In this document: piece after piece, positions 1 through 64,000 of the stretch
How positions within the stretch are numbered: the stretch's first letter is position 1
How the letters are laid out: every line of letters begins with the position of its first letter
Source of the DNA: an uncultured cyanobacterium
Lineage (GTDB): Bacteria > Cyanobacteriota > Cyanobacteriia > Cyanobacteriales > CAWUOF01
Direction: 5' to 3'
Assembly (NCBI GenBank): GCA_963744145.1
Contig: CAVUSO010000001.1
Span: 1,678,831 to 1,742,830 of the forward strand
Length of the DNA: 64,000 nucleotides
Program-made: the position numbers and the translations under genes
The notes under the pieces: model-generated
Told to the model about the DNA's origin: nothing
The model's input: the letters and a program-made list of their open reading frames with translations, nothing else
The model's database searches: none

Positions 1-394
1 CTTTGGTTCCCAATCGGTTCATTTCCATCGCGATCGCACTAGGAACACCAGCTTCCCGATGACGGATCACCATTAAATCACATCCCATCGCTAGATAGGT
101 TTTGGCTGTATCGAGAATTGTTTCTCCTTTAGTCAGAGAAGATGTCCCTGGAGTAAAATTAAGTGTATCAGCCGAAAGACGTTTAGCTGCTAGTTCAAAA
201 CTGCTCCGAGTTCGAGTGGATGATTCAAAAAATAAATTTGCGACCACCTGACCTTGGAGGGTAGGAACTTTTTTAGTCCGACGGGAAAGGACTTCTCGGA
301 AACTAGCCGCAGTTTGCAGCACTGTATTGTATTCACTATAGACAAAATCAGCGAGAGACAGAATGTGACGACGAGTCCAGGAGGTAGTAGTCAT
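1..394 (-). CDS. pyrB: aspartate carbamoyltransferase catalytic subunit, N-terminal part (gene continues beyond window start)
   Basis: Reverse translation [17 protein letters not shown]...[17 protein letters not shown] carries the STRTR carbamoyl-phosphate binding motif of ATCase/OTCase; start codon complement at 392-394. Confidence 0.8.
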
Positions 395-950
395 GAGGGT
401 GATGTTTTATTATAGTGTCATCACAAAAAATATAGCTAAGACGATCGCTCAAGTCAGCCTCATCTGCTTAAGTAGTTGTAGCTCATCATCTTCTGTCACC
501 ACTAATCCTAGTCCCACCGCAACTATTACTTCTGTAACCTCACCTACTCACCAAATTCCCGCTAAATATATCTTAGTTAAGAATGCTGGTGTGAATGCTA
601 CTGTTATGGTCACTATCTATAAAGTTGATAGTCAATGTGAAAAGTTCATTCCTGAACAAGTCTCTCTCCCAAAAGAACGTGCCATGGACATCGCTGTGGG
701 TCAAGTTATTCAGCAACAGAACACCGGTGACTTTAATTTAGAGGGTTATCGAATTAGCGTAGAACCTAAGACCGCAATCGCTACAGTTGATTTTCGCTTG
801 TCTGGGAGTTCTCAACGTCGATTGAGTTCTTTGTCGAGTTGTGAACAGATGGCTTTATTTGGGAGTTTGAATAAAACTTTAACAGGTAATTCCCTCTGGC
901 ACATTAAAAAAGTCCGTTTTACTGAACAAGGAAAAACAATTTTGCTTTAA
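393..950 (+). CDS. hypothetical protein, possible lipoprotein (LSSC lipobox-like, Ser/Thr-rich linker)
   Basis: 185-aa ORF from track; no recognisable domain; start overlaps the divergent pyrB start, so true start is uncertain. Confidence 0.3.
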
Positions 951-1010
951 GGTTGGACTACCTTGGGACACTGAGTTATACCAATTTTTGATGAAACTGC
1001 AGAGAATTGA

Positions 1011-1085
1011 TCCCCCCAACCCCCTTAAAAAGGGGGAGCCGGAATTCTTGCGTCCCCCTTTTGAAGGGGGATTTAGGGGGATTTA
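1011..1085. repeat. cluster of G5/C5 stem-loops (CCCCCTTAAAAAGGGGG, GTCCCCCTTTTGAAGGGGG, TTTAGGGGGATTTAG)
   Basis: Short GC-clamped hairpins read directly; similar GGGGG...CCCCC hairpins recur at 25603-25646 and 30147-30173. Confidence 0.5.
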
Positions 1086-1197
1086 GATCTGTGCAACTTC
1101 ACATTAAATTGGTATTAGTCATCCAGCTCTAGACAGGAAAGCTAGAAACAATCTACAATCAGATTGTCCGTTTTTTTATTTCTGATGGCGCAAAATT

Positions 1198-1320
1198 ATG
1201 GATGTCAAATTAGTTATAGCGGTATTGACAGTAGTTTTCACCGTAGCTACCTTGTTTTTTGGCACTAAAAACGGATTCTATGATTCAGATAACTATCATG
1301 GTAATGGCTCTGCCCATTAG
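1198..1320 (+). CDS. small 40-aa single-TM protein, PetN-like (MDVKLVIAVLTVVFTVATLFFGTKNGFY...)
   Basis: Resembles cytochrome b6f subunit PetN pattern MD..L.W..L.V.FT.S...V.WGRNGF but has a C-terminal extension; weak RBS. Confidence 0.25.
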   Translation: MDVKLVIAVLTVVFTVATLFFGTKNGFYDSDNYHGNGSAH

Positions 1321-1859
1321 ATTTGCTTAGATCGTATTAAGCTTGGTCAAGACGCATTTGGGAAACAAGTGCGTTTTTTTTCCCGATCGGGTTATTTTAG
1401 CCAATCGATCGCGACAACCAGAGTTAACTGAACTTACACCCTCTTTGCTAAAAAAATATATTTAGATATTTTAAGTTTACCAAAATTCCATAAACCTTGA
1501 GTTATAGTCGTTGTAAATACTGATTTAACGAGGGTGAAAAATCAAAAAACTGCTAATTTTAAAGTTCTTTTAAGTATTTTCGCGGAGTTAATGTGATGTA
1601 ATATACGGGTATCTATTTACCAACATTTACATAAAGAAACAGATCATAATCTGTGAAAATCTGTCCGTCATCAGTAATTATACTCAATCAAATTGGGATA
1701 ATAACTTTTGAGCGAAAAAAAATGTTTTTACTGCCATGGAGAAAATAGGAAAATTATTTTTCTGAGTTATAGATTCAGTCAGCTCAAAGTAAGAAAATAG
1801 ATGAAAGCTTACACAACTGTGTTTTACTAATCCATAAGGGTTCAAGGAATCATCAGACT

Positions 1860-2969
1860 ATGTTAGAAAAACTTCCTCATTCTTTTGCTCCTAATCCAGA
1901 TCAAGACCTCCCTACTCAGGGGGCAAAAAAAAATATTGTAGCACCAGAGAAAAAGTTTTTTATTTCGTTACTCGTACCAGCTTATAATGAAGCTGTAATT
2001 ATCAAAGAAAACCTAGAGCTACTGTATGAATACATGAAATCCCTGGAAGATGAGTATAACTGGGAAATAGTTGTAGTCAACGATGGTAGTAAAGATGAGA
2101 CTGGAGAACTAGCTGAAGATTTTGCCAGAGATAAAGATCATATTCAGATCTTACACCATTACGTTAACGGTGGTCTTGGTCAAGCATTAAAAACTGGATT
2201 TAGTGCCTGTCAAGGGGATTGCATTATCACCATTGACTTAGACTTAAGTTATGCACCTGATCATATTGAGAGGATGGTCAGGAAAATGCAACAGACTAGA
2301 GCTAAAATTGTCGTAGCTTCTCCTTATATTAAAGGTGGTAAAGTTTCTAATGTCCCTTGGCTAAGACTATATTTAAGCATCTGGGCAAATAAATTTTTAT
2401 CTGCTACTTCTAAAGGAGACTTGCATACTTTAACAGGAATGGTAAGAGCTTATGATGGAATATTTATCAAGTCGATTAATCTCAGATGTATGGGGATGGA
2501 AGTAAATCCAGAAATTATCCATAAAGCGCGAATGTTACGTGCTAAAATCGAAGAAATTCCCGCCCATTTATGCTGGCACCCTCAACCGAAAAAGAAGGTG
2601 AAAAGACAGTCGAGTATGAAAATCTTGAAGCATACATGGGCGATCGTATTTTTTGGCTTTATTTTTAGGCCAGTTATGTTTTTTATTATTCCTGGGTTTA
2701 TCCTATTATTAATTTCTATTTATGCCAGTATATCAACGGCCATTTTGGTATTTAATACTTATCAATTTGAACCACATCATGCCATCGCGCTCGCTTTTGA
2801 TGTATCCCCCCATTTATTTGTAATCGGTGGCATGAGTTTGATGTTGGCAGTTCAGTTAATGAGCTTGGGGATTTTATCTTTGCAAAATAAGACTTATTTT
2901 GAAGAGATGTTTTATTTGGGGACAGCTATCTACAATTCTAAGCAAAATAATCAGGACCAGAATCAATGA
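1860..2969 (+). CDS. GT2 family glycosyltransferase (ArnC / DPM1-like polyprenyl-phosphate sugar transferase) with C-terminal TM helices
   Basis: LLVPAYNEA...VVVNDGSKDET...DLDLSY motifs of GT-A fold GT2; two predicted C-terminal TM segments as in ArnC. Confidence 0.8.
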   Translation: MLEKLPHSFAPNPDQDLPTQGAKKNIVAPEKKFFISLLVPAYNEAVIIKENLELLYEYMKSLEDEYNWEIVVVNDGSKDETGELAEDFARDKDHIQILHHYVNGGLGQALKTGFSACQGDCIITIDLDLSYAPDHIERMVRKMQQTRAKIVVASPYIKGGKVSNVPWLRLYLSIWANKFLSATSKGDLHTLTGMVRAYDGIFIKSINLRCMGMEVNPEIIHKARMLRAKIEEIPAHLCWHPQPKKKVKRQSSMKILKHTWAIVFFGFIFRPVMFFIIPGFILLLISIYASISTAILVFNTYQFEPHHAIALAFDVSPHLFVIGGMSLMLAVQLMSLGILSLQNKTYFEEMFYLGTAIYNSKQNNQDQNQ

Positions 2970-4201
2970 CTAAAGATGTATTATCGCCAGAAAAGATTTT
3001 GACTCTGCCCTCAGATCAAGAAGCTTCAGGTCGAACTTTAGGTGAAGAAGAAATTGCACTACTAACTAAGGCAATTCACAGTGGTACTTTGACCAGTACG
3101 AAAGGCAATTTTGTGAAAACCTTAGAAACCCAATTTGCTAAATCTATTGGGGTTAAACACGCTTATGCTTGTGCATCAGGAACAGGTGCAATTCATGTCG
3201 CTGTTGCAGCGATCGACCCAGAACCAGGTGATGAGATCGTCACCACTGCGATTACAGATATGGGAGCATTAACACCCATTCTTTATCAAGGTGCAATTCC
3301 TGTATTTGCTGATGTCGATCCAAAAACTTGGAACGTCACCGCAGCGAGTATTGAAAAAAGTTTAAGCGATCGCACCAAAGCAATTATCGTGACCCACTTA
3401 TTTGGTAATCCCTGTGAGATGGATGAAATTACTGAATTAGCGCGATCGCGAAATATTCCCATCATCGAAGATTGCGCTCAAGCATTTGGAGCTAAACATA
3501 ACAACCAGCATATCGGCTCCTTTGGAGCAGTAGGTTGTTTTAGCTTACAACAAGGTAAACATATTACCACAGGTGAAGGTGGAATAGTTACCACCAATGA
3601 CGATGCTTTAGCTCGACGGATGTTTTTATTTATTAACAAAGCTTGGGGATATGGTGATCCCCAACCCGATCATTACTTTTTAGCACTTAATTATCGGATG
3701 TGCGAATTGCAGGGAGCAGTAGCAGTCGGACAGTTAGAAAAATTAGACAGTGTTGTCCAGAGCCGAATTACTGCTGCTAATAAACTAACTGAAAAATTGC
3801 AAGGACTAAAGGGAATCCAAACACCATGGGTGAGTGCTAAAAATGTTCACACTTATTGGAAATATTGCCTCAGTGTAGATGGTACAGTTATCCCTAATGG
3901 TCCAGTTGGATTAGCGCAACGCTTAAAAGAAAAAGGAATTTTCTCAGCTCCAAGATATATCCAAAAACCAGCCTTTATGTGCGAAATTTTCCAAAAACAA
4001 AACACTTTTGGTAAATCTCGCTTTCCCTTCACCTTAGCTCGTCCTGAAGCAGTTAATTACGATCGCTCCCTCTTCCCAGGAACTTTTGCTGGGTTAGAAA
4101 GCGTTTTAGTTTTACCCTGGAATGAACGCTACACTGACGAACATATCGACTATATTGCCAATTCCATCTCCCAAGTACATCAGACTCTTGTCGCTCAATA
4201 A
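2966..4201 (+). CDS. DegT/DnrJ/EryC1/StrS family PLP-dependent sugar aminotransferase (ArnB/WbpE-like)
   Basis: GTGAIHVAV...DEIVTTAITDMG...conserved K in FSLQQGKHITTGEGG; 4-bp overlap with upstream GT2 gene. Confidence 0.85.
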   Translation: MTKDVLSPEKILTLPSDQEASGRTLGEEEIALLTKAIHSGTLTSTKGNFVKTLETQFAKSIGVKHAYACASGTGAIHVAVAAIDPEPGDEIVTTAITDMGALTPILYQGAIPVFADVDPKTWNVTAASIEKSLSDRTKAIIVTHLFGNPCEMDEITELARSRNIPIIEDCAQAFGAKHNNQHIGSFGAVGCFSLQQGKHITTGEGGIVTTNDDALARRMFLFINKAWGYGDPQPDHYFLALNYRMCELQGAVAVGQLEKLDSVVQSRITAANKLTEKLQGLKGIQTPWVSAKNVHTYWKYCLSVDGTVIPNGPVGLAQRLKEKGIFSAPRYIQKPAFMCEIFQKQNTFGKSRFPFTLARPEAVNYDRSLFPGTFAGLESVLVLPWNERYTDEHIDYIANSISQVHQTLVAQ

Positions 4202-4246
4202 CCAGCAACAAGATTACTCATTCACACAGAATAAACTAGTAAAATC

Positions 4247-5290
4247 ATGGAAGAAAAAATCAAGTTCGGACTGGTTGGTGCTGGAGGTATCGCTCAATCT
4301 TATGTGCAAGCATTTGGTAGTAGCGAACATGGTCAATTAGTAGCAGTTGCTGATATTTATCCGGAATTAGCACTACGATTAGCCGAAAAAATTCCTGGAT
4401 GTCAAAGTTATGAGTCTTACCAAAAAATGGCGGAATCAGCTGATGTCGATGCTGTCATTATCTGTACACCACCAATTAGTCACCCAGAAATCAGTCTCTA
4501 CTTTTTAGAACGCAAAATTAACGTTTTGTGTGAAAAACCTCTCAGCGTCAATGTCCAAAGCGCCAATCTGATGTTGGAAGGAGCAAAAAAAGCTGGTGTA
4601 ATTCTGACGATGGCTTCAAAATTTCGCTATGTTAAAGATGTAGAAAAAGCCAAAAGCATTGTTGATTCCGGAATTTTAGGTGAGATCGTTTTATTTGAAA
4701 ACGCTTTTACCTCTCGGGTCGATATGAAATCCCGTTGGAATTCCGATCCTAAAATTAGCGGTGGTGGAGTTTTAATTGATAATGGAACTCACTCCGTTGA
4801 TATTATGCGCTACTTCCTTGGACCGATCGCCGAAGTGCAAGTGGTGGAAGGAAAAAAAGTGCAAGGATTACCTGTAGAAGATACAGTCCGGATTTTTGTG
4901 AAAAGTGTTGCTGGTGTAGTTGGTAATGTAGATCTTTCCTGGAGTATCAATAAGGAAATAGATTACTATATCCGGATTTATGGTTCTCTCGGAACTATTT
5001 CTATTGGTTGGAAAGAATCAAAATATCGTCAGGGATCTAACAACGAGTGGATTGCTTTTGGTACAGGTTACGACAAAGTGCAAGCATTTCGCTCTCAAAT
5101 CGATAACTTTGCTCAAGCAATTCGTAAAGAAGAACGTCTGATTATTACTGGTGAAGATGCGATCGCTTCGGTGCAAGTAATCGAAACTGCTTATGAAGCT
5201 CTACGTCAAAGTAATTGGCTTCCGGTTACCCAAAATTTAGCTTACCAGAAAAATGTTGAAGCTCAAGCTGAACCCAGTATAGTGGGCTAA
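4247..5290 (+). CDS. Gfo/Idh/MocA family NAD-dependent sugar oxidoreductase (WbpB-like)
   Basis: N-terminal Rossmann KFGLVGAGGIAQ; family-typical EKPL motif. Confidence 0.85.
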   Translation: MEEKIKFGLVGAGGIAQSYVQAFGSSEHGQLVAVADIYPELALRLAEKIPGCQSYESYQKMAESADVDAVIICTPPISHPEISLYFLERKINVLCEKPLSVNVQSANLMLEGAKKAGVILTMASKFRYVKDVEKAKSIVDSGILGEIVLFENAFTSRVDMKSRWNSDPKISGGGVLIDNGTHSVDIMRYFLGPIAEVQVVEGKKVQGLPVEDTVRIFVKSVAGVVGNVDLSWSINKEIDYYIRIYGSLGTISIGWKESKYRQGSNNEWIAFGTGYDKVQAFRSQIDNFAQAIRKEERLIITGEDAIASVQVIETAYEALRQSNWLPVTQNLAYQKNVEAQAEPSIVG

Positions 5291-5380
5291 TTAAATATTT
5301 AGTTTCAGTTAGGTTATTGTTCAGAAACTGAGTTTTTTTGGCAAAGAAAACTCAGTTTTACTTATCTACAGTTAGGGATT

Positions 5381-6007
5381 ATGGACATTCGCATTCATCC
5401 GACTGCTAACATTGAAAAAGATGTAAAAATTGGTGCTGGTTCGGCAATTTGGGATAATGTTCACATTAGATATGCAACTCAGATTGGTGTAGAGTGCATT
5501 ATTGGTGAAAAAACTTATATTGCTTATGGAGTAAAAATTGGTAATCGCGTCAAAATTAATGCTTTTGTTTATATTTGTACCGCAGTCACAATCGAAGATG
5601 GAGTAATGATTGCTGCGGGCACAATTTTTACAAATGACCGTTTTCCTCGAGCCACAACAGTGGATTTAAAAGAGTTACGCAGTTCCGACCCCGATGAACA
5701 TACTTTACCAACCTTAGTCCGGGAAGGAGCAACTATTGGTGCTGGATGTATCATTGGTAATGATTTAGAAATTGGTCGTTTTGCGATGATTGGGATGGGT
5801 GCTGTAATCACTAAATCAGTACCTGATTTTCATCTCATGATGGGACATCCAGCTAAGTCAGCAGGTTGTGTATGTAGATGTGGACAATTACTACAACGTT
5901 TCTCTTTAGAGAATATTTGTGATTTTAATGAATTAGTTTGTAGTAGTTGTGGATTAAAATATGCAGTCAAAAATGGTACAGTCATTGAACTAACTCCACC
6001 ATCATAA
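5381..6007 (+). CDS. left-handed beta-helix (hexapeptide) N-acetyltransferase, WbpD/PglD-like, with C-terminal Cys-rich Zn-ribbon-like tail
   Basis: Repeated [LIV]G.... hexapeptide units; tail CVCRCGQLL...CSSCG. Confidence 0.8.
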   Translation: MDIRIHPTANIEKDVKIGAGSAIWDNVHIRYATQIGVECIIGEKTYIAYGVKIGNRVKINAFVYICTAVTIEDGVMIAAGTIFTNDRFPRATTVDLKELRSSDPDEHTLPTLVREGATIGAGCIIGNDLEIGRFAMIGMGAVITKSVPDFHLMMGHPAKSAGCVCRCGQLLQRFSLENICDFNELVCSSCGLKYAVKNGTVIELTPPS

Positions 6008-6064
6008 AAGTTCCCTGCTTTTACCTGACTAACGCTGAAATAAATTATATCCAATCAATTAAAA

Positions 6065-7408
6065 ATGAATAAATTAGAAAGCTGGGGTATTGTTGGGGGC
6101 GGAATTTTGGGGATGACTCTAGCTCTCCGTCTAGCTCAACAAGGTAAAAATGTAACTTTGTTCGAGAAAGCAGATCATTTCGGGGGACTTGCTAGTACCT
6201 GGTACATTGGGGATGTGCAGTGGGATCGTCATTATCATGTTACCTTGCTATCTGATACCAGGTTGCGATCGCTTTTAACCGAATTAGGTTTAGAAACAGA
6301 AATGGAATGGGTGATTACCCGAACTGGTTTTTATACCGATGGGAAACTATATTCCATGTCCAATGCGATCGAATTTCTCCGTTTTCCCCCACTAGGTTTA
6401 ATCGATAAAATTCGGTTAGCGTTTACGATTATTTATGCTTCCAAAATTAAAAATTGGCGTGATCTCGAAAAAATTCCTGTCACTGATTGGTTAAAAAAAT
6501 GGTCTGGTAAACATACTTTTGATAAAATCTGGCTTCCTTTATTACGAGCTAAGTTAGGTGAAAACTATCAAAAAGCCTCAGCTTCTTTTATTTGGGCAAT
6601 TATCGCTCGGATGTATGCAGCGCGTCGGACTGGTTTAAAAAAAGAAATGTTTGGCTATGTGCGTGGTGGATATGCACAAATTATTGAGCGTTTTGCTGAA
6701 GTTTTAACTGAGAAAAATGTCACGTTAAAATTAAATCATTCTCTCTCTAAAGTAGAGTCAGGTGCAGATCAGAAAATTAATATTCATTTTGAAAATGGAC
6801 AACAAGAAACTTTTGATCGGGTGATAGTCACTACAGCAGCTCCCATTGCAGCTCAAGTTTGTGCAGGACTAACTCAAACGGAAATATCTAAGTTAAAAGG
6901 GATTGAATATCAAGGGATCATTTGTGCTTCCCTATTATTAAAAAAATCCCTTTCCCCTTTCTATGTTACTAACATTACTGATACTTGGGTGCCGTTTACC
7001 GGAGTAATTGAAATGTCCGCACTGGTCGATCGCAAACATTTTGGTGGTAATGCTTTAGTTTATCTCCCTAAATATGTGGTTCCAGATGACCCAGCTTTTG
7101 CTTTATCAGATGCAGAATTAGAAGAAAAATTTGTTTCTGCTCTCATCCAAATGTATCCCCATTTTGAACGGAGTGATGTGCTAGCATTTCGGGTGTCTAG
7201 AGTTAAATATGTCCTAGCAATTTCGACGTTAAACTATTCAGATATTATCCCACCCATACCAACTTCGATCCGCGGTCTTTATATTATTAATTCTGCCCAT
7301 ATTGCTAACGGAACTCTCAATGTAAATGAAAGTATCCAATTAGCCGAAAAAGCCGTTTCTGAAGTTTTATTTGATCCGGCATATTCAGCAGAATCACCGT
7401 TAGAATAA
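6065..7408 (+). CDS. FAD/NAD(P)-binding oxidoreductase (amine-oxidase / UDP-galactopyranose mutase-like fold)
   Basis: N-terminal GIVGGGILG...LFEKADHFGG dinucleotide-binding motif. Confidence 0.7.
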   Translation: MNKLESWGIVGGGILGMTLALRLAQQGKNVTLFEKADHFGGLASTWYIGDVQWDRHYHVTLLSDTRLRSLLTELGLETEMEWVITRTGFYTDGKLYSMSNAIEFLRFPPLGLIDKIRLAFTIIYASKIKNWRDLEKIPVTDWLKKWSGKHTFDKIWLPLLRAKLGENYQKASASFIWAIIARMYAARRTGLKKEMFGYVRGGYAQIIERFAEVLTEKNVTLKLNHSLSKVESGADQKINIHFENGQQETFDRVIVTTAAPIAAQVCAGLTQTEISKLKGIEYQGIICASLLLKKSLSPFYVTNITDTWVPFTGVIEMSALVDRKHFGGNALVYLPKYVVPDDPAFALSDAELEEKFVSALIQMYPHFERSDVLAFRVSRVKYVLAISTLNYSDIIPPIPTSIRGLYIINSAHIANGTLNVNESIQLAEKAVSEVLFDPAYSAESPLE

Positions 7409-7433
7409 AATCATACCAAACCACCAAAAACCT

Positions 7434-8402
7434 ATGAAACCTATCGCTAGTTTATCCCTCGATCTTGATAATCAATGGTCCTATATGAAAACCCATGGTG
7501 ATCCAGGTTGGGAAAGTTTTCCTTCTTACTTGGATATTGTTGTACCCCGGTTTCTCGATTTTCTCCAAGAACGAGAACTCACCATTACAGTTTTTATTGT
7601 CGGTCAAGATGCGGCTTTAGAAAAGAATCATCAAGCACTCAGAGCGATCGCCAATGCGGGACATGAAATTGGGAATCATTCCTTTCACCATCAACCCTGG
7701 TTACATCTTTATTCTGAGTCAGAAATTGATAATGAAATTGCGATCGCTGAGGAAAATATTCAATTAGCTACAGGGAAAAAAACCATTGGTTTTCGTGGAC
7801 CGGGTTTTAGTATTTCCCGTGCGACTTTGCAAGTATTAGCAAGGAGAGGTTATCAATATGATGCTTCTACTTTTCCGACTTTTCTCGGACCTTTAGCTCG
7901 TGCTTATTATTTTATGACCAGTAAGTTAAGCAAAGAAGAAATGGAACAACGCAAAGCACTTTTTGGCACCCTAGGAGAAGGTTTACGACCCTTAAAACCC
8001 TACCAATGGCGTTTAGATGCTGCGGAAATAATTGAAATTCCTGTGACTACTATGCCAATTTTTAAAGTGCCAATTCATTTCAGCTATCTGCTTTATTTAG
8101 CCATATTTTCTGCTCCTTTAGCACAATTTTATTTTCAAATTGCCCTGCTCATGTGCCGATTGACAGGAACTCAACCATCTTTATTGCTCCATCCCCTCGA
8201 TTTTTTAGGTGGTGATGATGTACCGGAATTAGCTTTTTTCCCAGCTATGAATATGCCCGCTTATAAAAAAATTGCTTTGCTCAGTAAAACAATTGGAATG
8301 CTCTCCCAAGAATTTAAGATCGTCACTATGCAACAACACGCTCACCTAATAAGTGCTGCTAAAATTCCCTTAGTTGAACCCAATTTTCATCATCAAACTT
8401 AA
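7434..8402 (+). CDS. polysaccharide deacetylase (CE4 / NodB-fold), ArnD/NaxD-like lipid-linked aminosugar deacylase candidate
   Basis: LSLDLDN...TVFIVGQD...HEIGNHSFHH pattern parallels ArnD DVD/ASIFF/HAWDHH motifs. Confidence 0.7.
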   Translation: MKPIASLSLDLDNQWSYMKTHGDPGWESFPSYLDIVVPRFLDFLQERELTITVFIVGQDAALEKNHQALRAIANAGHEIGNHSFHHQPWLHLYSESEIDNEIAIAEENIQLATGKKTIGFRGPGFSISRATLQVLARRGYQYDASTFPTFLGPLARAYYFMTSKLSKEEMEQRKALFGTLGEGLRPLKPYQWRLDAAEIIEIPVTTMPIFKVPIHFSYLLYLAIFSAPLAQFYFQIALLMCRLTGTQPSLLLHPLDFLGGDDVPELAFFPAMNMPAYKKIALLSKTIGMLSQEFKIVTMQQHAHLISAAKIPLVEPNFHHQT

Positions 8403-8417
8403 TCAAGTTTAATCTTT

Positions 8418-9992
8418 ATGACCATCAAAATTCCTACATCTCCTATTCACATCGAGCCAAAATTAGTGATTAGTGGATGTATATTTTTAAATCTGTTAAT
8501 TTGTCTGATACTAGGAGCAAATCTCAATTTGTCTTCCGATGAAGCTTATGCTTTCCATACGACCGGAAGCAATCTTAAATATGCCTTCGATCAAGCAATA
8601 AATTTTGAATTGCAACCCCCCCTATATTTTATCATGCTCTGGGGGTGGCGCAGTTTAAAAAGTTCGATTTTTTTCGCCAGATTGTTATCGATTATATTTA
8701 TTACGATCACCCTGACAATTCTGCCCAAAATATCCCGCAGGTTTTTGCCAGAAATTAATCCAGTCTGGCTCGTTATTTTTCTCGCTTTTAACCCTTTTGT
8801 AATTTGGGCTGCTTTAGAAATTAGAGTTTATGCTTTTGTCCTACTTCTGTCAGCTTTATTGTTGTTATTTTTTTTCGATGGTTATTTAGCAGAAATACCT
8901 CAGCATCGAGCTAGATGGTGGTATATATTAGTTGCCATCCTGGCTTTATATACACAATATTATTTAGGTTTCTTTTTAGTTGCTAATGCTTGTGCTTTGC
9001 TAGTTTTAAGACGTTGGCAAACATTACGTGATTATGTGATCGCAATGGTGCCCGTGGGAGTTTGCTTCAGCCCCATGTTATGGTTTTTTTTATCCCATAA
9101 ACAGACTGAGCAACTTGTTTATGCACATACCCACACAAATACTGTAGAAATTATTTCTTTAAGCGATGTTTTTAAACTGATATCTCGGCGCATATTAGGG
9201 TTAATTTTGAGACCAGAATGGATTGGATTTGAACAGCGGGATAGTATCGGATTTTATCTGATTTTTGGGATTGCGGTGATCGCGATCGGTTGGCAAACTA
9301 TTAGATTCCGTCGTCAAATCACTTCTCCTGATCTGGCGATCGCAGTTATTACTGTAGTTTTGATCTTATTTTTTGTTCCCACCTTATATGTGGTCGGACA
9401 ATATGGAGTCTTAAGTCGTCATGTAACTCTGATTTTATTACCATTAACTTTGTTAGTTTTTTCTGTACTCAAAGTATCAATCTTACCAGCTTTTCCCAGA
9501 TTAGAAAAAAAACAAGTTATCATAGTTGTGATTGTGCTGGTACTAATATCACATCTATCTTCTCTGTATGTAACCTATGCAAACATGGCGAAACTAGGTG
9601 ATCAAGTTCGCATTGCTGCTTATCTTCAAGCCCAAGAAAAACCAGGACAACTTATTGTAGTTTTTAATGAGTTTATCGCTCTATCCTTGGGATACCAATA
9701 TACGGGCATCAATCCGCTCGTTACTTTACCACAAGAGTTAACTTTTGAAAAATATGATATGCACCAATATGCCCTAGAAGATGAGGGACAAATTGTCAAT
9801 GCTTTAGCTAAATTTCCTCCCGATCGCCGTACATCTATTTGGCTAGTTAAAACTAATACTTGTGCCTACGCTAATATTGATTTTCATTGTGAAATCTTAA
9901 ATAATTTTGTTAATAAAAATTATCAAATTGAGATCCAGCAAGAATTTTATGGTGCAACCGTAGAATTATTACATCGAAAATCGAAAAATTAA
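8418..9992 (+). CDS. GT-C fold membrane glycosyltransferase (ArnT / PMT / GT39-83-like), about 12 TM
   Basis: Polytopic membrane protein with DE motif (SSDEAYAF) in first extracytoplasmic loop; C-terminal soluble domain. Confidence 0.65.
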   Translation: MTIKIPTSPIHIEPKLVISGCIFLNLLICLILGANLNLSSDEAYAFHTTGSNLKYAFDQAINFELQPPLYFIMLWGWRSLKSSIFFARLLSIIFITITLTILPKISRRFLPEINPVWLVIFLAFNPFVIWAALEIRVYAFVLLLSALLLLFFFDGYLAEIPQHRARWWYILVAILALYTQYYLGFFLVANACALLVLRRWQTLRDYVIAMVPVGVCFSPMLWFFLSHKQTEQLVYAHTHTNTVEIISLSDVFKLISRRILGLILRPEWIGFEQRDSIGFYLIFGIAVIAIGWQTIRFRRQITSPDLAIAVITVVLILFFVPTLYVVGQYGVLSRHVTLILLPLTLLVFSVLKVSILPAFPRLEKKQVIIVVIVLVLISHLSSLYVTYANMAKLGDQVRIAAYLQAQEKPGQLIVVFNEFIALSLGYQYTGINPLVTLPQELTFEKYDMHQYALEDEGQIVNALAKFPPDRRTSIWLVKTNTCAYANIDFHCEILNNFVNKNYQIEIQQEFYGATVELLHRKSKN

Positions 9993-10017
9993 TATGCTAC
10001 TCTGAATTTAGCCAGAT

Positions 10018-10416
10018 TTGCAAAAATACCTAGGAAAAATAATGCTAAGTTTACCAGAATTAGGAATGCTGTTAATGGCAACTATCGGGAGTGTATCCGG
10101 ACAATATTTTCTCAAACAAGGAGCATTAAAAATTGGCAAAGTGACTGCTAGTAATTTGGTCGGTCACATTTTGAGTTTTGCCACCACCCCAGAATTAGTG
10201 ATTGGTATTACTTGTTATGCTCTGGGGGCGATCGCCTATATTTTGGCCATGACCCGGATTAGACTGAGTATTGTTGGACCTTCCTTAGCTTTGAGCTATG
10301 TTTTCTCCGTTTTATTGGGCTACTATGCTTTTCACGAAGCAATTCCTGTCCATCGACTCTTTGGGTTAGGGTTCATTATGTGTGGTGTGATCCTAGTGGT
10401 GTGGGAAAAATCCTAA
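10018..10416 (+). CDS. small 4-TM EamA/SMR-like protein (ArnE/ArnF-like flippase subunit candidate)
   Basis: 132 aa, four hydrophobic helices, last gene of the operon. Confidence 0.6.
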   Translation: MQKYLGKIMLSLPELGMLLMATIGSVSGQYFLKQGALKIGKVTASNLVGHILSFATTPELVIGITCYALGAIAYILAMTRIRLSIVGPSLALSYVFSVLLGYYAFHEAIPVHRLFGLGFIMCGVILVVWEKS

Positions 10417-10955
10417 GTTAAAAAAGCAATAATCTAAAAATATTATTAAGAATATTTGGCCTAGATGATGATGTCCTCTAGTTTTTTTTGGCATAGATCC
10501 CGATATGTATAGTTTTGTAAACAAAAATCCTACCCAGTTAAAATTATTTTCATCATCAACTTGACCATCAGAAATTTCAGTGAGAACACAGGGGATCGCC
10601 TTTTTTTCACCATCTGGAGCGGGTTTTACTCAATGGACTGCATAAATTTTTGGGATCAAATTCTCCACATTTACAAAACTTTACACATTTTTGTAATAAA
10701 TTGTAATAACAAGCGGCTCAATAGCGTTGTATAAAAATAACCTGAAGGGTAGAGAGGACAGGCAAAAATAATCAAAACACTGTTTTACCAGAATTATCTG
10801 GGTTCTCATAAAAAAGGTAAAATTTTCTAAGATTTCTCAAATCGACAGTTTGATCGCCGCAGCAGGGGAAGGTCAGGCCAAAAAGAGAGAAACTTAAAAT
10901 CAGTGTAAAAAATGTCTGTCCTTGAACTTTCCAGGTTGTGCCATCCGCAGCTTGA

Positions 10956-11532
<577 letters not shown>

Positions 11533-11664
11533 GAATCAAACCTCTAATTAATCAGGCATTTCTGAGTCAAAGTTGAAAACTAAAAACTTCAACTAGAGAC
11601 AAAGTTTGTCCCATCATTCTTGTCACTGAACACTTTGCATATAAATTAGGGAGACAAAACCAAG

Positions 11665-12153
11665 ATGAAAACCCCAATTACTGAAGCAATTGCAGCAGCA
11701 GATACCCAAGGTCGTTTTTTAAGCAACACCGAACTGCAAGCTGTTGATGGTCGTTTCAAACGCGCTGTGGTATGTATGGATGCTGCTCGTGCTTTAACCA
11801 ACAATGCTCAAAACCTGGTTAATGGTGCAGCTCAAGCAGTATACAACAAATTCCCCTACACCACCCAACTGCAAGGCAATAACTATGCCTCTACCCAATA
11901 CGGTAAAGACAAATGCAGTCGTGACATCGGTTACTACCTCCGGATTATCACCTACGCTTTGGTAGCTGGTGGTACCGGTCCTCTAGATGAGTTCTTGATT
12001 GCTGGTTTAGCTGAAATCAACACTACCTTTGAACTCTCTCCTACCTGGTATGTAGAAGCTCTGAAATATATCAAGAGCAACCACGGTTTGGGTGGTCAAG
12101 CAGCAGTTGAAGCCAATGCTTATATCGACTACGTGATCAACGCTCTGAGCTAA
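11665..12153 (+). CDS. cpcA: C-phycocyanin alpha subunit
   Basis: [20 protein letters not shown]...YNKFPYTT...[14 protein letters not shown]...[15 protein letters not shown]. Confidence 0.95.
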
Positions 12154-12319
12154 TTGCAGTAGGACAAAATTAGTCCGAATTCGCAGTTGCGTAGTCCGGA
12201 GAAGAGATGTCCGGATAGGTATGCAGAGGCTAGATAGTCTAGTAATTGTTTACCAGTCTGGGCATCTTTGTTATTGAAACAGGCTTGGCTGAAAAATCTG
12301 TTGGTTGGGAGATTGGTAA

Positions 12320-13186
12320 ATGTCTATTACAACATCAGCGGCTCGCTTGGGCACATCACCCTTTAGCGATGCTAGCCCATTAGAATTGCGGTCAAATTGG
12401 ACAAGTGCAGATGCCGAAAATGTAGTTCGTGCGGTCTACCGTCATTTATTAGGCAACGACTATGTGATGGCATCCGAGCGTTTGGTCGGTGCTGAATCAT
12501 TATTGAAAAATGGCAGCATCACTGTACGCGAATTCGTGCGTTCTGTCGCTAAATCGGAACTTTACAAATCAAAGTTTCTTTACAACAATTTTCAAACTCG
12601 AGTCATTGAGTTAAACTATAAGCATTTGTTGGGCCGTGCCCCCTACGATGAAACAGAGGTAATCTATCACTTAGACCTCTATCAAAACGAAGGGTATGAA
12701 GCGGAAATCGATTCTTACATCGACTCACCCGAGTATGAATCAGCATTTGGGGAAAATGTCGTTCCCTATTATCGTGGATTTGATTTTCAAGCAGGACAAA
12801 GATCCGTTGGGTTTACCCGGTTGTTCCGCTTATATCGCGGCTATGCTAACAGCGATCGCTCTCAAGTAGAAGGCAATAATACTCGTTTAGCCCGAGAATT
12901 AGGACAAAATGGGACTTCAGCCATAGTTGCTCCTTCTGGTGATAACGATGGTTGGGCTTATCGTTCTAGTGTTGATGCTAAACCCAGAACTGCGTTAGGT
13001 GGTGCTTTAGTATTTGGACAGAAAGGCCAAGTCTATCGGCTCCAAGTAACGGGCCTTCGTAATCCTGGATATCCCCAGTTGCGTCGGAGTAGCACTAGCT
13101 TTATCATTCCTTACGAACAGCTAACCACTAAAATTCAGCAAATCCTACGCCAAGGCGGTAAGATTGCCAGTGTGACCCTAGCCTAA
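12320..13186 (+). CDS. cpcC: phycocyanin-associated rod linker polypeptide (PBS linker domain + C-terminal CpcD-like domain)
   Basis: [19 protein letters not shown]...[13 protein letters not shown] linker motifs. Confidence 0.9.
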
Positions 13187-13321
13187 GGGCTAATTTGGTA
13201 AGTGGGAAAATCAGAATTTAGTAATCAGAATTTTCTGGCTCTGCCTAGAGAAATTAAATCTCTAGGCAATGCTAAATTATGAATTCTTCTGTTAATTTTA
13301 CCTAAAGGAGATCAGACAGAT

Positions 13322-13549
13322 ATGTTTGTTGAAAGCACAGTTGGCAGTTATATTAACCGCTTCTTTCGTTATGAAGTAGTCGGGTTAAAGCAAAGCGAAG
13401 AAACTGAGAATTCTACTCATGCGATTCGTCAAAGTGGGAGTGTGTTCCTCACGGTGCCTTACAACCGCATGAACGATGAAATGCGGAAAATTGCTCGCTT
13501 AGGTGGCAGAATCGTCAGTATTCACCCCATCAGTATCCCTCAAGAATAA
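13322..13549 (+). CDS. cpcD: phycobilisome rod-capping linker
   Basis: 75-aa CpcD domain: YEVVGLKQSE...VFLTVPYNRMNDEMRKIARLGGRIVSIHP. Confidence 0.85.
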   Translation: MFVESTVGSYINRFFRYEVVGLKQSEETENSTHAIRQSGSVFLTVPYNRMNDEMRKIARLGGRIVSIHPISIPQE

Positions 13550-13585
13550 GATATTTTCGCCCTGGCTGCCTCAGCATCAAGATTT

Positions 13586-14431
13586 ATGTCGAAGGATTGG
13601 GAATCTTTGGAAGCAAAACCTGCACCATTAGATGGTGAATCGTTAACCGTAGAAAAAGCGATCGCCAATCTCAGTGATCCAGACTTAAGTCTGCGTTATT
13701 ATGCTGCTTGGTGGCTCGGTAAGTTCCGGGTGCGTGAACCAGCAGCGATCGAGGGATTGATGGCTTTGTTAGCAGATCAAGAGCTACAAACAGAAGCTGG
13801 AGGCTATCCACTGCGACGCAATGCAGCCAGGGCTTTAGGAAAATTAGGAGATGTACGGGCAGTACCACTATTAATTGAGTGTTTAAACTGCCCGGATTTT
13901 TACGTGCGGGAAGCAGCGGCGCAATCCTTAGGGATGTTGCAAGCAGCAAGTGCAATTCCGGGTTTAATTAAATTATTAGATGGTGGGGTTGCGGCTGCTG
14001 TCCAAGTGCCAGGAAAACCCCATTTGGTTCAACCCTACGATGCCATTTTAGAAGCATTGGGAAGTCTTGGTGCAACTGAAGCAATTGCCTTAATTCAGCC
14101 TTTTTTAGATCATGAAATTCCTAGAGTTCAGTATGCAGCGGCTCGAGCTTTATATCAGTTAACTGAAAATCCCCTTTATGGCGATCGCTTAGTCGCAGCT
14201 TTACAAGGTCGGGATCTGCAATTGCGACGATCAGCTTTGCTGGATTTAGGTGCCATTGGCTATTTACCCGCAGTTGAGGCGATCGGTAAAACTTTAGCAG
14301 AAAATAGTATTAAATTGATCGCTCTAAAAGGAATCTTAGAACATCATTTGACTTTAAATATTGAGAGCGAATCCGGCTCATTATCTGAATCGGCGATCCA
14401 GATCATGAATTTAATGGACTCTCTCCTATGA
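13586..14431 (+). CDS. cpcE: phycocyanobilin lyase alpha subunit (HEAT repeats)
   Basis: HEAT-repeat protein (LRYYAAWWLGKF..., RRNAARALGKLGD...) in conserved position after cpcD. Confidence 0.85.
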   Translation: MSKDWESLEAKPAPLDGESLTVEKAIANLSDPDLSLRYYAAWWLGKFRVREPAAIEGLMALLADQELQTEAGGYPLRRNAARALGKLGDVRAVPLLIECLNCPDFYVREAAAQSLGMLQAASAIPGLIKLLDGGVAAAVQVPGKPHLVQPYDAILEALGSLGATEAIALIQPFLDHEIPRVQYAAARALYQLTENPLYGDRLVAALQGRDLQLRRSALLDLGAIGYLPAVEAIGKTLAENSIKLIALKGILEHHLTLNIESESGSLSESAIQIMNLMDSLL

Positions 14432-15087
14432 ATAATCCAAACAATATATTAAAACTAATCCAAGCTGTTGAAGATGCAGATTCAGCTCCTAGCTTATTAA
14501 AAGCGGTGCGGGAACTAGCTCAGGCTCAATCAGTCCCAGCGATCCCTGTATTAATTAAGGTTTTAGGTTATAATAATCCAGGTGCCGCAGTAGCCGCAGT
14601 AGAAGGATTAGTTGCCCTAGGAGAAATTGCGGTAGAACCAATTTTAAATCAACTAGATAGTTATAATTATGGCGCTCGTGCTTGGACGATTCGGGCTTTA
14701 GCAGAAATTGGTGACCATCGGGCTTTAGATTTATTAATTCTAGCCGCAGAAACAGACTTTGCACTGAGTGTCCGACGCTCTGCGGCTAAAGGGATTGGTA
14801 GTATTAAATGGGAGAAGATGGGACTGAGTGATCGTCCTGTAGCACAAAAAAGAGTTTTTCAAACCCTAGGCTTAAACTGTGAAGATCCGGAATGGGTAGT
14901 CCGTTATGCAGCGATCGTGGGATTAGAGAAATTAGCGATCGCCGTTAGTAGCGATCCTCCTGATTGGTATCCTCAAATTTTGGCTCTATGGCAAAAACTA
15001 TCAACCATAGATGCAGAATTAGTAATTAAAGCTCGTTGTCAACTAGCAATTCAACATTGGCAAAAAGAACCAATCTCAATCATCTGA
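14428..15087 (+). CDS. cpcF: phycocyanobilin lyase beta subunit
   Basis: HEAT-repeat protein, 4-bp overlap with cpcE. Confidence 0.85.
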   Translation: MNNPNNILKLIQAVEDADSAPSLLKAVRELAQAQSVPAIPVLIKVLGYNNPGAAVAAVEGLVALGEIAVEPILNQLDSYNYGARAWTIRALAEIGDHRALDLLILAAETDFALSVRRSAAKGIGSIKWEKMGLSDRPVAQKRVFQTLGLNCEDPEWVVRYAAIVGLEKLAIAVSSDPPDWYPQILALWQKLSTIDAELVIKARCQLAIQHWQKEPISII

Positions 15088-15106
15088 ATCAATTATTTTT
15101 TCAGCT

Positions 15107-15295
15107 ATGGAAAATACCGAAACATGGTATATCGTCAAACGTCCAACTGGATTTTGCGATATTCTGGCTAGTACAGAAGTTAACAACTCAGAAAATCCTA
15201 ATATTGTCCAACAATGGGGTCCGTTTAGCGATCGTCAACAAGCGATCGCCCGTCAAGTTGGTTTAATTAGAGCTGGTAAATGTCAGCCTAAATAA
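15107..15295 (+). CDS. small hypothetical protein (62 aa)
   Basis: ORF from track directly downstream of cpcF; no recognisable motif. Confidence 0.25.
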   Translation: MENTETWYIVKRPTGFCDILASTEVNNSENPNIVQQWGPFSDRQQAIARQVGLIRAGKCQPK

Positions 15296-15336
15296 ACAAA
15301 AGGAACCCATTCAATCATCAATAGGAGGTAAAAATT

Positions 15337-15912
15337 ATGTCTGTAGTAGCAACAGAGCGAAAGAAATTTACTGTAGAGGAATATTACCAACTAGGTGAAG
15401 TCGGGATACTTCGTGATGATGATCGGGTAGAGCTAATTGATGGGGATATTATTTATATGGCACCAATAGGGACTCGCCACTCAGGGTGCGTTACTCGTTT
15501 AGTAACAATTTTTTCTGGACTTGTTTTCAGAAAGATTATTTCTTTACCAGTACAAAATCCAGTTCATATAGATGGCTATTCTCAGTTACAGCCAGATGTA
15601 GTGATAGCCAAACCAGCTAAAAATGGTTATGGCGATCGACATCCTCATCCTGAAGATATTCTTTTGCTGATTGAAGTAGCAGATACCACAATTAAAAAAG
15701 ACCATCAAAAGGCAATTGTCTATGGTAGAGCAGGGATTATTGAACTTTGGATCGTAAATTTAGAAGCCGAATTAATTGAGGTTTATCGCCACCCCAGTTC
15801 TAATGGCTATGAAAGTATCCAACAATTTAGACCTGGTGAAACTATCACACCCCTGGCATTTTCAGACATAGTAATTAGGGTTGATGAGATTTTATGGGCT
15901 ATTGAGGAGTGA
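15337..15912 (+). CDS. Uma2 family (DUF820) PD-(D/E)XK putative endonuclease
   Basis: Strong RBS AGGAGGT; FTVEEYYQLGEVGIL...ELIDGDIIYMAPIG...LLIEV pattern typical of cyanobacterial Uma2 proteins. Confidence 0.8.
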   Translation: MSVVATERKKFTVEEYYQLGEVGILRDDDRVELIDGDIIYMAPIGTRHSGCVTRLVTIFSGLVFRKIISLPVQNPVHIDGYSQLQPDVVIAKPAKNGYGDRHPHPEDILLLIEVADTTIKKDHQKAIVYGRAGIIELWIVNLEAELIEVYRHPSSNGYESIQQFRPGETITPLAFSDIVIRVDEILWAIEE

Positions 15913-16073
15913 CTAAACCACTGACTTTCGGGCATTAAATTGGTTGCGATCGGTAAGTTTGGCGATCGCCGAACTACTGCCAATAACAGACCACCAAATA
16001 ATTAATCTTGATATCATTTGCCCAAATCCCATAGATAGGGTAATGGATCGATATATTGGTGGTCTCGTATTCA

Positions 16074-16123
16074 GTAGGGACGCAATATCTCTTGCGCTGG
16101 GCGCAAGAGCAATACATCCCTAC
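16074..16123. repeat. small palindromic dispersed repeat (GTAGGGACGCAA...CTCTTGCGC-TGG-GCGCAAGAGCAAT...CCCTAC)
   Basis: Perfect 9-bp stem; shares GCGCAAGAGCAAT...CCCCTAC with copies at 38289-38314 and 38715-38749. Confidence 0.5.
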
Positions 16124-16537
16124 TTAGTTCCCTTTTGACAAAGCTGTTTCGACTTGATTAAATTCTTGCTCAAGTCGGTTTTTCAGCTTTTCTGACAACG
16201 GACGATTTGGATAGGAACTATAGTGTCCAGCTAAAGAATTCAATGCAGTTCGCATGGTGGTAAATGATGTCAGTGTTAGTAAGGAGCTGTCCCGTCGATA
16301 CCAAGCAGCAAAATCATTAATTCTTTGACGTGCTTCTACTTGAGCTGCGGCTTGCTCTGGTGTATGGTCGGGTAAATTAATCGCAGTTCGCAAACTATTT
16401 ACCAAAGCCAAGGTATCTTGACGATAATCACCACTAATGCTACTGTTTCCCGTCGAACAGCCTGATAAGCTTAGGGTTACCACCAAAAATAGTGCGAATA
16501 GCACTGTCAGAAAACGTTTCATCATAAATGACCACAA
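16124..16537 (-). CDS. psb27: photosystem II assembly lipoprotein Psb27 (start probably at MKRFL, near 16522)
   Basis: Lipobox LSGC; YRQDTLALVNSLRTAI...FTTMRTALNSLAGHYSSYPNRPLSEKLKNRLEQEF matches Psb27. Confidence 0.8.
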   Translation of the reverse strand: MWSFMMKRFLTVLFALFLVVTLSLSGCSTGNSSISGDYRQDTLALVNSLRTAINLPDHTPEQAAAQVEARQRINDFAAWYRRDSSLLTLTSFTTMRTALNSLAGHYSSYPNRPLSEKLKNRLEQEFNQVETALSKGN

Positions 16538-16637
16538 AAGGATAGCTTTTTAATCATCAAAAGTAAGGTTGATCCTACCTTGGATCGGTATCATGCGATC
16601 TGGGTGCTATTTAAAAAGCTATTAATCAGACTATGGT

Positions 16638-17444
16638 TTAACCAAAACGTCCACTGACATATTCCTGAGTTGATTTCTGAGCAGGACTTTGGAAGATAAT
16701 TTGAGTTTCATCATATTCGACCAAGTAACCGATCCTACCACCTTTGTCCGTGGATTCCACATTAAAAAATGCGGTCATATCGGATACCCGTGAAGCTTGC
16801 TGCATATTGTGAGTAACAATCACAATGGTATATTGCTCTTTGAGTTCATGGAGAACCTCTTCAATCCGAAGGGTAGAGATGGGATCTAAAGCTGAACAAG
16901 GTTCGTCCATCAAAATCACATCCGGTTGAACTGCTAAAGCACGAGCAATACATAATCGTTGCTGTTGTCCTCCTGATAAAGCTAGACCACTTTGTTTCAG
17001 TTTATCCTTAACCTCATCCCAAATTGCAGCTTGCTTGAGCGATCGCTCGACTAACTCATCCATATCCCCTTTAAACCCATTAATCCGGGAACCAAAAGCA
17101 ATATTGTCATAAATTGATTTTGGAAAAGGATTAGGTTTTTGAAATACCATTCCAATCCGACGACGGACCTCTACCGGATCAATATCCTCAGCATAGAGAT
17201 CTTGGTCATAGTACAAAATTTTTCCTTCTGCTCGAAAAATTCGGATCAGGTCATTGAGACGATTATAACAACGCAGCAAGGTACTTTTACCACAGCCAGA
17301 AGGACCAATAAAAGCCGTAATGCGATTTTTGGGAATGTCTAAAGAAACATTCCGCAACGCGAGAAAATTGCCATAGTGAACATTGACGTTTTCTGCGCGT
17401 AAAACAGTTTCAGTTTGATTTAAAATCTGATTCTGGGAAAGCAT
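16638..17444 (-). CDS. pstB: phosphate ABC transporter ATP-binding protein
   Basis: Walker [10 protein letters not shown], signature LSGGQQQRL, PstB-specific N-terminus. Confidence 0.9.
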
Positions 17445-17538
17445 AAAATATCCGAATTACCTTTGCTATTAACATCAACAGCCGATTAAGTGCGGGATTT
17501 ATGAATTTAGGAAAAGTTTGATCCCGGCTCAGTTTTTT

Positions 17539-18447
17539 TTAATAGATTTTGCGAGCAGTTGCTAATCGAGATACCACACTGGTAACCAACACTAATAACA
17601 CTAGAATTAGAGATGCTGCCCAACCTAGCGATATATAATTTTGAAACCTTGCAGCATCATAGACAAAAACTGCCAAGGAAGCAGCGGGTTCAAATAAAGC
17701 GTCTAAGTTTTCTTCAGAAAAACGCAGATAATATTGACTGGAAAGAGCTGTAAATAATAAAGGAGCAGTTTCTCCAGCCGCACGAGCAATCGCTAAAGTA
17801 ACACCAGTGACAATTGCTGGTAAAGCTGCAGGTAAAACTACTCGGAAAACCGTGTGGTAGTTAGTTGCACCTAGTCCGACTGATGCTTGTCTCACTTCTT
17901 GGGGAACTAGCTTGAGGGATTCTTCTGTGGCTCTGACAATAATTGGTAACATCAAAATCGATAAAGCAAAACCACCAGCGATCGCGGTAAAACCTCTGTT
18001 GATCGTTAGCACTACTGCTCCATAAGCAAAAACCCCGACAATAATTGAAGGAACTCCACTCAGTACATTAGTAGCAAACCGAATCCAATCAGCCAGTTTG
18101 GTTTCCACACCAAATTCCGATAAAAAGACTGCTGCCATGATCCCGACGGGAACACTAATAATAGCACCGATCCCTACCATTACCAATGTCCCCTGGATCG
18201 CATTACCAAAACCATTACCACGGGGAGGAGTTAGATCAAAAAACACATCGATATTTAATTGGCTAGCACCTTGATAAACAACATAGAACAAAACTGCTAA
18301 TAACGGTAGCAGTGCTAATCCAGCAGCTAACCAGCACAGACCTGTCATAATCATCCCAAACAGAGTCCGAAATGAAGCAGGATTATGTTTTAAATTGCTA
18401 GCAGTCAAAGGAGAAACTGATGGTGTTTGAGGTTGGGGAGATGTCAT
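17539..18447 (-). CDS. pstA: phosphate ABC transporter permease PstA
   Basis: 6-TM permease with EAA-like motif AIARAAGETAPLL. Confidence 0.85.
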   Translation of the reverse strand: MTSPQPQTPSVSPLTASNLKHNPASFRTLFGMIMTGLCWLAAGLALLPLLAVLFYVVYQGASQLNIDVFFDLTPPRGNGFGNAIQGTLVMVGIGAIISVPVGIMAAVFLSEFGVETKLADWIRFATNVLSGVPSIIVGVFAYGAVVLTINRGFTAIAGGFALSILMLPIIVRATEESLKLVPQEVRQASVGLGATNYHTVFRVVLPAALPAIVTGVTLAIARAAGETAPLLFTALSSQYYLRFSEENLDALFEPAASLAVFVYDAARFQNYISLGWAASLILVLLVLVTSVVSRLATARKIY

Positions 18448-18490
18448 ATCAATTTTTTGCTTAGATACCCTAAATTATTCAGGTTTATGA

Positions 18491-19594
18491 CTAGATTTTT
18501 TGCACTCGACGAATCAATAACTCAGCCAAGATATTAATAAAAAGGGTTAAGCCAAACAGAATTAAAGCCGCATACAAAAGTGCTGATACTTGCAAACCAC
18601 TAGCTTCGGGAAATTGATTAGCTAATAGAGAAGCGATCGTATTAGAAGTAGACAAGATGGAAGCACTAATGCGATTAGAATTACCAATCAACATTGTGAC
18701 AGCCATAGTTTCTCCTAAAGCTCGACCTAATGCTAACATAATGGCACCCACTACTCCGGAAAATGCCGCTGGGACTAAAACTTTAATAATCGTTTCCCAA
18801 CGAGTAGAGCCAAGTCCATAAGCTGCTTGACGTAATTCCGGAGGTACAGAAATTAAAGCGTCGCGGGAAAGAGCTGAAATTGTTGGTAATACCATGATCG
18901 CTAGCACGATCGCTGCGGGGAATAATCCTGGTCCACGGGGAATGCTACCAAAAATTGGCAACCAGCCTAAATATTGATTAAGTAGGGTTCCTAAAACCGT
19001 AGTTAAGGGGATTAAAACTGCTATCCCCCACAAACCATAGACCACACTTGGAATCGCTGCCAAAAGTTCTACTAAAAAGACTAATATCACCTGCACATTT
19101 GATGGTAAAAAGTCTTCGCTCAGAAATATCGCTACCCCAAGACCTACAGGTACTGCAATCAGCAACGCAATCAAAGAACTCATAATTGTCCCATAGATTT
19201 GGGGAAGTGCCCCAAATCGGGGTTGGTCTAGATTGGGAGCCCAATCACTAGACCAAAGAAACTCGATCCCATATTCCTGTATCGCTGGGATCGCCTGAAA
19301 TGCAACTACCAACGTAATACAGATCAAAGTTCCAGCTACAGCTAGGGCTAAAATTTGTGTTAGCCAAACAAATCCCCGATCCATAAATCGATCTAGTGGT
19401 GGTCGGGGATTGATGTGTTTTTTATCGTTTCCATTGGGAGATGATGATAGACTCATCTGAATTTTTTCCTCAAAATATGCCCAAACCTCACCAGGATCTT
19501 GGTCGCAACGGAAAACTGGGGATTTTTTATCGTTTGCTGATCTTAAATTAAAGCAGTAATCTGTCCATTGCGATTCATGGTGCAAAAGTATCAT
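18491..19594 (-). CDS. pstC: phosphate ABC transporter permease PstC (true start probably internal, near 19456)
   Basis: LGRALGETMAVTMLIG EAA motif; gene order pstC-pstA-pstB. Confidence 0.85.
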   Translation of the reverse strand: MILLHHESQWTDYCFNLRSANDKKSPVFRCDQDPGEVWAYFEEKIQMSLSSSPNGNDKKHINPRPPLDRFMDRGFVWLTQILALAVAGTLICITLVVAFQAIPAIQEYGIEFLWSSDWAPNLDQPRFGALPQIYGTIMSSLIALLIAVPVGLGVAIFLSEDFLPSNVQVILVFLVELLAAIPSVVYGLWGIAVLIPLTTVLGTLLNQYLGWLPIFGSIPRGPGLFPAAIVLAIMVLPTISALSRDALISVPPELRQAAYGLGSTRWETIIKVLVPAAFSGVVGAIMLALGRALGETMAVTMLIGNSNRISASILSTSNTIASLLANQFPEASGLQVSALLYAALILFGLTLFINILAELLIRRVQKI

Positions 19595-19742
19595 ACAAAT
19601 AGACTAAACTACGGTATGTTAAGGGTTGATTAAGGACGGAATCAGTTTTTAGTTGTGAAGAAATAAATTTAAAGACTTGGAAAAGTTAGTCATAAAACGA
19701 TAAAATAACAAATCACTAAGTACAGTAATCAAAGGGTAGAAC

Positions 19743-20885
19743 GTGGTTGAAGTAGCTCAGTCTAGCTTGTTGACAAAATCTGATCTTGATTCCCTTGAGC
19801 CGATCGCCGAAAATATGGTAAATCAGCCAGAGTCATTGCGAGTATGGCTCAGTCAGCTAGTAGCAAGAATTATCGCTGGTCAGTATTTACACCGATCCGA
19901 AGCGCTGATGCTGACAAAAATTGAAGGTCAAACCAATATTTTGCTACTAGGTGAAGCAGCAGATCAAGTGCGGAAAAATTGCTGTGGGGATATAGTTGAT
20001 TTATGCAGTATTGGGAATGTTAAGTCTGGTAATTGCTCGGAAAATTGTGGATTTTGTTCCCAATCAGCACATCACCCTGGTACGGATGCACCAATATATA
20101 AGTTAAAATCCAAGACTGATATTCTTACTCAAGCAAAAGCAGCAGAAAGTGCTGGAGCAAGTAGATTTTGTCTGGTTTCCCAAGGACGTGGGCTGAAATA
20201 TAATAGCCCTAATAATAATGAATTTGCAGAAATTTTAGCGGCAGTTAAACTGATAATTACAGAGACTAATATTAAACCCTGCTGTGCTTTAGGAGAGATT
20301 ACTCCCGCACAAGCAGAAGAACTAAAAGCCGCAGGAGTCACCAGATATAATCATAATTTAGAAGCATCAGAAAACTTTTTTCCTCAGATTGTCACCACCC
20401 ACACTTGGCGCGATCGGGTCGAGACCATCAAAAACCTCCAAGCTGTAGGTATCCAAGCTTGTACTGGGGGTATTTTAGGCATGGGAGAAACCTGGGAAGA
20501 TCGAGTAGATTTAGCTTTAGCTCTACGGGAATTAGAAGTAGAATCCGTACCTTTAAACCTACTCAATCCACGTCCTGGGACACCCTTGGGCGATCGCCCC
20601 AAATTTGATCCTTATGAAGCACTCAAAGCGATCGCGATTTTTAGATTAATTCTCCCCACCCAAATTATCCGTTATGCAGGTGGTCGAGAAGCCATCATGG
20701 GAGAACTGCAAGCTTTAGGATTACAATCTGGGATTAATGCTATGCTGATTGGCAATTATCTCACCACCTTGGGTCAATCGACCGCACAAGACCACCAGAT
20801 GTTGAGTACCCTGGGACGCAAAGGTGGAGAAGCCCCCATTCCTGACCACCGAGGTAGCAGCAATAGGGGAACTATTATCGCTTAA
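19743..20885 (+). CDS. bioB: biotin synthase (radical SAM)
   Basis: CSENCGFC radical-SAM cysteine triad; YNHNLE; C-terminal BioB motifs. Confidence 0.85.
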   Translation: MVEVAQSSLLTKSDLDSLEPIAENMVNQPESLRVWLSQLVARIIAGQYLHRSEALMLTKIEGQTNILLLGEAADQVRKNCCGDIVDLCSIGNVKSGNCSENCGFCSQSAHHPGTDAPIYKLKSKTDILTQAKAAESAGASRFCLVSQGRGLKYNSPNNNEFAEILAAVKLIITETNIKPCCALGEITPAQAEELKAAGVTRYNHNLEASENFFPQIVTTHTWRDRVETIKNLQAVGIQACTGGILGMGETWEDRVDLALALRELEVESVPLNLLNPRPGTPLGDRPKFDPYEALKAIAIFRLILPTQIIRYAGGREAIMGELQALGLQSGINAMLIGNYLTTLGQSTAQDHQMLSTLGRKGGEAPIPDHRGSSNRGTIIA

Positions 20886-20899
20886 ATGGTCAAATATAA

Positions 20900-21499
20900 T
20901 TGGTAAAATCCAAAAATTCAAAATCTACCGTGGGTGTTCCAACTGAACTACTGTGGGCTTTTATTGGCTTACTGATGACAATCGGTGGCAACTTTTTAGA
21001 AGCTTCAATGGCCAGTCCCACTTGGGCTGGAACTCAGCAAGGAATAGAGATTCATTCTCTAGGTGTCACCTATCAAATTGGAGCGGTTCTCCTAGTGGGT
21101 TGCTTAGGTGGAAAAAATGCTGGAGCCCTATCCCAAATTGCTTATTTAGTCTTGGGGTTAAGTCCGTGGTTTTCGGTTTTTGCTAAAGGTGGTGGTCTAG
21201 ACTATCTGAAAGAACCTACATTTGGTTACTTAATTGGCTTTATTCCTGGTGCTTGGATCTGTGGTTGGTTAGCATTTAAAATGCCACCTCGCATCGAATT
21301 CTTAGCTTTTAGCGGTTTATGTGGTCTATTGAGTATCCATCTGATTGGTCTAAGTTATCTGCTTGTCAGTGAATTTTTTAGCCCAGATATCTGGTCAGAT
21401 ATTCTCAAATACTCATTCAATCCCTTATCCGGACAGTTAGCAGTTGTCTGTGCTGTTGCTGTCTTAGCCTTTATGCTACGACAGTTAATGTTTTATTAA
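20900..21499 (+). CDS. bioY: BioY family biotin transporter substrate-binding membrane component
   Basis: About 190-aa 6-TM protein; GALSQIAYLVLGL...GGGLDYL...PTFGYLIGF resembles BioY core; adjacent to bioB. Confidence 0.6.
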   Translation: MVKSKNSKSTVGVPTELLWAFIGLLMTIGGNFLEASMASPTWAGTQQGIEIHSLGVTYQIGAVLLVGCLGGKNAGALSQIAYLVLGLSPWFSVFAKGGGLDYLKEPTFGYLIGFIPGAWICGWLAFKMPPRIEFLAFSGLCGLLSIHLIGLSYLLVSEFFSPDIWSDILKYSFNPLSGQLAVVCAVAVLAFMLRQLMFY

Positions 21500-21509
21500 G
21501 CACTGACCA

Positions 21510-22016
21510 ATGATCAAACCGATGAATTTAAAAAATAGCTTCTTTTGGCTAGTAGCCATCATTAGTCTGATTTTTGATCAGCTAACTAAATCCTGGGTAG
21601 TCCAAAATTTTCAGCTTGATGATACAATGCCTGTCTGGTCAGGAGTATTTCACTTTACTTTTGTCCGCAATACCGGTGCTGCCTTTAGTCTGTTTACTCA
21701 GAGTACAGGTTGGTTACGTTGGCTATCTCTGATCGTCAGTATTGGCTTAATGGTCCTAGCTGCATTTGGACCATATATGAATAAATGGGACCAACTTGGC
21801 TATGGTTTTATTTTAGGAGGAGCACTAGGTAATGGGATAGATCGGTTTTTCCGGGGCTATGTGATCGATTTTCTAGATTTACGATTGATCCACTTTCCAG
21901 TATTTAATATTGCAGATATTTCAATTAACCTCGGTCTGCTCTGTCTTGCGATCGCTTATTTCCATCAGGATTTACCTCCTGGACGTCGTCGGGTCCGTGA
22001 TTCCTTTCATCCTTAG
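21510..22016 (+). CDS. lspA: lipoprotein signal peptidase II
   Basis: FVRNTGAAFS and FNIADISI signature motifs. Confidence 0.85.
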   Translation: MIKPMNLKNSFFWLVAIISLIFDQLTKSWVVQNFQLDDTMPVWSGVFHFTFVRNTGAAFSLFTQSTGWLRWLSLIVSIGLMVLAAFGPYMNKWDQLGYGFILGGALGNGIDRFFRGYVIDFLDLRLIHFPVFNIADISINLGLLCLAIAYFHQDLPPGRRRVRDSFHP

Positions 22017-22087
22017 TCAACTTGAACTTAAGATTAAAATGGTGGTTGAGCATCAGTTTCATCGGAGCAGTCTTATAGATAATCACA

Positions 22088-24349
22088 ATGACTCCACCCC
22101 CACCAAACCAGCAACCCCGGACTCTGTTGGGAGTAATCACCCAAGCAGTCCAAACTGTCCAAGCGAAAGTAAATTTTTCCCAACTAGCGCTTAAACCTAA
22201 CGCTAGAGTACCTGAACTTTGGGTGCAAGATGCTAATGCAGATCAAGCCGATATTTTTCCTTTGTTGGGCGATCGCTATTTACTCGGGCGTTCTTCTAAA
22301 TCCTGTGATATTGTCGTTAAGAACCCGGTAGTCAGTCAGGTTCACCTTTCGATCTCACGGGATAGTCAGCGACGGAATGCACCTTTTATTATTAAAGATG
22401 AAGATTCTACCAATGGCATCTTTTTAGGTAAGCGACGGATTACCAGCTTATGTTTGCGTCATGGTGATGTATTTACCCTTGGACCAGCAGCACTACAAGC
22501 TTCGGTTCGACTCCAATACTATAATCCACCACCTTGGTATGTACGAGTATTGACCTGGAGTTCCCTGGGTGTGGGGGGAGTGACCGGGTTACTAGCATTA
22601 TGGATGATTTTCATTGAATGGCCGAAAATTCCCGTTCAACCTTTACCAAGATCAGTTCAAGGACCAGTAATTGTTTATGCTGGGGATGAAGAAACTCCCC
22701 TCCGTTCCCCCTGCAATAATTCTCATATTGAACTAAAAAGCATTAAAGATTTTTCTCCCTATCTTCCGAAAGCTGTAGTTGCATCAGAAGATAGTCGCTT
22801 TTATTGGCATATTGGAGTTGATCCCTGGGGAATTATCCGTGCATTAGTAACTAATATTCGTGGTGGGGAAATTCGTGAAGGTGCCAGTACCTTGACCCAG
22901 CAGTTGTCTAGAAGTTTGTTTCGCGAATATGTTGGTACTCAAGATTCAGCGGGACGAAAAATTCGTGAAGCGATCGTTTCGTTGAAATTAGAAACATTTT
23001 ATAGTAAAGATGAACTGCTGCGAGCTTATCTGAATCAAGTTTATCTAGGAGTTTGTGCTTATGGATTTGAAGATGCTGCTCAGTTTTATTTTGGGAAATC
23101 AGCTAAAGATTTAGACTTGTCAGAAGCAGCTACTTTAGTCGGAGTTTTACCAGCTCCCAATCGGTTTAATCCAGCTCTGAATTATCAGACTTCCTTAGAA
23201 TTACGCGATCGGGTGATTAGTCGGATGGCAACATTGGGAATGGTAAGTGAGGAAGAAGCTCAAAGAGCCAGACGATCGCGGATTGAAATTACCCCAAAAG
23301 CTCGTCAAGAATTGCAAGGTACAATCGCACCCTATTTTTACTCTTACGTTTTCAGTGAATTAGAAGATTTATTGCCAAATGTAGCGAGTGAAGGTAATTT
23401 TATTGTCGAAACTGCACTCGATCGTCGGATGCAATCTCAAGCAGAACTTTCGCTGCATAATGGGATTAATAATTATGGATCGACCATGGGATTTTCCCAA
23501 GGTGCGTTGGTAACTCTAAATACTAACACGGGTGCTATTCTAGCTTTAACTGGTGGTTTAGATTACGCTCAAAGTCAGTTTAATCGAGTGACCCAAGCCA
23601 AAAGACAACCAGGTTCAACTTTTAAAATTTTTACCTATACAGCAGCGATCGAACAAGGAATCTCACCGGGAACTGCTTATTCCTGCGCTCCCTTGGATTG
23701 GGGAGGTCAAACTTTTGAGGGTTGTGAAAGTGGTAGTGGTAGTTTAAATATGTATGCGGCGATCGCTGCTTCTGAAAATGTCATTGCTTTACGAATTGCC
23801 GAAAATGTTGGTTTAAATAAAGTAGTGGAAATGGCAAGGAAAATGGGAATTAAGTCTACACTTAATCCTGTTCCCGGTTTGGTACTTGGTCAAAGTGAAG
23901 TATCAGTATTAGAGTTAACTGGTGCTTTTGCTGTGCTAGCAAATCACGGAGTACGCAATCATCCCCATTCAATTATTCGGATTCGTGATAGTAGTGATTG
24001 TCAAGATCATCATAATCCGAAAACTTGTCGAATCATTTATGAATATGACACCAATTCAGATGCAAATCAACAAGTTATTTCTCCACAAGTAGCCGATATA
24101 ATGACAAATTTACTGCAAGGTGTAGTCCGAAGTGGAACAGGTAGTGCTGCGTCGATCGGACTGGGTGATGAAGCTGGTAAAACTGGTACTACTAATAATG
24201 GAGTTGATCTGTGGTTTGTTGGTTATATTCCTAGTCGAGACTTAGTTACAGGAATTTGGTTAGGTAATGATAATAATGCACCCACCAGTGGTTATGGTGC
24301 TAACGCTGCTCAAATTTGGGGAGATTATATGCGGAAAATTATTAAATGA
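22088..24349 (+). CDS. class A penicillin-binding protein (GT51 transglycosylase + transpeptidase) with N-terminal FHA domain
   Basis: FHA: LLGRSSKSCDIVVKNPVVSQVHLSI...STNGIFLGKRRI; GT51: EDSRFYWHIGVD...ASTLTQQL; TPase: QPGSTFK. Confidence 0.85.
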   Translation: MTPPPPNQQPRTLLGVITQAVQTVQAKVNFSQLALKPNARVPELWVQDANADQADIFPLLGDRYLLGRSSKSCDIVVKNPVVSQVHLSISRDSQRRNAPFIIKDEDSTNGIFLGKRRITSLCLRHGDVFTLGPAALQASVRLQYYNPPPWYVRVLTWSSLGVGGVTGLLALWMIFIEWPKIPVQPLPRSVQGPVIVYAGDEETPLRSPCNNSHIELKSIKDFSPYLPKAVVASEDSRFYWHIGVDPWGIIRALVTNIRGGEIREGASTLTQQLSRSLFREYVGTQDSAGRKIREAIVSLKLETFYSKDELLRAYLNQVYLGVCAYGFEDAAQFYFGKSAKDLDLSEAATLVGVLPAPNRFNPALNYQTSLELRDRVISRMATLGMVSEEEAQRARRSRIEITPKARQELQGTIAPYFYSYVFSELEDLLPNVASEGNFIVETALDRRMQSQAELSLHNGINNYGSTMGFSQGALVTLNTNTGAILALTGGLDYAQSQFNRVTQAKRQPGSTFKIFTYTAAIEQGISPGTAYSCAPLDWGGQTFEGCESGSGSLNMYAAIAASENVIALRIAENVGLNKVVEMARKMGIKSTLNPVPGLVLGQSEVSVLELTGAFAVLANHGVRNHPHSIIRIRDSSDCQDHHNPKTCRIIYEYDTNSDANQQVISPQVADIMTNLLQGVVRSGTGSAASIGLGDEAGKTGTTNNGVDLWFVGYIPSRDLVTGIWLGNDNNAPTSGYGANAAQIWGDYMRKIIK

Positions 24350-24401
24350 AAATATTTACGATAAATTGCCCAGGTATATCGTAATTATTTAAACAGAAAA
24401 G

Positions 24402-25601
24402 ATGAAAGAGATCAGTTCTATTATTACGGCATTTTTAGACAGTCAACACAATAGTGAACCAATATTTCTAGCAACTGTTGTTAATGTGCAAGGTTCTCAC
24501 TATCGTCAACCAGGAGCGCGGATGCTCATTACATTAGCAGGTAAGATGGTAGGAACTATTAGTGGTGGTTGTCTGGAAAATGATGTCTTTCAACATACTC
24601 ACTTAATGACCCATCACCAACCCATTGTTGTCACTTATAATACCAATGCTGATCAAGATATTATTTGGGGATTGGGTTTGGGTTGTAATGGTGTGGTAGA
24701 TGTGATGATTGAATGTCTTGATCAGGATGATCTATTTAATCCCTTAGCTTTTATTCATCAATGTTTCTCTGAACAAAAACCAGGTATTATGGCTACTGTT
24801 TGTAGTGTTGATGATGCTGTTGCTAAGGTGAAATTAGAAACAAGATTAATCCTTAATGCTGATGGTACTATCAATACTAATATTGCTGAATCTAGTTTAA
24901 CTCAAATCTTAATCAAAGATGTCCAATCAGCTTTTAAAAATCAATCCTCAAGATTTCATAAATACCAACTTTCGTCAAGTCAAGTTAGTGTTTTTATTGA
25001 ATTTATTCAGATTCCTCCACACTTAATAATTTTTGGTGCTGGTCGCAATGCTTTACCAGTAGCAGAGTTAGCTAAAGCTTTAGGTTGGCAACTTACTATT
25101 ATTGATTGTCGAGCGATCGCTGCAACTAAAGAACGTTTTTTTATGGCTGATCATGTGATTCTGACCCAGCGAGAATCTTTAGATCAACATATAATATCTA
25201 TAAATGAACGTACTGTTGCTGTAGTTATGACACATAATTATCTCGATGATTTAGCAATTCTCAACCTACTGATACCAGCTAATTTAAAATATTTAGGTTG
25301 TTTAGGTTCTCAGCAACGCACCCAAAGATTATTAAATGATTTACTAGCTGAAGGAGTACAAGCAACACCAGAACAATTACAAAAATTATATGCTCCTGTT
25401 GGAATTGATATTGGTGCAGATACCCCGGAAACAATTGCATTATCTATTATCGCAGAAATTCAAGCATTCCTGACAGAGCGTCAAGGTGGTTTTTTAAAAG
25501 ACCGTGCTGCACCAATTCACTACCGTAATCAGGTAAAGGAAATTAAGATCGAACAAGCAAAACTAAGTTTTATGTGTAGAGGTTTTCATGCCTATTTATA
25601 A
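24402..25601 (+). CDS. XdhC/CoxI family molybdoenzyme maturation factor
   Basis: N-terminal XdhC_CoxI domain (ATVVNVQGSHYRQPGARM...GTISGGCLE) plus C-terminal Rossmann domain (IIFGAGRNALPV). Confidence 0.75.
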   Translation: MKEISSIITAFLDSQHNSEPIFLATVVNVQGSHYRQPGARMLITLAGKMVGTISGGCLENDVFQHTHLMTHHQPIVVTYNTNADQDIIWGLGLGCNGVVDVMIECLDQDDLFNPLAFIHQCFSEQKPGIMATVCSVDDAVAKVKLETRLILNADGTINTNIAESSLTQILIKDVQSAFKNQSSRFHKYQLSSSQVSVFIEFIQIPPHLIIFGAGRNALPVAELAKALGWQLTIIDCRAIAATKERFFMADHVILTQRESLDQHIISINERTVAVVMTHNYLDDLAILNLLIPANLKYLGCLGSQQRTQRLLNDLLAEGVQATPEQLQKLYAPVGIDIGADTPETIALSIIAEIQAFLTERQGGFLKDRAAPIHYRNQVKEIKIEQAKLSFMCRGFHAYL

Positions 25602-25602
25602 A

Positions 25603-25646
25603 AAGGGGGATAGAAGTGGTCGCCAATAGCGGCCACTTCCATCCCC
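25603..25646 (+). terminator. hairpin immediately after xdhC-family stop (GGGGGATAGAAGTGGTCGCC-AATA-GCGGCCACTTCCATCCCCC)
   Basis: Approximately 19-bp imperfect inverted repeat directly downstream of stop; no clear U-tract. Confidence 0.4.
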
Positions 25647-26164
25647 CTCCGTGTGAGAATGATTATTATTATCATACGAAGCTTTTCTATATTTTATTTT
25701 CTGGAAGTCCCTTAAAGGTAGTGCAGTTCTGAGTAAAACTATTTTTCCTCTGGTGCGTCCTGTCCAGGTTGTTGACCAGATTCAGAAAAAATTAAGTGGT
25801 CAGAACTGGTTTGTACATTTTCTTTTTACCCAAATATTGCTCGGAAATGAATCCGATTAAATTGGAATGGCAAAATCAGCAAAAAAGATGAACTATCCGG
25901 GCAATCGTTTGATGATGAATTAGACTTGGCTTATGCCGTAATTGATGCTGTTCAAGCGCGAGGAGACCGAGGAAATTATCCGACCAAACGGGTTAAATTT
26001 AAATCTCCGCCCACCGGTTAACTTTTCGTTATATACTTTAAATTTTTCCACCCACTTACTTACTTACTTGAAAATAACCGCTTTTTATTTTCCTGATCAT
26101 CAAGCTAGTGTGAAACAACGATGCTAATCTTAAACAATTGTATTCCCTGTAAAAATAGTATTTT

Positions 26165-27532
26165 TTGCGCTTACACCCCATTATATTTATGAAAATAACC
26201 CTCCCTTCTCAGTATGACTTTCTTTCTCGCTTCTTGAGACTAGCTTTTATCAATGTCGTTTCCAATATCACAGAGCCTCTAGCTGGAACAGTCAGCCTAG
26301 CGTTTCTGGGCTATCTAACCGAAATCCATCATTTAGCAGGGGTTACTCTCTCTACAACCCTGTTTAATTTCACCTATTTCATTGTCAACTTTTTACGCAT
26401 GGGAACCACTGGTGTGACAGCGCAAGCAGTGGGACGGAATGACCATGAAGAGATGCTGCTGGTAGGACTGCGTAATGGTTTAATTGGACTGGGGATAGGC
26501 GCACTACTTCTATTGTTGCAACATCCTCTGCAACAGTTGTGGTTTGGGATGATGAGTGCGACGACCGAGGTTAAAGCATCAGGGATTGACTATTTTAATG
26601 CCCGAATTTGGGGAGCGCCTGCGGTTGTCGTTAATTTTGTTCTCATTGGGTGGTTTCTCGGACGGGAGATGAGTGCTGTGGTGTTGCTGATTACCATAGT
26701 GGGTAACGTAGCTAATGTGGTGTTGGACTACCTGTTTATTGTCCACTGGGACTGGGCTAGCACGGGGGCGGGACTATCTCAAGCCCTGAGCCAGTATCTG
26801 ATGTTAGTGGTAGGCATAATTTTGGCGAGTCTCAAGATTGACTGGAAGGAAGCTCGAAGTGCAGCCAAAAAGTTTTGGAATACTAGCGCATTTAAAGCAG
26901 CTTTTACCCTGAATAGCAATATCTTCATCCGGTCTTTGGCAATTATGTTCGTGGTGACCATTTTCATGGCTTTTAGTTCTGCCATGGGGACATTGATCCT
27001 GACTGAAAACGCCTTACTCTTACAAATAGCATTGCTTTGTTGCTACATTTTCGAGGGAATAGGATTTGCGACGGAGACTTTAGGCGGAAACTTTAAAGGA
27101 CAACAAGCAATGGACCGGTTATTGCCCCTATTAAAGGTTACGTTAACAAGCAGCATATTGGTGGGAATAATCTTCAGCTTGGTGTGTGTCCTATTTCCTC
27201 AGACGGTTTTTGGGCTATTAACTAATCATGACGAAGTAAAGGAACTTTTTCCAATCTATGTTCCTTGGCTACTTTCTGTGTTAACATTTTGGGCAGTTCT
27301 CTTGACACTGGATGGATACTTTGCCGGTTTAGCCGAAGGAGAAGCCATTCGCAACGCAGCCTTAATATCAGCAATTTTCGGATTTGCGCCCCTAGCGGTT
27401 CTGGCATGGTATTCTCATAACAACCATATCTTGTGGCTGGCTATTTCAGTATTCGGGGCAACAAGAGCGTTGGTGCTTGCGCTACATATGCTAAGACCTA
27501 CCTTCCAAGAGAAATATCACTTGTTTGGCTAA
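26165..27532 (+). CDS. MATE family efflux transporter
   Basis: 12-TM protein with MATE N-lobe (GAALATTLSQ-like) pattern. Confidence 0.8.
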   Translation: MRLHPIIFMKITLPSQYDFLSRFLRLAFINVVSNITEPLAGTVSLAFLGYLTEIHHLAGVTLSTTLFNFTYFIVNFLRMGTTGVTAQAVGRNDHEEMLLVGLRNGLIGLGIGALLLLLQHPLQQLWFGMMSATTEVKASGIDYFNARIWGAPAVVVNFVLIGWFLGREMSAVVLLITIVGNVANVVLDYLFIVHWDWASTGAGLSQALSQYLMLVVGIILASLKIDWKEARSAAKKFWNTSAFKAAFTLNSNIFIRSLAIMFVVTIFMAFSSAMGTLILTENALLLQIALLCCYIFEGIGFATETLGGNFKGQQAMDRLLPLLKVTLTSSILVGIIFSLVCVLFPQTVFGLLTNHDEVKELFPIYVPWLLSVLTFWAVLLTLDGYFAGLAEGEAIRNAALISAIFGFAPLAVLAWYSHNNHILWLAISVFGATRALVLALHMLRPTFQEKYHLFG

Positions 27533-27571
27533 ATCCTGAATATAAGGTCCCCAATATGTTCAACATCGGTC

Positions 27572-27871
27572 TTGTTTTTTAGAGGGCTGTTCTTTTTTAC
27601 CATAAAACCCCCAAATTATTCCAGAGTATGGCTCTTACCGTTCTTGTCACCCCTGTTTGATCAACAATTGGAACAAGCCAAACCAGCAGCAGAACAGCAG
27701 GGTATACAAATGGGACAGCGTCGCCTGCTCGAAAATCTCCTCATGTCACGTTTTGGTGACTTAGATGAGGAACTAACAGCGATCATCTCACCTTTGTTAG
27801 CGCTACCGCCCGAGGAGTTGGCTTCTGCGCTGCTTCAATTATCTCGTGAAGAATTATTATCTCGGTTTTGA
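27572..27871 (+). pseudogene. remnant of Rpn/YhgA-like PD-(D/E)XK transposase family gene (only DUF4351 C-terminal domain retained)
   Basis: C-terminal 55 aa QQGIQMGQRRLLENLLMSRFGDLDEELTAIISPLLALPPEELASALLQL matches DUF4351; N-terminal 40 aa low-complexity. Confidence 0.4.
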
Positions 27872-28194
27872 TCGCCAAACTGAAAAGTCTGAACGCTTTT
27901 AATCAAGTTCCCATCTTTCTAGATTTTCGCTTACCAGCTTCCGTTCGATCGCTCGGATGGCTCTCTCGGCTCTGTGGTAAAAAAGTATCTTAAGCTACAA
28001 ATCTTTTGGTTAATGAGGGCGGAAATGCTCGCTGTTCAGGCAATATAAGTCTTACTTATAACCATAAATCCGGGAGAGCCATAAATTTTATTACAATATT
28101 TTGATATTGTTGGGATGGATGGTGTATATATGCTATAATATCGGCAGAATTCACTTAAGATTTTAAGAATTCATAATTCATGATAAACAGTTGA

Positions 28195-28475
28195 GTCAGT
28201 AACCCAGCCCTAAAGGGATGTAGCTCGAAAGAGCTATACTGACCAGACTCCACGGGTAGATTGATTTGAGTCAAGACGCGCCTTGAATGCGACGTAGGGG
28301 CTTGTTGTTCTTGCGCCCGTACATCACAAAAGTACACCAATCTGAACAATCCCCGTGTAATGGACAAAGAAATATTTACTGGCGGTTAAAACCGCGCTTA
28401 GTCGTTTTCCTCTCAGGTCTAAAGACGCGCTCGTTTCCCACAAACCCAAGTTTTCTTATGAGTTTTTTGCAATAA
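28195..28475 (+). ncRNA. degenerate IscB omega-RNA scaffold homolog (solo copy) ending in an IscB start remnant ATGAGTTTTTTGCAATAA (MSFLQ*)
   Basis: Alignable to the minus-strand RNA upstream of iscB at 35556-35765: GTCAGTAACCCA..GTAGCTC(T)GAAAGAGCT(G/A)TACTGACCAGAC(C/T)CCACGGG..AATGCGACG.., with compensatory stem changes (CAAGGCTAAAGCCTTG vs CCCTAAAGGG). Confidence 0.45.
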
Positions 28476-28606
28476 TTCTCAATTTTCTGCCCCCAGAGGA
28501 CTTTTTGGCAATCTAAAGATGTTAGATGGGTTCTATATAGACAAGGTTGTTCCTAGCTTGCTTAAAAATTAAATTTGTAACCTAATGAAAATCAGGATAT
28601 AAGCTT

Positions 28607-29536
28607 ATGAATAACAAATCTGAAAAAACAGGACCTAAAGTTGACTTAACCTATGACGACTATATTGGTTTAGAAACTCTTCTTTCTCTTCAAAAAACTC
28701 TTACTCCTTATCACGATGAACTTATTTTTTTGGTATATCATCAGCAGACAGAACTTTGGTTTAGCCTTATAATTCATGAGATTAAGCGATTTATTCAGTT
28801 ATTAATATCTACTGATAGTGATTTTGTAAATGCCCTGGATGCTGTTAAGCGTATTAATAGATATCTTTCTATATTAATAAATAGTTTTGATGTTCTACTT
28901 GAAGGTATATCTACTGAAGAGTTTCTTATCTTTCGTAAAGCTTTTGGTTCTGCTAGTGGATTTCAATCAGTCCAATTCCGGATAATAGAAATTCTTATTG
29001 ACCTCAAATGTGAAGATTCCGACTTTTTAAGTAAGAAAATCAATTTGCCTACTGATCCGAAAGATATAAATCATACTCCGACAAAATCAAGTACATTCTA
29101 CTGGGAGAATGCTTACCATTATCTTTCTCCAAATCAGCCAACAACCACTCTTATAAATTTCAAAAATAAGTATCAAGATTTTTTAAATGATTTATATCAA
29201 AAAGGAGAAAGAATTTCACTTATATCTGCATTTTATTATGTGGTGTCTGATCGGAAATTCGGATTAGAAGGGATAGTTGAAACTCTTGAAAAGCTATTTA
29301 TAGATGGGGAAAATAAAGCTATTATTAAAATAGCTGAAGAGCTAATCAAAATGGATGATTCTATTATCCAGTGGAAACGCACACACTTAAAAGCTGTTGC
29401 TAAACACATGAGTCAAGTAAAGTATGGAACCGGTCAAACAGAATGTATGGAATACTTAAAAAAAAGTATTGTTAAAAATCACTACTTTCCAGAACTTTAC
29501 TTAGCAAAAAGCAAATCTTTAGGAATTACGCATTGA
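28607..29536 (+). CDS. tryptophan 2,3-dioxygenase family protein (AT-rich gene)
   Basis: LTYDDYIGLETLLSLQ...HDELIFLVYHQQTELWFSLIIHE and SGFQSVQFRIIE, ...YGTGQTECMEYL...FPELY match TDO/KynA hallmark motifs. Confidence 0.75.
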   Translation: MNNKSEKTGPKVDLTYDDYIGLETLLSLQKTLTPYHDELIFLVYHQQTELWFSLIIHEIKRFIQLLISTDSDFVNALDAVKRINRYLSILINSFDVLLEGISTEEFLIFRKAFGSASGFQSVQFRIIEILIDLKCEDSDFLSKKINLPTDPKDINHTPTKSSTFYWENAYHYLSPNQPTTTLINFKNKYQDFLNDLYQKGERISLISAFYYVVSDRKFGLEGIVETLEKLFIDGENKAIIKIAEELIKMDDSIIQWKRTHLKAVAKHMSQVKYGTGQTECMEYLKKSIVKNHYFPELYLAKSKSLGITH

Positions 29537-29691
29537 CAGAATGATAAAATAGTGTAGTCGAAAATGGATATCGTCTATAATGAGGTATGAAAAATTAGAA
29601 AAATCACTAAAGCCTCAACCGCAAAATGTAATTTGGAACATTACTGTCTATTTTTGTTATCAGAACCCAAACGTGGCGGATGGGGAGTATC

Positions 29692-30144
29692 TCAGCTTAA
29701 TCTTTTCACATGGGTATCAACCGTAATCCCAGCATCAATATTATAGGCATAATGAAGGAGCATTGTTGTCGTCTTACGAGCTACACCTGGAAGTTTAACT
29801 AATTTTTCAATATTTGAAGGCACTTCACCATCAAATTGTTCAATTAGCATAGTGCAAGTACCTTTGATCATTTTTGCCTTATTGCGATAAAATGTCACTG
29901 GCTTGATCACTGTTTCAATTTCGACTAACTCAGCCTGAGCTAAACTGGCAACATCGGGAAAACGACTAAATAGTTCTGGAGTAACTTGATTAACTCGCTC
30001 ATCAGTACATTGAGCTGCCATAATAATAGCGAGTAACAATTGCCAAGGTGTTTCGTAGTTGAGGGGACAAGGGGAATTTTGATAAGGGACTTCCAGAAAA
30101 TAAAATATACAAAACTTCCAGATGAGAATAATAATCGTTCTCAT
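29692..30144 (-). pseudogene. nth: endonuclease III, 3'-truncated (lacks C-terminal [4Fe-4S] cluster region)
   Basis: ETPWQLLLAIIMAAQCTD...LPGVARKTTTMLL...VDTHVKRLS then stop; about 60 C-terminal residues including the Cys cluster absent; downstream 155 bp has no Nth-like frame. Confidence 0.6.
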
Positions 30145-30146
30145 CC

Positions 30147-30173
30147 GGGGGGTGGGGAAAGCCCTTCCCCCCC
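30147..30173. repeat. G/C-clamped hairpin GGGGGGTGGGGAAAGCCCTTCCCCCCC upstream of nth
   Basis: Read directly; member of GGGGG/CCCCC hairpin class. Confidence 0.4.
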
Positions 30174-30239
30174 TTTTTTGTAGTAAATTCAAGAATAGTT
30201 CGATTTTGAGGTGTTTAAAGTGTTCATAGAATTAACTGA

Positions 30240-30640
30240 GGCGTTAAAAGAGTTATGAAAGGAAACTGCCAGTCAATTAAGGGGAAGAGCCAAGCGGAAA
30301 TTCCTGGCCCAAACAGTCCAAAAATTAGGTTTGAGAGGAATCTGACTGGCAGAATTAGAATTAGGGTGGAACCGCATAACTATTAATAAAGGAATTAAAG
30401 AATTAACAACGGGAATTACTTGTGTAGATAACTATTCAGGGCGAGGCAGAAAAAAATCCGAACAACATTTACCAAATCTTTGATCGGATATTAAAAATTT
30501 AGTTGACTCTCAAAGTCAAATAGATCCAACTTTTAAAAGTGAGCGGCTATATACCCGTCTAACAGCTACTGAAGTGAGAAAGTTATTAATTGAAAAAGTT
30601 GGTTATAGTGATGAAGAATTACCAGGAAACGTTGATCCCC
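30240..30640 (+). mobile_element. ISAzo13-family transposase N-terminal fragment with in-frame stops (dead IS remnant)
   Basis: Translation ...ITINKGIKELTTG...GRGRKKSEQHLPNL*SDIKNLVDSQSQIDPTFKSERLYTRLTATEVRKLL... resembles the N-terminus of ISAzo13 (DDE_Tnp_ISAZ013) transposases; interrupted by stops; no DDE domain follows. Confidence 0.5.
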
Positions 30641-30882
30641 ATCTCGGTCATCCTATGGTTTATGACCTAGCTACCTATCACTATCCCACCCATGCTGATA
30701 TTCCCCGAATTCAAGTTACTTTTGTGGGTGAACCGGATTTTAATTTTAATTCTGCTGGTGTCCGTGGTGTTGGTGAAATTGGAATTACTGGTGTTTCAGC
30801 CGCGATCGCTAATGCGGTTTATTATGCTACAGGTAAACGGATACGTGCATTACCAATCACACCTGATCAGTTGTTAAGATAA
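30641..30882 (+). pseudogene. C-terminal about 70-aa remnant of xanthine dehydrogenase/aldehyde oxidase molybdopterin-binding subunit fused in frame to the transposase fragment
   Basis: HPMVYDLATYHYPTHADIPRIQVTFV...GVGEIGITGVSAAIANAVYYATGKRIRALPITPDQLL is the hallmark C-terminus of XdhB/CoxL-type Mo subunits; the rest of the gene is absent. Confidence 0.55.
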
Positions 30883-30954
30883 TATTTGGTTTATTGGTGG
30901 CATATCCGCTACCAATTAATAAGAAAATAGTTAGATTATAATCACCAGCTAACT

Positions 30955-31764
30955 GTGTTTTTTATGAACAATCCTACTCGTTTACCACCAAACTTTGATC
31001 TACCACTACTATCAAGGCAAAACTTGCCAACCATGTATGATTTACCCAGTGAAGATCCAGAGGAGCCAGGATTGGCAGATATTTTTCACCTCGACCAACC
31101 ACAATTTTTAGAGGTTACTTTCCAACCGGAGAACTACGATCCAGAACAAGTGTTTAGCGCGATCGACCTTTATCTTTACTATGATATTAACCACCCGAAC
31201 TGGCACAAGCGCCCAGATTGGTTTGCAGTTGTCGGTGTCCCGTATTTATACGATGGCTGGGACTTGCGTTTGAGCTATGTGATGTGGCAAGAACAAGTTA
31301 GCCCCATTGTCGTAGTTGAGTTATTGTCGCCTAGTACAGAAAAAGAAGATTTAGGGCAGACCGTTAGTCAACCGGGTTCTCCACCGACCAAATGGGAGGT
31401 TTACGAGCAAATTCTGCAAGTTCCCTACTACGTGACTTTCAGCCGCTACACTAACCTTATGCAGGCTTTCCAACTGATTGATGGTAAATATCAACCTGCG
31501 AATCTGACTGATGGACGTTTGGTAATTCCCCAAATCGGACTAAGTTTAGGTCTTTGGTACGGGTCTTATAAGAATAAATCCCGGTTGTGGTTGCGCTGGT
31601 TTACAGCTCAAGGAAATTTGATTCTTACTCCTGAAGAGAAATTGGTCGAAGCTCAACAGGAAACGATCGCAGCTAAACTGCAAGCTGATCAAGCACAACA
31701 AGAAGCTGAAAGACTAGCTGCAAAATTGCGCGAGTTGGGTGTTGATCCAAATACGTTGCTTTAA
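30955..31764 (+). CDS. Uma2 family (DUF820) putative endonuclease with C-terminal coiled coil
   Basis: PTMYDLPSEDPEEPGL...VVVELLSPST pattern of Uma2; Q/A/E-rich heptad tail. Confidence 0.75.
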   Translation: MFFMNNPTRLPPNFDLPLLSRQNLPTMYDLPSEDPEEPGLADIFHLDQPQFLEVTFQPENYDPEQVFSAIDLYLYYDINHPNWHKRPDWFAVVGVPYLYDGWDLRLSYVMWQEQVSPIVVVELLSPSTEKEDLGQTVSQPGSPPTKWEVYEQILQVPYYVTFSRYTNLMQAFQLIDGKYQPANLTDGRLVIPQIGLSLGLWYGSYKNKSRLWLRWFTAQGNLILTPEEKLVEAQQETIAAKLQADQAQQEAERLAAKLRELGVDPNTLL

Positions 31765-31942
31765 TTACTTGGGAGCGATCGGCAGCAGATGAAGAATGTT
31801 GCCGAGAGATGGCGAAAAAATACGGTTGGCCACTGACTGAAATCGAAAAAACAGAAACTGCAATACTGTCTGTCGATTGCGTTTTCGATGGGGAAACCGA
31901 GTTTCCAAAGTCTTATTATGAGAACGAAGAGGATTAATAGAA

Positions 31943-32389
31943 ATGAGTAAGCATAAGTGTAAATGGATTCTTTTTCACGCGGAACCCAGACAACCAGGTG
32001 GGTTAGATAGGAAATATGCCCACACCGGGTCATTAACTTCCATCCTATTTGAGCATTACGATTGCTCAAATCGGGAGTTACCTGAACCTGGTTATCGGCC
32101 ACCGCAGTATATCCAAGTGCCGGAGTTTATCGACCCGAACGCACCAGGAGCAAAAACGCATTGGCGCGATAGTGATTGGGTAGTGACTCATGTAGAAACG
32201 TTTACCCCAGATATCCCAATTAGCAGGGATTACGACATGATTGTGATTTGCTACTGCAAATACGAACCAATCGATTCACCGCTAATCCCATTACCACCGC
32301 GCCAAGTGTCGCTTGATTCTTTTGGTGGCGACAAGGAAGCGTATAAGCAATGGCAAGAGTCTCAAAAACAACCAGCCAGCGTCAGTTAG
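31943..32389 (+). CDS. hypothetical protein (148 aa)
   Basis: ORF with RBS GAGGATTAA; no recognisable domain. Confidence 0.3.
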   Translation: MSKHKCKWILFHAEPRQPGGLDRKYAHTGSLTSILFEHYDCSNRELPEPGYRPPQYIQVPEFIDPNAPGAKTHWRDSDWVVTHVETFTPDIPISRDYDMIVICYCKYEPIDSPLIPLPPRQVSLDSFGGDKEAYKQWQESQKQPASVS

Positions 32390-32632
32390 GTTGGCCACTC
32401 CCAGACCCATTGGAGTTGGGTCTGCTTTTGGGTGAAGTATTTCAAACGACAGTCCCAGCAGACGAGTGTAATGGCCATAAGGTTAGTTTCGCAGTATCAA
32501 TACTCTACACCACTAAACCAGTTATCTTCCCAGGGCAGCATGGGATAAGGGCAAATCTGTCGCGTCACACAGCCGATCGCTGAATATTTCTTATGAGGGT
32601 AGTTGGAGCGAATGGCGATCGCCTTATTGTCC

Positions 32633-33679
32633 TTATTTGATCAGATTTGACTCGAAAAGTTTTTCACAAAACTCTATTAATCGGTTTATTCCCCAAAATT
32701 TATCCTCAGTAGCATTCTTGACATTAATATGAGCTGTATGACCACCAAATTCAGTGAGGAGCAGATGAGCATAGGGATTCTCACTGATCAATTGTTTTAT
32801 TTCTGGAATCAATTTGGGGTCAAATATGGGATCATCTTCAGCATAAACGATCAGATAGGGTAGGGTTAGCTCTGTCAAAAAGTAAATCGCACTGGTTTTT
32901 TGATAATATTCATCTACACTGGCAAATCCATAGTAATCAATTACCATTTCCCGATCAAAGCTATCAATTGAGTTCACCCGTTCTACTGCACCTGGTTTAA
33001 CCGCATCAGGAAAAAGTTGACGACGTTTCTGAGCTTCAACCCGCAGTTGCTTCACAAAATATTGTTCAATCCGTCTTCCTAACCATGTACTTCGCAAATA
33101 AGCTAGAGCGCGATTCGATTCCAGATTACAAGAAATAGTAGCCGCACCAAGAATAAAAGGACAATTCTGGGCGATCGCTGCTTTTAATCCCCATAAAGCT
33201 AATTGTCCTCCTAAAGAAAACCCCACCAGCGCGACCCGATTTGGACAACCCATCGCGATTAGTTCTGCGGCAATTTTTACTTGGTCTTCCCCTTCTCTCC
33301 AACCATCCGCAGAGGGAATTGGGGAAAGTTCCGCTGTCCGTCCATGTCCACGCCAATCATAGATCATCACAGCCAAACCGCGATCGTAGGCTTTTCGAGC
33401 CAAAATCTCACCATACCACGATTGTTTTACTTCTGCGGTAATGCCCAGATTCAGAATAATTGTTCCTTTTGCATTAGTCGGACAACTCCATAATCCCCAT
33501 AATGGTACTCCGTCAGCTCCTGTAAAAATATGCTCTTGCCAAGGAACTGGGGGCAAATATTGTAACCAAAATACGCGATCGCCCCACCATTTCCAGGTAG
33601 TGCCGTACCATTGATCGGTAAAAATAGTCATTATTGAGCCATTTTTGAGATACCAAGGGGGTTGGTAAGGTAGCATCAT
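32633..33679 (-). CDS. alpha/beta-fold hydrolase (YheT/ABHD-like)
   Basis: Nucleophile elbow GFSLGG, HGRTAE region, C-terminal His. Confidence 0.8.
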   Translation of the reverse strand: MMLPYQPPWYLKNGSIMTIFTDQWYGTTWKWWGDRVFWLQYLPPVPWQEHIFTGADGVPLWGLWSCPTNAKGTIILNLGITAEVKQSWYGEILARKAYDRGLAVMIYDWRGHGRTAELSPIPSADGWREGEDQVKIAAELIAMGCPNRVALVGFSLGGQLALWGLKAAIAQNCPFILGAATISCNLESNRALAYLRSTWLGRRIEQYFVKQLRVEAQKRRQLFPDAVKPGAVERVNSIDSFDREMVIDYYGFASVDEYYQKTSAIYFLTELTLPYLIVYAEDDPIFDPKLIPEIKQLISENPYAHLLLTEFGGHTAHINVKNATEDKFWGINRLIEFCEKLFESNLIK

Positions 33680-33723
33680 AAAAATGTTGGGTTAACTGAT
33701 TAGAGTGATAATAACAGCAAAAA

Positions 33724-34185
33724 CTATTTATTAGGATTACTGAGACAGGTATTTTTTATGTCTTCAATTACCTGATCTCGGTCTTTTTTAGAATCCTCTA
33801 AATTCTGAGATGCTTCAATAAAATTTGGTTGATTTTTATTTTTGGCAGCCTTCATCCGATCATCGAGGGCTTTGCTAGTTCCTTCATAACTTTTAAATAG
33901 ACGAGATTTAAAATCTAAGCTTTTTTCATTAGTAATTTTAAACTGGTTAAGTTCTCTAGCTCCTTGCTGAAAAATCTCACTCAGTTTATTAATGTAGTCC
34001 GTATCATCATTGGCTTTTTTCAGCTTTTCAGCATCCTTAGTATCATCCATAATGTGATTATGAATTTCTAGTATTTGTGTTGCTTCATCTTTATTACACA
34101 TCGGTTTTTTAACGCAACTATTGACCATTAAGCTAATCGCTATTATTACAGAAAACATGGCCATGTCTTGACGAGAAATTTTCAT
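33724..34185 (-). CDS. hypothetical Lys/Asp-rich lipoprotein (AT-rich gene)
   Basis: Signal peptide plus lipobox MVNSC; sits 85 bp downstream of iscB stop with two hairpins between. Confidence 0.4.
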   Translation of the reverse strand: MKISRQDMAMFSVIIAISLMVNSCVKKPMCNKDEATQILEIHNHIMDDTKDAEKLKKANDDTDYINKLSEIFQQGARELNQFKITNEKSLDFKSRLFKSYEGTSKALDDRMKAAKNKNQPNFIEASQNLEDSKKDRDQVIEDIKNTCLSNPNK

Positions 34186-34270
34186 AAAAAAACCTGGTAA
34201 GTGGGAAACTCAGGTTCTTTAGACCTGAGAGGTAAACAACCCAAGTGGTTTTAACCACCTAAGAATATTT

Positions 34271-35555
34271 CTAATCTGCGTAACCATAACCGTCCTTATG
34301 GTGGACAATCTGGCAGTATTTGTGACTAATCCCTTGAACTAATTTCCCGGCTGAAATGTTAAAAGAGCCGCTTGTCCTAATTGCTACCCGACCGACATAT
34401 TTGCCGATTTTCTTACCTTTTGTGACAATCGCTTTGACGATATCACCAGTTTGAAAACCTTTGACGAATTTGAATCTAGGGACATATCGATCAGGAAATC
34501 CAAACTCGTTAGTTCGGCACATTTGACGAGTTCCATGACCAGTTGCTTCAATCAACAATGGTTTAGCTGTTAGTAGCTTCAGCGAGTCAATTTTACCGAC
34601 ACAACTAGCGTCAATCCAATGTGCTTTTGGTAGGTTTAACCGAGTACGATTAAATTTTGTTAATCCACCTGAACCAGTTGAAACAGGCAACTCAGTTTCC
34701 TTGAGCCTATTAAATAGTGCCCATCGGGTTGAGTTAACTGCCGCAGCATCTTTTAACGGGCGTTTGGCTTGAGCCAATACTCGCTTTAGAACATCTGGTT
34801 TCTTAGCTAGAAACTTCTCAATAGATTGAATACCTTTCTTTTGATTACATTTTTCGCAAGCTAAACAAAGGTTAGAGATTCGGTCACTACCACCTTTCGC
34901 TTTAGGATGAATATGTTCTACTTGTAGTTGCAGATTTTCTGATCCACAATAGGCGCATTTTCTCTCCCATTTTTCTAGTAGGTATTCACGTACTTCATAC
35001 CCTAATAATGTTCCTTGCTGGTACTCTATTCCTGTTATTTCAGGATTTTCTTCTTTCTGTAAATCGAACTTTACCAACTCCAGCGCAATTGAGCTAATTG
35101 GTGCTAATTTGATTAATCTTTTTACCCAAGTTATGGTGGTTTCAACTCGGTGTTGTAAACTAGGTGCTAGCCATCCTTTAGGACGGGTTCTATTTAAGAA
35201 CCTTGCTTGACGGTAACGAGTATGGCGATTTCTGCGATTTCGACGTAGTGAACACCGAGATTCTAGACTAGCTTTAATCGTTTGTCCCCGATGAGTTAGT
35301 TCTGCACCAAAAATTACTTTCTCGCCTTGAATAATCGCAAACCCGGTTGTTTTTGAGCCTGGATCGATCTTAATTTCTAATTCTTGAACAGACCTCAGTA
35401 GAAACCTCTTTCAAGATAATCGTGAAGGGATAACGTCTGAATACAGCCGCTTTTCCTTGACTAAGTAATAAACGTGCTTTAGCCGGATGAACCGGATCTA
35501 GTGGTCGTTTATTCGTATCCAAAACAAATGCGAAATTTGACATTTGAAACTCCAT
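34271..35555 (-). CDS. iscB: IscB (IS200/IS605-associated OMEGA RNA-guided nuclease, Cas9 ancestor); one frameshift near 35385-35410; start probably at 35543 (MSNFAFV)
   Basis: N-terminal PLMP domain [45 protein letters not shown]; Ruv[14 protein letters not shown]; Arg-rich bridge helix [25 protein letters not shown]; HNH CAYCGS...[30 protein letters not shown]; RuvC-II/III downstream. Confidence 0.75.
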
Positions 35556-35765
35556 TGCTGGGTAATGTTCGCTTCGACCTGTTATAAGGGCTTTTTAGAC
35601 CTGCAACACTACTTCAGTGACCTTAAAGCTGTTTAATTGCAGATGACAGAGCGGAAAACTAGCGTCGCATTCTCCGGTGTCGTGACCCAAATAACGTCTC
35701 CCCGTGGGGTCTGGTCAGTACAGCTCTTTCAGAGCTACAAGGCTTTAGCCTTGGGTTACTGACGA
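35544..35765 (-). ncRNA. putative IscB omega-RNA scaffold (5' of and overlapping iscB start), guide expected just beyond 35765
   Basis: Minus-strand hairpins CCAAGGCTAAAGCCTTG, GTAGCTCTGAAAGAGCTGTAC, GACCCCACGGGGAGAC; second divergent copy at 28195-28457 with covarying stems. Confidence 0.55.
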
Positions 35766-35844
35766 AACCTCTTGCGCTTTTCTTGTAGTATGTGTATTAT
35801 ATAGTAGTATGGGTGGAACTAGATGGTAACAAGGGAGGTAGCTA

Positions 35845-37197
35845 ATGACCAGACAAGCAGCAATAAGCACTTTAGATTGGACCCGATCGATAGACATCAA
35901 ACCATTAATTCTACATAAAGGCAAATTACCACAAGGTCGCGATCACCAACAGCACCAAGCAGCTTATCAAGAGAATCAGGAACTTTACGCGCTGAGTGCT
36001 TTATCTCCAACAATAACAACAGTTCAGCGTGAGCGGATCTTGTTCCAACTCTTGCGATCTTCTCGAGTGGGGATGTCTCCGGAAGTACGTCGGATTTGCG
36101 ATCGGGTGGTCAAATTTCTGACTACAATCACCCATCCCGATCGCATCCTGACCATTTTTCTAGCATTACGAAGAGTTCGAGCTAATCACAAACATACATC
36201 AAGAACCATCCTCAATTATATCCTCAATCATCCTGACCTGGAAAACATGGCCAATTGCCGAAGACCCACATTGGTCGATTGTCTGGAACATGGGATGGGG
36301 CGAAATGTGGCCCGAGCTTGTGCCAAAATGCTGATTAATCCAGAGGTTGCTGATCAAAAATATTTGCACCGTCATTTGTGGAAATTTACCCGCGATCGGG
36401 AATTAATTAAGGGAATTTTCCCCTTACTTTATGGTGGGGGAATATCTCAAAAAATCGCACCACAATATCAACTTACCCATACCCAATACCTGGAAAAATT
36501 AGCAGCACAGAAAGAACGACCAAAAACTATTACAGCTACTAATCGGGGGGATATTTCTGCTACGCTGGTTCATCTTTATCGAGGGGGAAAATCTGTTGAA
36601 CTACAACAAGCATTAACAGACTACGTTGAAAAAGCTGCTCAGAAACTACCAAAATTTGAGGGTAAATTAGCAATAGTTCTTGATGCTTCTGCTTCTACTC
36701 GTGGTTATGGTGAACGGGAATATTGCTGTATTTCTCAATCAGTTGCTTGGCAATTAGTATTGGAGAAAGCTTACCCACAAACAAAAGTTTATCCTGTGGG
36801 TGGTACGGAAAAAATCCCGATTCCCCAAGGTAGCACGGATTTAGCTAGTGCTTTAGTTGATGCTTTATTAGATCAACCCGATTTAGTGGCAATTATATCC
36901 GATGGTTACGAAAATATTGTGCAAGGTGACTTAGGGAGAGTTGTTGCTACCTTACCTCAAATTGGGATTGAGACTCCCATCGTATTTTGTCATAGCAAAT
37001 TCACCAATAGTGATGACTTAAGTTTGCGACAAGCTGCACCAAATTTACCCCAGTTAGAATTCTGGCATGAAAATGATTTTGAATCATTACTAATTTCTTT
37101 AGCTGCATTAGCTAGACCAGAATTGAGTGCATCTGGTTTACGAGAATTCTTACTGAAAAAACTGGCTGAAATTGAGCAAACTTTAGCGATCGGCTAA
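35845..37197 (+). CDS. vWA (von Willebrand factor A, MIDAS DxSxS) domain protein with about 260-aa N-terminal helical domain of unknown type (possibly TROVE-like)
   Basis: MIDAS LAIVLDASASTRGYG, ...VGGTEKIPI..., AIISDGYEN; N-terminal domain unrecognised. Confidence 0.6.
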   Translation: MTRQAAISTLDWTRSIDIKPLILHKGKLPQGRDHQQHQAAYQENQELYALSALSPTITTVQRERILFQLLRSSRVGMSPEVRRICDRVVKFLTTITHPDRILTIFLALRRVRANHKHTSRTILNYILNHPDLENMANCRRPTLVDCLEHGMGRNVARACAKMLINPEVADQKYLHRHLWKFTRDRELIKGIFPLLYGGGISQKIAPQYQLTHTQYLEKLAAQKERPKTITATNRGDISATLVHLYRGGKSVELQQALTDYVEKAAQKLPKFEGKLAIVLDASASTRGYGEREYCCISQSVAWQLVLEKAYPQTKVYPVGGTEKIPIPQGSTDLASALVDALLDQPDLVAIISDGYENIVQGDLGRVVATLPQIGIETPIVFCHSKFTNSDDLSLRQAAPNLPQLEFWHENDFESLLISLAALARPELSASGLREFLLKKLAEIEQTLAIG

Positions 37198-37277
37198 TTT
37201 CTAAATATTGGTGAGGGTGGATTAATCATACACCCCACCAATCCCAACAATTTTCTTTTACCCAGGTACTCTAATAT

Positions 37278-38282
37278 ATGAAAAATCTAGACTGTCAAGC
37301 ATTAGTACCTCGTGATTTTGATCTTTCCCCCTATCAATTTGGGATACCCCAGAAGTCAGGACCAATGACGGTAGTACCGATTTTTGGTCCAGAACGTGAA
37401 GGGAAATATACAGGTCCCCTGTCAGGATTAAAACTATCACGAGTAACTGGATATGGAAGTGTAGAACTTGCTAATCCTGACACAACTGGAATTGCGATCG
37501 TACCGCTCCATATCGGTTATATTCAAGATCAAGCTCAAAATCATGCTTTGTGTCGTTCTGCTTTTATTGCTGCTGGTCAAAAACTACTTTTTGAAGATGC
37601 TTGCTGTGTGCAACAATCTCAAGGTGGTTATTTGGAAGGTCGGGAACAATGGTTTTTTGTCTTACCAGTGCAATTGCGATATGAAGCATTACAACTACGA
37701 GGAAAAAAGAGTTACAGTAAGCTCTGGAATGACATTAGTCAGCTCAATCAAAAGTTTAAATTGGCTAATCATGGTCATCTAGAGCAGATTATTACACGCC
37801 AACGAGCTTATTTAACTCAATATCAAAGTCGCTTTGAATTACTTAACAATCAAACTGGGGCGCTATTTTTTCTCAACCGTCAATTAGTGGGAATCGAAAT
37901 TGCTCCGACGATCGCTTATTTTCAAGAACTATGGATGTCCCTCGTTTGTTTCTGCTATGGTGTGGGAGCTATGTATTGGGAACAAAATGCGATCGCTGAT
38001 CCTACCTTACCCGAACCTTTTGGAGCGAAAAACCTGCTAGAATTGCAAACCCAATTGCACCAAAGTCGTTGGGATTTACAAGCGCAAGTCAGTCAGGATT
38101 TGGCTAATACTCCATCGGAGAAATTTCAGATCCATGAGGAAGAAAGATTCTGTGATTTCCAGTTAAAAACTGCTCTTGGTAAAAATTTTGCTGGACAGTT
38201 TGTGGAAAAAAAAGGAGAACTTGTTTATGCTTCTCTGTTTGCTAAATCAGAATTTGGCGTTGCTGATTTACGGTATGAATAA
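37278..38282 (+). CDS. hypothetical protein (334 aa), operon partner of the vWA protein
   Basis: Follows vWA gene by 80 bp on same strand; no recognisable domain. Confidence 0.5.
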   Translation: MKNLDCQALVPRDFDLSPYQFGIPQKSGPMTVVPIFGPEREGKYTGPLSGLKLSRVTGYGSVELANPDTTGIAIVPLHIGYIQDQAQNHALCRSAFIAAGQKLLFEDACCVQQSQGGYLEGREQWFFVLPVQLRYEALQLRGKKSYSKLWNDISQLNQKFKLANHGHLEQIITRQRAYLTQYQSRFELLNNQTGALFFLNRQLVGIEIAPTIAYFQELWMSLVCFCYGVGAMYWEQNAIADPTLPEPFGAKNLLELQTQLHQSRWDLQAQVSQDLANTPSEKFQIHEEERFCDFQLKTALGKNFAGQFVEKKGELVYASLFAKSEFGVADLRYE

Positions 38283-38288
38283 ATAATT

Positions 38289-38314
38289 TGTAGGGGCGCA
38301 TGGCCATGCGCCCC
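38289..38314 (+). terminator. GC hairpin GGGGCGCATGG-CCATGCGCCCC after operon stop (also a member of TGTAGGGGCGCA repeat family)
   Basis: Perfect 10-bp stem 9 nt after stop, followed by GATTGATTTTCAT. Confidence 0.45.
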
Positions 38315-38369
38315 GATTGATTTTCATACCCTGATTAAGCAACGCCCGGAATTTTTTTTCTCAAACTAC

Positions 38370-38399
38370 TTGACAACTGTTGGTAACCTGTAGTATATT
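38370..38399 (+). promoter_or_regulatory. sigma70-type promoter TTGACA-N18-TATATT
   Basis: Exact -35 hexamer TTGACA at 38370-38375, TATATT at 38394-38399; no ORF downstream on + strand. Confidence 0.45.
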
Positions 38400-38405
38400 G
38401 TATTA

Positions 38406-38660
38406 CATAAGGAACTAAGTTAGGTGCAGCTTGTTACCACTCCTGATGCCAGATTCGGAAGCTACTGTTAAAGTGGCGAATGACAAGTTGTAACGCTGAC
38501 TACCCGTCCTTTTACTTGCCGAGGCTAAGACAGTTAAAACGCTTGTCACCCGTCCTGTAACTAACAGGAACTGTACTAGGATCAATTGTTGCCGTGGGGC
38601 TCTTGCGGAAAGTATTCGTAAGCGAAAGGTTCAACTCCTTTCCTCGGCTTTACTAATATA
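38406..38660 (+). ncRNA. candidate about 250-nt non-coding RNA containing a 47-nt imperfect tandem duplication and a tRNA-like minihelix (acceptor-like stem + 6-bp hairpin + T-arm GAAAGG-TTCAACT-CCTTTC)
   Basis: No ORF above 26 codons; internal repeats GACAAGTTGTAACGCTGACTACCCGTCC / GACAGTTAAAACGCTTGTCACCCGTCC; 38591-38648 folds as GCCGTGG..CTTGCG-loop-CGTAAG..T-arm..CCTCGGC. Confidence 0.25.
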
Positions 38661-38714
38661 ACGTCAGTTTGACAAAGTTAAAAGATGGCAGGAGGTAGCG
38701 CTGGTAAGGATGGA

Positions 38715-38749
38715 TTGTAGGGGCGCAAGAGCAATGGGTGCCCCTACTA
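38715..38749. repeat. palindromic dispersed repeat TTGTAGGGGCGCAAGAGCAATGGGTGCCCCTACTA
   Basis: Shares GCGCAAGAGCAAT...CCCCTACT with 16074-16123 and GTAGGGGCGCA with 38289-38314. Confidence 0.5.
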
Positions 38750-38820
38750 TATCAGCAAGTGATTTAGATAGGGTTTGAAAATTTGTAAATGGGCACAGAT
38801 CGAGGCGAAGCGAGAGTTAT

Positions 38821-39765
38821 TTATCGATCGCTGAAATTTATCAAAGATAAACACTGATCTAGAGATTGTTTGACTGTTTTGACAGCTGCCTCTAAAGGCA
38901 TATTTCTGATTTTCTCATTCCATGGTTCTACAGCAACAGGTCCAGTGTAGCCTTTTTTATATAGTGCTTGTAAAAAATCAATAATCTTAGTTACTCCTGT
39001 GGTCAATGGTAATTCTCTTTCAAACTCTGGGATGCTAAACATATCATAACCAGACAACCCATCATTTAATTCTATATATAATAGATATTCTAAATCTAGA
39101 TGATGAATATCCAGTACGCTTGCGCCGCTATTTTGCCAATGATGAACATCAAATTTCAATCCACCATAACCATATATTCCTGCACTAGCAATCAGGGCGC
39201 GAGTACCATCTATAGTATGAATAAAGTCGTATTTTGTGCTGCACCTAGTTTCAGTAGGCCCGATAAACTCAAAGCCAATTTTGATATCATATTTTTGTAA
39301 AATTGGTTTTAGTTCCCGCAAGCGATCGCTAGTTTGAATAAATAGATCGTTAAAGTTACGCTCGTCGCTAAATGGTGGGAGGTAACAGAGAGTTAGCTTA
39401 CAGCCAATTTCTTGAGCTTGTTTAGCCTGTAATTCAAATTGAGGTAAATTTTCCTCAAACTCTTTTTGGCTGCCAAATAAGTTCACAGGAATGCCAAATG
39501 AAACGGGTTTTAAATTAAGCTGGCTTAGTAATTCTTTGCACTCAGAAATGCTGAACAGATTCAGCATATTAAAATCAATATTAATCCCTTCAAATCGATA
39601 TTGATGAGCCAAATTGCAAATTTTTTCAAAATCATTGACAATCTGACCAATATGTCCGCAGTGGTTTAAATTACCAATAGGAGCAGTTAAATTTAAGATG
39701 GGATACATTTTCAATTTACCTATGAAGCAAATGTTAATAATTTTAGATATTTTACTGTTAAACAC
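38821..39765 (-). CDS. sugar phosphate isomerase/epimerase (xylose-isomerase-like TIM barrel); start probably internal (MYPILNL)
   Basis: AP-endonuclease-2/TIM-barrel family pattern (GFEGINIDF..., ...VEPWNE); AT-rich. Confidence 0.65.
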   Translation of the reverse strand: MFNSKISKIINICFIGKLKMYPILNLTAPIGNLNHCGHIGQIVNDFEKICNLAHQYRFEGINIDFNMLNLFSISECKELLSQLNLKPVSFGIPVNLFGSQKEFEENLPQFELQAKQAQEIGCKLTLCYLPPFSDERNFNDLFIQTSDRLRELKPILQKYDIKIGFEFIGPTETRCSTKYDFIHTIDGTRALIASAGIYGYGGLKFDVHHWQNSGASVLDIHHLDLEYLLYIELNDGLSGYDMFSIPEFERELPLTTGVTKIIDFLQALYKKGYTGPVAVEPWNEKIRNMPLEAAVKTVKQSLDQCLSLINFSDR

Positions 39766-39823
39766 CTAAAAACAAGTTTCCCGATTCGTTCAATTCATCA
39801 CTGTACATAAGTTCAGCTAAAAT

Positions 39824-41039
39824 TCAATTTTGTAAGCCTGGTAAAATAATATTAGAAGAAGATAGGTGCGAGTTTTTTGCCACCTGCCAAGCCAAAATAC
39901 TTGCTATCAACATGGCTATTGTAAAAATCCAAAATGACCAAGATGGACTTAACATTCCGAAGACAAACCCAGTCGCAATCGGGCCAGCAATTCTAGCTAA
40001 GGCAGAAACCGATTCGGCTAAACCCAATATTTTGCCCTGCTCTCTTGCTCCAGCAGCTTGAGAAATTAGACTGCTTAACAGAGGAAAGCAAAGAAAGTTG
40101 CCACTTCTATTCAAAGCTACTGCTCCCAATACCCAAGATATAGTCGTTGAAAAGGGTAGCAAAAATGCCCCAAAACCTGATAAGAGTAATCCCCAAAAAA
40201 GTAGATTGGCTTCACCAAAACGTTTGGTAAGTCGTTCGACAAATCCAGCTTGGACAACAACAGCTACTAAACCTGAAAACATATAAATATAACCAATTTG
40301 TTGAGCATCTAAGCTTAACTGTTGTTTACACCAAATCCCCAGGATGGCACTCGTTCCTACCAACACGAAAGTATTCAAAAACAACGATAATATGAGCCAG
40401 ACTATTAATGAACTCTGGAATATCTGTGCAAAACCTAAAAAGTTTAATGAGGAATGATTATTTTGGGTTTTGACTACCTGCTGCGCTGGTTTTGACTCAG
40501 GTAGAACCAGCAAAGCAATAATAAATCCCACTAGGGACATACTAGCAGCAAATAAAGGTGGGAGAATCAAATTTGGATTTTGGGGGTTAGAACCCACCAA
40601 TATACTGCTAATAGCCGGACCCAAACATAGTCCTACTCCAAAGGCAGTTCCAATGATAGCCATGCCCTTGGCTCGGTTTTCCTTGGTCGTAATATCAGAG
40701 ATATATACCCTGATCCAGAAGTAAAGTTCCCGCCATCACTCCTTCTAATGCTCGGCAAGCAAACAGTACCCATAGAGAACTTGCACAACTCAACCACGCA
40801 TAAGCAAAACTGCTACCGATTAGACTGAGCAATAGCATAGGACGACGACCAAAGCGCTCGCTCATCATTCCCCACAAAGGTGCGAAGATAAACTGCATTA
40901 AGGCATATATGCTAAACAGTAGTGTAACTACAGTAGGCGAGGCTTCAAACTTCGAGGCGTAAAATGGCACTAAGGGTATAATGATTCCGAAACCAATCGT
41001 ATCGATCAATGCACTTAAAAACAAGATCGAGTACATCAT
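39824..41039 (-). CDS. MFS transporter, split into two ORFs by a 1-nt frameshift in a (TA)n run at about 40698-40708
   Basis: ORF 40695-41039 has MFS motif ...GMMSERFGRRPMLLL...; alternate frame across the break reads YISDITTKENRAKGMAIIGTAFG, continuous with ORF 39824-40663. Confidence 0.7.
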
Positions 41040-41584
41040 TCTATGTTTATTCCTGAGTCAACAATTTCCAACTCTAGACAATCCTTTTCGATTAGCTTGT
41101 GAGTGAAATAATCTATATCACCTGTATCAGCAAGCTCTAAGTTATAGAAATCTACGAAATCATCATCGAAAAAAGGCCCAGCGTGCCAAACGCCCATTCC
41201 TATTTTAATAAAGCAATTACCAGGAATCCTAAAGGCAGTTAGTTTCTCTATTTCTGGTCGTTCTACCTCCGTTGGCGGAGCAACAACAATAAACCAGTCT
41301 TTTCCAATAGATCCTATACATTGATTGCATTCAAGGTGGCGCACTATTCTGTCAACATTTCGACCAGTTTTTTTCAAGCGCATACCCCAAAAAAAAGGAG
41401 TGCCATTTTCCAGGTTTAATACAACACCACCGCTTCGATCAGAAGGTCTGCCATTAAATGTACCCTGATCGTGAGCAGTGATTAATTCTCCAAAGGGTTG
41501 AAAGCTTTCTGATGTAATCCACTCAGCACGAACTTTTTTAGTTTGATAATCTGTAGTCATGGTAATTCTTTTGCCTCCAAGCAA
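41036..41584 (-). CDS. cupin-fold protein, ureidoglycolate lyase (AllA)-like
   Basis: FQPFGELITAHDQGTFNGRPSDR...VVLNL resembles ureidoglycolate hydrolase family N-terminus; assignment tentative. Confidence 0.45.
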   Translation of the reverse strand: MLGGKRITMTTDYQTKKVRAEWITSESFQPFGELITAHDQGTFNGRPSDRSGGVVLNLENGTPFFWGMRLKKTGRNVDRIVRHLECNQCIGSIGKDWFIVVAPPTEVERPEIEKLTAFRIPGNCFIKIGMGVWHAGPFFDDDFVDFYNLELADTGDIDYFTHKLIEKDCLELEIVDSGINIE

Positions 41585-41656
41585 ATTCAGAACTTAGTTT
41601 TATTTTCAAAATGAAGCTGATGTACTTCTAAACTATTCTCAACCATGATTCCTCCT

Positions 41657-43123
41657 TTAATTATCATTGATGTATACCAGAGCTTTTTCCCACACAACTT
41701 TGGCAACTTGGCGACCAAGTTTTAAGCCTTCGATATGATCGGATTGGAGATGAGATCCACCATATAATTGCGAAATTCCTGCGGCTTCTGCTATAGATGT
41801 GAAAGTAGGAAATGAAAGGGTTACATTAGTTTCAAATCCTGGTTCGGTTAAAGCACCAGCCTTCACGGTGAACGATTCCCCAAAGTAGTCACTCCCAGTA
41901 AAGAGTTTGAGAATTTCAGCACAAGCAGCACTTACTGCGCTATGCCCAGCAACATAGCCCGGAAATGGTGGTGTGGTGAAACTATACGGTGAATAAGGAT
42001 GCCATTGATTCCCCAACATTGTTATGGTTCCTTTCCCAGGACCACCCCACGCACGAACAGACTTTCGATCAAAATAATAATGGATCAGCGTCCAGGGCCG
42101 GGACCGATCATAGTAGCGTTTTGCGTCCCACGTCGCAATAAAGGCATCCATGACTGTGTTAGACAAAACGAAAAATAGCTTAATATCTTGATCTAGAGTG
42201 TGTTTATTTCGTCGAGCAATACTTTGCCCAAAACCTAACCAGAGCCCAGCTAGCCCAGCTTGCTGGTCCGAACCTGGTGCATCACGCATGAACTCAACTA
42301 GAGCTTTTTGTTCAGCAGTTAAGTTCGCACTCATTTCCAAAACTTGTTGAGCTTGCTGATCCAGTTGTTCGGAACCGACACTGGGTGGTGCAGGCGGTAG
42401 AAACTGATCGGGCCGCAACAGCGCAAAAGGCTTGACTCGATACCAATGAGGAGTCAAAAATTTTGGTGTCAGTGTTTCACCTTTGGAATCTACCAAAGAA
42501 ATGGGCTGCCAATGGTTTGGATCTACGATTTTATCTACGGTATTGATTGGTTGATAAAAAGTGTAATCTGAGTAGGGCAATCCATTGGAGCCAAATTCAT
42601 CCCCTAGTTGATTTGCACCATCATGATGTCGGTACTCAAGAATTGCTGCTGCAACAGTGTTTCCAATTCCTTGCGGAGTTGTTTTGTCCGTTGAATAGTC
42701 ATCTGCATTGAATCCGAATTTCCGCATTTGAGATGCAAGATAAGCAGATTCTTCTGGATACATATCAACTAAAGTACGATAAGCAGCAAAGCTAATTGCT
42801 TTGGTTTGGTAAGTTAAACTCCTTTCTGATGCAGGACGACGCAATGTTCCTCCCAGACTATTTCCAATAGCTTTTTCGTCATAAGCAGCCCAAGCATCGA
42901 ACATTACCGTTCCTAAAATAGCTAACGCCCGAGAGGTAACTGTTGGTCTAGTTCGATGACGAGCTACATCATGGGATATTGTTTTAAAAGCGACATCCCA
43001 CCACTGAAAAGCAATGCTTGGTTTCCAGCTTGAAGCACTTTTTGGTATTTGAGCATCTGCTGGCGCCAAAGACAAAAATAGCAATAGTAGGGTAATTATG
43101 AATGGCGTTAAACATTTTAACAT
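41657..43123 (-). CDS. secreted vanadium-dependent haloperoxidase (PAP2 superfamily)
   Basis: Signal peptide; vanadate-site motifs DAFIATWDAKRYYDRSRPW, PGYVAGHSAVSAA, SQLYGGSHLQSD. Confidence 0.75.
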   Translation of the reverse strand: MLKCLTPFIITLLLLFLSLAPADAQIPKSASSWKPSIAFQWWDVAFKTISHDVARHRTRPTVTSRALAILGTVMFDAWAAYDEKAIGNSLGGTLRRPASERSLTYQTKAISFAAYRTLVDMYPEESAYLASQMRKFGFNADDYSTDKTTPQGIGNTVAAAILEYRHHDGANQLGDEFGSNGLPYSDYTFYQPINTVDKIVDPNHWQPISLVDSKGETLTPKFLTPHWYRVKPFALLRPDQFLPPAPPSVGSEQLDQQAQQVLEMSANLTAEQKALVEFMRDAPGSDQQAGLAGLWLGFGQSIARRNKHTLDQDIKLFFVLSNTVMDAFIATWDAKRYYDRSRPWTLIHYYFDRKSVRAWGGPGKGTITMLGNQWHPYSPYSFTTPPFPGYVAGHSAVSAACAEILKLFTGSDYFGESFTVKAGALTEPGFETNVTLSFPTFTSIAEAAGISQLYGGSHLQSDHIEGLKLGRQVAKVVWEKALVYINDN

Positions 43124-44298
43124 GATGTTTTGTCAAGAACTCTTTTCACTAACTCCTGGTCAACCGTCACCAAAAAATCTCCTTCAGGGTTATAACATTT
43201 GCCAACTTTCTCCAATAACACAAAGCGGAGAGCTTCCCCTGTTTTTTTATTATCTGTAATCATCGCAGCCATGAGCTTTTCTGTGGTGATTCCAGCCGGA
43301 AACGGATTGTTAAAACCAAGCTTTTTTTCAATTACATAGTAATGTCGTTCCACATCTTCTTGTGAGATTAATCCAAGCTCTTTAGAAAGCTCGGCAGCAA
43401 TTTTCATTCCAAATGAAACTGCTTCTCCGTGAGAAACTTTACCCTGTTCGAGCCATTCAATTCCATGACCAAAGGTATGACCGTACTCAAGAATAATTCC
43501 ATAGTGTTTCTCGCTGGGATCTTGCTTGATAATTTTTAATTTTGAGATGATGATATTATAGACTAGTTTGGATAATTCTTCGTCGGTAAACTTAACATCA
43601 GGATTGAGAACTTCTTCTAAATATTCCAAAAATTTTGCATCAGAAATAAAGCCATTTTTGATTCCTTCAATTATGCCACTTCGCTTAGAAAAAGCTGGTT
43701 CTGTTCTCAAATATTGCGTATCTACCCAAATAAACATAGGTGCGTGATAGAGTCCAAAATGATTTTTTCCGGTTTTACCATTAATAGCCTGTTTATTACT
43801 TAGCGTACTGTCAGTTTGACCAGTCATAGTTGTGGGAATTTCGATAAACCTGATACCTCTATAAATTAACCCAGCAGCTAGACCAACAACATTTCCAACT
43901 GTCCCCCCACCAAAAGATATCAAAATAGATTTTTTGGAAACACCTTTTTCAATTAAGTTTTCACAAGTTTTTTCCAGTACTGGAAAATATTTACATCTTT
44001 CGCCAGGAGGAACAAATTCTAAGAAACAAGTGAAGTTTTCGCGAAGCTTTTCATATAGAGACTTTCCGTATAAATCAAATAAATGTGGTTCAGTAAAGAA
44101 GAATATTTTATCAAAAGTATACTTCTCTAACTCAGACAGAAAACCATGCTCTATGTCATAGCCGAAATAAAAAGGACTCGGGTTTGCTAGCTCTGTACTT
44201 AATTCCATTACTTTTCCTCGTTCAATTTTAAAAGATTGCCAATAATCAACTCTTAAATTTTGCCCTAAAATATTGTGACCCTGATCTGCTATTTTCAT
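43117..44298 (-). CDS. 3-dehydroquinate-synthase-like sugar-phosphate cyclase (DHQS / EEVS / DDGS superfamily)
   Basis: SFGGGTVGNVVGLAAGLIYRGIRFIEIPTTMTGQTDS, NGKTGKNHFG, YGHTFGHGIE metal-binding motif; 7-bp overlap with haloperoxidase gene; AT-rich. Confidence 0.8.
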   Translation of the reverse strand: MKIADQGHNILGQNLRVDYWQSFKIERGKVMELSTELANPSPFYFGYDIEHGFLSELEKYTFDKIFFFTEPHLFDLYGKSLYEKLRENFTCFLEFVPPGERCKYFPVLEKTCENLIEKGVSKKSILISFGGGTVGNVVGLAAGLIYRGIRFIEIPTTMTGQTDSTLSNKQAINGKTGKNHFGLYHAPMFIWVDTQYLRTEPAFSKRSGIIEGIKNGFISDAKFLEYLEEVLNPDVKFTDEELSKLVYNIIISKLKIIKQDPSEKHYGIILEYGHTFGHGIEWLEQGKVSHGEAVSFGMKIAAELSKELGLISQEDVERHYYVIEKKLGFNNPFPAGITTEKLMAAMITDNKKTGEALRFVLLEKVGKCYNPEGDFLVTVDQELVKRVLDKTSC

Positions 44299-44417
44299 TT
44301 GCCACCATCGCTTTTTTTATTAAAATTAACGTTTTTTGTACATATTTTGAGCGCTATTGGCAAACGTAGCCCGAACTGACCGCCTTTTCAGACGAGCGGC
44401 CCAGTAGTTCGCGGATG

Positions 44418-44554
44418 CGGGCTCTCCCGTACTTGTGGTGGAAAATCCCGTTTTTCGGCAGGGGAAGAGGGGCAGAGAGCAGGGGGAAAGCTTATGTAGT
44501 AAGCGTTTGGAAATTCAATAATTTTTACTGATCACCACAAGTACGGGAGAGCCG
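44418..44554. repeat. long-range inverted repeat: 23-bp arms CGGGCTCTCCCGTACTTGTGGTG / CACCACAAGTACGGGAGAGCCG separated by about 90 bp G-rich spacer
   Basis: Perfect arms read directly; lies between stop of 44561-45736 gene and start of DHQS-like gene. Confidence 0.5.
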
Positions 44555-44560
44555 TCAATT

Positions 44561-45736
44561 TTAGCTCGAACTAATCGAATCATGACCGAGGAGTTCGACG
44601 ATCGCTTGTCGTTCAGCCGCAGTTTGAGTGGGCATATCGGAACGAGCATCGGTGATCAGCCAATCGAGGGACGCAGCTTGAACATCGATCGAAGCACCAG
44701 TTTTATCAACACAGTAACGACCAAATACTAATTTATCGACCAAACGCACACCTGGTCCTAAACGGGAATATTCAAAAATCACACTATTATCAACCATCGC
44801 TTCACTACAAATGCGACAATTCGGACCAATCATCGTTGGACCAATAATTTTAGCGCCATTTTCAATCCGACTCATCCCACCAATATAGACCGGTCCTTTG
44901 ATGTCCACTTTGTCCCATTCGATCGCCACATTCAACCCGGTATAGATACCAGGAAAAATTTCGCGACCAGGGATCGCCACATTTTTAATTTCTCCGAGTA
45001 ACACACCACGGATCGCTCGCCAATAGTCAGGAACTTTCCCAATATCTACCCATTGGAAATCCATTTTAATCCCGTAAAAGGGAGCATTCATTTCTACTAA
45101 TTTCGGGAAAAGTTGACTACCAATGTCATATTCACAGCCAGAGGGAATATATTCTAAAACTTCTGGCTCAAAAATATAAATCCCTGTATTAATGTTGGTA
45201 CTAAGGGCTTTTTCGATCGGCGGTTTTTCTTGAAAGGCTTTAATTTTGCCAGTTTCGTCAGTTACGACTACTCCATAGCTAGAAACTTCTTCGCGGGGCA
45301 CCGATTTCATCACGATCGTCGCGATCGCTTTCTTTTCTTTATGTAGCTTTACGGCGGCAGCTAAATCTAAATCAATCAGAGCATCTCCACATAAAACCAC
45401 AAAAGTATCATCAAAAAACGGATAAAAGTCCTGGATGCGACGCATTCCTCCTGCTGACCCTAATGCTTCCCCTAACAATTGCCCTTCTACAATCCGACCT
45501 TCAAAGGAATAAGCAATTTCTACACCAAAACGTTGACCATCTCGAAAATAATTCTCAATCTCATTGGCCAGGTGACTGACATTGACCATGATTTGGTCAA
45601 ACCCGTGCTGGCGCAGTAATTCCACTAAAAACTCCATGACTGGCTTTTGCAGAATCGGAATCATTGGCTTGGGAGTAGTGAAGGTAATGGGGCGAACACG
45701 AGTACCCTTACCTGCTGCCAGAATCATGGCTTTCAT
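44561..45736 (-). CDS. NDP-sugar pyrophosphorylase (mannose-1-phosphate guanylyltransferase-like) with C-terminal LbH domain
   Basis: MKAMILAAGKGTRVRPIT nucleotidyltransferase signature; C-terminal hexapeptide repeats. Confidence 0.8.
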   Translation of the reverse strand: MKAMILAAGKGTRVRPITFTTPKPMIPILQKPVMEFLVELLRQHGFDQIMVNVSHLANEIENYFRDGQRFGVEIAYSFEGRIVEGQLLGEALGSAGGMRRIQDFYPFFDDTFVVLCGDALIDLDLAAAVKLHKEKKAIATIVMKSVPREEVSSYGVVVTDETGKIKAFQEKPPIEKALSTNINTGIYIFEPEVLEYIPSGCEYDIGSQLFPKLVEMNAPFYGIKMDFQWVDIGKVPDYWRAIRGVLLGEIKNVAIPGREIFPGIYTGLNVAIEWDKVDIKGPVYIGGMSRIENGAKIIGPTMIGPNCRICSEAMVDNSVIFEYSRLGPGVRLVDKLVFGRYCVDKTGASIDVQAASLDWLITDARSDMPTQTAAERQAIVELLGHDSISSS

Positions 45737-45874
45737 AAATCTTTATTCCTCAACCTCGGCCCTGGGATTTTGGCCACTTTGTTATTTTAGAGCTAATATC
45801 ATCAAATCAGCACGAAAATTATTGTCTGATGTGATAGTTTGACAGAAATAACTGCTAATGCACTAACCTAGCAG

Positions 45875-46717
45875 TTATTTTTTCAAATTATGTTGATGTA
45901 AATTTGCAGATTTAGATTTTAACTCAGATCGGTCTGCGGTTTTTGGTAATTCTGACAAAGGTCTAATTTTTAGATCAGAGTAGAACTCAGTTTGAACCAA
46001 TTCGACTTTTGACTGAGCTGACAGCAGTAACAAAGCCCAAAAAACCCCCACCCGATCGCTATGTTTAGGTTCTAAGTCTACTGTAGTCTGAGGACGATGG
46101 GTTTTCCAGAACAATAATAACTGTTCTAAATCCAGCCAATCTGTTTCCGGTGCTAAATCGGGCCATTTTTCTCGCAAAAACTGTTCTAATTCACCAGCAG
46201 TTTCTGATAAATTTTCCTGGTGAGCTAATTCAGTAATATCGCGAGCCGCTTGAGCGCCACTTTGAGGACGGGGGCGTCGATGGGTCGGACGCTGGGGCTT
46301 ATCTTGCAAATCCTGAGCTAACTGCTGCAATTGAGCAATCAACTCCGTCAGACTAACAGGTCTTTTTTGTTTCGGTTGAGCAACAGCACAACGTCGTAGT
46401 TGACGCTCTAAATGTAATGGTAACTGGGTGGTAGGGTCGGTTTCTAGGGTAAGAATTTCTGGACTCGACTCCGTTTCGGCTTCATCTTCGCTCGCTGCTA
46501 AACTCTCGGCTTTGAGTAACACTAACATTGACGCATACAAAAAAGCTTGTCCCGATTCAGATAAATCGGCTTCATAGGAGCTAGTTTCGTTAAATGGTGC
46601 TAATTCGTTTAAACATCGATCAATTACGGCAATTACCTGGACATCCCAGGGGTCAATCTCCCCCCGCTCTGTCATTTCGATCAGTAAGGCGATCGCTTCC
46701 TGGGCTGGAGAAACCAT
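45875..46717 (-). CDS. scpA: segregation and condensation protein A (kleisin)
   Basis: N-terminal EAIALLIEMTERGEIDPWDVQVIAVIDRCL typical ScpA; acidic middle; C-terminal winged helix. Confidence 0.65.
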   Translation of the reverse strand: MVSPAQEAIALLIEMTERGEIDPWDVQVIAVIDRCLNELAPFNETSSYEADLSESGQAFLYASMLVLLKAESLAASEDEAETESSPEILTLETDPTTQLPLHLERQLRRCAVAQPKQKRPVSLTELIAQLQQLAQDLQDKPQRPTHRRPRPQSGAQAARDITELAHQENLSETAGELEQFLREKWPDLAPETDWLDLEQLLLFWKTHRPQTTVDLEPKHSDRVGVFWALLLLSAQSKVELVQTEFYSDLKIRPLSELPKTADRSELKSKSANLHQHNLKK

Positions 46718-47119
46718 TAACTTAACTCCGGGTGATTATTTATCATGTTTTGTTAACTCTGGAGTTTTATTTGCATGATCTTTAGTGTTAAATTTTATAA
46801 CCAGGGCAGGAGTAAGTCCAACTGCTCACGGAGATTGAGGATTGCCGAAAATAGTGTGGCACTAGCAGGGAGAGCTAACTAATGTTAAAAATAGGTTATC
46901 CCTCTAGACTAACCAATATTAGTTCTACTATAGTTCTAATAACTTTTCTGGCTAATCTTTTCAAGTAAATCTAGCTACATCAGGAGGGGCTAGTAATTAA
47001 ATCAGCACATATATCTAGTTGCTAGTATTGTCGCTTGCTGGTATTCTCGGTATAGCAACTCCCATGAGCTAATCACCAAGTTAGCGTTAAAATTTTAATA
47101 ACTGATTGTCGTCAAAGTA

Positions 47120-50100
47120 ATGAATATGATTAACATTCCTGGTATAGCTGTTCTCGCTCTCATATATGAAAGCGCTAACTCATTGGTTTATAGAGGGAGA
47201 AGAGAGGAAGATGATCAGCCACTAATTCTCAAACTATTAAAAGAAGATTATCCTAGCCCAGCCGCGCTGACTAGATATAAACAAGAATATGAAATTACTT
47301 GTTCTTTAAATCTGACTGGTGTAGTGAGAGCTTATGATTTATATAAATATCAAAATTCGTTAGTAATGGTTTTAGAGGATTTTGGAGGAGAATCCTTAAG
47401 GATTTTGATGAATTCCCAAAGATTTACCCTGTTAGGTATCCTAACGCTCGCGATTAAAATAGCTGAAAGTTTGGGAGAAATTCATGCAGCTAATATTATT
47501 CACAAAGATATTAATCCTTCTAACATAGTGTTTAATCCAGCCACTGGACAACTGAAACTAATTGATTTTAGTATTTCTACCGTATTAAGTCGCGAAAATC
47601 CTACCTTAAAAAATCCTGCTGTTTTGGAAGGTACTTTTGCTTATATGTCTCCAGAACAAACTGGAAGAATGAATCGAGCTTTAGATTATCGGACTGATTT
47701 TTATTCTCTCGGTGTGACTTTCTACGAACTTCTGACCCAGAAAGTACCTTTTCCAAGTACCGATCCAATGGAATTAGTCCATAGTCATATTGCTAAACAA
47801 CCCATTCCACCCCATGAGGTTAATCTAGAAATTCCGAAAACTCTGTCTGATATCGTGATGAAGTTATTAGCAAAGACAGCTGAGGAAAGATATCAAAGTG
47901 CTTATGGATTAAAAGCAGATTTAGAAAAATGTTTGACCCAATTACAGACAATTGGCTATATTGAAGATTTTCCGATCGGTAGTCAAGATATTTCTGACAA
48001 ATTTCAAATTCCCCAAAAACTCTATGGTCGAGAAAAAGAAGTAGAAAACTTGATGTCAGCTTTTGAAAGGGTCAGTCGTGGTTTAACCGAAATGATGTTG
48101 GTTAAAGGTTATTCCGGGATTGGTAAATCAGCTTTAGTTCAAGAAATTTATAAACCGATTACTAGAAATCGCGGCTATTTTATTGCTGGGAAATTTGATC
48201 AATTTCAACGGACTATTCCCTATTCAGCAGTAGTGATTGCTTTTTCAGAATTAGTCAGGCTATTGTTAACTGAAAGTGAAGCTCAGTTAACTAAGTGGAA
48301 AAAAAAGATTCTCCATGCAGTTGGACCAAATGGTCAAATTATTATTGATGTCATTCCCGAAGTAGAATTGATTATCGGTCCTCAACCCCCAGTTCAAGAA
48401 TTAAAACCAGCAGAATCCCAAAATCGCTTTAATCTAGTTTTTCAAAATTTTATTAAAGTCTTTTGTTCGCGAGAACATCCCTTAGTGATATTTCTTGATG
48501 ATTTACAGTGGGCTGACTCAGCTACCCTGAAATTGATCGAGCTAATGATGACAGATGACCAAATTCATTATCTATTTTTAATTGGTGCTTATCGTGATAA
48601 TGAAGTGAATCTAACTCATCCATTAATGATCATGCTGGATGGGTTAGAAAAAGAAAGAGTAGTGATTAATGAAATTGCCCTAGCACCATTAGATTTGGAA
48701 CAGGTAAATAAATTAATTAGTGAAACTTTACATAGTGAAGCGATCGCAGTTAAACCATTAGCGGAATTGGTAATCAATAAAACCGATGGTAATCCCTTTT
48801 TCGTTAATGAATTTCTGAAGACTCTCTACCAAGAAAATCTCATTACCTTCGTCCCTCCATCATCTGGTCAACAAGCAGGATGGCACTGGGATATAGCTCA
48901 TATTCATAGAATGGATATCACCAATAATGTGGTAGAGCTAATGATCGGTAAATTGAAAAAGCTCCCAGAAGGAACGCAACAGGTTTTACGTTTAGTAGCT
49001 TGTTTGGGGAACCAATTCGATCTCAATAACCTCTGTCTCATTTATGAAAAACAAGCATCAGAAACTTTCCAAGACCTTTGGCCCGCTATTCAAGAGGGAT
49101 TAATTTTACCAGTTTCAGAATTAGAAGCAGTCGAGATAGAATTAATTAGTCTACCTTTACTAATTCTCAATTATAAATTCCTGCACGATCGAGTACAACA
49201 GGCAGCTTATGCTTTAATTGATGATGCAGATAAAAAGAAAGTTCATCTAAAAATTGGCCGACTTTTATTAGCTAGTACCCCAGTAGAATATCGGTCAGAA
49301 AGAATATTTGAACTGGTTGATCACTTAAATGTAGGGATATCCTTACTGACCGATGAAGAAGAAAAATTAGAATTAGCTAGATTAAACTTAGAAGCTGGCA
49401 AAAAAGCGAAAAAAGCCACTGCTTATGTAGCAGCTCAACAATATCTAGCAGTAGGGATGGAGGTAGTAACAGAAGAGACTTGGAGCGAAGATTATGATTT
49501 AGCTTTCGATTTATATAAAGAACAAGCAGATACCGAGTATTTAAACGGTAACTTTGAGAAATCACAAGAATTAATTAATATTACTTTAAGCCGCGCCAAA
49601 ACCAAATTAGAAAAAGCTGAACTTTATAAACAATTAGTTGTTCAGCATACCATGAAAGCCGAATATGAAAGCGCAATAAACGCAGGGAAACAAGCCCTTA
49701 ATATCTTAGGAATTGACTTACCAGATACTGACTTTCAAACTGTTTTTGCATCTGAAGTTGCCCAAGCAAAAGCACTTTTGGGAGATCAAGAAATTGCCAG
49801 TTTGATCGATAAACCAGAAATTACATCAACCGAGAAAAGATTTGCCTTAATTTTGTTAAATAATTTAGCATCACCTATTTATATGTATAAACCAGAGCTG
49901 TGGAGTGTTGATTTAACCAAAGCTCTCAATGTAACTTTAGAGTATGGATTATGCCCAGAAGCAGCTCTGACTTATGCTAATTATGGGATGATTTTATCAG
50001 CATTTTTTAAAGACTATAAAAATGCTTATGAATTTGGCTTACTCGGATATAAATTATCTCAAAGATCGGATAATTTGGAAATAAAAAATAAAGTTTATAC

Positions 50101-52522
50101 TATATTTGGTAATACTTTGATGTATTGGTTTAAACATATGAAAGAAATACATTCCATTAATAATGATGCCTTTCAAGCCGCTTTGGATTCGGGCGATTTG
50201 CAGTTTGCTGGTTATATCTTAAACAATAAATTAATTAATGCTTTTAATCAAGGAAAAAGCATTCCTCATATGCTCGAAGAGGTCGCTACATACTTACAAT
50301 TTAGTAAAAAAACAAAAAATCAATTAGTTTTTGATAATGTGTTAGCATTACAATTAATTTTGCTAAATTTAAGTAAACTTACCAGCGGTAAATTTGAGTT
50401 TCAAGGTGAAATGAGTGAAGCAGATTTCTTACGAAATTGTCAAGAAAATAAAAATTTATATTCAGTCGGTAATTACCAAATTAGGAAATTACAGGTTTTA
50501 TATATTTATGGTAATTTTCAGGAAGCACTGAATTGTATTGATCAGCTCAACCAGCTCATCGCTTTTGTCGCAGCTACAATTGTAGTGACAGATTATAATT
50601 TTTTCTCTTCCCTGGTATTTCTGGCGGTTTATTTAGCAGCTAGTGAGACAGATCAAGAAATATATTGGCAGAAAATTGAAGCAAATCAAACCGAACTGAA
50701 ACTCTGGGCAGAAAATGGTCTAAGTAATTTTCTCCATAAGTATTTATTAGTGCAAGCAGAAATAGCTCGGGTGTTTGGTCGAGATATTGAAGCGATCGAT
50801 TTATATAATCGAGCCATAGTTTCAGCCCGAGAAAACGAGTTTATTCAATATGAAGCTTTAGCAAATGAACTAGCAGCCAAATTCTGGTTAAGTAAAGATC
50901 AGGCTAAGTATGCTAAATCTCACATCCATGATGCTTACTATTGCTATCAAAAGTGGGGTGCAATTCGCAAATTAGAAGATTTAGAAGAACTTTACCCCCA
51001 CTTGCTTTCCCAAAAACCATCCCAAATTCGTCTGAAAAATGCCCTAGCTACTACCACTTATACTTCAGCAAATACGGGAGCTGGAGAACTAGATTTAGCC
51101 GCAGTAATGAAAGCATCTCAAGCTATTTCCGAGTATTTGGCTCTAGATAAATTACTAGCTGCTTTAATGAAGATCTGTATTGAAAATGCTGGAGCGCAAA
51201 AAGGTTTTTTAATTTTACCTAGAGATGGAAAGTTACTAATTTCAGCCGAAGCATCAATTGATTCATCTTTATCTATAGATTTGGCTAATTCGATCGCGGT
51301 AGAATCTTCACCCTATTTACCAATTACCGTAATTAATTATGTGGAAAGAACTCGGACTGATGTAGTTTTAAGCGAAGCAGTACATGAAGGAAAATTTACT
51401 AATGATCCCTATATTATAGAACATGAATTGAAATCAATTTTGTGTACTCCCATTATTAATCAAGGTAAACTGATTGGGATTATTTATTTAGAAAATAATT
51501 TAACAGCAGGGGTATTTACACCCGAAAGACTAGAAGTTTTAAAACTTTTATCTTCTCAAGCTGCGATTTCGCTAGAAAATGCGTTGTTATATGCTTCGGT
51601 AGAACAAAAAGTCCAAGAGCGAACTCAGGAATTAAATGAAAAAAATGTCCATCTTTCCCAAACAATTCATGAATTAAGACGGACTCAAGCTCAACTAATC
51701 CAAACTGAGAAAATGTCAAGTTTAGGACAGATGGTAGCAGGGGTAGCACATGAAATCAATAATCCAGTTAGTTTTATTTATGGTAATCTGAGTCCTGCGG
51801 GTGAATATGTCCAAGATTTGCTGAATTTGATCAAATTATATCAAGACCATTATCCCGAACCACCAGATGAGATTGTGGATGAACTTGAGAATATCGATCT
51901 GGAATTTTTGGTAGAAGATTTACAAAAACTGATGGATTCGATGAAAGTAGGTGCAGAACGGATTCGGAATATTGTATTGAGTTTGCGGAATTTCTCTCGT
52001 TTGGATGAAGCATCAAAGAAACCAGTGGATATCCATGAAGGGATTGATAGTACAGTTATGCTCCTCCAACCAAAGATGAGAGAACAAGGGGAGCGATCGC
52101 AAATCGAGGTCATTAAGGATTTTGCCCAACTTCCCAAGGTAAATTGTTACGCATCTCAGGTCAATCAAGTATTTATGAATATTATTACTAATGGGATTGA
52201 TGCTTTAGAAGAACTGAGAAATAAAGCATTACATCCCGATCATCAACCAACTATTACAATTCGGACAGCGATCGCTGAGAATGAGTGTGTGCAAATTCGG
52301 ATTTCGGACAATGGTTCGGGGATGGATGAGGAAGTAATGAAGAAAGTATTTGATCCATTTTTTACTACCAAACCACCGGGATCTGGAACTGGGTTAGGTT
52401 TGTCTGTGAGTTATCAAATTATTGTTGAGAAACATGGTGGACAGTTGACCTGTAATTCCATACCTGGAACAGGTACTGAGTTTGCGATCGTGATTCCGAT
52501 CGGACATCCAGAGGATGAATAA
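47120..52522 (+). CDS. 1800-aa multidomain signalling protein: Ser/Thr kinase - AAA/NB-ARC-like ATPase - TPR-like - GAF - histidine kinase (HisKA+HATPase)
   Basis: Kinase [25 protein letters not shown]; P-loop [11 protein letters not shown]; GAF ...[18 protein letters not shown]; His[16 protein letters not shown]; HATPase DNGSGMD...GTGLGL. Confidence 0.85.
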
Positions 52523-52633
52523 ATGACAATAGTTTAGAACTCGACGCAAAACCAGGGTGAAGCATTCGGATCTAGTATTACTGCCCTTCGGCTACGCTCA
52601 GGGTAAAGTTTGATTGTTCAATTGTCGCTAAAC

Positions 52634-52902
52634 ATGCTTCACCCCTACACTTAACTGAACCGGATTGGAATAAATAGGACAGACAAGATGTCTGTCCCAC
52701 CAAAGTCTTTTTCTTATTGTGGGACGGGTATCTTACCCGTCTTTCCATCTTGTTTTCCAATACCGCCCTCATGCTTCACCCCTACAGTTAACTGAACCGG
52801 ATTGGAATAAATAGGACAGACAAGATGTCTGTCCCACCAAAGTCTTTTTCTTATTGTGGGACGGGTATCTTACCCGTCTTTCCATCTTGTTTTCCAATAC
52901 CA
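52634..52902. repeat. tandem direct repeat, 2 x 132 bp (52634-52765, 52771-52902), each unit carrying two strong hairpins; partial inverted copy of the unit start at about 52553-52570
   Basis: Units identical except 1 nt (C/G at position 17); hairpins GGACAGACA-AGA-TGTCTGTCC and GACGGGTA-TCT-TACCCGTC. Confidence 0.75.
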
Positions 52903-53651
52903 ATTATCGGTAATAATTGGTATTTTAAAAACGCACCAAAACCCATGAATAGAATAATCACCACAGCTCCAATCCCAATTGGACTAGGAATCCAGAAAAT
53001 CGCTTCGATCTGATTTAATTGTCCTGGTTTTAAATTCCAAATTAGTTGTTTAGCTTCGTTATGACTTTCCGGAGCGATCGCATCGGGAGCAGTTGGGATA
53101 CTTCGGGCTCCCCAAGGGGTATTGAGCCGAAATTCCAAATCTAAAACAGAACCAGGACTAATCAGTACATTACCATTAGCCGCTAGGACCGAGAGCGATC
53201 GCAAATCTAAATCATAATTGAGTCGATTTCTCAGCACCAGTAAGAAATTATTTTGTTTAATTTTGAGCTGAGATTTAATTTCTGGTAAATCAGCTGCTGT
53301 TGGGTCAGGATCTCCCGATTTTTTTGGCTCAACTGGATTAAAAAACTGATTAAATTTCGTTTCCAAGTCTACCCCATTATAAAAAGGAATAATTACCTCA
53401 ATTTCTTCCTCAGACAATCGTTTTACCCGACCATGTACCTGTTGGGATCGGGATTCAATACTATGGAGCCATTCCTCAGATTGCTCTGGATTAAAGCTTT
53501 GAAGCTGTTTTCCCAGCTTAATATGCTGAATAATTTGACCATGTACTTGGTTGTCAAAACTGATCCCTACATCATATTGAACACAACCAGTCAGGCAAAA
53601 ATAACAAGTAAAAAGCCCAATCCAAAAAGAGCATAATTTTCTAAATTTCAT
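52851..53651 (-). CDS. hypothetical lipoprotein with C-terminal TM anchor; C-terminal 17 aa encoded by the tandem repeat
   Basis: Lipobox LTGC; C-terminal hydrophobic helix; 3' end overlaps repeat unit 2. Confidence 0.5.
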   Translation of the reverse strand: MKFRKLCSFWIGLFTCYFCLTGCVQYDVGISFDNQVHGQIIQHIKLGKQLQSFNPEQSEEWLHSIESRSQQVHGRVKRLSEEEIEVIIPFYNGVDLETKFNQFFNPVEPKKSGDPDPTAADLPEIKSQLKIKQNNFLLVLRNRLNYDLDLRSLSVLAANGNVLISPGSVLDLEFRLNTPWGARSIPTAPDAIAPESHNEAKQLIWNLKPGQLNQIEAIFWIPSPIGIGAVVIILFMGFGAFLKYQLLPIIGIGKQDGKTGKIPVPQ

Positions 53652-53690
53652 TTTTTCTTCTCCTTTTGCTTGTTCTTGTTATTTTGATCA

Positions 53691-55057
53691 TCATTGTTTT
53701 GCAGCTACACTGAGCTGGGAAAATAAAATACTTGGTAAATAAGCACCACCACCAACCCATTCAGGTTGATTGCTCAAATCTACCAAATTGTTAAAAGCTT
53801 CAAAAATATTCCCAGCTACCATGGTATTCTTCACCCGACCAACAATTTCACCATTTTCCACTTTATAACCCAAATCCAGGTTAACGGAAAATTCTCCAGC
53901 TAATTGATTAGATTGTCCTGCACCTAAAACTTGATCAACGATTAACCCTTCTTTGATCCCAGCAATTAAATCAGAGGTAGAAGTTTGTCCGGGAGCAAGA
54001 CAAAGATTAACCAGATCTGGACTCGGTTTCGATAATCCACCCCGGAAACCATTTCCAGTCGATGGTAATCCAGCTCGAGCCCCCAACGTCGATCCCAATA
54101 AAACCCTTTCACTGTTCCTGCTTCAATCAAGGTTTTATAGCTGGTCGGAGTACCTTCGTCATCAAAAGGACAGGCTGAAGGGCCAATACTGGGGTCTTCA
54201 AATAAAGTCAAACGGGGATCAAAGATCGTTTCACCAACTTTATCAGATAAGGGAGATGCTTTTTGGACTACAGTTTGTCCAGACAGAACAGTATCAAACA
54301 GACTAGCTATGGCACTAGCAGCAGCTCTGGGAGTGAAGAAAACGGGAAACGAGCCACTAGGGATAGTTGCAGATTCTTCAGCCCAACGATATTTTTGCAA
54401 AAGTTCGGTCAGAATCAGCTTAAAGTCAGGAAGGCGATCGCGACCCACATCATAACTAAAAGCTTGGAGAAAATCTTCTCCCCGCACTAAGTTACCGCTA
54501 ATACTAGCACTAACAACTTGGCTCGATCTCTCGGCATAGACATCATTACTGGTGGCAATTTTGATCCGACCTTGACGAACATGAAAGCCCACATCTACTA
54601 AAATATCTGGGTTATAAGCTAACACCTGTTCAATCAAATTTTCCCCCACTGTTACTAATTCCTGGGTAGTGGGAGGGATAAAGGTACTTTCCGAGGTGAT
54701 CAGATGCAAATTTTGAGCCAGTTCAAAATCAGCCCGATCGCCAATTTCCGAAGTTTGGAGAGCAGCATCGACTAAATCTTGTAAACGGGTTAAATCAGTT
54801 GAACTAGCAAAACCGAGTCTTCCATCACAAATTACTCGGAGGGCCACACCTTGCAAAGCTTTGGTTTGCAAAGATTTCAGACGATTATTTTCAAATTCAA
54901 TCGGTGTATCTTGGCTAGATAAGTAATAGACTTCGGCTGTATCAGCTCGTCCATTGGTCAATTTTAGGATCTGTTCGAGGGTTGAATCGGTCACAATTTC
55001 ATCTTCTCTTATGCAATTTCTGTCTATTGATCTTAGGCGGGATTCGGCTTGTGTCAA
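53691..55057 (-). CDS. TldD/PmbA family metalloprotease (peptidase U62), split by a 1-nt frameshift near 54085-54100
   Basis: ORF 53966-55057 N-terminal PmbA/TldD; ORF 53691-54098 gives ...GARAGLPSTGNGFRGG...SPDLVNL C-terminal core; frames join at GFYWDR/TLGARA. Confidence 0.75.
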
Positions 55058-56119
55058 AATAATCCCATCAATGATGGAGTGAGCAAAATAATGACCTGGA
55101 AAATTGGAGATAAACTACAAGGTGATAAATATACGATTGAGCGAGAGTTGGGGAAAGGGAGATTTGGGATTACCCATCTAGCTCAGGACGGGGAGGGTAA
55201 ACAAGTGGTTGTTAAAACTCTGACTGATGATTTGCTTAGTGAGAAATTGTCTCCAGCAGAACTTGAGCAGCTCGGTACAGATTTGGAAAATCAGTCACAA
55301 AAACTGATTAACTGCAATCATCCCCATCTGGTCAATGTGACCGAGATGTTCACTGAGGGAAAAACCCGCTGTTTGGTGATGGAGTATATTCCTGGAGTTG
55401 ATTTGCAAAATCGTACTGACAAAATTTTACCTGAACAGGAAGCAGTTAATTATATTCAGCAAATTGGTCAGGCGCTGATGGAAGTTCATCAACAGGATTT
55501 GTGCCATTGGGATATACAACCAGCTAATATTCTGATCAAAGAGGGAACCAAGGAAGCGGTTTTAATTGATTTTGGGTTATCACGCGGGTGGAGGGATGCT
55601 TTAAGTAAAACTAATTCTAAGATTAGTGTGAATTCTGATGGTTTTGCACCACTGGAATTGTATCGGACAGATGTCCCACGGGGAGCGGTTACGGATGTTT
55701 ATGCTTTAGCCGCCACATTGTATAATTTATTGACCGGAGTTGTGCCACCAAATGCGATGAATCGCAGTTTAGGAAAAGCCCAATTAGTGCCACCCCAAAA
55801 CCTTAATCAGAATTTAAGCGATCGCACTAATGCTGCGATCTTAGCTGGGTTAACTATCAAGGCTGAAGAACGTCCACAAACTGTTCAAGCATGGTTAAAA
55901 TTATTAGAATTACCAGCAGATCAGCCTGCTCCTATCCCAGATTTACCAGTAGCAAGTCCGGCTTTGACATCTACCAGTAACCCTACCATGCCCCAAATTA
56001 TCTTAGTAGTAGCACTTGGGATATTTGTGATTATTGGTACGATCGTGATTGGTGCCATTATTCATCTTTCATCTACTGACTTTAACCCACCACCCAAACC
56101 AGAAGCAACCCAAAAGTAA
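55049..56119 (+). CDS. Ser/Thr protein kinase with C-terminal TM anchor (start more likely at 55091, MTWKIGD)
   Basis: GKGRFGITHLA, VVVK, HWDIQPANILI, DFGLS; first ATG would overlap divergent tldD start. Confidence 0.8.
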   Translation: MCQNNPINDGVSKIMTWKIGDKLQGDKYTIERELGKGRFGITHLAQDGEGKQVVVKTLTDDLLSEKLSPAELEQLGTDLENQSQKLINCNHPHLVNVTEMFTEGKTRCLVMEYIPGVDLQNRTDKILPEQEAVNYIQQIGQALMEVHQQDLCHWDIQPANILIKEGTKEAVLIDFGLSRGWRDALSKTNSKISVNSDGFAPLELYRTDVPRGAVTDVYALAATLYNLLTGVVPPNAMNRSLGKAQLVPPQNLNQNLSDRTNAAILAGLTIKAEERPQTVQAWLKLLELPADQPAPIPDLPVASPALTSTSNPTMPQIILVVALGIFVIIGTIVIGAIIHLSSTDFNPPPKPEATQK

Positions 56120-56161
56120 AGTGATTAATCATCTTTTGTTTCCCCAGAAAAATCTAGTTTT

Positions 56162-57856
56162 TTACACACCACGGGCTGGAAAACGAACGGTAAAGGTGGA
56201 ACCTTTGTTAAATTCACTAATTACAGAAATATTACCACCGAGAATTTGACACAATCGCTTACTAATTGCTAGACCCAATCCCGTACCACCATATTTACGG
56301 GTAGTGGAAGCATCAGCTTGGGTGAAAGCTTCAAATATATTTTGTACTTGATCGGGAGTCATCCCAATCCCAGTGTCAGCAACACGAAAAACAATCCAAG
56401 ACTCAGGAACAAAACAATTATCTTCGTCATCGAGATCATCTTTTTCTCCTTGATCTGTTTCGCGAGTAATGGTCAGAGAAACGGTGCCTTTTTCGGTAAA
56501 TTTAGAAGCATTACTTAGTAAATTTAAGAGGACCTGACGCACTTTGGGCAGATCAGAATACATGGTTTCAATCCCAGGTATCCAGTTGACTTCTAGACTA
56601 TTACCATTTTTTTCGACCAGTGGTTTGGCGGTATTTACTACTTCCTGGATCAGCTTGGGAATATTAATTGCTTCTAAATAAAGTGTGACATATCCTGCTT
56701 CGATTTTGGACAAGTCGAGAATATCACTAATCATATCGAGCAGATGTGTACCAGCACTTTTAATTCTTTCGAGATCCGGGACAAATTCTGTTTCACCTAA
56801 ATCTTCAGCTTCTTCTCGCAGAATCTCACTATAGCCGATAATTGCATTTAATGGTGTCCGAAGTTCATGACTCATGTTAGCAAGAAAAGCACTTTTGGCT
56901 CGATTAGCTGTTTCGGCTTTATCCGCAGCATTTTGTAATTGTTTTGTGTATTCTGCGACCCTTTGAATTAGCTGATTAAGTGAGATAGTTAATTGACCAA
57001 TTTCATCTTCGGTGATGACTGGTGCTTGGAGTCCAAAGTTTGATTCTTCTGTTACTTGTTGAGCAACTTTAGTAGTCAATTCCAAGGGATAGGCGATCGC
57101 CCAACTGGTATAGCTTACTAATAAAATTGCGATCCCTACCGAGCCAATTAAACTTATTAATAGGATTCCTGTTCCCCATAGCTCTGCTTGTTCATAAGCT
57201 TTAAATTCTCGGTCTGTTAGCTGTTTAAATCGGTTAACCAATGTTTCTGATTTTTGTAAATAATCATTTAGTTTTGTACTTCCTGTTCCGATCGCAAAAT
57301 TCCGCCACAATTGTTGAGCCCGTCGCACATTAGCAATTTTATTTAAGCTAGATGGTTCAATTTGTTGCAAAAGCTGGTTTAATTGCTTGTAGTAATTAGT
57401 GAGATTATCAGCATATACTTGGGTAATCATCTTTAATTCTTGTTGATCTTTTTTATCTTTAAAATTAAGACTATTTGCCAATCGCATGGCTTCCTCTAAT
57501 AACTGATTAATTTCTTCTATTTGCGTTTTTAATTGTGAACTTTTTTTCTGATATATCGATGGACTACTGATGGCATTTTCTAATTCTTGCTGCTGTAATT
57601 TTGTCTGCAATACGGCGCTGTCTATTTTTTTGAGCAGATAATTTTCTTGGATATCTGTAAATAATTCCTGTTTAACTTGATTTTTATAAAAACTTTCTAA
57701 TGCTCGTCCCGTCAGGGCGCCAATCATGGCAATAATAATAGCTAGAGCCGAGCCAAAACTAATTTTTTGTCTAATTCCTAAGCGGTTAAATAGACGTTTC
57801 AAAGTCATTTGCGGAGATTTTTTAAATGGGTTATTTGCAGTAGGCACAGAACACAT
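56162..57856 (-). CDS. membrane sensor histidine kinase (TM-HAMP-HisKA-HATPase)
   Basis: SHELRTPLNAIIGYSEIL H-box; ...GTGLGLAISKRL G2 box. Confidence 0.8.
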   Translation of the reverse strand: MCSVPTANNPFKKSPQMTLKRLFNRLGIRQKISFGSALAIIIAMIGALTGRALESFYKNQVKQELFTDIQENYLLKKIDSAVLQTKLQQQELENAISSPSIYQKKSSQLKTQIEEINQLLEEAMRLANSLNFKDKKDQQELKMITQVYADNLTNYYKQLNQLLQQIEPSSLNKIANVRRAQQLWRNFAIGTGSTKLNDYLQKSETLVNRFKQLTDREFKAYEQAELWGTGILLISLIGSVGIAILLVSYTSWAIAYPLELTTKVAQQVTEESNFGLQAPVITEDEIGQLTISLNQLIQRVAEYTKQLQNAADKAETANRAKSAFLANMSHELRTPLNAIIGYSEILREEAEDLGETEFVPDLERIKSAGTHLLDMISDILDLSKIEAGYVTLYLEAINIPKLIQEVVNTAKPLVEKNGNSLEVNWIPGIETMYSDLPKVRQVLLNLLSNASKFTEKGTVSLTITRETDQGEKDDLDDEDNCFVPESWIVFRVADTGIGMTPDQVQNIFEAFTQADASTTRKYGGTGLGLAISKRLCQILGGNISVISEFNKGSTFTVRFPARGV

Positions 57857-58259
57857 GGTTTTGCTATCCGTGGAAAATTTTTAGCTTGATCATGACTGGA
57901 CAAATATGTCTGTGGATCAAGGTATAATTAAACTTGCGCTTGCTCAGGTTTTTGGGCCAAAAGTGTGCTGGGCTGATTCCACTCTCATCACACAGTATGG
58001 TAGTATTCCGAGGAGCGGACTATTATCAATGGGGAAAAATAAAGCGAGGATAAACACACCCCAAGGGATATCTGATTATTTATTCCAGTTTAACTGATCA
58101 ATAGGGATATTAGACAAGGTGTAACCCTAATCTATGATTTTTTTAACTTTGGCCATCCCCAAAATATTGGTAGTCTCAGTCATAAGAGTTGTGGTAATTT
58201 TATCCTGATCTGATCATCTGAATCCTGTATTAAAAAAACTCACCACGCCAAACACAATT

Positions 58260-58769
58260 ATGAGTCGGCAAGAACGTCCAATTATTCCCATTCCCCGATC
58301 GCGACTATCTAGAGTGTTAAATTTTATTACTGTCGTGGGTTTAGTAGTGATCCTCGCTATTGCAATTCATGGCTGGTTGGTTTTACCGGATCGGATTCCG
58401 ATTCATTTTAATTTTGCTGGTGAACCGAATGGATGGGGTGGGAAAAGCAATCTCTGGTTAGTACCCGCGATCGCCATTTTTTTCTCCGTCGGTTTAACTT
58501 GTTTGAGTCGTTATCCGCAAATATTTAATTATCCTGTAGAGATTACGCCGGAAAATGCTGCGCGTCAGTATCAAATGGCTTGTTCCTTACTTAATTGGTT
58601 AAAAGTAGAGATGGTTTGGATCTTTGCCTATAGTGAATGGCTGATGTATGATCTAGCTATATCTAAACCAACGGCATCTGCTTGGTTGAGTGGACCTTTG
58701 CTAGTTTTGGTCATTACCGTATTTATTACGATCGGTTTTTATTTGCGCCAAGCTTTCTTAATTCGTTAG
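58260..58769 (+). CDS. DUF1648-domain membrane protein
   Basis: IPIHFNFAGEPNGWGGK motif typical of DUF1648 (SdpI/YhfL N-terminal domain); 4 TM. Confidence 0.5.
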   Translation: MSRQERPIIPIPRSRLSRVLNFITVVGLVVILAIAIHGWLVLPDRIPIHFNFAGEPNGWGGKSNLWLVPAIAIFFSVGLTCLSRYPQIFNYPVEITPENAARQYQMACSLLNWLKVEMVWIFAYSEWLMYDLAISKPTASAWLSGPLLVLVITVFITIGFYLRQAFLIR

Positions 58770-58923
58770 CCAGTCACCAAACTGTGATCATATATACATT
58801 TATTTAATCAAAAATTATTTTGATTAATACTGGGCATGAATATAAATACTTAGGATTGTCCTATTTCTAGTACAATCGCCCTATAGTTAAAATCAAAACA
58901 ATACCTACAGACAGAGGTATGAC

Positions 58924-59652
58924 ATGGATGTCGATGAACTGCTGAGACGATATGCAGCAGCAGAACGGGATTTTTCTCAGATCAACCTATCTGGGGCAAA
59001 TCTCCGAGAAGCTAACTTAGTCAATGCAAATCTCAGTTGTGCAAATCTCAGCTATACGGATCTACGGGAAGCACGATTGGGACAAGCTAAACTTTGGCAA
59101 GCTAATCTGAGCAGAGCTAATCTGAGTGAAACAATTCTTTGGGGTACGGATTTAAGTGAAGCCAATTTATGCCAAGCTCAATTAAGGGAAGCAGATTTGA
59201 GTGGAGCAAAATTGATCAAAGCTGAACTGTGGGAAACTAACTTCAGTAAAGCATCTTTGTGTGGAGCTAATTTGACTAGGGCTAATCTCTCGAAAGCAAT
59301 TCTTTTTGAGGCAGATTTTCGTTCTAGTTCGGATCAACAAACTGATTTAGGATATGCTAATTTGAGTGATGCCGATTTAAGTTATGCCCATCTTAGTGGT
59401 GTCCTGCTCTATGGGGCTAACTTAAGTCGAGCTAAACTATGTCGGGCTAGTTTGGAAATCTGGAAAAGTCATCATTCCTACCAGACAGACTTAAGTGAAG
59501 CCAATTTAGAGGGAGCTGACCTCAGTTATGCTAACTTGAGTGGGGTCAATCTCCATCATGCTAACTTACGCGGAGCTGACCTCACCCGTACTATTCTGAC
59601 TGATACTAATCTCCAGGGAGCAATTATGCCTGATGGTAGTATTCATTGCTAA
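58924..59652 (+). CDS. pentapeptide repeat protein
   Basis: Tandem A(N/D)L(S/R)xA(N/D)L pentapeptides throughout. Confidence 0.85.
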   Translation: MDVDELLRRYAAAERDFSQINLSGANLREANLVNANLSCANLSYTDLREARLGQAKLWQANLSRANLSETILWGTDLSEANLCQAQLREADLSGAKLIKAELWETNFSKASLCGANLTRANLSKAILFEADFRSSSDQQTDLGYANLSDADLSYAHLSGVLLYGANLSRAKLCRASLEIWKSHHSYQTDLSEANLEGADLSYANLSGVNLHHANLRGADLTRTILTDTNLQGAIMPDGSIHC

Positions 59653-59795
59653 CATAAATTAACTAGGTAATTGAGGTGGTAGTTAACTGCCCAGGGGCGA
59701 TCGCCATGCTAAAAATCCTAGGTTCAGCTAAAAATATAATTATGCCGCCATTTCAAATAGCGCCGAAAGGATCGTAAATTCAACAGGAACAAACT

Positions 59796-60347
59796 ATGAC
59801 TTATTTGTGGGTTAAAGCATTTCATATCATTGGTATGGTAGTTTGGTTTGCCGGACTATTTTATCTAGTGCGTCTGTTTGTCTATCATGTGGAAGCTAAT
59901 CAGCAACCACAAGCAGCACAGATGATTTTGAAACCGCAGTACGAACTAATGGAGCAACGTCTTTACAAATTGATCACAACTCCAGGGATGATTGTCACGG
60001 TGGTCATGGCGATCGCGTTGCTGGTCATAGAACCGGAAATGTTGAAAGATGCTTGGCTCCACTCCAAATTAGGATTAGTCACAATTTTAATCGGTTATCA
60101 TTTTTACTGTGGTCGAATTCGGCGAAAATTGGCAGCCGATCAGTGTCAATTGAGTAGTCAACAGTTACGACTTTTGAATGAAGTACCAACTGTACTATTA
60201 CTGGGGATCGTATTATTAGCAGTGTTTAAAAACAGTCTACCCATCCCCGTTGTGCTGGGGACGATTGTCGGACTAATGTTAGTCCTGATCGTGATGGTCC
60301 AGATTTATGCGATCAAACGTCAGGAAAATCAGAGACAATTGAGCTAG
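59796..60347 (+). CDS. hemJ: protoporphyrinogen IX oxidase HemJ (slr1790-like)
   Basis: MTYLWVKAFHIIGMVVWFAGLFYLVRLFVYHVEA... matches the HemJ/UPF0093 family N-terminus nearly residue for residue. Confidence 0.75.
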   Translation: MTYLWVKAFHIIGMVVWFAGLFYLVRLFVYHVEANQQPQAAQMILKPQYELMEQRLYKLITTPGMIVTVVMAIALLVIEPEMLKDAWLHSKLGLVTILIGYHFYCGRIRRKLAADQCQLSSQQLRLLNEVPTVLLLGIVLLAVFKNSLPIPVVLGTIVGLMLVLIVMVQIYAIKRQENQRQLS

Positions 60348-60376
60348 AACAGGAGGACAAGGAGCATAGTAATTGT

Positions 60377-62143
60377 TTAAAATAGGGGAATTTCAATCAC
60401 AAACTCTGCTCCTTGTCCTGGAGATGAACGACAAGTTAGTTGTCCTTGGTGTTTTTCCACGATAATTTGATAGCTAGTCCATAATCCTAATCCAGTTCCT
60501 TGACCAACAGGTTTAGTCGTAAAAAATGGATCAAATAAACGCGATCGGTTTATTTCGGCAATCCCGGGTCCATTATCTCTAATCCTAATTCTAATTCTGT
60601 CTACCGTAACCATCTCCGTGGTAATCCCAATCATCGGGATTGACTGAGAATTTTGGGAGCGATCGCTATTTCCTCGATCTAAAGCATCAACAGCATTATT
60701 TAAAATATTAAAAAACACCTGATTTAACTGACTAGGGTAACAATTAATTGGGGGGATATTAGCATAATTCTTAACTATTTCTATGGCAGGACGAGCATCT
60801 TTTTTGCCCAGTCGATGTTGTAAAATTAACAGAGTGCTATCAATCCCTTCATGGATATCAACTAGCTTCGTATCAGCTTCATCCAGTCTGGAAAAATTGC
60901 GGAGAGACAGTACAATTTGACGAATCCGATTAGCACCCATTTGCATAGAAGACATAATGTTGTACAGATCAGATATGAGAAAGTTTAAATCAATTTCTAC
61001 TATTTTTTGCTGAATAATCGGACTGGGATTAGGATATTCATTCTGATATAAATTAATCAGATTAAACAATTCTTGAACATATTGAATAGCAAAGGTAAAA
61101 TTGCCATAGATAAAAGTAACTGGATTATTTATTTCATGAGCAATTCCTGCAACTAATTGTCCTAAACTGACCATCTTTTCATTTTGAACTAATTGAGCTT
61201 GAGCTTGTTTGAGTTCACTTAAAGCTTGTTCAAGACGCTGAGTTTGGATCGTTAATAATGCTTCCGATTGGAGTCGAGCTGCTTCTGATTTCTTCCGTTC
61301 AGAAATATTCCGCACGATCGCTAAAACTTCCTGAGATCCACTTTTGACATACCGAGCTTCATAACTATACCATTTACCTTCGATTTTTTGGATATATTCA
61401 CCAATTTGAATTTCCTGAGTATCCAGAGTCTGCTCAACATAATACATCGTCCATAAAGCCAAGTCATTGGAAAATATCTCAAACACATTTTTGCCAACAA
61501 TTTGCTCATCTAATATGGTATCATTAGTCAGGATATAATCAGGCTCTTTGGCTGGGCGATAATCTAAAAAAATACCAGCAGCACTAATCCGAAACATTAA
61601 ATCTGGAATCGCACTTAATAGACTAAAATTTTTCGCTTCGCTTAATTCTAAAGCGGTTTGGATCAGTTGACGTTCATAAATCTCTTGTTTAAGGATAATA
61701 TTTTTTTCTTCAAGCAACAAATTTTGTTGAGCGAGGAGTTTTTGATTGTTGCGTAGTTTCAATTGATTTTCGATCCGGATTAAAACTTCTTCAATTTGAA
61801 AAGGTTTAGTAATATAATCAGCACCACCGATTTTAAAAGCTTTTACTTGATCAAGGGTTTCATGGAGAGCGCTTAAGAAAATTACTGGAATTTGGTGAGT
61901 TTCTTCCATCGCTTTTAATTTTTCACAGACTTCATAGCCATTCATTTCCGGCATATTAATATCAAGTAAAATTAAATCCGGTGGTTTAGCTTGACAAGCT
62001 CTAATCGCACTCATTCCATTGAGGACACTGCGAACTTTATACCCTTGTTCAGTTAATAAATCAGATAAAAGTCGGAGATTATTGAGGGTATCATCAACCA
62101 CCAGCAGATCACCTTTAGTAAAAATATATTGATCGTCATTCAT
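60377..62143 (-). CDS. REC-PAS-histidine kinase (response-regulator receiver fused to sensor kinase)
   Basis: REC LLVVDD...DLILLDINMP...K; H-box [15 protein letters not shown]; HATPase DNGPGI...GQGTGLGL. Confidence 0.8.
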   Translation of the reverse strand: MNDDQYIFTKGDLLVVDDTLNNLRLLSDLLTEQGYKVRSVLNGMSAIRACQAKPPDLILLDINMPEMNGYEVCEKLKAMEETHQIPVIFLSALHETLDQVKAFKIGGADYITKPFQIEEVLIRIENQLKLRNNQKLLAQQNLLLEEKNIILKQEIYERQLIQTALELSEAKNFSLLSAIPDLMFRISAAGIFLDYRPAKEPDYILTNDTILDEQIVGKNVFEIFSNDLALWTMYYVEQTLDTQEIQIGEYIQKIEGKWYSYEARYVKSGSQEVLAIVRNISERKKSEAARLQSEALLTIQTQRLEQALSELKQAQAQLVQNEKMVSLGQLVAGIAHEINNPVTFIYGNFTFAIQYVQELFNLINLYQNEYPNPSPIIQQKIVEIDLNFLISDLYNIMSSMQMGANRIRQIVLSLRNFSRLDEADTKLVDIHEGIDSTLLILQHRLGKKDARPAIEIVKNYANIPPINCYPSQLNQVFFNILNNAVDALDRGNSDRSQNSQSIPMIGITTEMVTVDRIRIRIRDNGPGIAEINRSRLFDPFFTTKPVGQGTGLGLWTSYQIIVEKHQGQLTCRSSPGQGAEFVIEIPLF

Positions 62144-62242
62144 TTGCTTATCTGGGCAATTAAATTACTATAAAAATACTTAATTAAAGTAATAGAAAAA
62201 ATCTATTAATCAGAACTGATGGCTGGTACTAGCATTATCTAC

Positions 62243-64000
62243 TTATCCATTTAAGTCTTGCATAATTTCGGGGGGTAATGTGGTCGCAATGACATCGGTA
62301 ATTTGTTCAAACTGAAAATTATTAACCAAATTAACTAAGGTTTTGGCCAAAATTGGATTAACATTACCAATTTCTTCAGCTAAGTTAAAAATCAAATCAG
62401 CATCTGCTTCATTTGCAGCTTGATATAAAGCTATCAACCAGGCAATTGACATTTCTTTTAAAACTGAAGTCTCCAGAAAATAGGTATTGGTTGTGCCCAT
62501 GCGGATTGTTTGTCCATAATGAATCGGAACAGATAAATCTGATTTTATCCCTTCATTATTGCTGATTGTATCATTTAACGGCTTTTCATACAGATAACGT
62601 ACCCCTAAATATTGAGCGATTTTTTCAAAAATTACTGAATCTCGAAAAGGCTTACGCATGAAATCATCGCATCCTACTGATAAAATCAAATTTCGCTGTT
62701 CTTCAAAAGCACTTGCTGTTAAAGCAATAATTACAGTTGCCTGACCTTTCAAATGTGCTTTAATCCGTTTAGTGGCTTCATAACCATTCATCACGGGCAT
62801 CCGCATATCCATCCAGATTAGCTGCGGTTCCCAAGTTTCCCAGCAAGTAATCGCTTCTAGACCATTTGTCGCTTCCCGGACTGAAAACCCAACCGAAGTG
62901 AGCAATTTGACCATCAGGAGACGACTTTCCAGACGATCTTCAACTACTAAAATTCTATATTCTGGTTGATCAGGTGCTAAACCAATTACTTTTGCCTGCG
63001 GTTTAGATGTTGCAATATCAGTTAGATTAGCCTGATTAACGCGAATATTAAATGTAAATTTACTGCCGATCCCCACCGCACTACTAACAGTGATATTTCC
63101 GCCCATCATTTCTACAAATTTTTGACTGATCGGTAAACCTAACCCAGTTCCTTGCTGGGATTGTCTTCCCATTTCAGTTTGCACAAAAGCTTCAAATAGT
63201 TTGTCAATTTCATCAGGAGGAATACCAGGACCAGTATCAATAACCTCAAAGATTAAATAGTGGGTAAATTCGGATTTTTTCAGGTCAAAGTTAGATTTAC
63301 TTAGATCGGGATTCAAGTCACCATTTTGAATTTGCAAAGTCACAGTACCTTTGTCGGTAAATTTGATCGCGTTTCCTAAAAGATTAATTAAAATTTGACG
63401 CAACTTGCTTTCGTCAGTGTGGATATATTGAGGAATATCTGGTTTCCACTCAATCCGAAAGTCTAAACCTTTAGAAACGGCTTTTAACCGCAACATATCA
63501 GCCAGGTTTTCTACTAAACGCAGTAAATCAAAACTATTTTCATTCAGAGTAATTTTGCCAGCTTCAATTTTTGACATTTCCAGAATGTCATTGATTAATT
63601 GCAATAAATGTTCTCCGCTACGATTAATTATTTCTAAATTTTTCTGATGTTCACTAGATAGGGATGAGTCCCGGCTCATAATTTGGCTAAAACCCAGAAT
63701 TGCATTGAGAGGAGTTCTCAGTTCATGGCTCATGTTAGCTAGAAATTCGCTCTTAGCGCGATTAGCAATATCCGCAGATTCTTTAGCGTGACGTAGCTCT
63801 GTTTCCGCCCGTTTGCGATCGCTAATATCGATGACCAACCCATCCCAAATAATACTACCATCAGCTTGTTTTTCCGGTCGAGAATCACCTTGAAGCCATT
63901 TAATTTTATCTCCAATAATGATCCGATATACGGAATGCCAAGGGGTGAGGGTTTCTGCCGAAAATTTGATCGAATTACGGACATTAAGAATATCTTCGGG
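62243..64000 (-). CDS. hybrid histidine kinase (PAS-HisKA-HATPase-REC plus C-terminal domain); 5' end beyond window
   Basis: Frame remains open to position 64000 (..IIWDGLVIDISDRKRAETELRHAKE..); MSHELRTPLNAILGF; REC ILVVEDRLESRLLM...DMRMPVMNGYE. Confidence 0.8.
   Translation of the reverse strand, partial: PEDILNVRNSIKFSAETLTPWHSVYRIIIGDKIKWLQGDSRPEKQADGSIIWDGLVIDISDRKRAETELRHAKESADIANRAKSEFLANMSHELRTPLNAILGFSQIMSRDSSLSSEHQKNLEIINRSGEHLLQLINDILEMSKIEAGKITLNENSFDLLRLVENLADMLRLKAVSKGLDFRIEWKPDIPQYIHTDESKLRQILINLLGNAIKFTDKGTVTLQIQNGDLNPDLSKSNFDLKKSEFTHYLIFEVIDTGPGIPPDEIDKLFEAFVQTEMGRQSQQGTGLGLPISQKFVEMMGGNITVSSAVGIGSKFTFNIRVNQANLTDIATSKPQAKVIGLAPDQPEYRILVVEDRLESRLLMVKLLTSVGFSVREATNGLEAITCWETWEPQLIWMDMRMPVMNGYEATKRIKAHLKGQATVIIALTASAFEEQRNLILSVGCDDFMRKPFRDSVIFEKIAQYLGVRYLYEKPLNDTISNNEGIKSDLSVPIHYGQTIRMGTTNTYFLETSVLKEMSIAWLIALYQAANEADADLIFNLAEEIGNVNPILAKTLVNLVNNFQFEQITDVIATTLPPEIMQDLNG

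Follow-up and report, generated by a model that had tools for sequence, protein, structure and literature searches.

Three-component systems of extracytoplasmic glycosylation, such as GtrA/B/C, CsbB/YfhO, GacI/GacL and the mycobacterial PpgS/Rv3779, consist of a GT2 enzyme that synthesises the polyprenyl-phosphate sugar, a small flippase and an acceptor-dependent GT-C transferase. As a rule, they draw on common nucleotide sugars and leave the lipid-linked sugar unedited. In the Arn pathway of Escherichia coli and Salmonella (ArnA/B/C/D/T/E/F), the sugar is oxidised, transaminated and N-acylated so that its amine is masked, and is then loaded by a GT2 enzyme on undecaprenyl phosphate, deacylated by a CE4 enzyme, flipped by small four-helix proteins and transferred by a GT-C protein. 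In Francisella (FlmF2/NaxD/FlmK) and Bordetella (LgmA/B/C), a GT2 enzyme produces an undecaprenyl-phosphate-HexNAc that is de-N-acetylated on the carrier before GT-C transfer (PMC11279074; PMC4993483). Finally, in the Wbp/Vim pathway of Porphyromonas gingivalis and Tannerella forsythia, WbpA/B/E/D are followed by the CE4 enzyme VimE, which unmasks one amine, proposed to be that of the 2-N-acetyl group (PMC7468200).

An eight-gene operon with probable donor-sugar genes

In the window, that is, the whole 64-kb stretch of cyanobacterial DNA that was analysed, eight open reading frames (ORFs) lie on the + strand, exactly where the first-pass annotation had placed them. They had been described as an operon with short or overlapping junctions, and the ORF listing agrees with this: successive ORFs are separated, from 5′ to 3′, by −4, 45, 90, 57, 25, 15 and 25 bp. 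A second, independent assembly of this organism (L001) encodes identical proteins, the last one at 99%, and the eight genes are thus considered intact. Seven of the eight domain assignments were directly confirmed by Pfam and NCBIfam profile searches. The GC content of the cluster, 0.381 versus 0.396 for the window, is inside the window's own range and, therefore, gives no compositional hint of recent transfer.

Three of the genes are expected to provide the donor sugar. The first encodes a DegT/DnrJ/EryC1 PLP-dependent sugar aminotransferase (DegT, positions 2966–4201; PF01041, 7.8e-87), with a median identity of 64% across related loci and PDB matches that include perosamine synthase (3bn1, 2.7e-57), WbpE (1.7e-39) and ArnB (6.6e-39). 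DegT matches 4-aminotransferases (perosamine synthase, LegC and PseC) with higher scores than WbpE; consequently, it is only the next two enzymes that point to chemistry at C3. One of them is a Gfo/Idh/MocA NAD-dependent sugar dehydrogenase (GFO, 4247–5290; PF01408, PF02894 and PF22725), whose top NCBIfam match, aligned over its full length and below cutoff, is the archaeal UDP-GlcNAc 3-dehydrogenase NF040723 (2.6e-36). Its PDB matches include 3q2k and 3q2i (~1e-23), labelled just 'oxidoreductase' and 'dehydrogenase', which we take to be WlbA, a WbpB homologue. Judging by sequence, GFO is a probable nucleotide-sugar 3-dehydrogenase. The other is a left-handed beta-helix (LbH) N-acetyltransferase (5381–6007) of WlbB/WbpD-like type. 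Its top PDB match over residues 4–199 (3mqg/3mqh, 3.5e-33), labelled 'Lipopolysaccharides biosynthesis acetyltransferase', is presumably WlbB, and the next ones (4mzu, 7s43 and QdtC) presumably likewise act as N-acetyltransferases on 3-amino sugars. Scores are far lower for the 4-N-acetyltransferases PerB and VioB.

Enzymes of the proposed lipid-linked sugar

The first gene of the operon encodes a GT2 protein (1860–2969; PF00535, 2.4e-34) with the architecture of ArnC, GtrB and dolichol-phosphate-mannose synthase (DPMS). Among solved structures, its nearest relatives are without exception polyprenyl-phosphate glycosyltransferases, namely Pyrococcus furiosus DPMS (5mlz, 9e-23), ArnC (9hwj, 1.7e-13) and Synechocystis GtrB (5ekp), and it shares with them a C-terminal architecture of transmembrane helices, in this case two hydrophobic helices at residues ~280–298 and 321–339. 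No QxxRW-type processivity motif was seen when the sequence was read by eye. Cyanobacterial orthologues with 55–60% identity occupy the same position in their loci.

The deacetylase (7434–8402) had been called ArnD/NaxD-like, a description that holds for the CE4 (NodB) fold (PF01522, 1.3e-20) and fails for both families. It reaches only 19.5 bits (4.7e-4) against the ArnD model, which has a cutoff of 382, and scores higher against PdaB/PdaA and against the XrtA-type polysaccharide deacetylase model TIGR03006 (68.8 bits, 4e-19; residues 23–257 aligned with profile positions 22–226 of 272). As NaxD belongs to the YdjC superfamily and is not a CE4 enzyme (PMC11279074), likeness to it is an analogy only. 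The top PDB match of the window's CE4 is HP0310 (3qbu, 5e-10), and the protein has one weakly hydrophobic segment (residues 222–240). In Acidobacteriota, an XrtA-type CE4 domain that scores 271 bits against TIGR03006 is fused to a GT2 domain.

Between LbH and CE4 lies the gene of an FAD-dependent oxidoreductase (6065–7408), a flavoprotein that domain searches place in the amine-oxidase/phytoene-desaturase/protoporphyrinogen-oxidase fold. It falls in an NCBIfam family of its own, PRK07233, annotated 'hypothetical protein'. Phytoene desaturase, protoporphyrinogen oxidase and HpnE are its closest relatives, at an identity of only 16–18%, and in genomes it is accompanied by genes for sugar and lipid-carrier enzymes instead of carotenoid, haem or hopanoid genes. 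Fusion proteins join it to CE4 (in which the CE4 portion is 51–53% identical to the window's CE4), to methyltransferases and to GT2; the FAD-GT2 fusion, P0343, carries an EamA-like membrane domain at its C-terminus. Because of these fusions, the flavoenzyme probably acts on the lipid-linked intermediate.

Candidate proteins for transfer and flipping

The 524-aa protein encoded at 8418–9992 has no Pfam or NCBIfam match of its own, although 10 of 20 members of its family match PF13231 (PMT_2). From its predicted fold and its homologues, it is considered a GT-C membrane transferase. Its top structural matches are Pmt4, ALG12, ArnT and Pmt1/2, all of which take polyprenyl-monophosphate sugar donors; the alignment with ArnT is the longest of them (419 residues). 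An Asp-Glu pair (D41-E42) directly after the first transmembrane helix is invariant, and the C-terminal alpha/beta domain is probably periplasmic. Of the earlier label 'GT-C transferase (ArnT-like)', the GT-C part stands. The ArnT part does not, since the ArnT model has no match among the operon proteins and GT-C is about equally distant from ArnT and from protein mannosyltransferases. It forms a family of its own within the PMT/ArnT (GT39/GT83-like) superfamily.

The last gene (10018–10416) encodes a small EamA/SMR-like membrane protein with four hydrophobic segments (PF00892, 8.6e-7) that matches the ArnE (2.3e-8) and ArnF (5.3e-8) models below cutoff. Its start is more likely the ATG at 10042 (124 aa), as on L001, than the TTG at 10018. 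The protein and the C-terminal membrane region of P0343 are 33% identical (E 7e-11), and it is a candidate flippase subunit or GT2 partner. In general, membership of the Arn families is not borne out, as none of the eight proteins reaches the cutoff of a curated NCBIfam Arn model: ArnC gives 59.8 bits against a cutoff of 529, and ArnE/ArnF give ~34 against 92 and 99.

A conserved cassette with exchangeable transferases

Synteny was counted at 49 genome loci with a GT-C homologue and enough flanking sequence. All six upstream genes are present at 31 of them, FAD and CE4 are both found at 37, and the cassette is wholly absent within 10 kb at 12. The order GT2-DegT-GFO-LbH-FAD-CE4 is kept in three phyla (Cyanobacteria, Acidobacteriota and Eremiobacterota), with identities of 50–78% for DegT, GFO, LbH, FAD and CE4 in the conserved block. 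As the same genes recur together near GT-C homologues, their grouping is not due to chance. A literature search found no paper on this cassette. The flavoenzyme, which had been noted to have no counterpart in the Arn or Flm pathways, indeed has none and is, moreover, a conserved core member of the cassette.

By contrast, GT-C and the flippase candidate are exchanged between lineages. In otherwise orthologous clusters, GT-C is replaced by GT-C proteins without BLAST similarity, although a GT-C of some subfamily accompanies the six genes in every full cluster examined. Likewise, the small EamA-like gene is not kept elsewhere: other loci have a different EamA protein or an LPG_synthase_TM protein in its stead. 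Relatives of GT-C also occur in Chloroflexota and Dormibacterota bins. Sister clusters carry optional methyltransferases and acyl-activating genes, and those of Aminicenantales also a WbpS-like amidotransferase, a UDP-sugar 6-dehydrogenase and a 2-epimerase.

A proposed pathway and its alternatives

Most likely, the product of the operon is an unusual diamino sugar that is loaded on a membrane lipid carrier, loses an acetyl group and is attached at the cell surface. GFO would oxidise C3 of UDP-GlcNAc or a close UDP-HexNAc, DegT would convert the keto sugar to an amino sugar, and the WlbB-like enzyme would yield a UDP-2,3-diacetamido-2,3-dideoxyhexose. The membrane-anchored GT2 would then transfer this sugar to polyprenyl (undecaprenyl) phosphate, and CE4 would take one N-acetyl group off the lipid-linked sugar, exposing an amine. 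By analogy with VimE, a CE4 enzyme that de-N-acetylates a Wbp-type di-N-acetyl sugar (PMC7468200), we lean towards the 2-N-acetyl group; NaxD offers a precedent for de-N-acetylation on undecaprenyl phosphate (PMC11279074). The flavoenzyme would act on the same intermediate at the membrane surface, the small EamA-like protein would assist its passage across the membrane, and GT-C would transfer the sugar to a periplasmic or outer-envelope acceptor (LPS, another glycan or protein). Observation covers which genes are present, their folds and families, their conserved order and the fusion proteins. No protein passes the equivalog cutoff for any characterised enzyme, so that the chemistry of each step is deduced, and so are the topology, what serves as acceptor and whether CE4 or FAD acts first. 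Architecture, closest solved relatives, conserved synteny and fusions nevertheless give good support to the logic first proposed, in which a cytoplasmic N-acetylated amino sugar is served by loading on polyprenyl phosphate by an ArnC/GtrB/DPMS-type GT2, a deacetylase, a small membrane protein as flippase candidate and GT-C.

With a probability of roughly 0.6, we regard the operon as a three-component-type extracytoplasmic glycosylation system (GT2, flippase and GT-C) with its own donor-sugar pathway. It resembles such systems in that orthologous clusters exchange their GT-C and flippase modules, and departs from them in that donor synthesis and editing have a dedicated module of high conservation. 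As in Wbp/Vim, enzymes of WbpB/E/D type would make a 2,3-diacetamido sugar on which a CE4 deacetylase acts next, and the best model for the window's CE4, the XrtA/PEP-CTERM-type TIGR03006, also counts as a likeness. The operon differs in having the flavoenzyme, in lacking a VimA-type aminoacyl transferase, in the absence of WbpA from the window, and in passing the sugar to a polyprenyl-phosphate GT2 and GT-C instead of a cytoplasmic glycosyltransferase. The Flm/Lgm systems use plain GalNAc or GlcNAc and, in NaxD, a YdjC-type enzyme in place of CE4, and have neither a dedicated sugar pathway nor a flavoenzyme.

With the same donor pathway, GT-C could decorate a surface glycan (O-antigen, exopolysaccharide or sheath polymer) or O-glycosylate envelope proteins in a Gtr/GacL/YfhO- or PMT-type manner, which we consider a serious possibility that falls a little short of even odds. 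It is less probable, and in our view rather unlikely, that the operon modifies lipid A in the manner of Arn, Flm-NaxD and Lgm, by placing a cationic amino sugar on its phosphates, and that the acetyl group from LbH is a transient protecting group, taken off by CE4 while the sugar is on the carrier. The Arn analogy does hold as a working logic: the order of steps is shared, both have a GT2 enzyme, a four-helix protein and the GT-C and CE4 folds, and the steps can be matched one by one (GFO/DegT/LbH with ArnA/ArnB, GT2 with ArnC, CE4 with ArnD, GT-C with ArnT and EamA with ArnE/F). The long structural alignment with ArnT also favours lipid A, as does the fact that most host phyla identified, Cyanobacteria, Acidobacteriota and Eremiobacterota, are generally regarded as diderm. 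The lipid A amino-sugar systems of NaxD (PMC11279074) and LgmABC (PMC4993483) share this logic too. The operon differs from Arn in a hexose 3-amino pathway of Gfo/Idh/MocA and WlbB-like enzymes where Arn uses ArnA, an acetyl instead of a formyl mask, one small membrane protein instead of the ArnE/ArnF pair, and an extra conserved flavoenzyme. Against the lipid A reading, the Arn models are unmatched or far below cutoff, CE4 resembles XrtA-type enzymes more than ArnD, the GT-C swaps fit varied acceptors better than conserved lipid A, and GT-C relatives extend to Chloroflexota and Dormibacterota. The methyltransferases and acyl-activating genes of sister clusters suggest that the amine is often further modified and not kept as a charge. 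A scheme without a lipid carrier, in which a polymerising or direct-acting GT2 is combined with partial deacetylation of a finished polymer by CE4 (as for PNAG, PgaC/PgaB) or with the flavoenzyme to form a carotenoid or hopanoid glycoside (CrtQ/CrtP, CruG), is very improbable, given a short GT2 with two C-terminal helices as in polyprenyl-phosphate synthases, full-length solved relatives led by DPMS and ArnC, no visible processivity motif, co-occurring flippase-like genes and an ever-present GT-C that would have no role.

Within the glycosylation system with its own donor pathway that we favour, the flavoenzyme is a part whose role no known lipid-carrier amino-sugar pathway explains. The two leading candidates for its reaction are an oxidation at or next to the unmasked sugar amine and a modification of the polyisoprenoid chain. 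If the flavoenzyme oxidised the amine away, the product of the operon would not be cationic.

Operon structure and genomic setting

Eight genes of the window form an operon on the forward strand. These encode a GT2 glycosyltransferase (1860-2969), a DegT aminotransferase (2966-4201), a Gfo/Idh/MocA dehydrogenase (GFO, 4247-5290), an LbH N-acetyltransferase (5381-6007), a flavoenzyme (FAD, 6065-7408), a CE4 deacetylase (7434-8402), a GT-C glycosyltransferase (8418-9992) and an EamA-like protein (10018-10416), the last of which likely starts at the ATG at 10042. The junctions consist of a single 4-bp overlap and gaps of 15-90 bp. The open reading frames lie exactly where the first-pass annotation had placed them, and all eight proteins recur on L001, which was assembled independently from short reads of the same organism. 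Thus, the genes are intact and the operon is real. The GC content of the cluster (0.381, compared with 0.396 for the whole window) is inside the window's own range and gives no compositional sign of recent transfer. Scans for promoters and terminators were uninformative and returned sites no commoner than in shuffled sequence.

The 7.63-Mb contig that holds the window comes from a cyanobacterium, and a phycocyanin operon (cpcBA-linker-lyase) lies directly downstream. Its cpcB gene (11013-11560) is frameshifted at about position 11347, leaving a 142-residue frame that ends in a nonsense tail. At this site the window reads AA, whereas L001 reads G and encodes an intact protein of 172 residues; most likely, the frameshift stems from a fault in the assembly of the window's genome and does not mark a pseudogene. 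On the other side of the operon, the long 5′ intergenic region carries palindromic repeats of G/C runs at 1010-1090 (CCCCCTTAAAAAGGGGG ... CCCCCTTTTGAAGGGGGATTTAGGGGGATTTAG), which resemble the short repeat elements dispersed in cyanobacterial genomes. Two further open reading frames are found upstream, one of 40 residues with a single helix (1198-1320; MDVKLVIAVLTVVFTVATLFFGTKNGFYDSDNYHGNGSAH) and one of 185 residues that is Ser/Thr-rich and lipoprotein-like (393-950); neither has a significant match in Pfam.

Probable enzymes for the donor sugar

DegT is clearly a sugar aminotransferase (Pfam, 7.8e-87). Its nearest characterised relatives are 4-aminotransferases, namely perosamine synthase (2.7e-57) as well as LegC and PseC, and the matches to WbpE and ArnB (about 1e-39 each) rank below these. 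GFO matches the archaeal UDP-GlcNAc 3-dehydrogenase model over its full length (2.6e-36), although at 125.7 bits it stays below the cutoff of 450. In the PDB, it matches 3q2k and 3q2i, which we take to be WlbA, at about 1e-23, a score similar to those of other Gfo family members. The match of LbH covers the whole protein (residues 4-199, 3.5e-33 to PDB 3mqg/3mqh, presumably WlbB, the UDP-GlcNAc3NA 3-N-acetyltransferase), and its assignment to the WbpD/WlbB type is made on this match and not on a curated cutoff. The next PDB matches are presumably 3-amino-sugar N-acetyltransferases too, and those to the 4-N-acetyltransferases PerB and VioB are far weaker.

Taken together, the matches of GFO and LbH make a 2,3-diacetamido-2,3-dideoxyhexose the probable product, a question on which DegT is neutral. 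A homologue of the UDP-sugar 6-dehydrogenase WbpA was not found by tblastn in the 64-kb window and may be encoded elsewhere in the genome. Consequently, the simplest reading is a non-uronic form that would start from UDP-GlcNAc, as the archaeal pathway does. The operon lacks an ArnA-like gene and has Gfo/Idh/MocA and WlbB-like enzymes instead.

Proteins of the proposed membrane stage

The GT2 protein (369 residues, PF00535) ends in two C-terminal hydrophobic helices. Its best solved relatives are the dolichol-phosphate-mannose synthase of P. furiosus (9e-23), ArnC (1.7e-13) and GtrB of Synechocystis. Judged from its sequence, its architecture is that of a polyprenyl-phosphate sugar synthase and not of a polymerising synthase. 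The 322-residue CE4 protein (PF01522) is matched best, over nearly the full profile, by the XrtA/PEP-CTERM-type deacetylase model TIGR03006 (4e-19, 68.8 bits), followed by PdaB (51.8 bits) and PdaA. Its PDB matches are peptidoglycan and polysaccharide deacetylases; ArnD is not among them, the CE4 fold itself being present, and the ArnD model NF011923 gives only 19.5 bits (4.7e-4; cutoff 382). The last gene encodes a four-helix EamA-like protein. The identity of the 524-residue GT-C protein comes from structure prediction and from Pfam matches of its homologues, since the protein had no match in sequence searches of Pfam, NCBIfam or the PDB, nor had a profile of 20 homologues any match in the PDB; these searches did not place it in the ArnT family (GT83).

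A GT2, a small multi-helix membrane protein and a GT-C are thus co-located in one operon, which in general resembles three-component extracytoplasmic glycosylation, with swappable GT-C and flippase modules. The first-pass annotation had read the operon as an acetyl-protected pathway of the Arn/NaxD type. The working logic shared with Arn, Flm/NaxD and Lgm stands, while membership in the ArnD, ArnT and ArnA families does not, nor is the suggested transfer to lipid A supported. The ArnC equivalog model gives 59.8 bits (cutoff 529), and ArnE and ArnF give 34.2 and 33.3 bits with the EamA-like protein (cutoffs 92 and 99); all three scores are below cutoff, and for the ArnC type the architecture and the nearest solved relatives of the GT2 do fit. 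Arn uses the pair ArnE/ArnF, whereas a single EamA-like protein is found here. The comparison with NaxD does not extend to the deacetylase itself, as NaxD has a YdjC-type fold (PMC11279074) and the window enzyme is a CE4 protein outside the YdjC superfamily. The closest match for the sugar and the CE4 part of the operon is the Wbp/Vim system.

A conserved cassette with variable partners

With a profile of the GT-C family, 80 genome loci were fetched, mainly from Pyrinomonadaceae and other Acidobacteriota and from Eremiobacterota (Cybelea, Baltobacteraceae), with scattered cyanobacteria (Elainella, Pegethrix, Nodosilinea, Pleurocapsa, Microcoleus and Nostocales). When the eight window proteins were compared by tblastn with the 49 loci that have adequate flanks, the full GT2, DegT, GFO, LbH, FAD and CE4 set was present in 31 and FAD with CE4 in 37, and 12 had none. 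The order DegT-GFO-LbH-FAD-CE4 is kept across loci. Median identity to the window proteins is 53-64% for these five, compared with 35% for GT-C and 31% for GT2, and no orthologue of the window's EamA-like gene was detectable in the other loci. A search from the flavoenzyme recovered this six-gene block in Tolypothrix campylonemoides VB511288, in Pseudanabaena sp. FACHB-1998 and in two more assemblies. What follows the block varies: the GT-C may be of the PMT_2, PMT or GT87 type, the membrane protein EamA or LPG_synthase_TM, and there may be one or two SAM methyltransferases, an AMP-binding/carrier-protein/acyltransferase set or a second amine-oxidase-like protein. The Pseudanabaena GT-C has no BLAST similarity to that of the window. 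The picture is one of a strongly conserved cassette for donor synthesis and editing that feeds interchangeable flippase and GT-C modules.

Two loci of Aminicenantales (L064, 1587-9682; L080, 5015-14864) carry a compact CE4-GT2-FAD module that adjoins a 2-epimerase, a WbpS-like amidotransferase of the asparagine-synthase type and a UDP-sugar 6-dehydrogenase; in L080, a GFO-LbH fusion protein lies beside it. These loci carry a uronamide-type version of the pathway. In Acidobacteriota, the GT2 has an N-terminal CE4 domain of the XrtA type (271 bits to TIGR03006). For instance, a pyrinomonadacean locus (L002, 2108-3916) encodes a 602-residue fusion of this domain with DUF3473 and GT2, and equivalents occur in other Acidobacteriota. 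Acidobacterial clusters thus have two distinct CE4 deacetylases, so that the sugar might lose both acetyl groups in these lineages. Immediately after the GT-C, an open reading frame of about 69 residues is conserved in 17 acidobacterial loci (L002, 11530-11739, and 16 others; 31-100% identity); its product, which has no family assignment, might be a small membrane protein that works with the GT-C.

Tailoring genes follow FAD and CE4 in four sister clusters (L087, 15001-19906; L088, 12401-15685; L084, 11352-12278; L004, 7883-8731). The set comprises SAM methyltransferases, a second flavoprotein, which is PRK07208-like, and an AMP-binding enzyme accompanied by a carrier protein and acyltransferases; none of these is found in the window cluster. 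Their presence suggests that some lineages methylate the unmasked amine or acylate it again.

The flavoenzyme

The cassette has a wide and previously unremarked distribution, and one conserved enzymatic step in it is not explained by known pathways of this kind. As had been noted from the sequence, the flavoenzyme lacks a counterpart in Arn and Flm, and the known systems compared here include no such enzyme. No publication on the cassette was found in searches covering cyanobacterial or PRK07233/polyprenyl-phosphate/Wbp contexts.

The protein belongs to NCBIfam PRK07233, named "hypothetical protein" (486 bits, cutoff 252); its next model is HpnE (98 bits), and in the PDB the only relative beyond the dinucleotide-binding motif is MAO-A (1.5e-5). 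The family is large: 7,999 of 8,000 candidates scored match at E ≤ 1e-10, the top 120 relatives are at least 67% identical, and E ≤ 1e-30 is reached by 1,000 of the 50%-identity clusters that make up a representative library. Among the best 150 representatives, 10 are fusion proteins. In three (P0241, P0270 and P0344) the partner is a CE4 domain 51-53% identical to that of the window, in six it is a SAM methyltransferase, some weakly NodS-like, and in P0343 it is a GT2, the fusion protein ending in a membrane region that shares 33% identity with the window's EamA-like protein (E 7e-11). Some of the fusions could be gene-calling artefacts, although the FAD-CE4 fusion recurs at three levels of divergence. 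The fusions, the fixed place of the flavoenzyme between LbH and CE4 and the occurrence of compact CE4-GT2-FAD modules all link it to the lipid-linked stage at the membrane. Its helical domain, at about residues 112-188, is rich in invariant aromatic and basic residues, among them the R187-R188/K192-K193 loop, and would suit an anionic amphiphilic substrate.

On a bolder reading, to which we give a probability of roughly one in three, the PRK07233 flavoenzyme would catalyse a novel reaction on a polyprenyl-phosphate-linked sugar, either flavin-dependent oxidation or epimerisation at the amine that CE4 unmasks or saturation or desaturation of the carrier's isoprenoid chain to give a dedicated carrier. 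The enzyme would form an editing module with CE4, in some lineages with a fused methyltransferase, that feeds interchangeable GT-Cs and is common to Cyanobacteria, Acidobacteriota, Eremiobacterota and others; the estimate covers all of these parts jointly. The fusions to CE4 and methyltransferases favour oxidation at, or adjacent to, the amine that CE4 exposes. The GT2 fusion favours modification of the isoprenoid chain, as do the nearest characterised relatives, HpnE and phytoene desaturase. The third option is a redox-neutral rearrangement. A role in recycling the cofactor of a WbpB-type enzyme, or its 2-hydroxyglutarate, is disfavoured for the flavoenzyme, because its fusion partners are CE4, methyltransferase and GT2 and not GFO, and because compact CE4-GT2-FAD modules exist. 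C6 oxidation in place of WbpA is rejected, since flavoenzyme and UDP-sugar 6-dehydrogenase occur together in sister clusters.

Proposed pathway

In the proposed scheme, GFO, DegT and LbH would convert a UDP-HexNAc through 3-keto and 3-amino intermediates to a UDP-2,3-diacetamido sugar, which GT2 would move to polyprenyl phosphate. There, CE4 would partly de-N-acetylate the sugar and the flavoenzyme would perform a further step. The EamA-like protein would then carry the intermediate across the membrane, and GT-C would transfer the sugar to an envelope acceptor.

As for which acetyl group is removed, the Wbp/Vim precedent speaks for that at 2-N (PMC7468200). This is weakly favoured by L064, the Aminicenantales locus where CE4-GT2-FAD is present and no 3-amination genes, which may lie elsewhere in the genome, are found within 10 kb. 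Alternatively, by analogy with formylation and then deformylation in Arn, the newly added acyl group could serve as a transient mask.

Significance

Envelope chemistry is little known in cyanobacteria and in the abundant soil phyla Acidobacteriota and Eremiobacterota. The high conservation of the cassette (50-78% identity across phyla, with 1,000 flavoenzyme clusters) implies that it probably specifies a common surface sugar, undescribed so far. If the scheme is right, this would be a cell-surface 2,3-diamino-2,3-dideoxyhexose with one amine free or further modified, which would be relevant to surface charge, phage receptors and desiccation biology and to how cells resist cationic peptides. 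The scheme would then also give a defined, testable role to a large family of "hypothetical" flavoproteins and widen the range of chemistry on lipid-linked sugars, which is known to include deformylation (ArnD), deacetylation (NaxD) and epimerisation by DprE1/E2.

Follow-up and report, generated by a model that had tools for sequence, protein, structure and literature searches.

The locus and the full-length element

The 64-kb window (the whole stretch of DNA analyzed here) contains two copies of an IscB-type element; IscB is the nuclease from which Cas9 descends. We call "solo copy" the one at 28195-28457 on the plus strand, a miniature, protein-less element of the ISC / IS200-IS605 type that is 263 nt long and has both family termini, and "full element" the one at 34186-35763 on the minus strand, an IscB-encoding copy of 1578 nt that served as the full-length reference. 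The window is of cyanobacterial origin, as the phycobilisome and Psb27 genes elsewhere in it confirm. We refer to the two extremities of each copy as the omega-RNA-side end and the TAM-side end (next to ATGA); these correspond to the right end and the left end, respectively, in the TnpA-based naming (Meers, 10.1101/2023.03.14.532601).

The solo copy opens with a truncated omega-RNA (HEARO) scaffold (28195-28306, approximately model positions 1 to 113-127 of 211), in which the P1 helix (28195-28201 paired with 28237-28243), hairpin A (28205-28220) and hairpin B (28221-28236) are kept, together with the 5' strands of the pseudoknot and of the long-range stem and part of hairpin D. The following stretch, 28307-28318, has no detectable homologue and is either a deletion joint or filler; in the alignment to the ~440-nt mini-elements described below, it falls between two homology blocks. 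The segment 28319-28367 is common to the solo copy and the mini-elements and is not matched by the full element at the DNA level. The TAM-side end (28368-28457) contains hairpin 1 (~28381-28396) and hairpin 2 (~28412-28433, with a CTCAGGTCTAAAGAC core), and is followed by the ATGA target site, or TAM (28458-28461), which lies outside the element and opens only a five-codon ORF, MSFLQ*. In OMEGA systems, the guide is established to come from the DNA immediately beyond the end of the transposon (PMC10691335); accordingly, the 16-nt 5' flank CATGATAAACAGTTGA (28179-28194, plus strand) would be the putative guide of any omega-RNA made from the solo copy.

The coding capacity of the solo copy is limited to two overlapping spurious ORFs of 62 and 70 aa, and tblastn found no IscB or TnpB similarity in it. 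A promoter-like site, TTGGGA-18 nt-TATAAT, lies 55 nt upstream (28110-28139, plus strand); it comes from a consensus scan only, in which three such sites were found versus 2.0+/-1.3 expected, a nonsignificant difference. No terminator-like site was found in the scan around the solo copy. The next gene starts 145 nt downstream of the element end at 28457, on the same strand and outside the element. It is a homologue of tryptophan 2,3-dioxygenase (TDO-like gene; Pfam Trp_dioxygenase) with a GC content of ~30%, compared to 40-47% in the flanks, and may have been acquired horizontally; we regard it as an unrelated neighbour. Its closest homologue (72%) is found in an unrelated context without an element (L002).

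The full element consists of an omega-RNA (35763-35562; Rfam HEARO RF02033, 131 bits), an iscB gene (35543-34271, with the ATG at 35543, the stop at 34271 and one frameshift near 35391/35392) and a TAM-side end (34272-34186) directly after the iscB stop codon, all on the minus strand. The gene was recovered by tblastn in two pieces, 35543-35391 and 35392-34274, and HNH domains (Pfam) were found on a 268-aa ORF that represents its C-terminal part. After repair of the frameshift, the protein is 77-87% identical to thousands of IscBs from Microcoleus, Kamptonema, Anabaena and related cyanobacteria. A second IscB homologue, P0126 (437 aa, 86% identical), is likely to belong to the same genome, so that compatible effectors for the genome of the solo copy would be the frameshifted iscB 5.7 kb away and P0126. 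The ATGA target of the full element (34182-34185, minus strand) supplies the start codon of a 153-aa ORF (34185-33724), which is called with exactly that start in NCBI, ENA and Logan (P0123). A Logan contig begins 39 nt inside the TAM-side end of the full element, as expected for a repeat.

Homology to the two element ends

The first-pass annotation had aligned about 260 nt of the plus strand to the omega-RNA of the full element. We found that the homology does start exactly at 28195 and that the counterpart is a genuine omega-RNA on the minus strand; however, it covers the first ~110 nt only. In this 5' block, 28190-28294 matches the first ~105 nt of the omega-RNA (35763-35657) with 79% identity over 107 columns (blastn E 4e-20; nhmmer E 1.5e-29), and the local alignment score of 58 compares to 8.3+/-1.4 in 500 dinucleotide shuffles, none of which reached it (z=35). 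The remainder, 28304-28457, is not significantly similar to the omega-RNA 3' half (score 10.5 versus 8.6+/-1.4, z=1.4, with 66/500 shuffles as good). Instead, 28368-28461 aligns to 34272-34182 on the minus strand, just past the iscB stop, with 76% identity (blastn E 1e-13; nhmmer E 1.6e-24; z=26, 0/500 shuffles reaching the score). Thus, the comparison to shuffled controls proposed earlier comes out differently for the two parts: each end block exceeds all 500 shuffles, whereas the alignment of the 3' part to the omega-RNA 3' half does not.

No significant match to the full element was found for 28290-28372, and the IscB tblastn had no match near 28195-28606, the only matches of the window being those at 35543-34274. 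The solo copy, therefore, combines both ends of an IscB element and lacks ~1.4 kb of internal sequence relative to the full element. Within the 5' block, the shared blocks GTCAGTAACCCA, GTAGCTC.GAAAGAGCT.TACTGACCAGAC.CCACGGG and AATGCGACG are present both in the solo copy and in the omega-RNA, as reported initially. A further block from the same list, CAGGTCTAAA, does not belong there: it lies in 28368-28461, which is aligned past the iscB stop, and is part of the TAM-side end match, so that it is not homologous to the CAGGTCTAAA of the omega-RNA. A 20-mer and a 17-mer motif each occur exactly twice in the window (0.00 and 0.12 expected, respectively).

The compensatory hairpin noted in the first-pass annotation (CAAGGC/GCCTTG versus CCC/GGG) is indeed present in the alignment of the two window copies, as CAAGGC-TAAA-GCCTTG versus CAGCCC-TAAA-GGGATG. 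It had been taken as evidence of selection on RNA structure. For the solo copy, we do not follow this reading: the same hairpin covaries throughout the family, so that the differences go back to separate functional ancestors of the two copies. When one of two copies of a mobile element is decayed, covariation of stems between them is no indication that this copy is under selection.

The element boundaries were defined on ten fetched loci (L005-L014) that carry an identical element of the P0173 type; P0173 is a Microcoleaceae IscB protein found on at least 23 contigs. At these loci, at least two different 5' flanks diverge at GTCAGTAAC and at least two different 3' flanks diverge right after TTTTTTATGA(ATC). 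Both window copies start and end at these points, and the boundaries of the solo copy coincide also with the ends of roughly 70 mini-elements. The solo copy begins with GTCAGTAAC at 28195 and runs through GTTTCCCAC into a T-rich stretch that ends at 28457, next to ATGA. The ATGA at 28458-28461 is the point where homology to the full element and ~80 relatives stops, and ATGA or GTGA directly follows the element in nearly all 82 aligned ends. Cyanobacterial ISC elements are known to have 5'-GT(CA) termini and to insert at N|ATGA without target-site duplication, as was demonstrated with empty sites (Kapitonov et al. 2016, PMC4810608), and the GT(CA) terminus and ATGA target of the solo copy agree with this description. 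A target-site duplication is also absent here: the 5' flank ends with GTTGA and the 3' side is ATGA. From this junction, the pre-insertion site would read CAGTTGA|ATGAGTTT, i.e., AAACAGTTGA|ATGAGTTTTTTG.

These boundaries bear on the proposed decapitated iscB start, MSFLQ* (ATGAGTTTTTTGCAATAA). Because its ATGA is the published N|ATGA target, followed by flanking DNA, it is not an iscB start; the latter would be expected ~220 nt from the beginning of the element, in the part that has been deleted.

The TAM-side end of the solo copy is intact. Across the 82 aligned ends, the TAM-side hairpins covary, with 92% of cells paired and seven pairs changed on both sides; none of 500 shuffles was as good, and slid controls had 27-37% of cells paired. 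We had considered hairpin 2 of the solo copy as broken (CTCAG...GCTCG), but the GCTCG variant is found in 22/82 ends, some of them identical to the solo copy, and this candidate was dropped. The GACGCGCTCGTTTCCCAC variant of the same end is also found in L040, L044, L031 and L096. A CAGNNCTAAAGNN core is common to hairpin A on the omega-RNA side and hairpin 2 on the TAM side; from the IS200/IS605 literature, these two hairpins are predicted to be TnpA recognition structures.

Scaffold state and IscB-less relatives

We compared the solo copy to the Rfam model HEARO (RF02033). It matches in its 5' part only, at 31.1 bits (E 1.7e-4), whereas the gathering score is 83 bits; the match was obtained in a permissive search of 27900-28700 and is absent from the scan of the window at the gathering threshold. 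What is retained is the 5' domain of the model, P1 enclosing two hairpins (A and B) followed by the UGACCAG motif, with a AAUGCGACG loop, i.e., model positions 1 to ~113. In the cmscan alignment, GTCAGTA/TACTGAC, CCC-TAAA-GGG and TAGCTC-GAAA-GAGCTA have posteriors mostly of 0.9 or higher. HEARO positions ~128-211 are absent. This removes hairpin E as well as the 3' strands (~180-195) by which the pseudoknot and the long-range stem would be closed, and none of these three structures can be formed. The predicted fold is no better than that of shuffled sequences (z=-0.87), compared to z=-2.87 for the full omega-RNA. Unlike a canonical HEARO, the solo copy is not directly upstream of an IscB ORF with RuvC and HNH domains. 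The helices missing here suggest that omega-RNA function has been lost, although engineered IscB omega-RNAs tolerate sizeable truncations.

To place the solo copy among its relatives, metagenomes were scanned with the TAM-side motif GTTTNCCTCTCAGGNCTAAAG, which is present in both window copies and in full elements of the L005 type; at least 120 stretches were retrieved. The listed stretches were sorted by nhmmer, with a profile for each end, and by tblastn searches with IscB. To count as a mini-element, a stretch had to contain the two ends on the same strand, separated by no more than 700 nt and without an IscB in between. Among the matches listed, there are 68 mini-elements, 7 IscB-containing copies, 25 stretches too near a contig edge to classify and 24 with a TAM-side end only. 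Five of the latter 24 have a more divergent full HEARO just upstream, detected with Rfam, and approximately four (L018, L114, L117 and L119) adjoin an antisense tnpB. This gives ~73 mini-elements versus 7 copies with IscB among the matches listed, a ratio of ~10:1.

A typical mini-element is 350-480 nt long and consists of a complete omega-RNA, a short iscB 3' remnant and the TAM-side end. A full-length HEARO was detected at 106-161 bits in 19/20 tested loci; with five others, the range is 86-161 bits. The 61 unique mini-element sequences have unrelated flanks at many sites, which is indicative of mobility at the family level. According to PMC10691335 and PMC9581776, which refer to Altae-Tran et al. 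2021, effector-less standalone omega-RNA loci are mobilised and work in trans; the ~73 metagenomic mini-elements are such "standalone omega-RNAs".

The 263-nt form is different in size. In 69 end pairs, the end-to-end lengths (including ATGA) are 224, 267 (the solo copy), then 350-480, and one of 684 nt. One copy of the 263-nt form was seen in the window and metagenome scans. A metagenome scan for the same architecture (ACTGACCAG-N148-178-CTCTCAGGNCTAAAG) found none, although its ACTGACCAG anchor is not conserved in mini-elements. The scan of genome contigs with TACTGACCAGACNCCACGGG gave only a chance match in a high-GC actinobacterial contig (L001), and the plasmid collection contained no match to the solo copy.

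Alignment to complete mini-elements shows what the solo copy has lost. Its 5' part, positions 1 to ~112, corresponds to the initial ~125 nt of the mini-elements, and its positions 125-267 align to the last ~140 nt of many ~440-nt mini-elements with 72-79% identity. A single gap of ~155 nt is left, where the 3' half of the omega-RNA and the region of the former iscB start would be. In the 3' part, homology to the mini-elements continues upstream for ~50 nt beyond the point where the match to the full element ends. The segment 28319-28367 is probably a decayed remnant of the last ~17-20 iscB codons, judging from a weak S-x-K-Y-x-x-[IL] resemblance seen by eye; at the DNA level, the similarity of the middle of the solo copy to the iscB 3' end of the full element is not significant. 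In its 5' part, the solo copy resembles the full element (79%) more than it does any of the mini-elements retrieved (63-68% over full length).

Origin of the solo copy and its alternatives

Taken together, the solo copy is very probably a non-coding, internally deleted copy of an IscB-encoding transposon of the ISC group (IS200/IS605 superfamily), inserted 5' of an ATGA target. It is a second, independently inserted element of the family of the full element that has lost iscB, and it is most likely a non-functional relic, perhaps still movable by a transposase supplied from elsewhere.

We propose that a full element lost iscB by internal deletion, which would have produced a mobile standalone omega-RNA mini-element, and that a further deletion of ~155 nt would have removed the omega-RNA 3' half and, with it, hairpin E and the 3' sides of the long-range stem and pseudoknot. 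This order, with the mini-element first and the second deletion later, appears plausible from the alignments; since the 5' part of the solo copy is closest to the full element (79%), it could equally well have arisen in one step, by a large deletion within a full-length element at this location, or else by recombination of two copies. Any transcript of the solo copy would be unable to form the omega-RNA core and thus to direct IscB to re-cut the emptied site. A Y1 transposase (TnpA) acting in trans could still excise the solo copy, because the subterminal hairpins and cleavage-site contexts remain; no Y1_Tnp domain was found in ten small ORFs of the 64-kb window. In IscB-dependent retention, the emptied site is cut and the element is copied back (Meers et al., 10.1101/2023.03.14.532601), and this pathway would be closed to the solo copy because it has no working guide RNA for IscB. 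Without a means of restoring itself after excision, it would be an evolutionary dead end that decays in place.

Several other explanations have to be weighed against this one. Chance or low-complexity similarity can be given almost no weight: apart from the shortness of some blocks, nothing speaks in its favour, and the shuffle results for either block, the nhmmer E-values (~1e-24 to 1e-29) and the paired 20-mer and 17-mer motifs all contradict it. The idea that the TDO-like gene replaced the iscB ORF inside an IscB element, by recombination or gene capture, is very hard to maintain. That the locus holds a decayed second element was correctly recognized in the first-pass annotation, and the low GC content of the TDO-like gene and its position directly after the remnant are compatible with a foreign insert; however, both termini and the ATGA lie upstream of the gene (28195 and 28457/28458), which places it outside the element, there is no end-like motif downstream of it (the end motif occurs only twice in the window), and its closest homologue has no element nearby. 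Accordingly, the nuclease gene was probably lost by internal deletion with both termini kept, and not by replacement.

A functional standalone omega-RNA, which would act in trans as an extra guide (the 16 nt upstream of 28195) for the IscB of the genome, is quite improbable. Such loci exist, relatives with a complete omega-RNA are numerous (~73 among the matches listed), iscB genes are available (the frameshifted copy and, presumably in the same genome, P0126), and there is a promoter-like site upstream. Conversely, the solo copy lacks the complete, foldable scaffold by which standalone omega-RNAs are recognized: its 3' half is missing, and with it the 3' sides of both the pseudoknot and the long-range stem, it scores 31 bits versus a threshold of 83, and its fold is not distinguishable from shuffles. 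The earlier suggestion of a co-opted standalone ncRNA is not supported, for the same reasons. In addition, only two of the 69 end pairs fall in this size range (224 and 267 nt); the others are at least 350 nt and keep the whole scaffold, which argues that the full scaffold is what is maintained. It is also unlikely that the host has co-opted the solo copy as a cis-regulatory leader, promoter or terminator of the TDO-like gene, or as a small RNA unrelated to IscB. Its strand and its position 145 nt upstream of the gene would fit such a role, family members are common in host 5' leaders, exactly at start codons, and the downstream sequence is identical in a second sample (L003). But the ATGA of the solo copy opens only MSFLQ*, so that this copy is not at a start codon; the scan detected neither a terminator-like site nor a significant excess of promoter-like sites; the Logan contig L003, which comes from a near-identical strain, begins at window position 28467, 10 nt past the solo copy, and covers the flank, not the element. 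Nothing separates the solo copy from neutral decay.

The preferred reading, an internally deleted ISC transposon, has close parallels among known systems. Like the standalone omega-RNA loci (Altae-Tran et al. 2021, as described in PMC10691335 and PMC9581776), the solo copy has an omega-RNA-side end without an adjacent IscB or transposase, is derived from a mobile element, and shares a genome with iscB genes (for P0126, presumably). The ~73 metagenomic relatives among the matches listed fit this class fully, whereas the solo copy has approximately the first 55-60% of the scaffold, fails the HEARO threshold and is a broken example. PATEs, the protein-less derivatives of IS200/IS605 elements (PMC4810608; 10.1101/2023.03.14.532601, Extended Data Fig. 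2e), are similarly short and non-coding, have both hairpin-bearing ends, require TnpA in trans and lack target-site duplications (for the solo copy, as judged from its sequence). Published examples are related to ISGst1 and ISGst5 of Geobacillus. The difference is that the solo copy derives from an IscB-encoding (ISC) element and not from one encoding TnpA/TnpB, and that one of its ends is part of a guide-RNA gene. The 5'-GT(CA) terminus and N|ATGA insertion are those of ISC1-1_MA of Microcystis aeruginosa (Kapitonov et al. 2016, PMC4810608), and the 3' terminus of cyanobacterial ISC elements is common to antisense-TnpB (IS605B) elements, as it is here in L018, L114, L117 and L119; elements such as ISC1-1_MA, however, are full-length, encode IscB and measure ~1.3-1.7 kb, compared to 263 nt and no ORF. 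The solo copy is, therefore, a PATE-like standalone omega-RNA element that is ISC-derived, extra-short and decayed. It belongs among the familiar transposon relics and does not represent a new RNA gene.

Start-codon placement and implications

The targets of the family were also analyzed for their position relative to genes. Very frequently, the ATG of the ATGA target is the genuine start codon of a host gene. Of 90 distinct target sites, 37 open an ORF of at least 100 codons; when every ATGA in this DNA is considered, the proportion is 15.4% (p 4e-9). Ten of ten tested ORFs at family targets have Pfam domains from the N-terminus, and the target genes include gatB, argG, a GH57 branching enzyme, Nramp and a Rubisco-activase-like gene. 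The full element also sits on a start codon (the 153-aa ORF at 34185), and the solo copy does not.

Two related readings are more speculative, and we consider them improbable. In the one that concerns the family, its members would be specialised in insertion at ATG-A start codons, where the host promoter and 5' UTR would provide both transcription of the omega-RNA and the guide, and where the GAG-T(6-7) end of the element may re-create a ribosome-binding context. In the other, the truncated copy would not be inert: it would persist because it has acquired a new role as a short, structured element, either RNA or DNA. It may, for example, serve as a decoy that binds IscB or TnpA and damps the activity of the family, or as a leader that controls the TDO-like gene. 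If so, the solo copy would represent an early stage in the domestication of half an omega-RNA.

The locus itself is of little consequence: an attractive reading, a solo omega-RNA with a beheaded iscB, becomes a gutted transposon with both of its ends. Some wider value lies in the comparative data, with sharply defined termini and two covarying TAM-side hairpins. In filamentous cyanobacteria and their metagenomes, IscB-less mini-elements outnumber IscB-encoding copies ~10:1 in the sample retrieved here. Their strikingly frequent placement exactly on the start codons of housekeeping genes suggests a model for how an element could gain transcription and a guide without killing the host gene.

Genes and contig ends at the window's two elements

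We examined the sequences in and around the protein-less mini-element (the solo; window 28195-28457, + strand) and the full IscB element (34186-35763, - strand). The tryptophan-2,3-dioxygenase-family gene (28607-29536, + strand) has a GC content of ~30%, compared to 40-47% in its flanks, and its closest non-self homologue (72%) lies in an unrelated context, with HD-domain and luciferase-like genes as neighbours. This gene was probably horizontally acquired or is a member of a small-molecule pathway. The iscB gene of the full element contains a single frameshift at codons ~51/52 (35385-35395, - strand), directly before the RuvC-I motif, and is therefore a pseudogene unless the frameshift is a sequencing error. 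Its product has a homologue of 437 aa, P0126, with 86% identity.

Two Logan contigs from sample ERR11571142 (L003 and L135) are 100% identical to the window and start close to element ends. L135 starts at 34224, 39 nt within the end of the full element, as expected for a repeat. L003 starts at 28467, 10 nt past the solo, and this break could be the result of low coverage, the T-run or an insertion polymorphism.

Reduced, compound and tnpB-linked relatives

An isolated TAM-side end (the end that adjoins the target) was found at L004:8147-8238, terminating in ...TTTTTCTATAAAG and lacking ATGA. No omega-RNA and no IscB were detected upstream of it, and a truncated TnpB-like gene adjoins; this end is a remnant of the solo's family, reduced even further. 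TAM-side ends of this same type also lie beside antisense tnpB genes (L018:1575-2912, L114:64-1284, L117:450-1908 and L119:341-1806), in agreement with the terminus that Kapitonov described as common to ISC and TnpB-only (IS605B) elements (PMC4810608). The two types of elements presumably use the same transposase.

Tandem or nested arrangements occur as well: two different mini-elements spaced ~230 nt apart (L032:2375-3426), a full element with a lone end directly upstream (L062:502-2331), and one TAM-side end preceded by two omega-RNA ends (684 nt; L132:2458-3843). Matches to the Rfam group II intron domain (Intron_gpII) were found within or beside elements of the family, at L088:1179-1256 and L049:1895-4384; in the latter, the two ends are separated by 2.5 kb containing no IscB, with the Intron_gpII match at 4024-4102.

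Discrete variants of hairpin 2

In alignment A4 of the TAM-side ends, hairpin 2 has an outer stem (columns 51-53 with 68-70; window 28430-28433) that occurs as two discrete, coexisting variants: 60 ends have ...CTGAG, and 22 have ...GCTCG. Some elements, e.g., L122, show the matching variant in the hairpin on the omega-RNA side as well, suggesting that the two ends co-evolve or are homogenised.

Target sites at host start codons

In the metagenome stretches that match the TAM-side end motif (L015-L134; e.g., L038:8017, L058:2017, L073:2442 and L025:7795), and also at window 34182-34185, the ATGA/GTGA target beside this end of the IscB-encoding and omega-RNA-only elements very frequently coincides with the authentic start codon of a host gene. 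Of the 90 distinct sites, 37 open a reading frame of 100 codons or more, compared to a background of 15.4% across all ATGA sites in the same DNA (p = 4e-9). Pfam domains begin at the N-terminus in all 10 ORFs tested behind element targets, which include gatB, argG, GH57, GT2, Nramp and Rubisco-activase-like genes. It should be noted that, within limited literature coverage, we found no earlier report of start-codon placement of IscB/omega-RNA elements. The element end, ...ACCGAG-T(6-7)|ATG, may replace the displaced ribosome-binding region; in that case, both omega-RNA transcription and the guide would come from the promoter and 5' UTR of the host.

What the first reader, a model, noticed from the sequence alone, without database searches (positions are those of the whole stretch)
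28607..29536. Isolated, AT-rich tryptophan 2,3-dioxygenase-like gene in an accessory region
Hallmark TDO motifs are intact, but the gene has markedly lower GC than its surroundings, consistent with horizontal acquisition. It sits between a solo omega-RNA remnant and a truncated nth. It has no kynurenine-pathway neighbours (no kynB/kynU), so it could serve an atypical role such as N-formylkynurenine-type tailoring.
Basis: partly seen in the sequence, partly recalled or inferred. Interest (0 to 1): 0.5.

Follow-up and report, generated by a model that had tools for sequence, protein, structure and literature searches.

The report
Stand-alone tryptophan dioxygenase gene in cyanobacterium
This is an intact but ordinary tryptophan 2,3-dioxygenase gene from a small cyanobacterial branch of a Bacteroidota/Ignavibacteriota-type family, sitting alone in a patch of broken genes, with nothing to suggest an unusual role.

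Summary
The ORF at 28607-29536 (+) is real and encodes a 309-aa tryptophan 2,3-dioxygenase (TDO) family protein. It passes the Pfam threshold, its predicted fold matches only TDOs in the PDB, and all catalytic and substrate-binding residues checked are present. It is the most AT-rich of 51 long ORFs in the window (30.9% GC against a mean of 40.4%).

Further remnants lie beyond (ISAzo13 transposase, Mo-enzyme tail, DUF4351).

In a bootstrapped tree the protein falls in a 9-member cyanobacterial clade. That clade sits beside sequences that include Kapabacteria and Ignavibacteriota proteins, with Bacteroidota as the rooting group. This supports lineage-level horizontal origin. Low GC is shared by the cyanobacterial homologs examined, so it does not date the transfer.

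Lack of pathway neighbours is normal here: only 5 of 79 Bacteroidota loci have kynureninase within 10 kb. The sister Nostoc genes sit in an anthranilate-dioxygenase-like/TDO/kynureninase operon. No biosynthetic cluster is nearby.

Most likely this is a stand-alone KynA-type enzyme (L-Trp + O2 to N-formylkynurenine) under somewhat relaxed constraint (dN/dS 0.37). It is a new member of a known kind, of low interest.

The parts
28607..29536 (+). Tryptophan 2,3-dioxygenase family gene, 309 aa, intact. Distal His45 is codon 28739-28741, Arg110 is 28934-28936, proximal haem-ligand His260 is 29384-29386, Thr275 is 29429-29431.
   Evidence: Sequence read.
28480..29700 (.). AT-rich tract (GC 29-35% in 200-nt windows) made up of the TDO coding sequence plus about 125 nt upstream and about 160 nt downstream. 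It is bounded by the HEARO remnant and the nth breakpoint.
28195..28461 (+). Internally deleted copy of the HEARO/IscB element. The head (28195-28294) resembles the 5' part of the HEARO RNA and the tail (28368-28461) resembles the sequence after the HNH ORF of the full element at 34182-35763 (-).
   Evidence: Rfam HEARO, 31 bits, E 1.8e-4, below gathering score. (blastn 80% and 75%).
27572..27871 (+). Short ORF whose C-terminus matches DUF4351 just below the Pfam cutoff. Probably a gene fragment.
   Evidence: 24.6 bits against cutoff 25.
29692..30192 (-). Endonuclease III (nth) lacking its 3' end. nth homology spans about 29695-30108. The last 66 codons, including the Fe-S cluster loop, are absent from the window.
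30200..30620 (+). N-terminal fragment of an ISAzo13-family transposase with three in-frame stops, fused in frame to the next fragment.
   Evidence: translation. (NF033519, 60 bits, model positions 3-119 of 387).
30620..30882 (+). C-terminal tail (about 85 codons) of a molybdopterin oxidoreductase large subunit (PaoC/XdhA type). The rest of the gene is missing.
   Evidence: PaoC model positions 646-728 of 735. (an intact 907-aa homolog lies near nth in Aerosakkonema).
26165..27532 (+). MATE efflux transporter about 1 kb upstream on the same strand. Highest GC3 in the window. Not shown to be functionally linked to the TDO.

Best explanation
The gene encodes a haem-dependent tryptophan 2,3-dioxygenase of the KynA type that inserts O2 across the C2-C3 bond of free L-tryptophan to give N-formylkynurenine. 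It belongs to a divergent branch of the family found mainly in Bacteroidota and in Ignavibacteriota/Kapabacteria-type bacteria. A small cyanobacterial clade arose from that branch by horizontal transfer. In this genome the gene stands alone in a roughly 5-kb patch of rearranged and degraded DNA, and has evolved under weakened but still purifying selection.

Shown: family membership, fold, conservation of catalytic and substrate-binding residues, composition, phylogenetic position, and context here and in relatives.

Inferred: catalytic activity, L-Trp as substrate, expression, and the fate of the product. The product is probably hydrolysed to kynurenine by a non-dedicated hydrolase, or by pathway genes elsewhere in the genome.
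For: Family and fold: Pfam PF03301 at 134 bits. The AlphaFold model has pTM 0.80 and its top 50 PDB matches are all TDOs, with TM up to 0.77 to Ralstonia TDO.

Active site: distal His, proximal His, the Trp-carboxylate Arg, the Trp-ammonium Thr and the N-terminal Tyr pair are all present. The protein deviates at only 4 of 64 columns that are at least 90% conserved, which is mid-range for the clade.

Selection: dN/dS against the 72% homolog is 0.37, below neutrality. A stand-alone ortholog pair (Crinalium-like and Oculatellaceae) has dN/dS 0.13, within the range of its neighbours (0.03-0.33).

Functional linkage of the clade to the kynurenine pathway: kynureninase lies directly downstream in Nostoc and in L088, and directly upstream in three Bacteroidota loci. 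The Nostoc operon also carries an AndAc-like anthranilate dioxygenase.

Horizontal origin: tree topology. The Nostoc kynureninase is 66-72% identical to proteins that include named Kapabacteria and Ignavibacteriota sequences. Contexts differ in each cyanobacterial subclade. No TDO is present at the nth loci of Oscillatoria princeps or Aerosakkonema. The gene has the lowest GC in the window.
Against: No biochemical or expression data exist.

Constraint is weaker than in the Crinalium-type pair (0.37 against 0.13). The window lineage carries about twice as many unique substitutions as L001 (21 against 9; p 0.03-0.37 depending on the outgroup). The gene is surrounded by pseudogene fragments, so it could be on its way to loss.

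It scores 152 bits on the NCBIfam KynA equivalog model (cutoff 390.7), although every clade member tested does the same, including the kynureninase-linked ones.

No kynureninase from the same 7.63-Mb contig appeared among the 120 best relatives of the Nostoc kynureninase, so a downstream pathway in this organism is unproven.

The tree is neighbour-joining on corrected distances, not maximum likelihood. Most metagenomic members have no taxonomic label.
Confidence: 0.7

Rival explanations
1. The gene is a non-functional leftover: an intact-looking ORF that no longer serves the cell and is drifting towards loss, like the fragments around it.
For: It sits between five gene remnants: DUF4351 tail, HEARO remnant, truncated nth, ISAzo13 fragment and Mo-enzyme tail. 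dN/dS of 0.37 is about three times that of the Crinalium-type pair. It has the longest terminal branch in the cyanobacterial clade and an excess of unique substitutions. It has two unique changes at near-invariant columns, T175P and L268M. No partner kynureninase was detected.
Against: The 309-codon ORF is uninterrupted. All 34 invariant columns, including every catalytic residue, are retained. dN/dS is well below 1. Its count of deviations at conserved columns (4) is lower than in the kynureninase-linked Nostoc subclade (6-7). Stand-alone TDOs are maintained by selection elsewhere.
Confidence: 0.17
2. The gene has an atypical biosynthetic role: it supplies N-formylkynurenine or kynurenine, or oxidises a modified tryptophan, for a secondary metabolite.
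For: There are no pathway neighbours. The closest homolog (72%, L001) follows an HD-domain oxygenase-like gene and a luciferase-like monooxygenase gene on the same strand with short gaps. A MATE transporter that passes the GntT (guanitoxin cluster) model lies 1 kb upstream.
Against: No NRPS, PKS or other biosynthetic genes lie beside the gene. The window around it holds housekeeping genes. No remnant of the HD or luciferase-like genes is in the window. No other gnt gene was found. The MATE gene is separated from the TDO by two remnants and has the opposite compositional bias. Residues that recognise free L-Trp are unchanged. Isolation is the rule in this family.
Confidence: 0.05
3. The gene is an old, vertically inherited cyanobacterial gene lost from most lineages. 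Its AT-richness is an intrinsic property (low expression, amino-acid composition) and not a mark of transfer.
For: The cyanobacterial sequences are monophyletic (98%). Low GC is shared by the cyanobacterial members examined, while the two members of the sister tier that were examined have host-like GC (L088 47.4 vs 44.9; Kapaibacterium L006 41.9 vs 42.0).
Against: Only nine 90%-identity clusters form the cyanobacterial clade in a search of 5.8 billion proteins. Contexts are unrelated between subclades. The clade sits beside, and is rooted by, sequences from the Bacteroidota/Ignavibacteriota group. The linked Nostoc kynureninase is 66-72% identical to proteins that include named Kapabacteria sequences.
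Confidence: 0.08

Closest known systems
Bacterial tryptophan 2,3-dioxygenase KynA (EC 1.13.11.11), e.g. Xanthomonas campestris (PDB 2nw7) and Ralstonia/Cupriavidus metallidurans (PDB 2nox)
   Same: Same Pfam family and all-helical fold. Same proximal and distal histidines, Trp-carboxylate arginine, Trp-ammonium threonine, Ser-Gly-Phe-Gln loop and N-terminal tyrosines.
   Different: Sequence identity is only about 20-29%. HMMER aligns just two blocks (residues 13-133 and 239-299). The region between them (about 134-238) is longer and divergent, and partly of low model confidence. The protein scores far below the NCBIfam equivalog cutoff. Y113 is Phe; from memory, human TDO also has Phe there (F140).
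'Tryptophan 2,3-dioxygenase family protein' of Bacteroidota, Ignavibacteriota and Kapabacteria (uncharacterised; named by NCBI and JGI annotation)
   Same: Same length class (about 300-330 aa), same invariant residues and same low score on the KynA equivalog model. Usually stands alone in the genome.
   Different: Identity to the window protein is 30-47%. These genes have host-like GC in the two loci examined. Several are adjacent to kynureninase.
Cyanobacterial members of the same clade: Crinalium epipsammum PCC 9333 (WP_015202260.1), an Oculatellaceae MAG, and Nostoc sp. DedQUE03 / CHAB 5715
   Same: Same clade (98% bootstrap). AT-rich relative to host. Same catalytic residues.
   Different: Identity is 50-55%. 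These proteins carry about 20 extra N-terminal residues. The Crinalium type lies between FtsH and UbiD. The Nostoc type lies in an operon with an AndAc-like Rieske dioxygenase and kynureninase.
Other haem-dependent aromatic oxygenases of the TDO superfamily used in natural-product pathways (PrnB, MarE, SfmD/tyrosine hydroxylases; listed from memory)
   Same: Distantly related haem-binding fold.
   Different: None of them appeared ahead of genuine TDOs in the sequence or fold searches. The window protein keeps the TDO-specific substrate-binding residues. No associated cluster is present.

Membership tests
Tryptophan 2,3-dioxygenase family (Pfam PF03301) | Significant match to the family profile above the curated threshold | tested here: met
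   134.4 bits against cutoff 34.9, E 7.9e-39.
Tryptophan 2,3-dioxygenase family (Pfam PF03301) | All-helical TDO fold | tested here: met
   AlphaFold2 model has pLDDT 77 and pTM 0.80. The top 50 Foldseek PDB hits are all TDO, with TM up to 0.77.
Catalytically competent TDO / KynA (EC 1.13.11.11) | Proximal histidine ligand to haem iron (XcTDO H240) | tested here: met
   H260 aligns to H240 and is invariant in 41 clade sequences.
Catalytically competent TDO / KynA (EC 1.13.11.11) | Distal histidine at the indole N1 (XcTDO H55) and Phe51 | tested here: met
   F41 and H45 align to F51 and H55. H45 is invariant.
Catalytically competent TDO / KynA (EC 1.13.11.11) | Recognition of free L-Trp: Arg117 (carboxylate) and Thr254 (ammonium) | tested here: met
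   R110 and T275 align and are invariant. Y113 is Phe.
Catalytically competent TDO / KynA (EC 1.13.11.11) | N-terminal segment (Tyr24, Tyr27, Leu28) that completes the neighbouring subunit's pocket in a tetramer | tested here: inconclusive
   Y16, Y19 and I20 are present. However, the N-terminus is about 20 residues shorter than in most clade members, residues 1-28 are modelled with low confidence, and the oligomeric state cannot be tested here.
Catalytically competent TDO / KynA (EC 1.13.11.11) | Haem binding and L-Trp to N-formylkynurenine activity | not testable with these tools
   Requires the purified protein.
NCBIfam TIGR03036 (KynA equivalog) | Score at or above the curated equivalog cutoff (390.7 bits) | tested here: not met
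   152 bits. All eight clade members tested score 100-160 bits, including those next to kynureninase. The model does not cover this branch, so failing it does not argue against the activity.
Kynurenine pathway gene set (kynA-kynB-kynU) | Pathway partners encoded nearby or elsewhere in the genome | tested here: not met
   No kynureninase is in the 64-kb window. None from the 7,634,710-bp contig appears among the 120 best relatives of the Nostoc kynureninase, though a distant one cannot be excluded. kynB was not searched for specifically. Partners are adjacent in sister lineages.
TDO-like tailoring enzyme of a biosynthetic gene cluster | Location inside or next to a cluster with core biosynthetic genes | tested here: not met
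   Every ORF examined within about 12 kb on either side, and all large ORFs of the window, are housekeeping, regulatory or mobile-element genes.

The most novel reading that the evidence does not exclude
Stand-alone TDOs kept by a few cyanobacteria without a kynureninase partner (this genome, Crinalium, an Oculatellaceae MAG) may make N-formylkynurenine or kynurenine as an end product and not as a catabolic intermediate. Possible uses are a UV-A-absorbing or redox-active metabolite, a signal, or a precursor for an undescribed compound. The purifying selection on the Crinalium-type gene (dN/dS 0.13) shows that a solitary copy is useful to its host. The evidence neither requires nor excludes such a role.
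Probability: 0.1. Interest if true: 0.5.

Novelty: new member of a known kind. Interest (0 to 1): 0.2.

Why it matters
It matters little beyond annotation. Cyanobacteria make NAD by the aspartate route (PMC4217691), so a TDO is an accessory gene for them. This case adds one more member to a small, horizontally derived cyanobacterial TDO clade. It also shows two pitfalls for genome scans. A gene's low GC can be a family trait and need not mark recent arrival. And 'no pathway neighbours' is the default state for this branch of the family. The one mildly useful lead is that solitary TDOs are under selection in some cyanobacteria, which leaves open what they do with the product.

Tried and rejected
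1. Looking up the exact protein's contig found nothing on record, so the rest of the 7.63-Mb genome could not be read.
It returned only Bacteroidota and one Kapaibacterium, with no cyanobacteria and not the source genome.
The host was placed only roughly, through nth homologs.
4. A search for direct or inverted repeats bounding the gene found only short, low-identity pairs of the kind chance gives. No mobile-element boundaries could be defined.
5. I searched the window for remnants of the HD-domain and luciferase-like genes that precede the closest homolog, and found none.
6. tblastx synteny with Crinalium, Oculatellaceae, Nostoc, L088 and Kapaibacterium loci showed only the TDO itself. The one exception is an alpha/beta-hydrolase about 3 kb away in both Nostoc and the window (41% identity), which I treat as probably coincidental.
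7. Guanitoxin cluster idea: apart from the GntT-like MATE, no gnt gene was found. Rejected.
8. Plasmid or phage carriage: the best plasmid match is 28.7% identical and there is no phage match.
9. Five literature searches found no paper on a cyanobacterial TDO or on the Bacteroidota-type enzyme.
10. Pfam did not recognise the transposase fragment. NCBIfam did.
11. The promoter scan gave about as many sites as in shuffled sequence (12 against 8.0, sd 2.5), so it says nothing on expression.

Full report
**What is there.** The ORF at 28607-29536 (+) is an uninterrupted 309-codon reading frame starting with ATG. It matches the Pfam tryptophan 2,3-dioxygenase family far above threshold (134 bits against cutoff 34.9, E 7.9e-39). 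It also matches solved bacterial, insect and human TDO structures by sequence (best 2nox, E 5e-26). An AlphaFold2 model built on a 41-sequence alignment has pTM 0.80. Its 50 best Foldseek matches in the PDB are all TDOs, with TM-scores up to 0.77 against the Ralstonia enzyme. An independent public contig (L089) is 99.92% identical over window 28467-30987, so the sequence and its immediate context are not an assembly artefact.

**Active site.** I used the HMMER alignments to X. campestris TDO and its published residue numbering, which I recalled from memory and confirmed by counting along the alignment. The window protein keeps the following:
- the N-terminal Tyr24 and Tyr27;
- Phe51;
- the distal His55 (His45 here);
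- the carboxylate-binding Arg117 (Arg110);
- Ser124-Gly125;
- the proximal haem ligand His240 (His260);
- the ammonium-binding Thr254 (Thr275).

Tyr113 is Phe; from memory, human TDO also has Phe at this position. His45, Arg110, His260 and Thr275 are invariant across 41 members of the clade. The protein departs from the consensus at 4 of 64 columns that are at least 90% conserved. That is mid-range for the clade and lower than in the kynureninase-linked Nostoc subclade.

**Composition.** The gene has the lowest GC of the 51 ORFs of at least 120 codons in the window: 30.9% against a mean of 40.4% (sd 3.7, z = -2.6). Both third positions (21.6%) and first-plus-second positions (35.5%) are low. 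At 200-nt resolution the low-GC tract runs from about 28480 to 29700, which is the coding sequence plus short flanks.

The same comparison in the homolog loci changes what it means. The cyanobacterial homologs examined are also AT-rich relative to their surroundings:
- Crinalium-like L002: 32.9 against 40.3;
- Oculatellaceae MAG: 32.9 against 40.3;
- Nostoc: 35.6 against 39.8;
- L001: 32.8 against 34.9, a weak contrast based on only about 3.6 kb of flank.

The two members of the sister tier that were examined are not AT-rich (L088 47.4 against 44.9; Kapaibacterium 41.9 against 42.0). Low GC is therefore a shared trait of the cyanobacterial clade. By itself it does not show recent arrival in this genome.

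**Flanks.** Upstream, Rfam finds a sub-threshold HEARO match at 28195-28286 (31 bits against a gathering score of 83, E 1.8e-4) with most of the model interior missing. By blastn, 28195-28294 resembles the first 100 nt of the intact HEARO RNA at 35562-35763 (-), and 28368-28461 resembles the tail of that element beyond its HNH ORF. It is thus an internally deleted copy of the IscB/HEARO element.

Downstream, the ORF at 29692-30192 (-) matches endonuclease III over model positions 7-143 of 192. Full-length relatives are about 215 aa. Homology to the Aerosakkonema and Oscillatoria princeps genes stops exactly at 29695 with 66 codons missing. No EndoIII Fe-S motif occurs in any frame of the window.

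Three further remnants lie beyond:
- the first 120 or so codons of an ISAzo13 transposase with three in-frame stops;
- fused to it, the last 85 or so codons of a PaoC/XdhA-type molybdenum subunit;
- upstream of the HEARO remnant, a borderline DUF4351 tail.

In Aerosakkonema an intact 907-aa Mo subunit, a Uma2 fragment and nth lie within 6 kb of each other. The window therefore preserves a scrambled residue of that neighbourhood. The rest of the window is ordinary chromosome: EPS sugar genes, a phycocyanin-related gene cluster (a frameshifted cpcB, cpcA, a CpcG-like linker gene, cpcE, cpcF), psb27, bioB, bioY, lspA and a class A PBP.

**Relatives and phylogeny.** The exact protein is on record from one 7.63-Mb contig. 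The next relatives are:
- a 72%-identical protein on a 4.5-kb metagenomic contig (L001);
- cyanobacterial proteins at 50-55% (Crinalium epipsammum PCC 9333, an Oculatellaceae MAG, Nostoc spp.);
- a large tier at 42-47% that includes named Kapabacteria and Ignavibacteriota proteins;
- Bacteroidota at 30-37%.

I built a neighbour-joining tree with 100 bootstraps, rooted on Bacteroidota. It gives a cyanobacterial clade of nine clusters (98%). Inside it, the window protein and L001 are sisters (100%) and group with the Nostoc subclade (97%). The cyanobacterial clade sits beside the tier that contains the Kapabacteria and Ignavibacteriota sequences.

The gene's context differs in each subclade:
- between FtsH and UbiD in Crinalium and the Oculatellaceae MAG;
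- in a Rieske-alpha, Rieske-beta, TDO, kynureninase operon in Nostoc;
- after HD-domain and luciferase-like genes in L001;
- among remnants in the window.

tblastx finds no shared neighbours apart from one alpha/beta-hydrolase. The nth loci of Oscillatoria princeps and Aerosakkonema carry no TDO. The Nostoc kynureninase is 66-72% identical to proteins that include named Kapabacteria and Ignavibacteriota sequences. Together this supports transfer of a TDO, with or without kynureninase, from the Bacteroidota/Ignavibacteriota group into cyanobacteria, followed by patchy spread or loss. No close relative is on a plasmid (best 28.7%) or a phage.

**Is isolation unusual?** No. Among 79 Bacteroidota loci with a median of about 10 kb of flank on each side, only five have a kynureninase in the locus and only three have it adjacent. 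The Crinalium-type gene also stands alone, yet its dN/dS between two relatives is 0.13, within the range of its neighbours (0.03-0.33). A solitary copy is therefore maintained by selection there.

Where partners are present they are the canonical ones: kynureninase and, in Nostoc, an AndAc-like anthranilate 1,2-dioxygenase (428 bits, below that model's cutoff). That arrangement reads as tryptophan to anthranilate to catechol catabolism. All clade members tested score only 100-160 bits on the NCBIfam KynA equivalog model, including the kynureninase-linked ones. The window protein's failure to reach that cutoff therefore reflects the model's coverage and nothing peculiar to this gene.

**State of the gene here.** dN/dS against L001 is 0.37 (dS 0.46). 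This is clearly below 1 but about three times the value for the Crinalium-type pair. Relative-rate tests give the window lineage 18-23 unique substitutions against 9-13 for L001, with p from 0.03 to 0.37 depending on the outgroup. This fits relaxed but not absent constraint. I could not find a kynureninase in the window. None from the same contig appeared among the 120 best relatives of the Nostoc kynureninase, though that list reaches only to 47% identity, so a distant one cannot be excluded.

**Most likely mechanism.** The protein is a haem-dependent dioxygenase acting on free L-tryptophan to give N-formylkynurenine. It would work as in characterised KynA enzymes: ferrous haem held by His260, O2 and the indole ring positioned by His45 and the hydrophobic pocket, and the amino-acid moiety held by Arg110 and Thr275. 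These steps are inferred from residue conservation and fold, not shown. The product would be deformylated by a non-dedicated hydrolase or by genes elsewhere. I put this at about 0.7. The main rival, a drifting relic, I put at about 0.17. A tailoring role gets about 0.05, and an ancient vertically inherited gene about 0.08.

**Novelty and verdict.** This is a new member of a known enzyme family, in a known type of setting: an accessory gene in a decayed, IS-ridden patch. Horizontal origin holds at lineage level. The arguments from GC and from missing neighbours are weaker than they look, and the tailoring idea has no support. Interest is low (0.2). The most novel reading still open is that solitary cyanobacterial TDOs make kynurenine-type compounds for a non-catabolic purpose (probability about 0.1).

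**Caveats.**
- The tree is distance-based.
- Nei-Gojobori estimates in AT-rich genes are approximate.
- Most metagenomic homologs lack taxonomy.
- The source genome outside the window could not be read.
- Two frameshifts elsewhere in the window, in cpcB and in the IscB gene, suggest either real pseudogenes or indel errors in the assembly. The TDO-nth region itself is independently confirmed.

Noticed in passing
window 26165-27532 (+): This MATE transporter passes the curated NCBIfam cutoff for GntT, the efflux transporter of the guanitoxin cluster (630.7 bits against 525, full length). It also has the highest GC3 in the window (46.5%). No other gnt gene was found among the window ORFs scanned, so the label may be an over-broad equivalog call or the gene may be an orphan.
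   Followed up: partly
window 34182-35763 (-): A full HEARO RNA lies at 35562-35763 (131 bits), followed by an IscB-like gene. The HNH-containing ORF at 34271-35077 is only its C-terminal part. The N-terminal part reads in another frame, so there is at least one frameshift. An internally deleted copy of the same element lies at 28195-28461 (+).
   Followed up: partly
window 11013-11665 (+): The phycocyanin beta-subunit gene cpcB is frameshifted near codon 110. The remaining roughly 60 codons ([18 protein letters not shown]...) continue in the +1 frame. For such a core gene this suggests an indel error in the assembly, which is a caution for other pseudogene calls in this window.
   Followed up: partly
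window 38821-44298 (-): A run of same-strand genes: xylose-isomerase-like TIM barrel, MFS transporter (only model positions 123-347, so possibly truncated), ureidoglycolate-lyase-like, vanadium-chloroperoxidase-like (DUF6851 + VCPO_2nd + PAP2), and a 3-dehydroquinate-synthase-like sugar-phosphate cyclase that overlaps it by 7 nt. This could be a small biosynthetic cluster. It is unrelated to the TDO by distance and by the intervening mobile element.
   Followed up: no
window 30083-30152 and 25645-25714; L001 376-427: A roughly 70-nt dispersed repeat (84% identical between the two window copies, in opposite orientation) overlaps the 5' end of the nth ORF. It also occurs on the contig that carries the closest TDO homolog. 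It contains a GC-rich hairpin followed by a T-run that the terminator scan picked up.
   Followed up: no
L004 8198-12322 (Nostoc sp. DedQUE03): An apparent operon of AndAc-like anthranilate 1,2-dioxygenase alpha and beta subunits, TDO and kynureninase. The kynureninase is 66-72% identical to proteins that include named Kapabacteria and Ignavibacteriota sequences. This suggests that a tryptophan-catabolic module was transferred as a unit into Nostoc.
   Followed up: partly
window 32633-33679 (-) and L004 13768-14832: An alpha/beta-hydrolase (YheT/PRK10985-like) lies about 3 kb from the TDO in both the window and the Nostoc locus, at 41% identity. This is probably coincidence between common cyanobacterial genes, but hydrolases of this fold can act as kynurenine formamidases.
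   Followed up: no
window 24402-25601 (+) and 30620-30882 (+); L092 505-4037: An XdhC-type maturation factor is intact, but the molybdenum enzyme it would serve survives only as an 85-codon tail. Aerosakkonema keeps the intact FAD and Mo subunits near nth. The operon appears to have been destroyed by IS-mediated rearrangement.
   Followed up: partly
whole window: Eight of the nine window proteins found in the look-up are singleton clusters at 90% identity among 15 billion sequences. The nearest nth homologs are only 64-75% identical. The organism is therefore a poorly sampled Oscillatoriales-like cyanobacterium.
   Followed up: partly

Follow-up and report, generated by a model that had tools for sequence, protein, structure and literature searches.

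A cyanobacterial operon of a DOIS-type cyclase and an inosose-isomerase-like partner, probably for an exported cyclitol-type compound

A compact operon in the 64,000-nucleotide stretch of DNA analysed here (the window) brings together a sugar-phosphate cyclase of the DOIS type, a secreted protein resembling vanadium haloperoxidases (VHPOs), an AllA-like cupin, an MFS exporter and a xylose-isomerase-like TIM barrel (Table 1). Judged from gene content, signature residues and synteny, it appears reasonably probable that these genes specify an uncharacterised pathway to an exported compound derived from a deoxy-inosose, that this compound is no aminoglycoside, and that its halogenation is doubtful. 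The initial annotation had listed five consecutive minus-strand genes, and Pfam agrees with the families guessed for them (DHQ_synthase; DUF6851, VCPO_2nd and PAP2; a Ureidogly_lyase-type cupin; MFS_1; an AP_endonuc_2 TIM barrel). The 7-bp overlap between the first two genes was also described correctly: the cyclase ends in TAA at 43117-43119, the VHPO-like gene begins with ATG at 43121-43123, and the two share ATGTTAA. Our analysis likewise supports the view that the locus is a small cluster for making and exporting a cyclitol-type compound, with a layout differing from the MAA type, whereas the proposed AT-rich island, its nucleotidyltransferase, its haloperoxidase and its epimerase-type cupin fared less well.

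Table 1. Positions of the operon, its genes and the adjoining upstream features in the window
Feature	Position	Strand	Remarks
Operon of five genes	38821-44298	minus	cyanobacterial chromosome
DOIS-type sugar-phosphate cyclase	43117..44298	minus	first operon gene; Pfam DHQ_synthase + DHQS_C
Secreted VHPO-like protein	41657..43123	minus	488 aa; DUF6851 + VCPO_2nd + PAP2; degenerate anion (vanadate/phosphate) site
AllA-like cupin (ureidoglycolate-lyase fold)	41036..41560	minus	174 aa from ATG 41560; PF04115, 34.9 bits
DHA1/Tet(A)-like MFS exporter, frameshifted	39824..41039	minus	two ORFs, being two halves of MFS_1
Xylose-isomerase-like TIM barrel, IolI-like	38821..39708	minus	295 aa from ATG 39708; PF01261, 61 bits
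MITE-like hairpin element	44420..44553	.	134 bp; between unrelated upstream gene and operon
NTP_transferase (NDP-sugar pyrophosphorylase) gene	44561-45736		adjoins cluster

The closest solved structure to the cyclase is the DOIS BtrC (2d2x, 185 bits), with the top DHQS structure scoring 158 bits and EEVS and DDGS structures just 76-79 bits, and in a tblastn search of plasmids three DOIS-annotated genes (193-218 bits) outranked the aroB matches (169-174 bits). As overall identity to BtrC (35.3%) and to a DHQS (35.1%) is equal, the DOIS assignment is based on bit scores together with signature residues. An active-site fingerprint, proposed earlier as a check, yielded residues of the DOIS and not the DHQS type, namely K169-Q-A, E211..K214-N, G267 and E271-Y-G-H-T: LS.KQA.N stands where DHQS has GGKTG.N, E..KN stands for E..KY, Gly occupies the DHQS Arg264 position, and EYGHT (the Glu243 equivalent) replaces NLGHT. 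These discriminating positions are unchanged in 18 family members that are 56-78% identical to the window cyclase, and the signature recurs in the Sodalis and Burkholderia DOIS genes from the plasmid search, which on inspection proved to be located in aminoglycoside-type clusters. Could the gene nevertheless be a housekeeping 3-dehydroquinate synthase, AroB, in a coincidental neighbourhood? The aroB model TIGR01357 is its top NCBIfam match (256 bits), and some databases name its orthologues 3-dehydroquinate synthase. That score, however, falls below the equivalog cutoff of 305, the DAHP-carboxylate Arg is replaced by Gly and Asn268 by Glu, and many orthologues are called 2-deoxy-scyllo-inosose synthase by NCBI; moreover, the distribution is patchy (123 matching stretches among 185,579 species genomes) and a TIM-barrel partner is kept across phyla. 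The AroB identity can thus hardly be right, and the earlier view of a non-AroB sugar-phosphate cyclase stands. In the cytoplasm, the DOIS-type cyclase would act on a hexose 6-phosphate, glucose 6-phosphate being the likeliest, and yield 2-deoxy-scyllo-inosose or one of its close epimers; another hexose phosphate could be the substrate, as in the case of EboD with mannose 6-phosphate.

It is in its partners that the window cyclase departs from the enzymes of 2-deoxystreptamine aminoglycoside pathways. BtrC/NeoC-type DOIS share with it the superfamily and the discriminating residues (K141-Q-A, E183..K186-N, no Arg264, and Glu243 in EYGHT in the reference), at an identity of only about 33-35%. 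The Sodalis and Burkholderia genes are surrounded by all the hallmarks of these pathways, i.e. a DegT aminotransferase, a radical-SAM or Zn dehydrogenase, a glycosyltransferase and a PIG-L deacetylase; the window cluster has none of them, its cyclase being accompanied by the TIM barrel and the exporter. Our comparison set comprised 79 related genome loci and 5 more from metagenome or run assemblies (~85 in all). In most of the 79, the cyclase has a TIM barrel beside it, either of the type orthologous to the window gene (TIM4; 25 of 79) or of another type (TIM1; 39 of 79) that resembles TM0416 and ketose 3-epimerases. The 25 orthologues lie 3' of the cyclase in Cyanobacteria, Oligoflexia, Burkholderiales and Desulfobacterota; an SDR occurs in 33 of the 79 loci and a Zn-ADH in a few. 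A DOIS-type cyclase and a TIM barrel of the xylose-isomerase-like kind would make up the ancestral, widely conserved core, frequently joined by an MFS exporter.

In the cryptic and widespread ebo cluster, common in cyanobacteria (PMC5133447, PMC12904256), a C6 cyclitol synthase resembling DHQS likewise stands beside a xylose-isomerase-like TIM barrel, and the operon might accordingly be a reduced cluster of this kind, its cyclase being EboD and its TIM barrel EboE. Yet EboA, EboB (TatD), EboC (the UbiA prenyltransferase) and EboF are all missing from the window cluster, and its barrel, with the PF01261 score given in Table 1, is of a different subfamily from EboE, which is only marginally similar to that family. 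In addition, TIGR04425, an AroB-related model that we take to be the ebo model, has a cutoff of 400 bits, and the cyclase scores 184. EboD is EEVS/DDGS-proximal and groups with sedoheptulose-7-phosphate cyclases, whereas the window cyclase, with its low scores against EEVS and DDGS structures, is DOIS/DHQS-proximal. An ebo origin is therefore very improbable.

For the TIM barrel of the DOIS-type operon, the TIM4 family profile, in which E147, D187, H190, E213 and E261 are the invariant acidic and His residues, matches 3u0h (84 bits) and IolI of the Bacillus subtilis iol operon (PDB 1i60; 62 bits, E 5e-16), making this inosose isomerase the closest functionally named relative. IolI likewise acts on a keto-cyclitol; the similarity is distant, however, and IolI serves myo-inositol catabolism, in contrast to the coupling with a biosynthetic cyclase seen in the window. 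Guessing from the 62-bit match, one may expect a metal-dependent enzyme that isomerises or epimerises the keto-cyclitol, dehydration being less likely. Perhaps, however, the barrel is a dehydratase of the AsbF/QuiC or IolE kind, which would turn the deoxy-inosose into a redox-active compound of the trihydroxybenzene or reductone type; once outside the cytoplasm, this compound would be oxidised or modified by the VHPO-like protein and the cupin in the periplasm. PF01261 does contain dehydratases of cyclic hydroxy-ketones, AsbF and IolE being among the matches of the TIM1 profile; UbiG-like and UbiE/COQ5 methyltransferases adjoin the cyclase-TIM4 pair in Desulfobacterota, and two cyanobacteria have a UbiG-like one between the cyclase and TIM4 genes. 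Many type-A loci carry a cytochrome b561, the window cluster has no reductase, and acid is known to convert 2-deoxy-scyllo-inosose to hydroxyquinol. Against this, the TIM4 profile, while matching the isomerase IolI and 3u0h, matched neither AsbF nor IolE at E < 0.01, and a literature search for links of inosose to trihydroxybenzene, hydroxyquinol or a dehydratase returned nothing relevant. We regard an aromatising route as unlikely and retain IolI-like isomerisation.

In the window, a deletion of 2 bp at 40708-40721 leaves the exporter gene as two ORFs (40695-41039 and 39824-40663); the lesion was located by comparison with L001, an independently assembled version of this cluster that encodes an intact MFS protein of 405 aa. 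The initial annotation had overlooked this frameshift. The pump would, we infer, carry the product out of the cell. An OprB porin gene lies downstream of the cluster in four related loci (L013, L015, L017 and L031). The MFS start and the cupin stop overlap by 4 nt. An AF2 model of the cupin (pLDDT 78) matches AllA (1yqc/1xsq) at TM 0.63 and E 2e-9, pointing to a ureidoglycolate-lyase fold and to no clear RmlC-type epimerase, contrary to the earlier designation. With AllA the cupin shares this fold and a conserved RH..x.Q motif region; unlike AllA, to which it is 17-19% identical, it has no purine-catabolism context. By its sequence relationships it is instead a cluster-specific paralogue of a conserved but uncharacterised cyanobacterial housekeeping family of 163 aa, about 50% identical to it. 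Its near homologues (70-89% identity) are confined to five DOIS clusters (L081 and L086-L089), in three of which (L086-L088) the VHPO-like gene is absent; none of the 79 genome loci has a homologue of either gene. The cupin may thus have joined later, in a single small sub-branch and with coupling to the MFS gene, and the VHPO-like gene would have been inserted after the cupin, in two loci only, with weak constraint since.

Does the VHPO-like protein halogenate the product? The locus had been put forward as a halogenated cyclitol or carbasugar cluster, in which the haloperoxidase would act on the cyclase product and the NDP-sugar pyrophosphorylase would supply an activated sugar. The protein has the three-part architecture (DUF6851 N-bundle, VCPO C-bundle) of NapH1 (3w35/3w36), NapH3 (8cxl) and esVHPO (9PTR), the last being its closest solved structure (214 bits), and falls in a large clade of uncharacterised proteins from Acidobacteriota, Myxococcota and Verrucomicrobiota. 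It keeps K335, R342, H394, H458 and D462. Of the vanadate site it retains the binding His, the Lys and the first Arg, and, like the Zobellia iodoperoxidase, it has a His at the CiVCPO position of the His404 type. Its N-terminus (MLKCLTPFIITLLLLFLSLAPADA, followed by Q) resembles a Sec signal, by inspection only, and other bacterial VHPOs carry signal peptides (PMC11312541). The ORF is intact in both assemblies and in a second DOIS cluster (L081), and the 7-nt overlap couples it translationally to the cyclase. Given the retained residues, the open frame, the signal and this coupling, the protein may still function; bromide oxidation has been reported for Arg mutants of other VHPOs.

Several observations nevertheless speak against halogenation. 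In esVHPO, vanadate is bound by H496, K373, R380, R490, S427 and S429 (PMC12633397), and the window protein has Q452 at the R490 position and A392 at the S427 position, where 118 of 120 homologues have Arg and 116 of 120 have Ser, respectively. The sole other homologue without that Arg (P0122), an 80% orthologue with G and A at these two positions, comes from L081, so that Arg and Ser are missing in just the two cluster-borne copies; in the window copy the substitution is seen in two independent assemblies (window and L001). The Lys/Ser dyad of selective NapH1/esVHPO-type enzymes is likewise lacking, A282 and H394 being aligned there, and dN/dS, a single pairwise estimate, is 0.61 vs 0.13-0.31 in the other four genes. 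Moreover, the gene occurs in only 2 of the ~85 loci, the window (with L001) and L081, and is missing from the other ~83; none of the related loci links the pyrophosphorylase to the cluster, and the window cluster has no glycosyltransferase. Rarity, loss of Arg and Ser and a dN/dS near 0.6 render halogenation doubtful and do not bear out a haloperoxidase as a general feature of the pathway. We hold the halogenated-cluster proposal to be quite unlikely. The VHPO-like protein is probably no working vanadium haloperoxidase and would be either in the course of decay or repurposed; its gene looks like a rare, degenerating add-on to the DOIS-type operon, with a halogenated product correspondingly unlikely.

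The upstream NDP-sugar pyrophosphorylase and ScpA genes are unrelated housekeeping neighbours. The nucleotidyltransferase, which had been counted with the cluster, is found in none of the 79 genome loci and in none of the 5 from metagenome or run assemblies; in the window it is set apart from the cluster by a 262-bp spacer and a MITE-like element, and it differs in GC content. The inverted repeat noted earlier is real and perfect, with arms (44420-44440 and 44533-44553) of 21 and not 23 nt; nothing comparable arose in 100 shuffles, and the RNA folds at -60 kcal/mol (z = -6.95). It is, however, no specific mark of an island edge but one copy of a MITE-like repeat family that is dispersed: 49 metagenome contigs contain the exact arm, their outer flanks being unrelated, and in five of these a second arm lies 132-136 nt away. 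Nor does base composition set the locus apart as a markedly AT-rich island, the cluster having 39.0% GC vs 39.6% in the window (30th percentile of same-size windows) and the entire interval originally noted (38821-45736) 40.1% (55th percentile). Compared with the flanks (40-44%), just two genes are AT-richer, those of the cyclase (35.4%) and the TIM barrel (34.4%); the VHPO-like (43.5%) and MFS (40-43.5%) genes are similar to the flanks.

Taken together, a DOIS-type cyclase and its inosose-isomerase-like partner probably form the heart of an operon by which this cyanobacterium would make and export a small six-carbon ring compound.

The five consecutive minus-strand genes of the initial annotation are borne out by a six-frame ORF listing and by Pfam and NCBIfam scans (see table), and so is the 7-nt overlap in which ATGTTAA joins the stop codon of the cyclase gene to the start of the gene for a vanadium haloperoxidase (VHPO)-like protein; the end of the cupin gene likewise overlaps the beginning of the MFS gene, by 4 nt. 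The window is cyanobacterial DNA, with 45 copies of the HIP1 octamer GCGATCGC against 0.35 expected and close homologues that are cyanobacterial throughout. An AT-rich genomic island, as had been proposed, is rejected by the GC comparison: the cluster has 39.0% GC vs 39.6% for the window (30th percentile of same-size windows), the interval originally singled out has 40.1%, and a higher AT content is confined to the cyclase (35.4% GC) and TIM-barrel (34.4%) genes, with 39 to 43.5% GC in the three that separate them. Because ARAGORN found neither tRNA nor tmRNA in the whole window, there is no tRNA-linked island, and an Rfam E-value scan of 36000-48000 returned no matches. A promoter scan was indistinguishable from shuffles (19 sites vs 21.1 expected). 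The 540 bp at 38283-38820 lack any ORF reaching 80 aa and any Rfam or tRNA match; this ORF-poor stretch carries a near-consensus promoter-like site (TTGACA-18-TATATT, 38370-38399, plus strand) and two GTAGGGGCGC-type hairpins, and it is here, at ~38601, that the Logan contig L001, an independent assembly of the cluster, terminates.

Genes of the operon, their positions in the window and the basis of each call
Feature	Coordinates	Strand	Basis
DHQS-family cyclase	43117-44298	-	six-frame ORF listing + Pfam/NCBIfam scans
VHPO-like DUF6851+VCPO_2nd+PAP2 protein	41657-43123	-	ORF listing + Pfam/NCBIfam
PF04115 cupin	41036-41560 from its ATG	-	ORF listing + Pfam/NCBIfam
MFS_1 transporter	39824-41039	-	ORF listing + Pfam/NCBIfam
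PF01261 TIM barrel	38821-39708 from its ATG	-	ORF listing + Pfam/NCBIfam

What kind of cyclase heads this operon? Against TIGR01357, the model for AroB (3-dehydroquinate synthase, DHQS), it scores 256 bits and misses the equivalog cutoff of 305. [quoted passage not shown] The active-site fingerprint, which had been named as a check on the assignment, is DOIS-type at the positions that separate DOIS from DHQS. In the residue-level alignment, LSNK169QA pairs with LSIK141QA of BtrC, where DHQS has GGKTG; E211GIK214N pairs with E183LVK186N (E..KY in DHQS); G267 pairs with G239, at the place of the DAHP-carboxylate Arg of DHQS, which we take to be Arg264 of the A. nidulans enzyme; and E271 (E271YGHT) pairs with E243 (E243YGHT), where DHQS has Asn (NLGHT). 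These signature positions are invariant in 18 family members that are 56-78% identical to the window cyclase, the signature residues are common to the DOIS of Sodalis praecaptivus and of Burkholderia FERM BP-3421, and many orthologues are already named 2-deoxy-scyllo-inosose synthase at NCBI. An AroB identity is thus rejected, both by the missed cutoff and by DOIS residues at the DHQS positions. Overall identity does not separate the two enzymes (35.3% to BtrC vs 35.1% to a DHQS), and the DOIS assignment draws on bit scores and signature residues; the predicted substrate would be a hexose 6-phosphate, probably glucose 6-phosphate.

A pattern scan for relatives of the cyclase, with one genome per species, gave 123 matches, and the neighbours were surveyed at 79 loci by tblastn with the window proteins and by clustering of adjacent ORFs. 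Such loci occur in Cyanobacteria, Oligoflexia, Burkholderiales, Desulfobacterota, Firmicutes and Acidobacteriota, and at most of the 79 a xylose-isomerase-like TIM barrel was detected beside the cyclase. Orthologues of the window TIM barrel (TIM4) are present in 25 loci from the first four of these groups, often immediately 3' of the cyclase and often together with an MFS gene; a second TIM-barrel family (TIM1) is present in 39, accompanied by an SDR in many cyanobacterial loci or by a Zn-ADH in Firmicutes and Acidobacteriota, with an MFS gene and cytochrome b561 frequent in the cyanobacterial ones. By the same two approaches, homologues of the VHPO-like protein, the cupin and the nucleotidyltransferase lay near the cyclase at 0 of 79 loci. 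Linkage of the nucleotidyltransferase (NDP-sugar pyrophosphorylase), which had been counted as part of the pathway, is rejected, since it never occurs with the cluster elsewhere; this gene (43.6% GC) and the ScpA gene, both upstream, look like ordinary chromosomal genes. Elsewhere the cluster is also never linked to ScpA or to three further neighbours of the operon, namely an HNH endonuclease, the 1800-aa kinase and the ARPP-1 pair. The ARPP-1 pair, at 35845-38282, consists of a 450-aa protein without a Pfam match and, after it, a protein with an ARPP-1 domain (PF20208), and is unrelated to the operon; the 1800-aa protein (47120-52522) combines Ser/Thr kinase, AAA_16, TPR, GAF, HisKA and HATPase_c domains.

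Several variations on the cyclase loci deserve mention. In marine and benthic cyanobacteria (L005, L010, L025, L040, L042 and ~30 others) the cyclase is followed by cytochrome b561, MFS, a TIM1-type barrel and an SDR, a second conserved architecture, of which we found no description and from which export of a deoxy-inositol-type compound may be surmised. Directly 3' of the cyclase clusters of L013, L015, L017 and L031 lies a gene for an OprB-family carbohydrate porin that carries an SLH domain, and two Okeania loci carry two cyclase paralogues, ~66-70% identical to the window protein, 5' of MFS, TIM1 and SDR, either adjacent (L026) or with one ORF between them (L028). In Desulfobacterota MAGs (L053, L054, L058, L059, L060) a P-type ATPase and UbiG-like and UbiE/COQ5 methyltransferases are found 5' of the cyclase-TIM4 pair, and in two cyanobacteria (L003, L043) a UbiG-like methyltransferase sits between cyclase and TIM4; these methyltransferases hint at a methylated product.

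The TIM barrel of the window matches PF01261 with 61 bits (cutoff 31), and its E147, D187, H190, E213 and E261, invariant in the family, are putative metal ligands. The TIM4 profile matches the uncharacterised 3u0h and the B. subtilis inosose isomerase IolI (E 5e-16); AsbF and IolE were not matched by it. TIM1 is nearest to T. maritima TM0416 and ketose 3-epimerases and only distantly related to TIM4 (19% identity, hhalign probability 97.6%). An AF2 model of the TIM barrel from the single sequence was unusable (pLDDT 46.7). Taken together, the locus patterns and the TIM profile matches define a core consisting of a keto-cyclitol synthase, a member of a carbonyl-adjacent isomerase/epimerase family and export. 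In the window the MFS gene is split by the loss of 2 bp at 40708-40721; the site, which also shows three mismatches relative to L001, reads CTGGATCAGG. L001, a run assembly that covers all five genes at 99.9% identity, has the MFS gene intact (405 aa), so that the lesion is either a mistake of the assembly or a genuine polymorphism that inactivates the gene.

The 174-aa cupin had been taken for an epimerase, a reading that gave way to another fold: RmlC-type epimerases match weakly, PF04115 scores 34.9 bits (cutoff 23), and Foldseek with the AF2 model (pLDDT 78) retrieves AllA (1yqc; E 2e-9, TM 0.63). The function of AllA is not transferable, since the cupin falls below every NCBIfam equivalog cutoff (160-282). 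Cyanobacteria broadly share a conserved 163-aa family to which this cupin is a divergent paralogue (~50% identical), whereas close copies of the cupin itself (70-89% identical) occur only in DOIS clusters. In L081, the second cluster with a VHPO-like gene, the order is cyclase, VHPO-like, TerB-like, cupin, MFS and TIM4; L086-L088 have a divergent LysR gene and then cyclase, TerB-like, a 65-aa ORF, cupin, MFS, TIM4 and DUF1427, without the VHPO-like gene.

Could the VHPO-like protein halogenate the product, as its initial annotation implied? The homology in fold stands (DUF6851, 152 bits; VCPO_2nd, 69.5 bits; a 214-bit match over residues 61-482 to esVHPO, 9PTR, the best solved relative); the vanadate site is incomplete. 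In esVHPO vanadate is bound by H496, K373, R380, R490, S427 and S429 (PMC12633397). The window protein keeps H458, K335, R342 and H394 (the His404-type residue), and has Q452 in place of R490 and A392 in place of S427. The protein belongs to a clade of >5,000 members, mainly of Acidobacteriota, Myxococcota and Verrucomicrobiota, and how unusual these changes are is seen when its 120 closest homologues are aligned. No substitution occurs at the Lys, the first Arg, the two His or the Asp; 118 of the 120 retain the second Arg, the exceptions being the window protein and P0122, its 80% orthologue encoded in L081 (Gly); and Ser is found in 116, with Ala in these same two proteins, in both of which the near-invariant MRDGPRSTGQSGHW loop is also rewritten. 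The two Arg-less proteins are thus exactly the copies sitting in DOIS clusters, and the Q452 codon is the same in the independent assembly L001. The Lys-Ser dyad of site-selective enzymes (K324/S427 of NapH1) is absent as well, A282 and H394 being aligned with it in a gapped region of a pairwise alignment. Farther copies (64-70% identical) with the canonical Arg sit in unrelated contexts: those of L082, L084 and L085 lie with a histidine-phosphatase-like gene, a formyltransferase/enoyl-CoA-hydratase fusion and TauE, and those of L084 and L085 also with the conjugative-transfer genes TraG/TrwB and TrwC.

Pairwise Nei-Gojobori dN/dS between the window and L081 is 0.61 for the VHPO-like gene, vs 0.13 for cyclase and TIM, 0.16 for the cupin and 0.31 for MFS. 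Distribution, substitutions and dN/dS together indicate that the VHPO-like gene is a recent accessory insertion with a degenerate cofactor site under weak constraint, either decaying or repurposed; the protein probably lacks vanadium haloperoxidase activity. Synonymous divergence over the same comparison is uneven (cyclase 0.51, TIM 0.88, VHPO-like 0.17, cupin 0.27, MFS 0.35) and parallels the GC pattern, which suggests a more recent exchange of the middle genes than of the cyclase-TIM pair on either side and fits a middle module inserted into an older pair. The inverted repeat that had been read as the island edge (44420-44553; 134 bp overall, 21-nt perfect arms, strong fold) is no specific mark of an island: it belongs to a MITE-like family whose copies are dispersed, and its exact 21-nt arm recurs in 49 metagenome contigs whose outer flanks are unrelated. 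The family has two conserved inner-end types, both present in the window copy, and in 5 of the 49 contigs a second arm lies 132-136 nt away. Since no consistent transposase was found beside the arm at the 49 loci, the element is not assignable to an IS family, and no target-site duplication is evident.

DOIS is the entry enzyme of the 2-deoxystreptamine aminoglycoside antibiotics. Is the operon therefore an aminoglycoside cluster? The aminotransferase (L-glutamine:DOI), dehydrogenase, glycosyltransferase and deacetylase genes of such clusters are all absent from the operon and from ~10 kb around it, which rejects this assignment, and aminoglycoside genes were seen at none of the related cyclase loci examined. 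They are present in L141 and L142, the classical aminoglycoside-type clusters in which the DOIS of Sodalis praecaptivus and that of Burkholderia FERM BP-3421 are encoded together with a DegT aminotransferase, a radical-SAM/SPASM protein, glycosyltransferases and a PIG-L deacetylase. An ebo cluster is rejected because the EboA-F set with its UbiA prenyltransferase was found neither in the window region examined nor at related loci. That the layout is not that of an MAA cluster, as already stated in the initial annotation, is upheld by the DDGS score of 76 bits (5tpr) and by the absence of O-methyltransferase and ATP-grasp genes from the operon. Of the known systems, the nearest are the DOIS pathways to aminoglycosides and the cryptic ebo cluster, and the operon belongs to neither. 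Literature searches returned no paper linking DOIS with a haloperoxidase or describing this cluster, and nothing relevant on 2-deoxy-scyllo-inosose with trihydroxybenzene or on inosose with hydroxyquinol or dehydratase.

The most likely route, pieced together from these similarities, would have three steps: a hexose 6-phosphate, probably glucose 6-phosphate, would be cyclised in the cytoplasm to 2-deoxy-scyllo-inosose, which the IolI-like TIM barrel would isomerise or epimerise before the MFS pump exports the product. A more far-reaching reading, which we consider unlikely as a whole, is that the cyclase-TIM pair represents a widespread, unstudied non-aminoglycoside route by which cyanobacteria and members of several other phyla turn glucose 6-phosphate into a C6 carbocycle that is exported and may be redox-active, and that here a VHPO-fold protein, having lost the vanadate Arg and Ser, was recruited to act on that compound as a vanadium-independent periplasmic enzyme, like the non-halogenating NapH3. 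The carbocycle could then be a deoxy-inosose isomer, a reductone or a hydroxyquinol-type compound.

Among sugar-phosphate-cyclase clusters, a type already known, this locus is notable chiefly for its conserved cyclase-TIM core, and less for the idea of halogenation. The VHPO-like gene offers a natural case of a haloperoxidase fold losing its cofactor site once recruited to an operon, and a caution that halogenation should not be called from annotation alone. The DOIS-type cyclase is conserved in no fewer than 123 genome stretches, and a TIM partner was detected at most of the 79 loci examined; this distribution suggests that small exported C6-cyclitol metabolites form a family so far unrecognised, with a status comparable to that of the cryptic ebo pathway.
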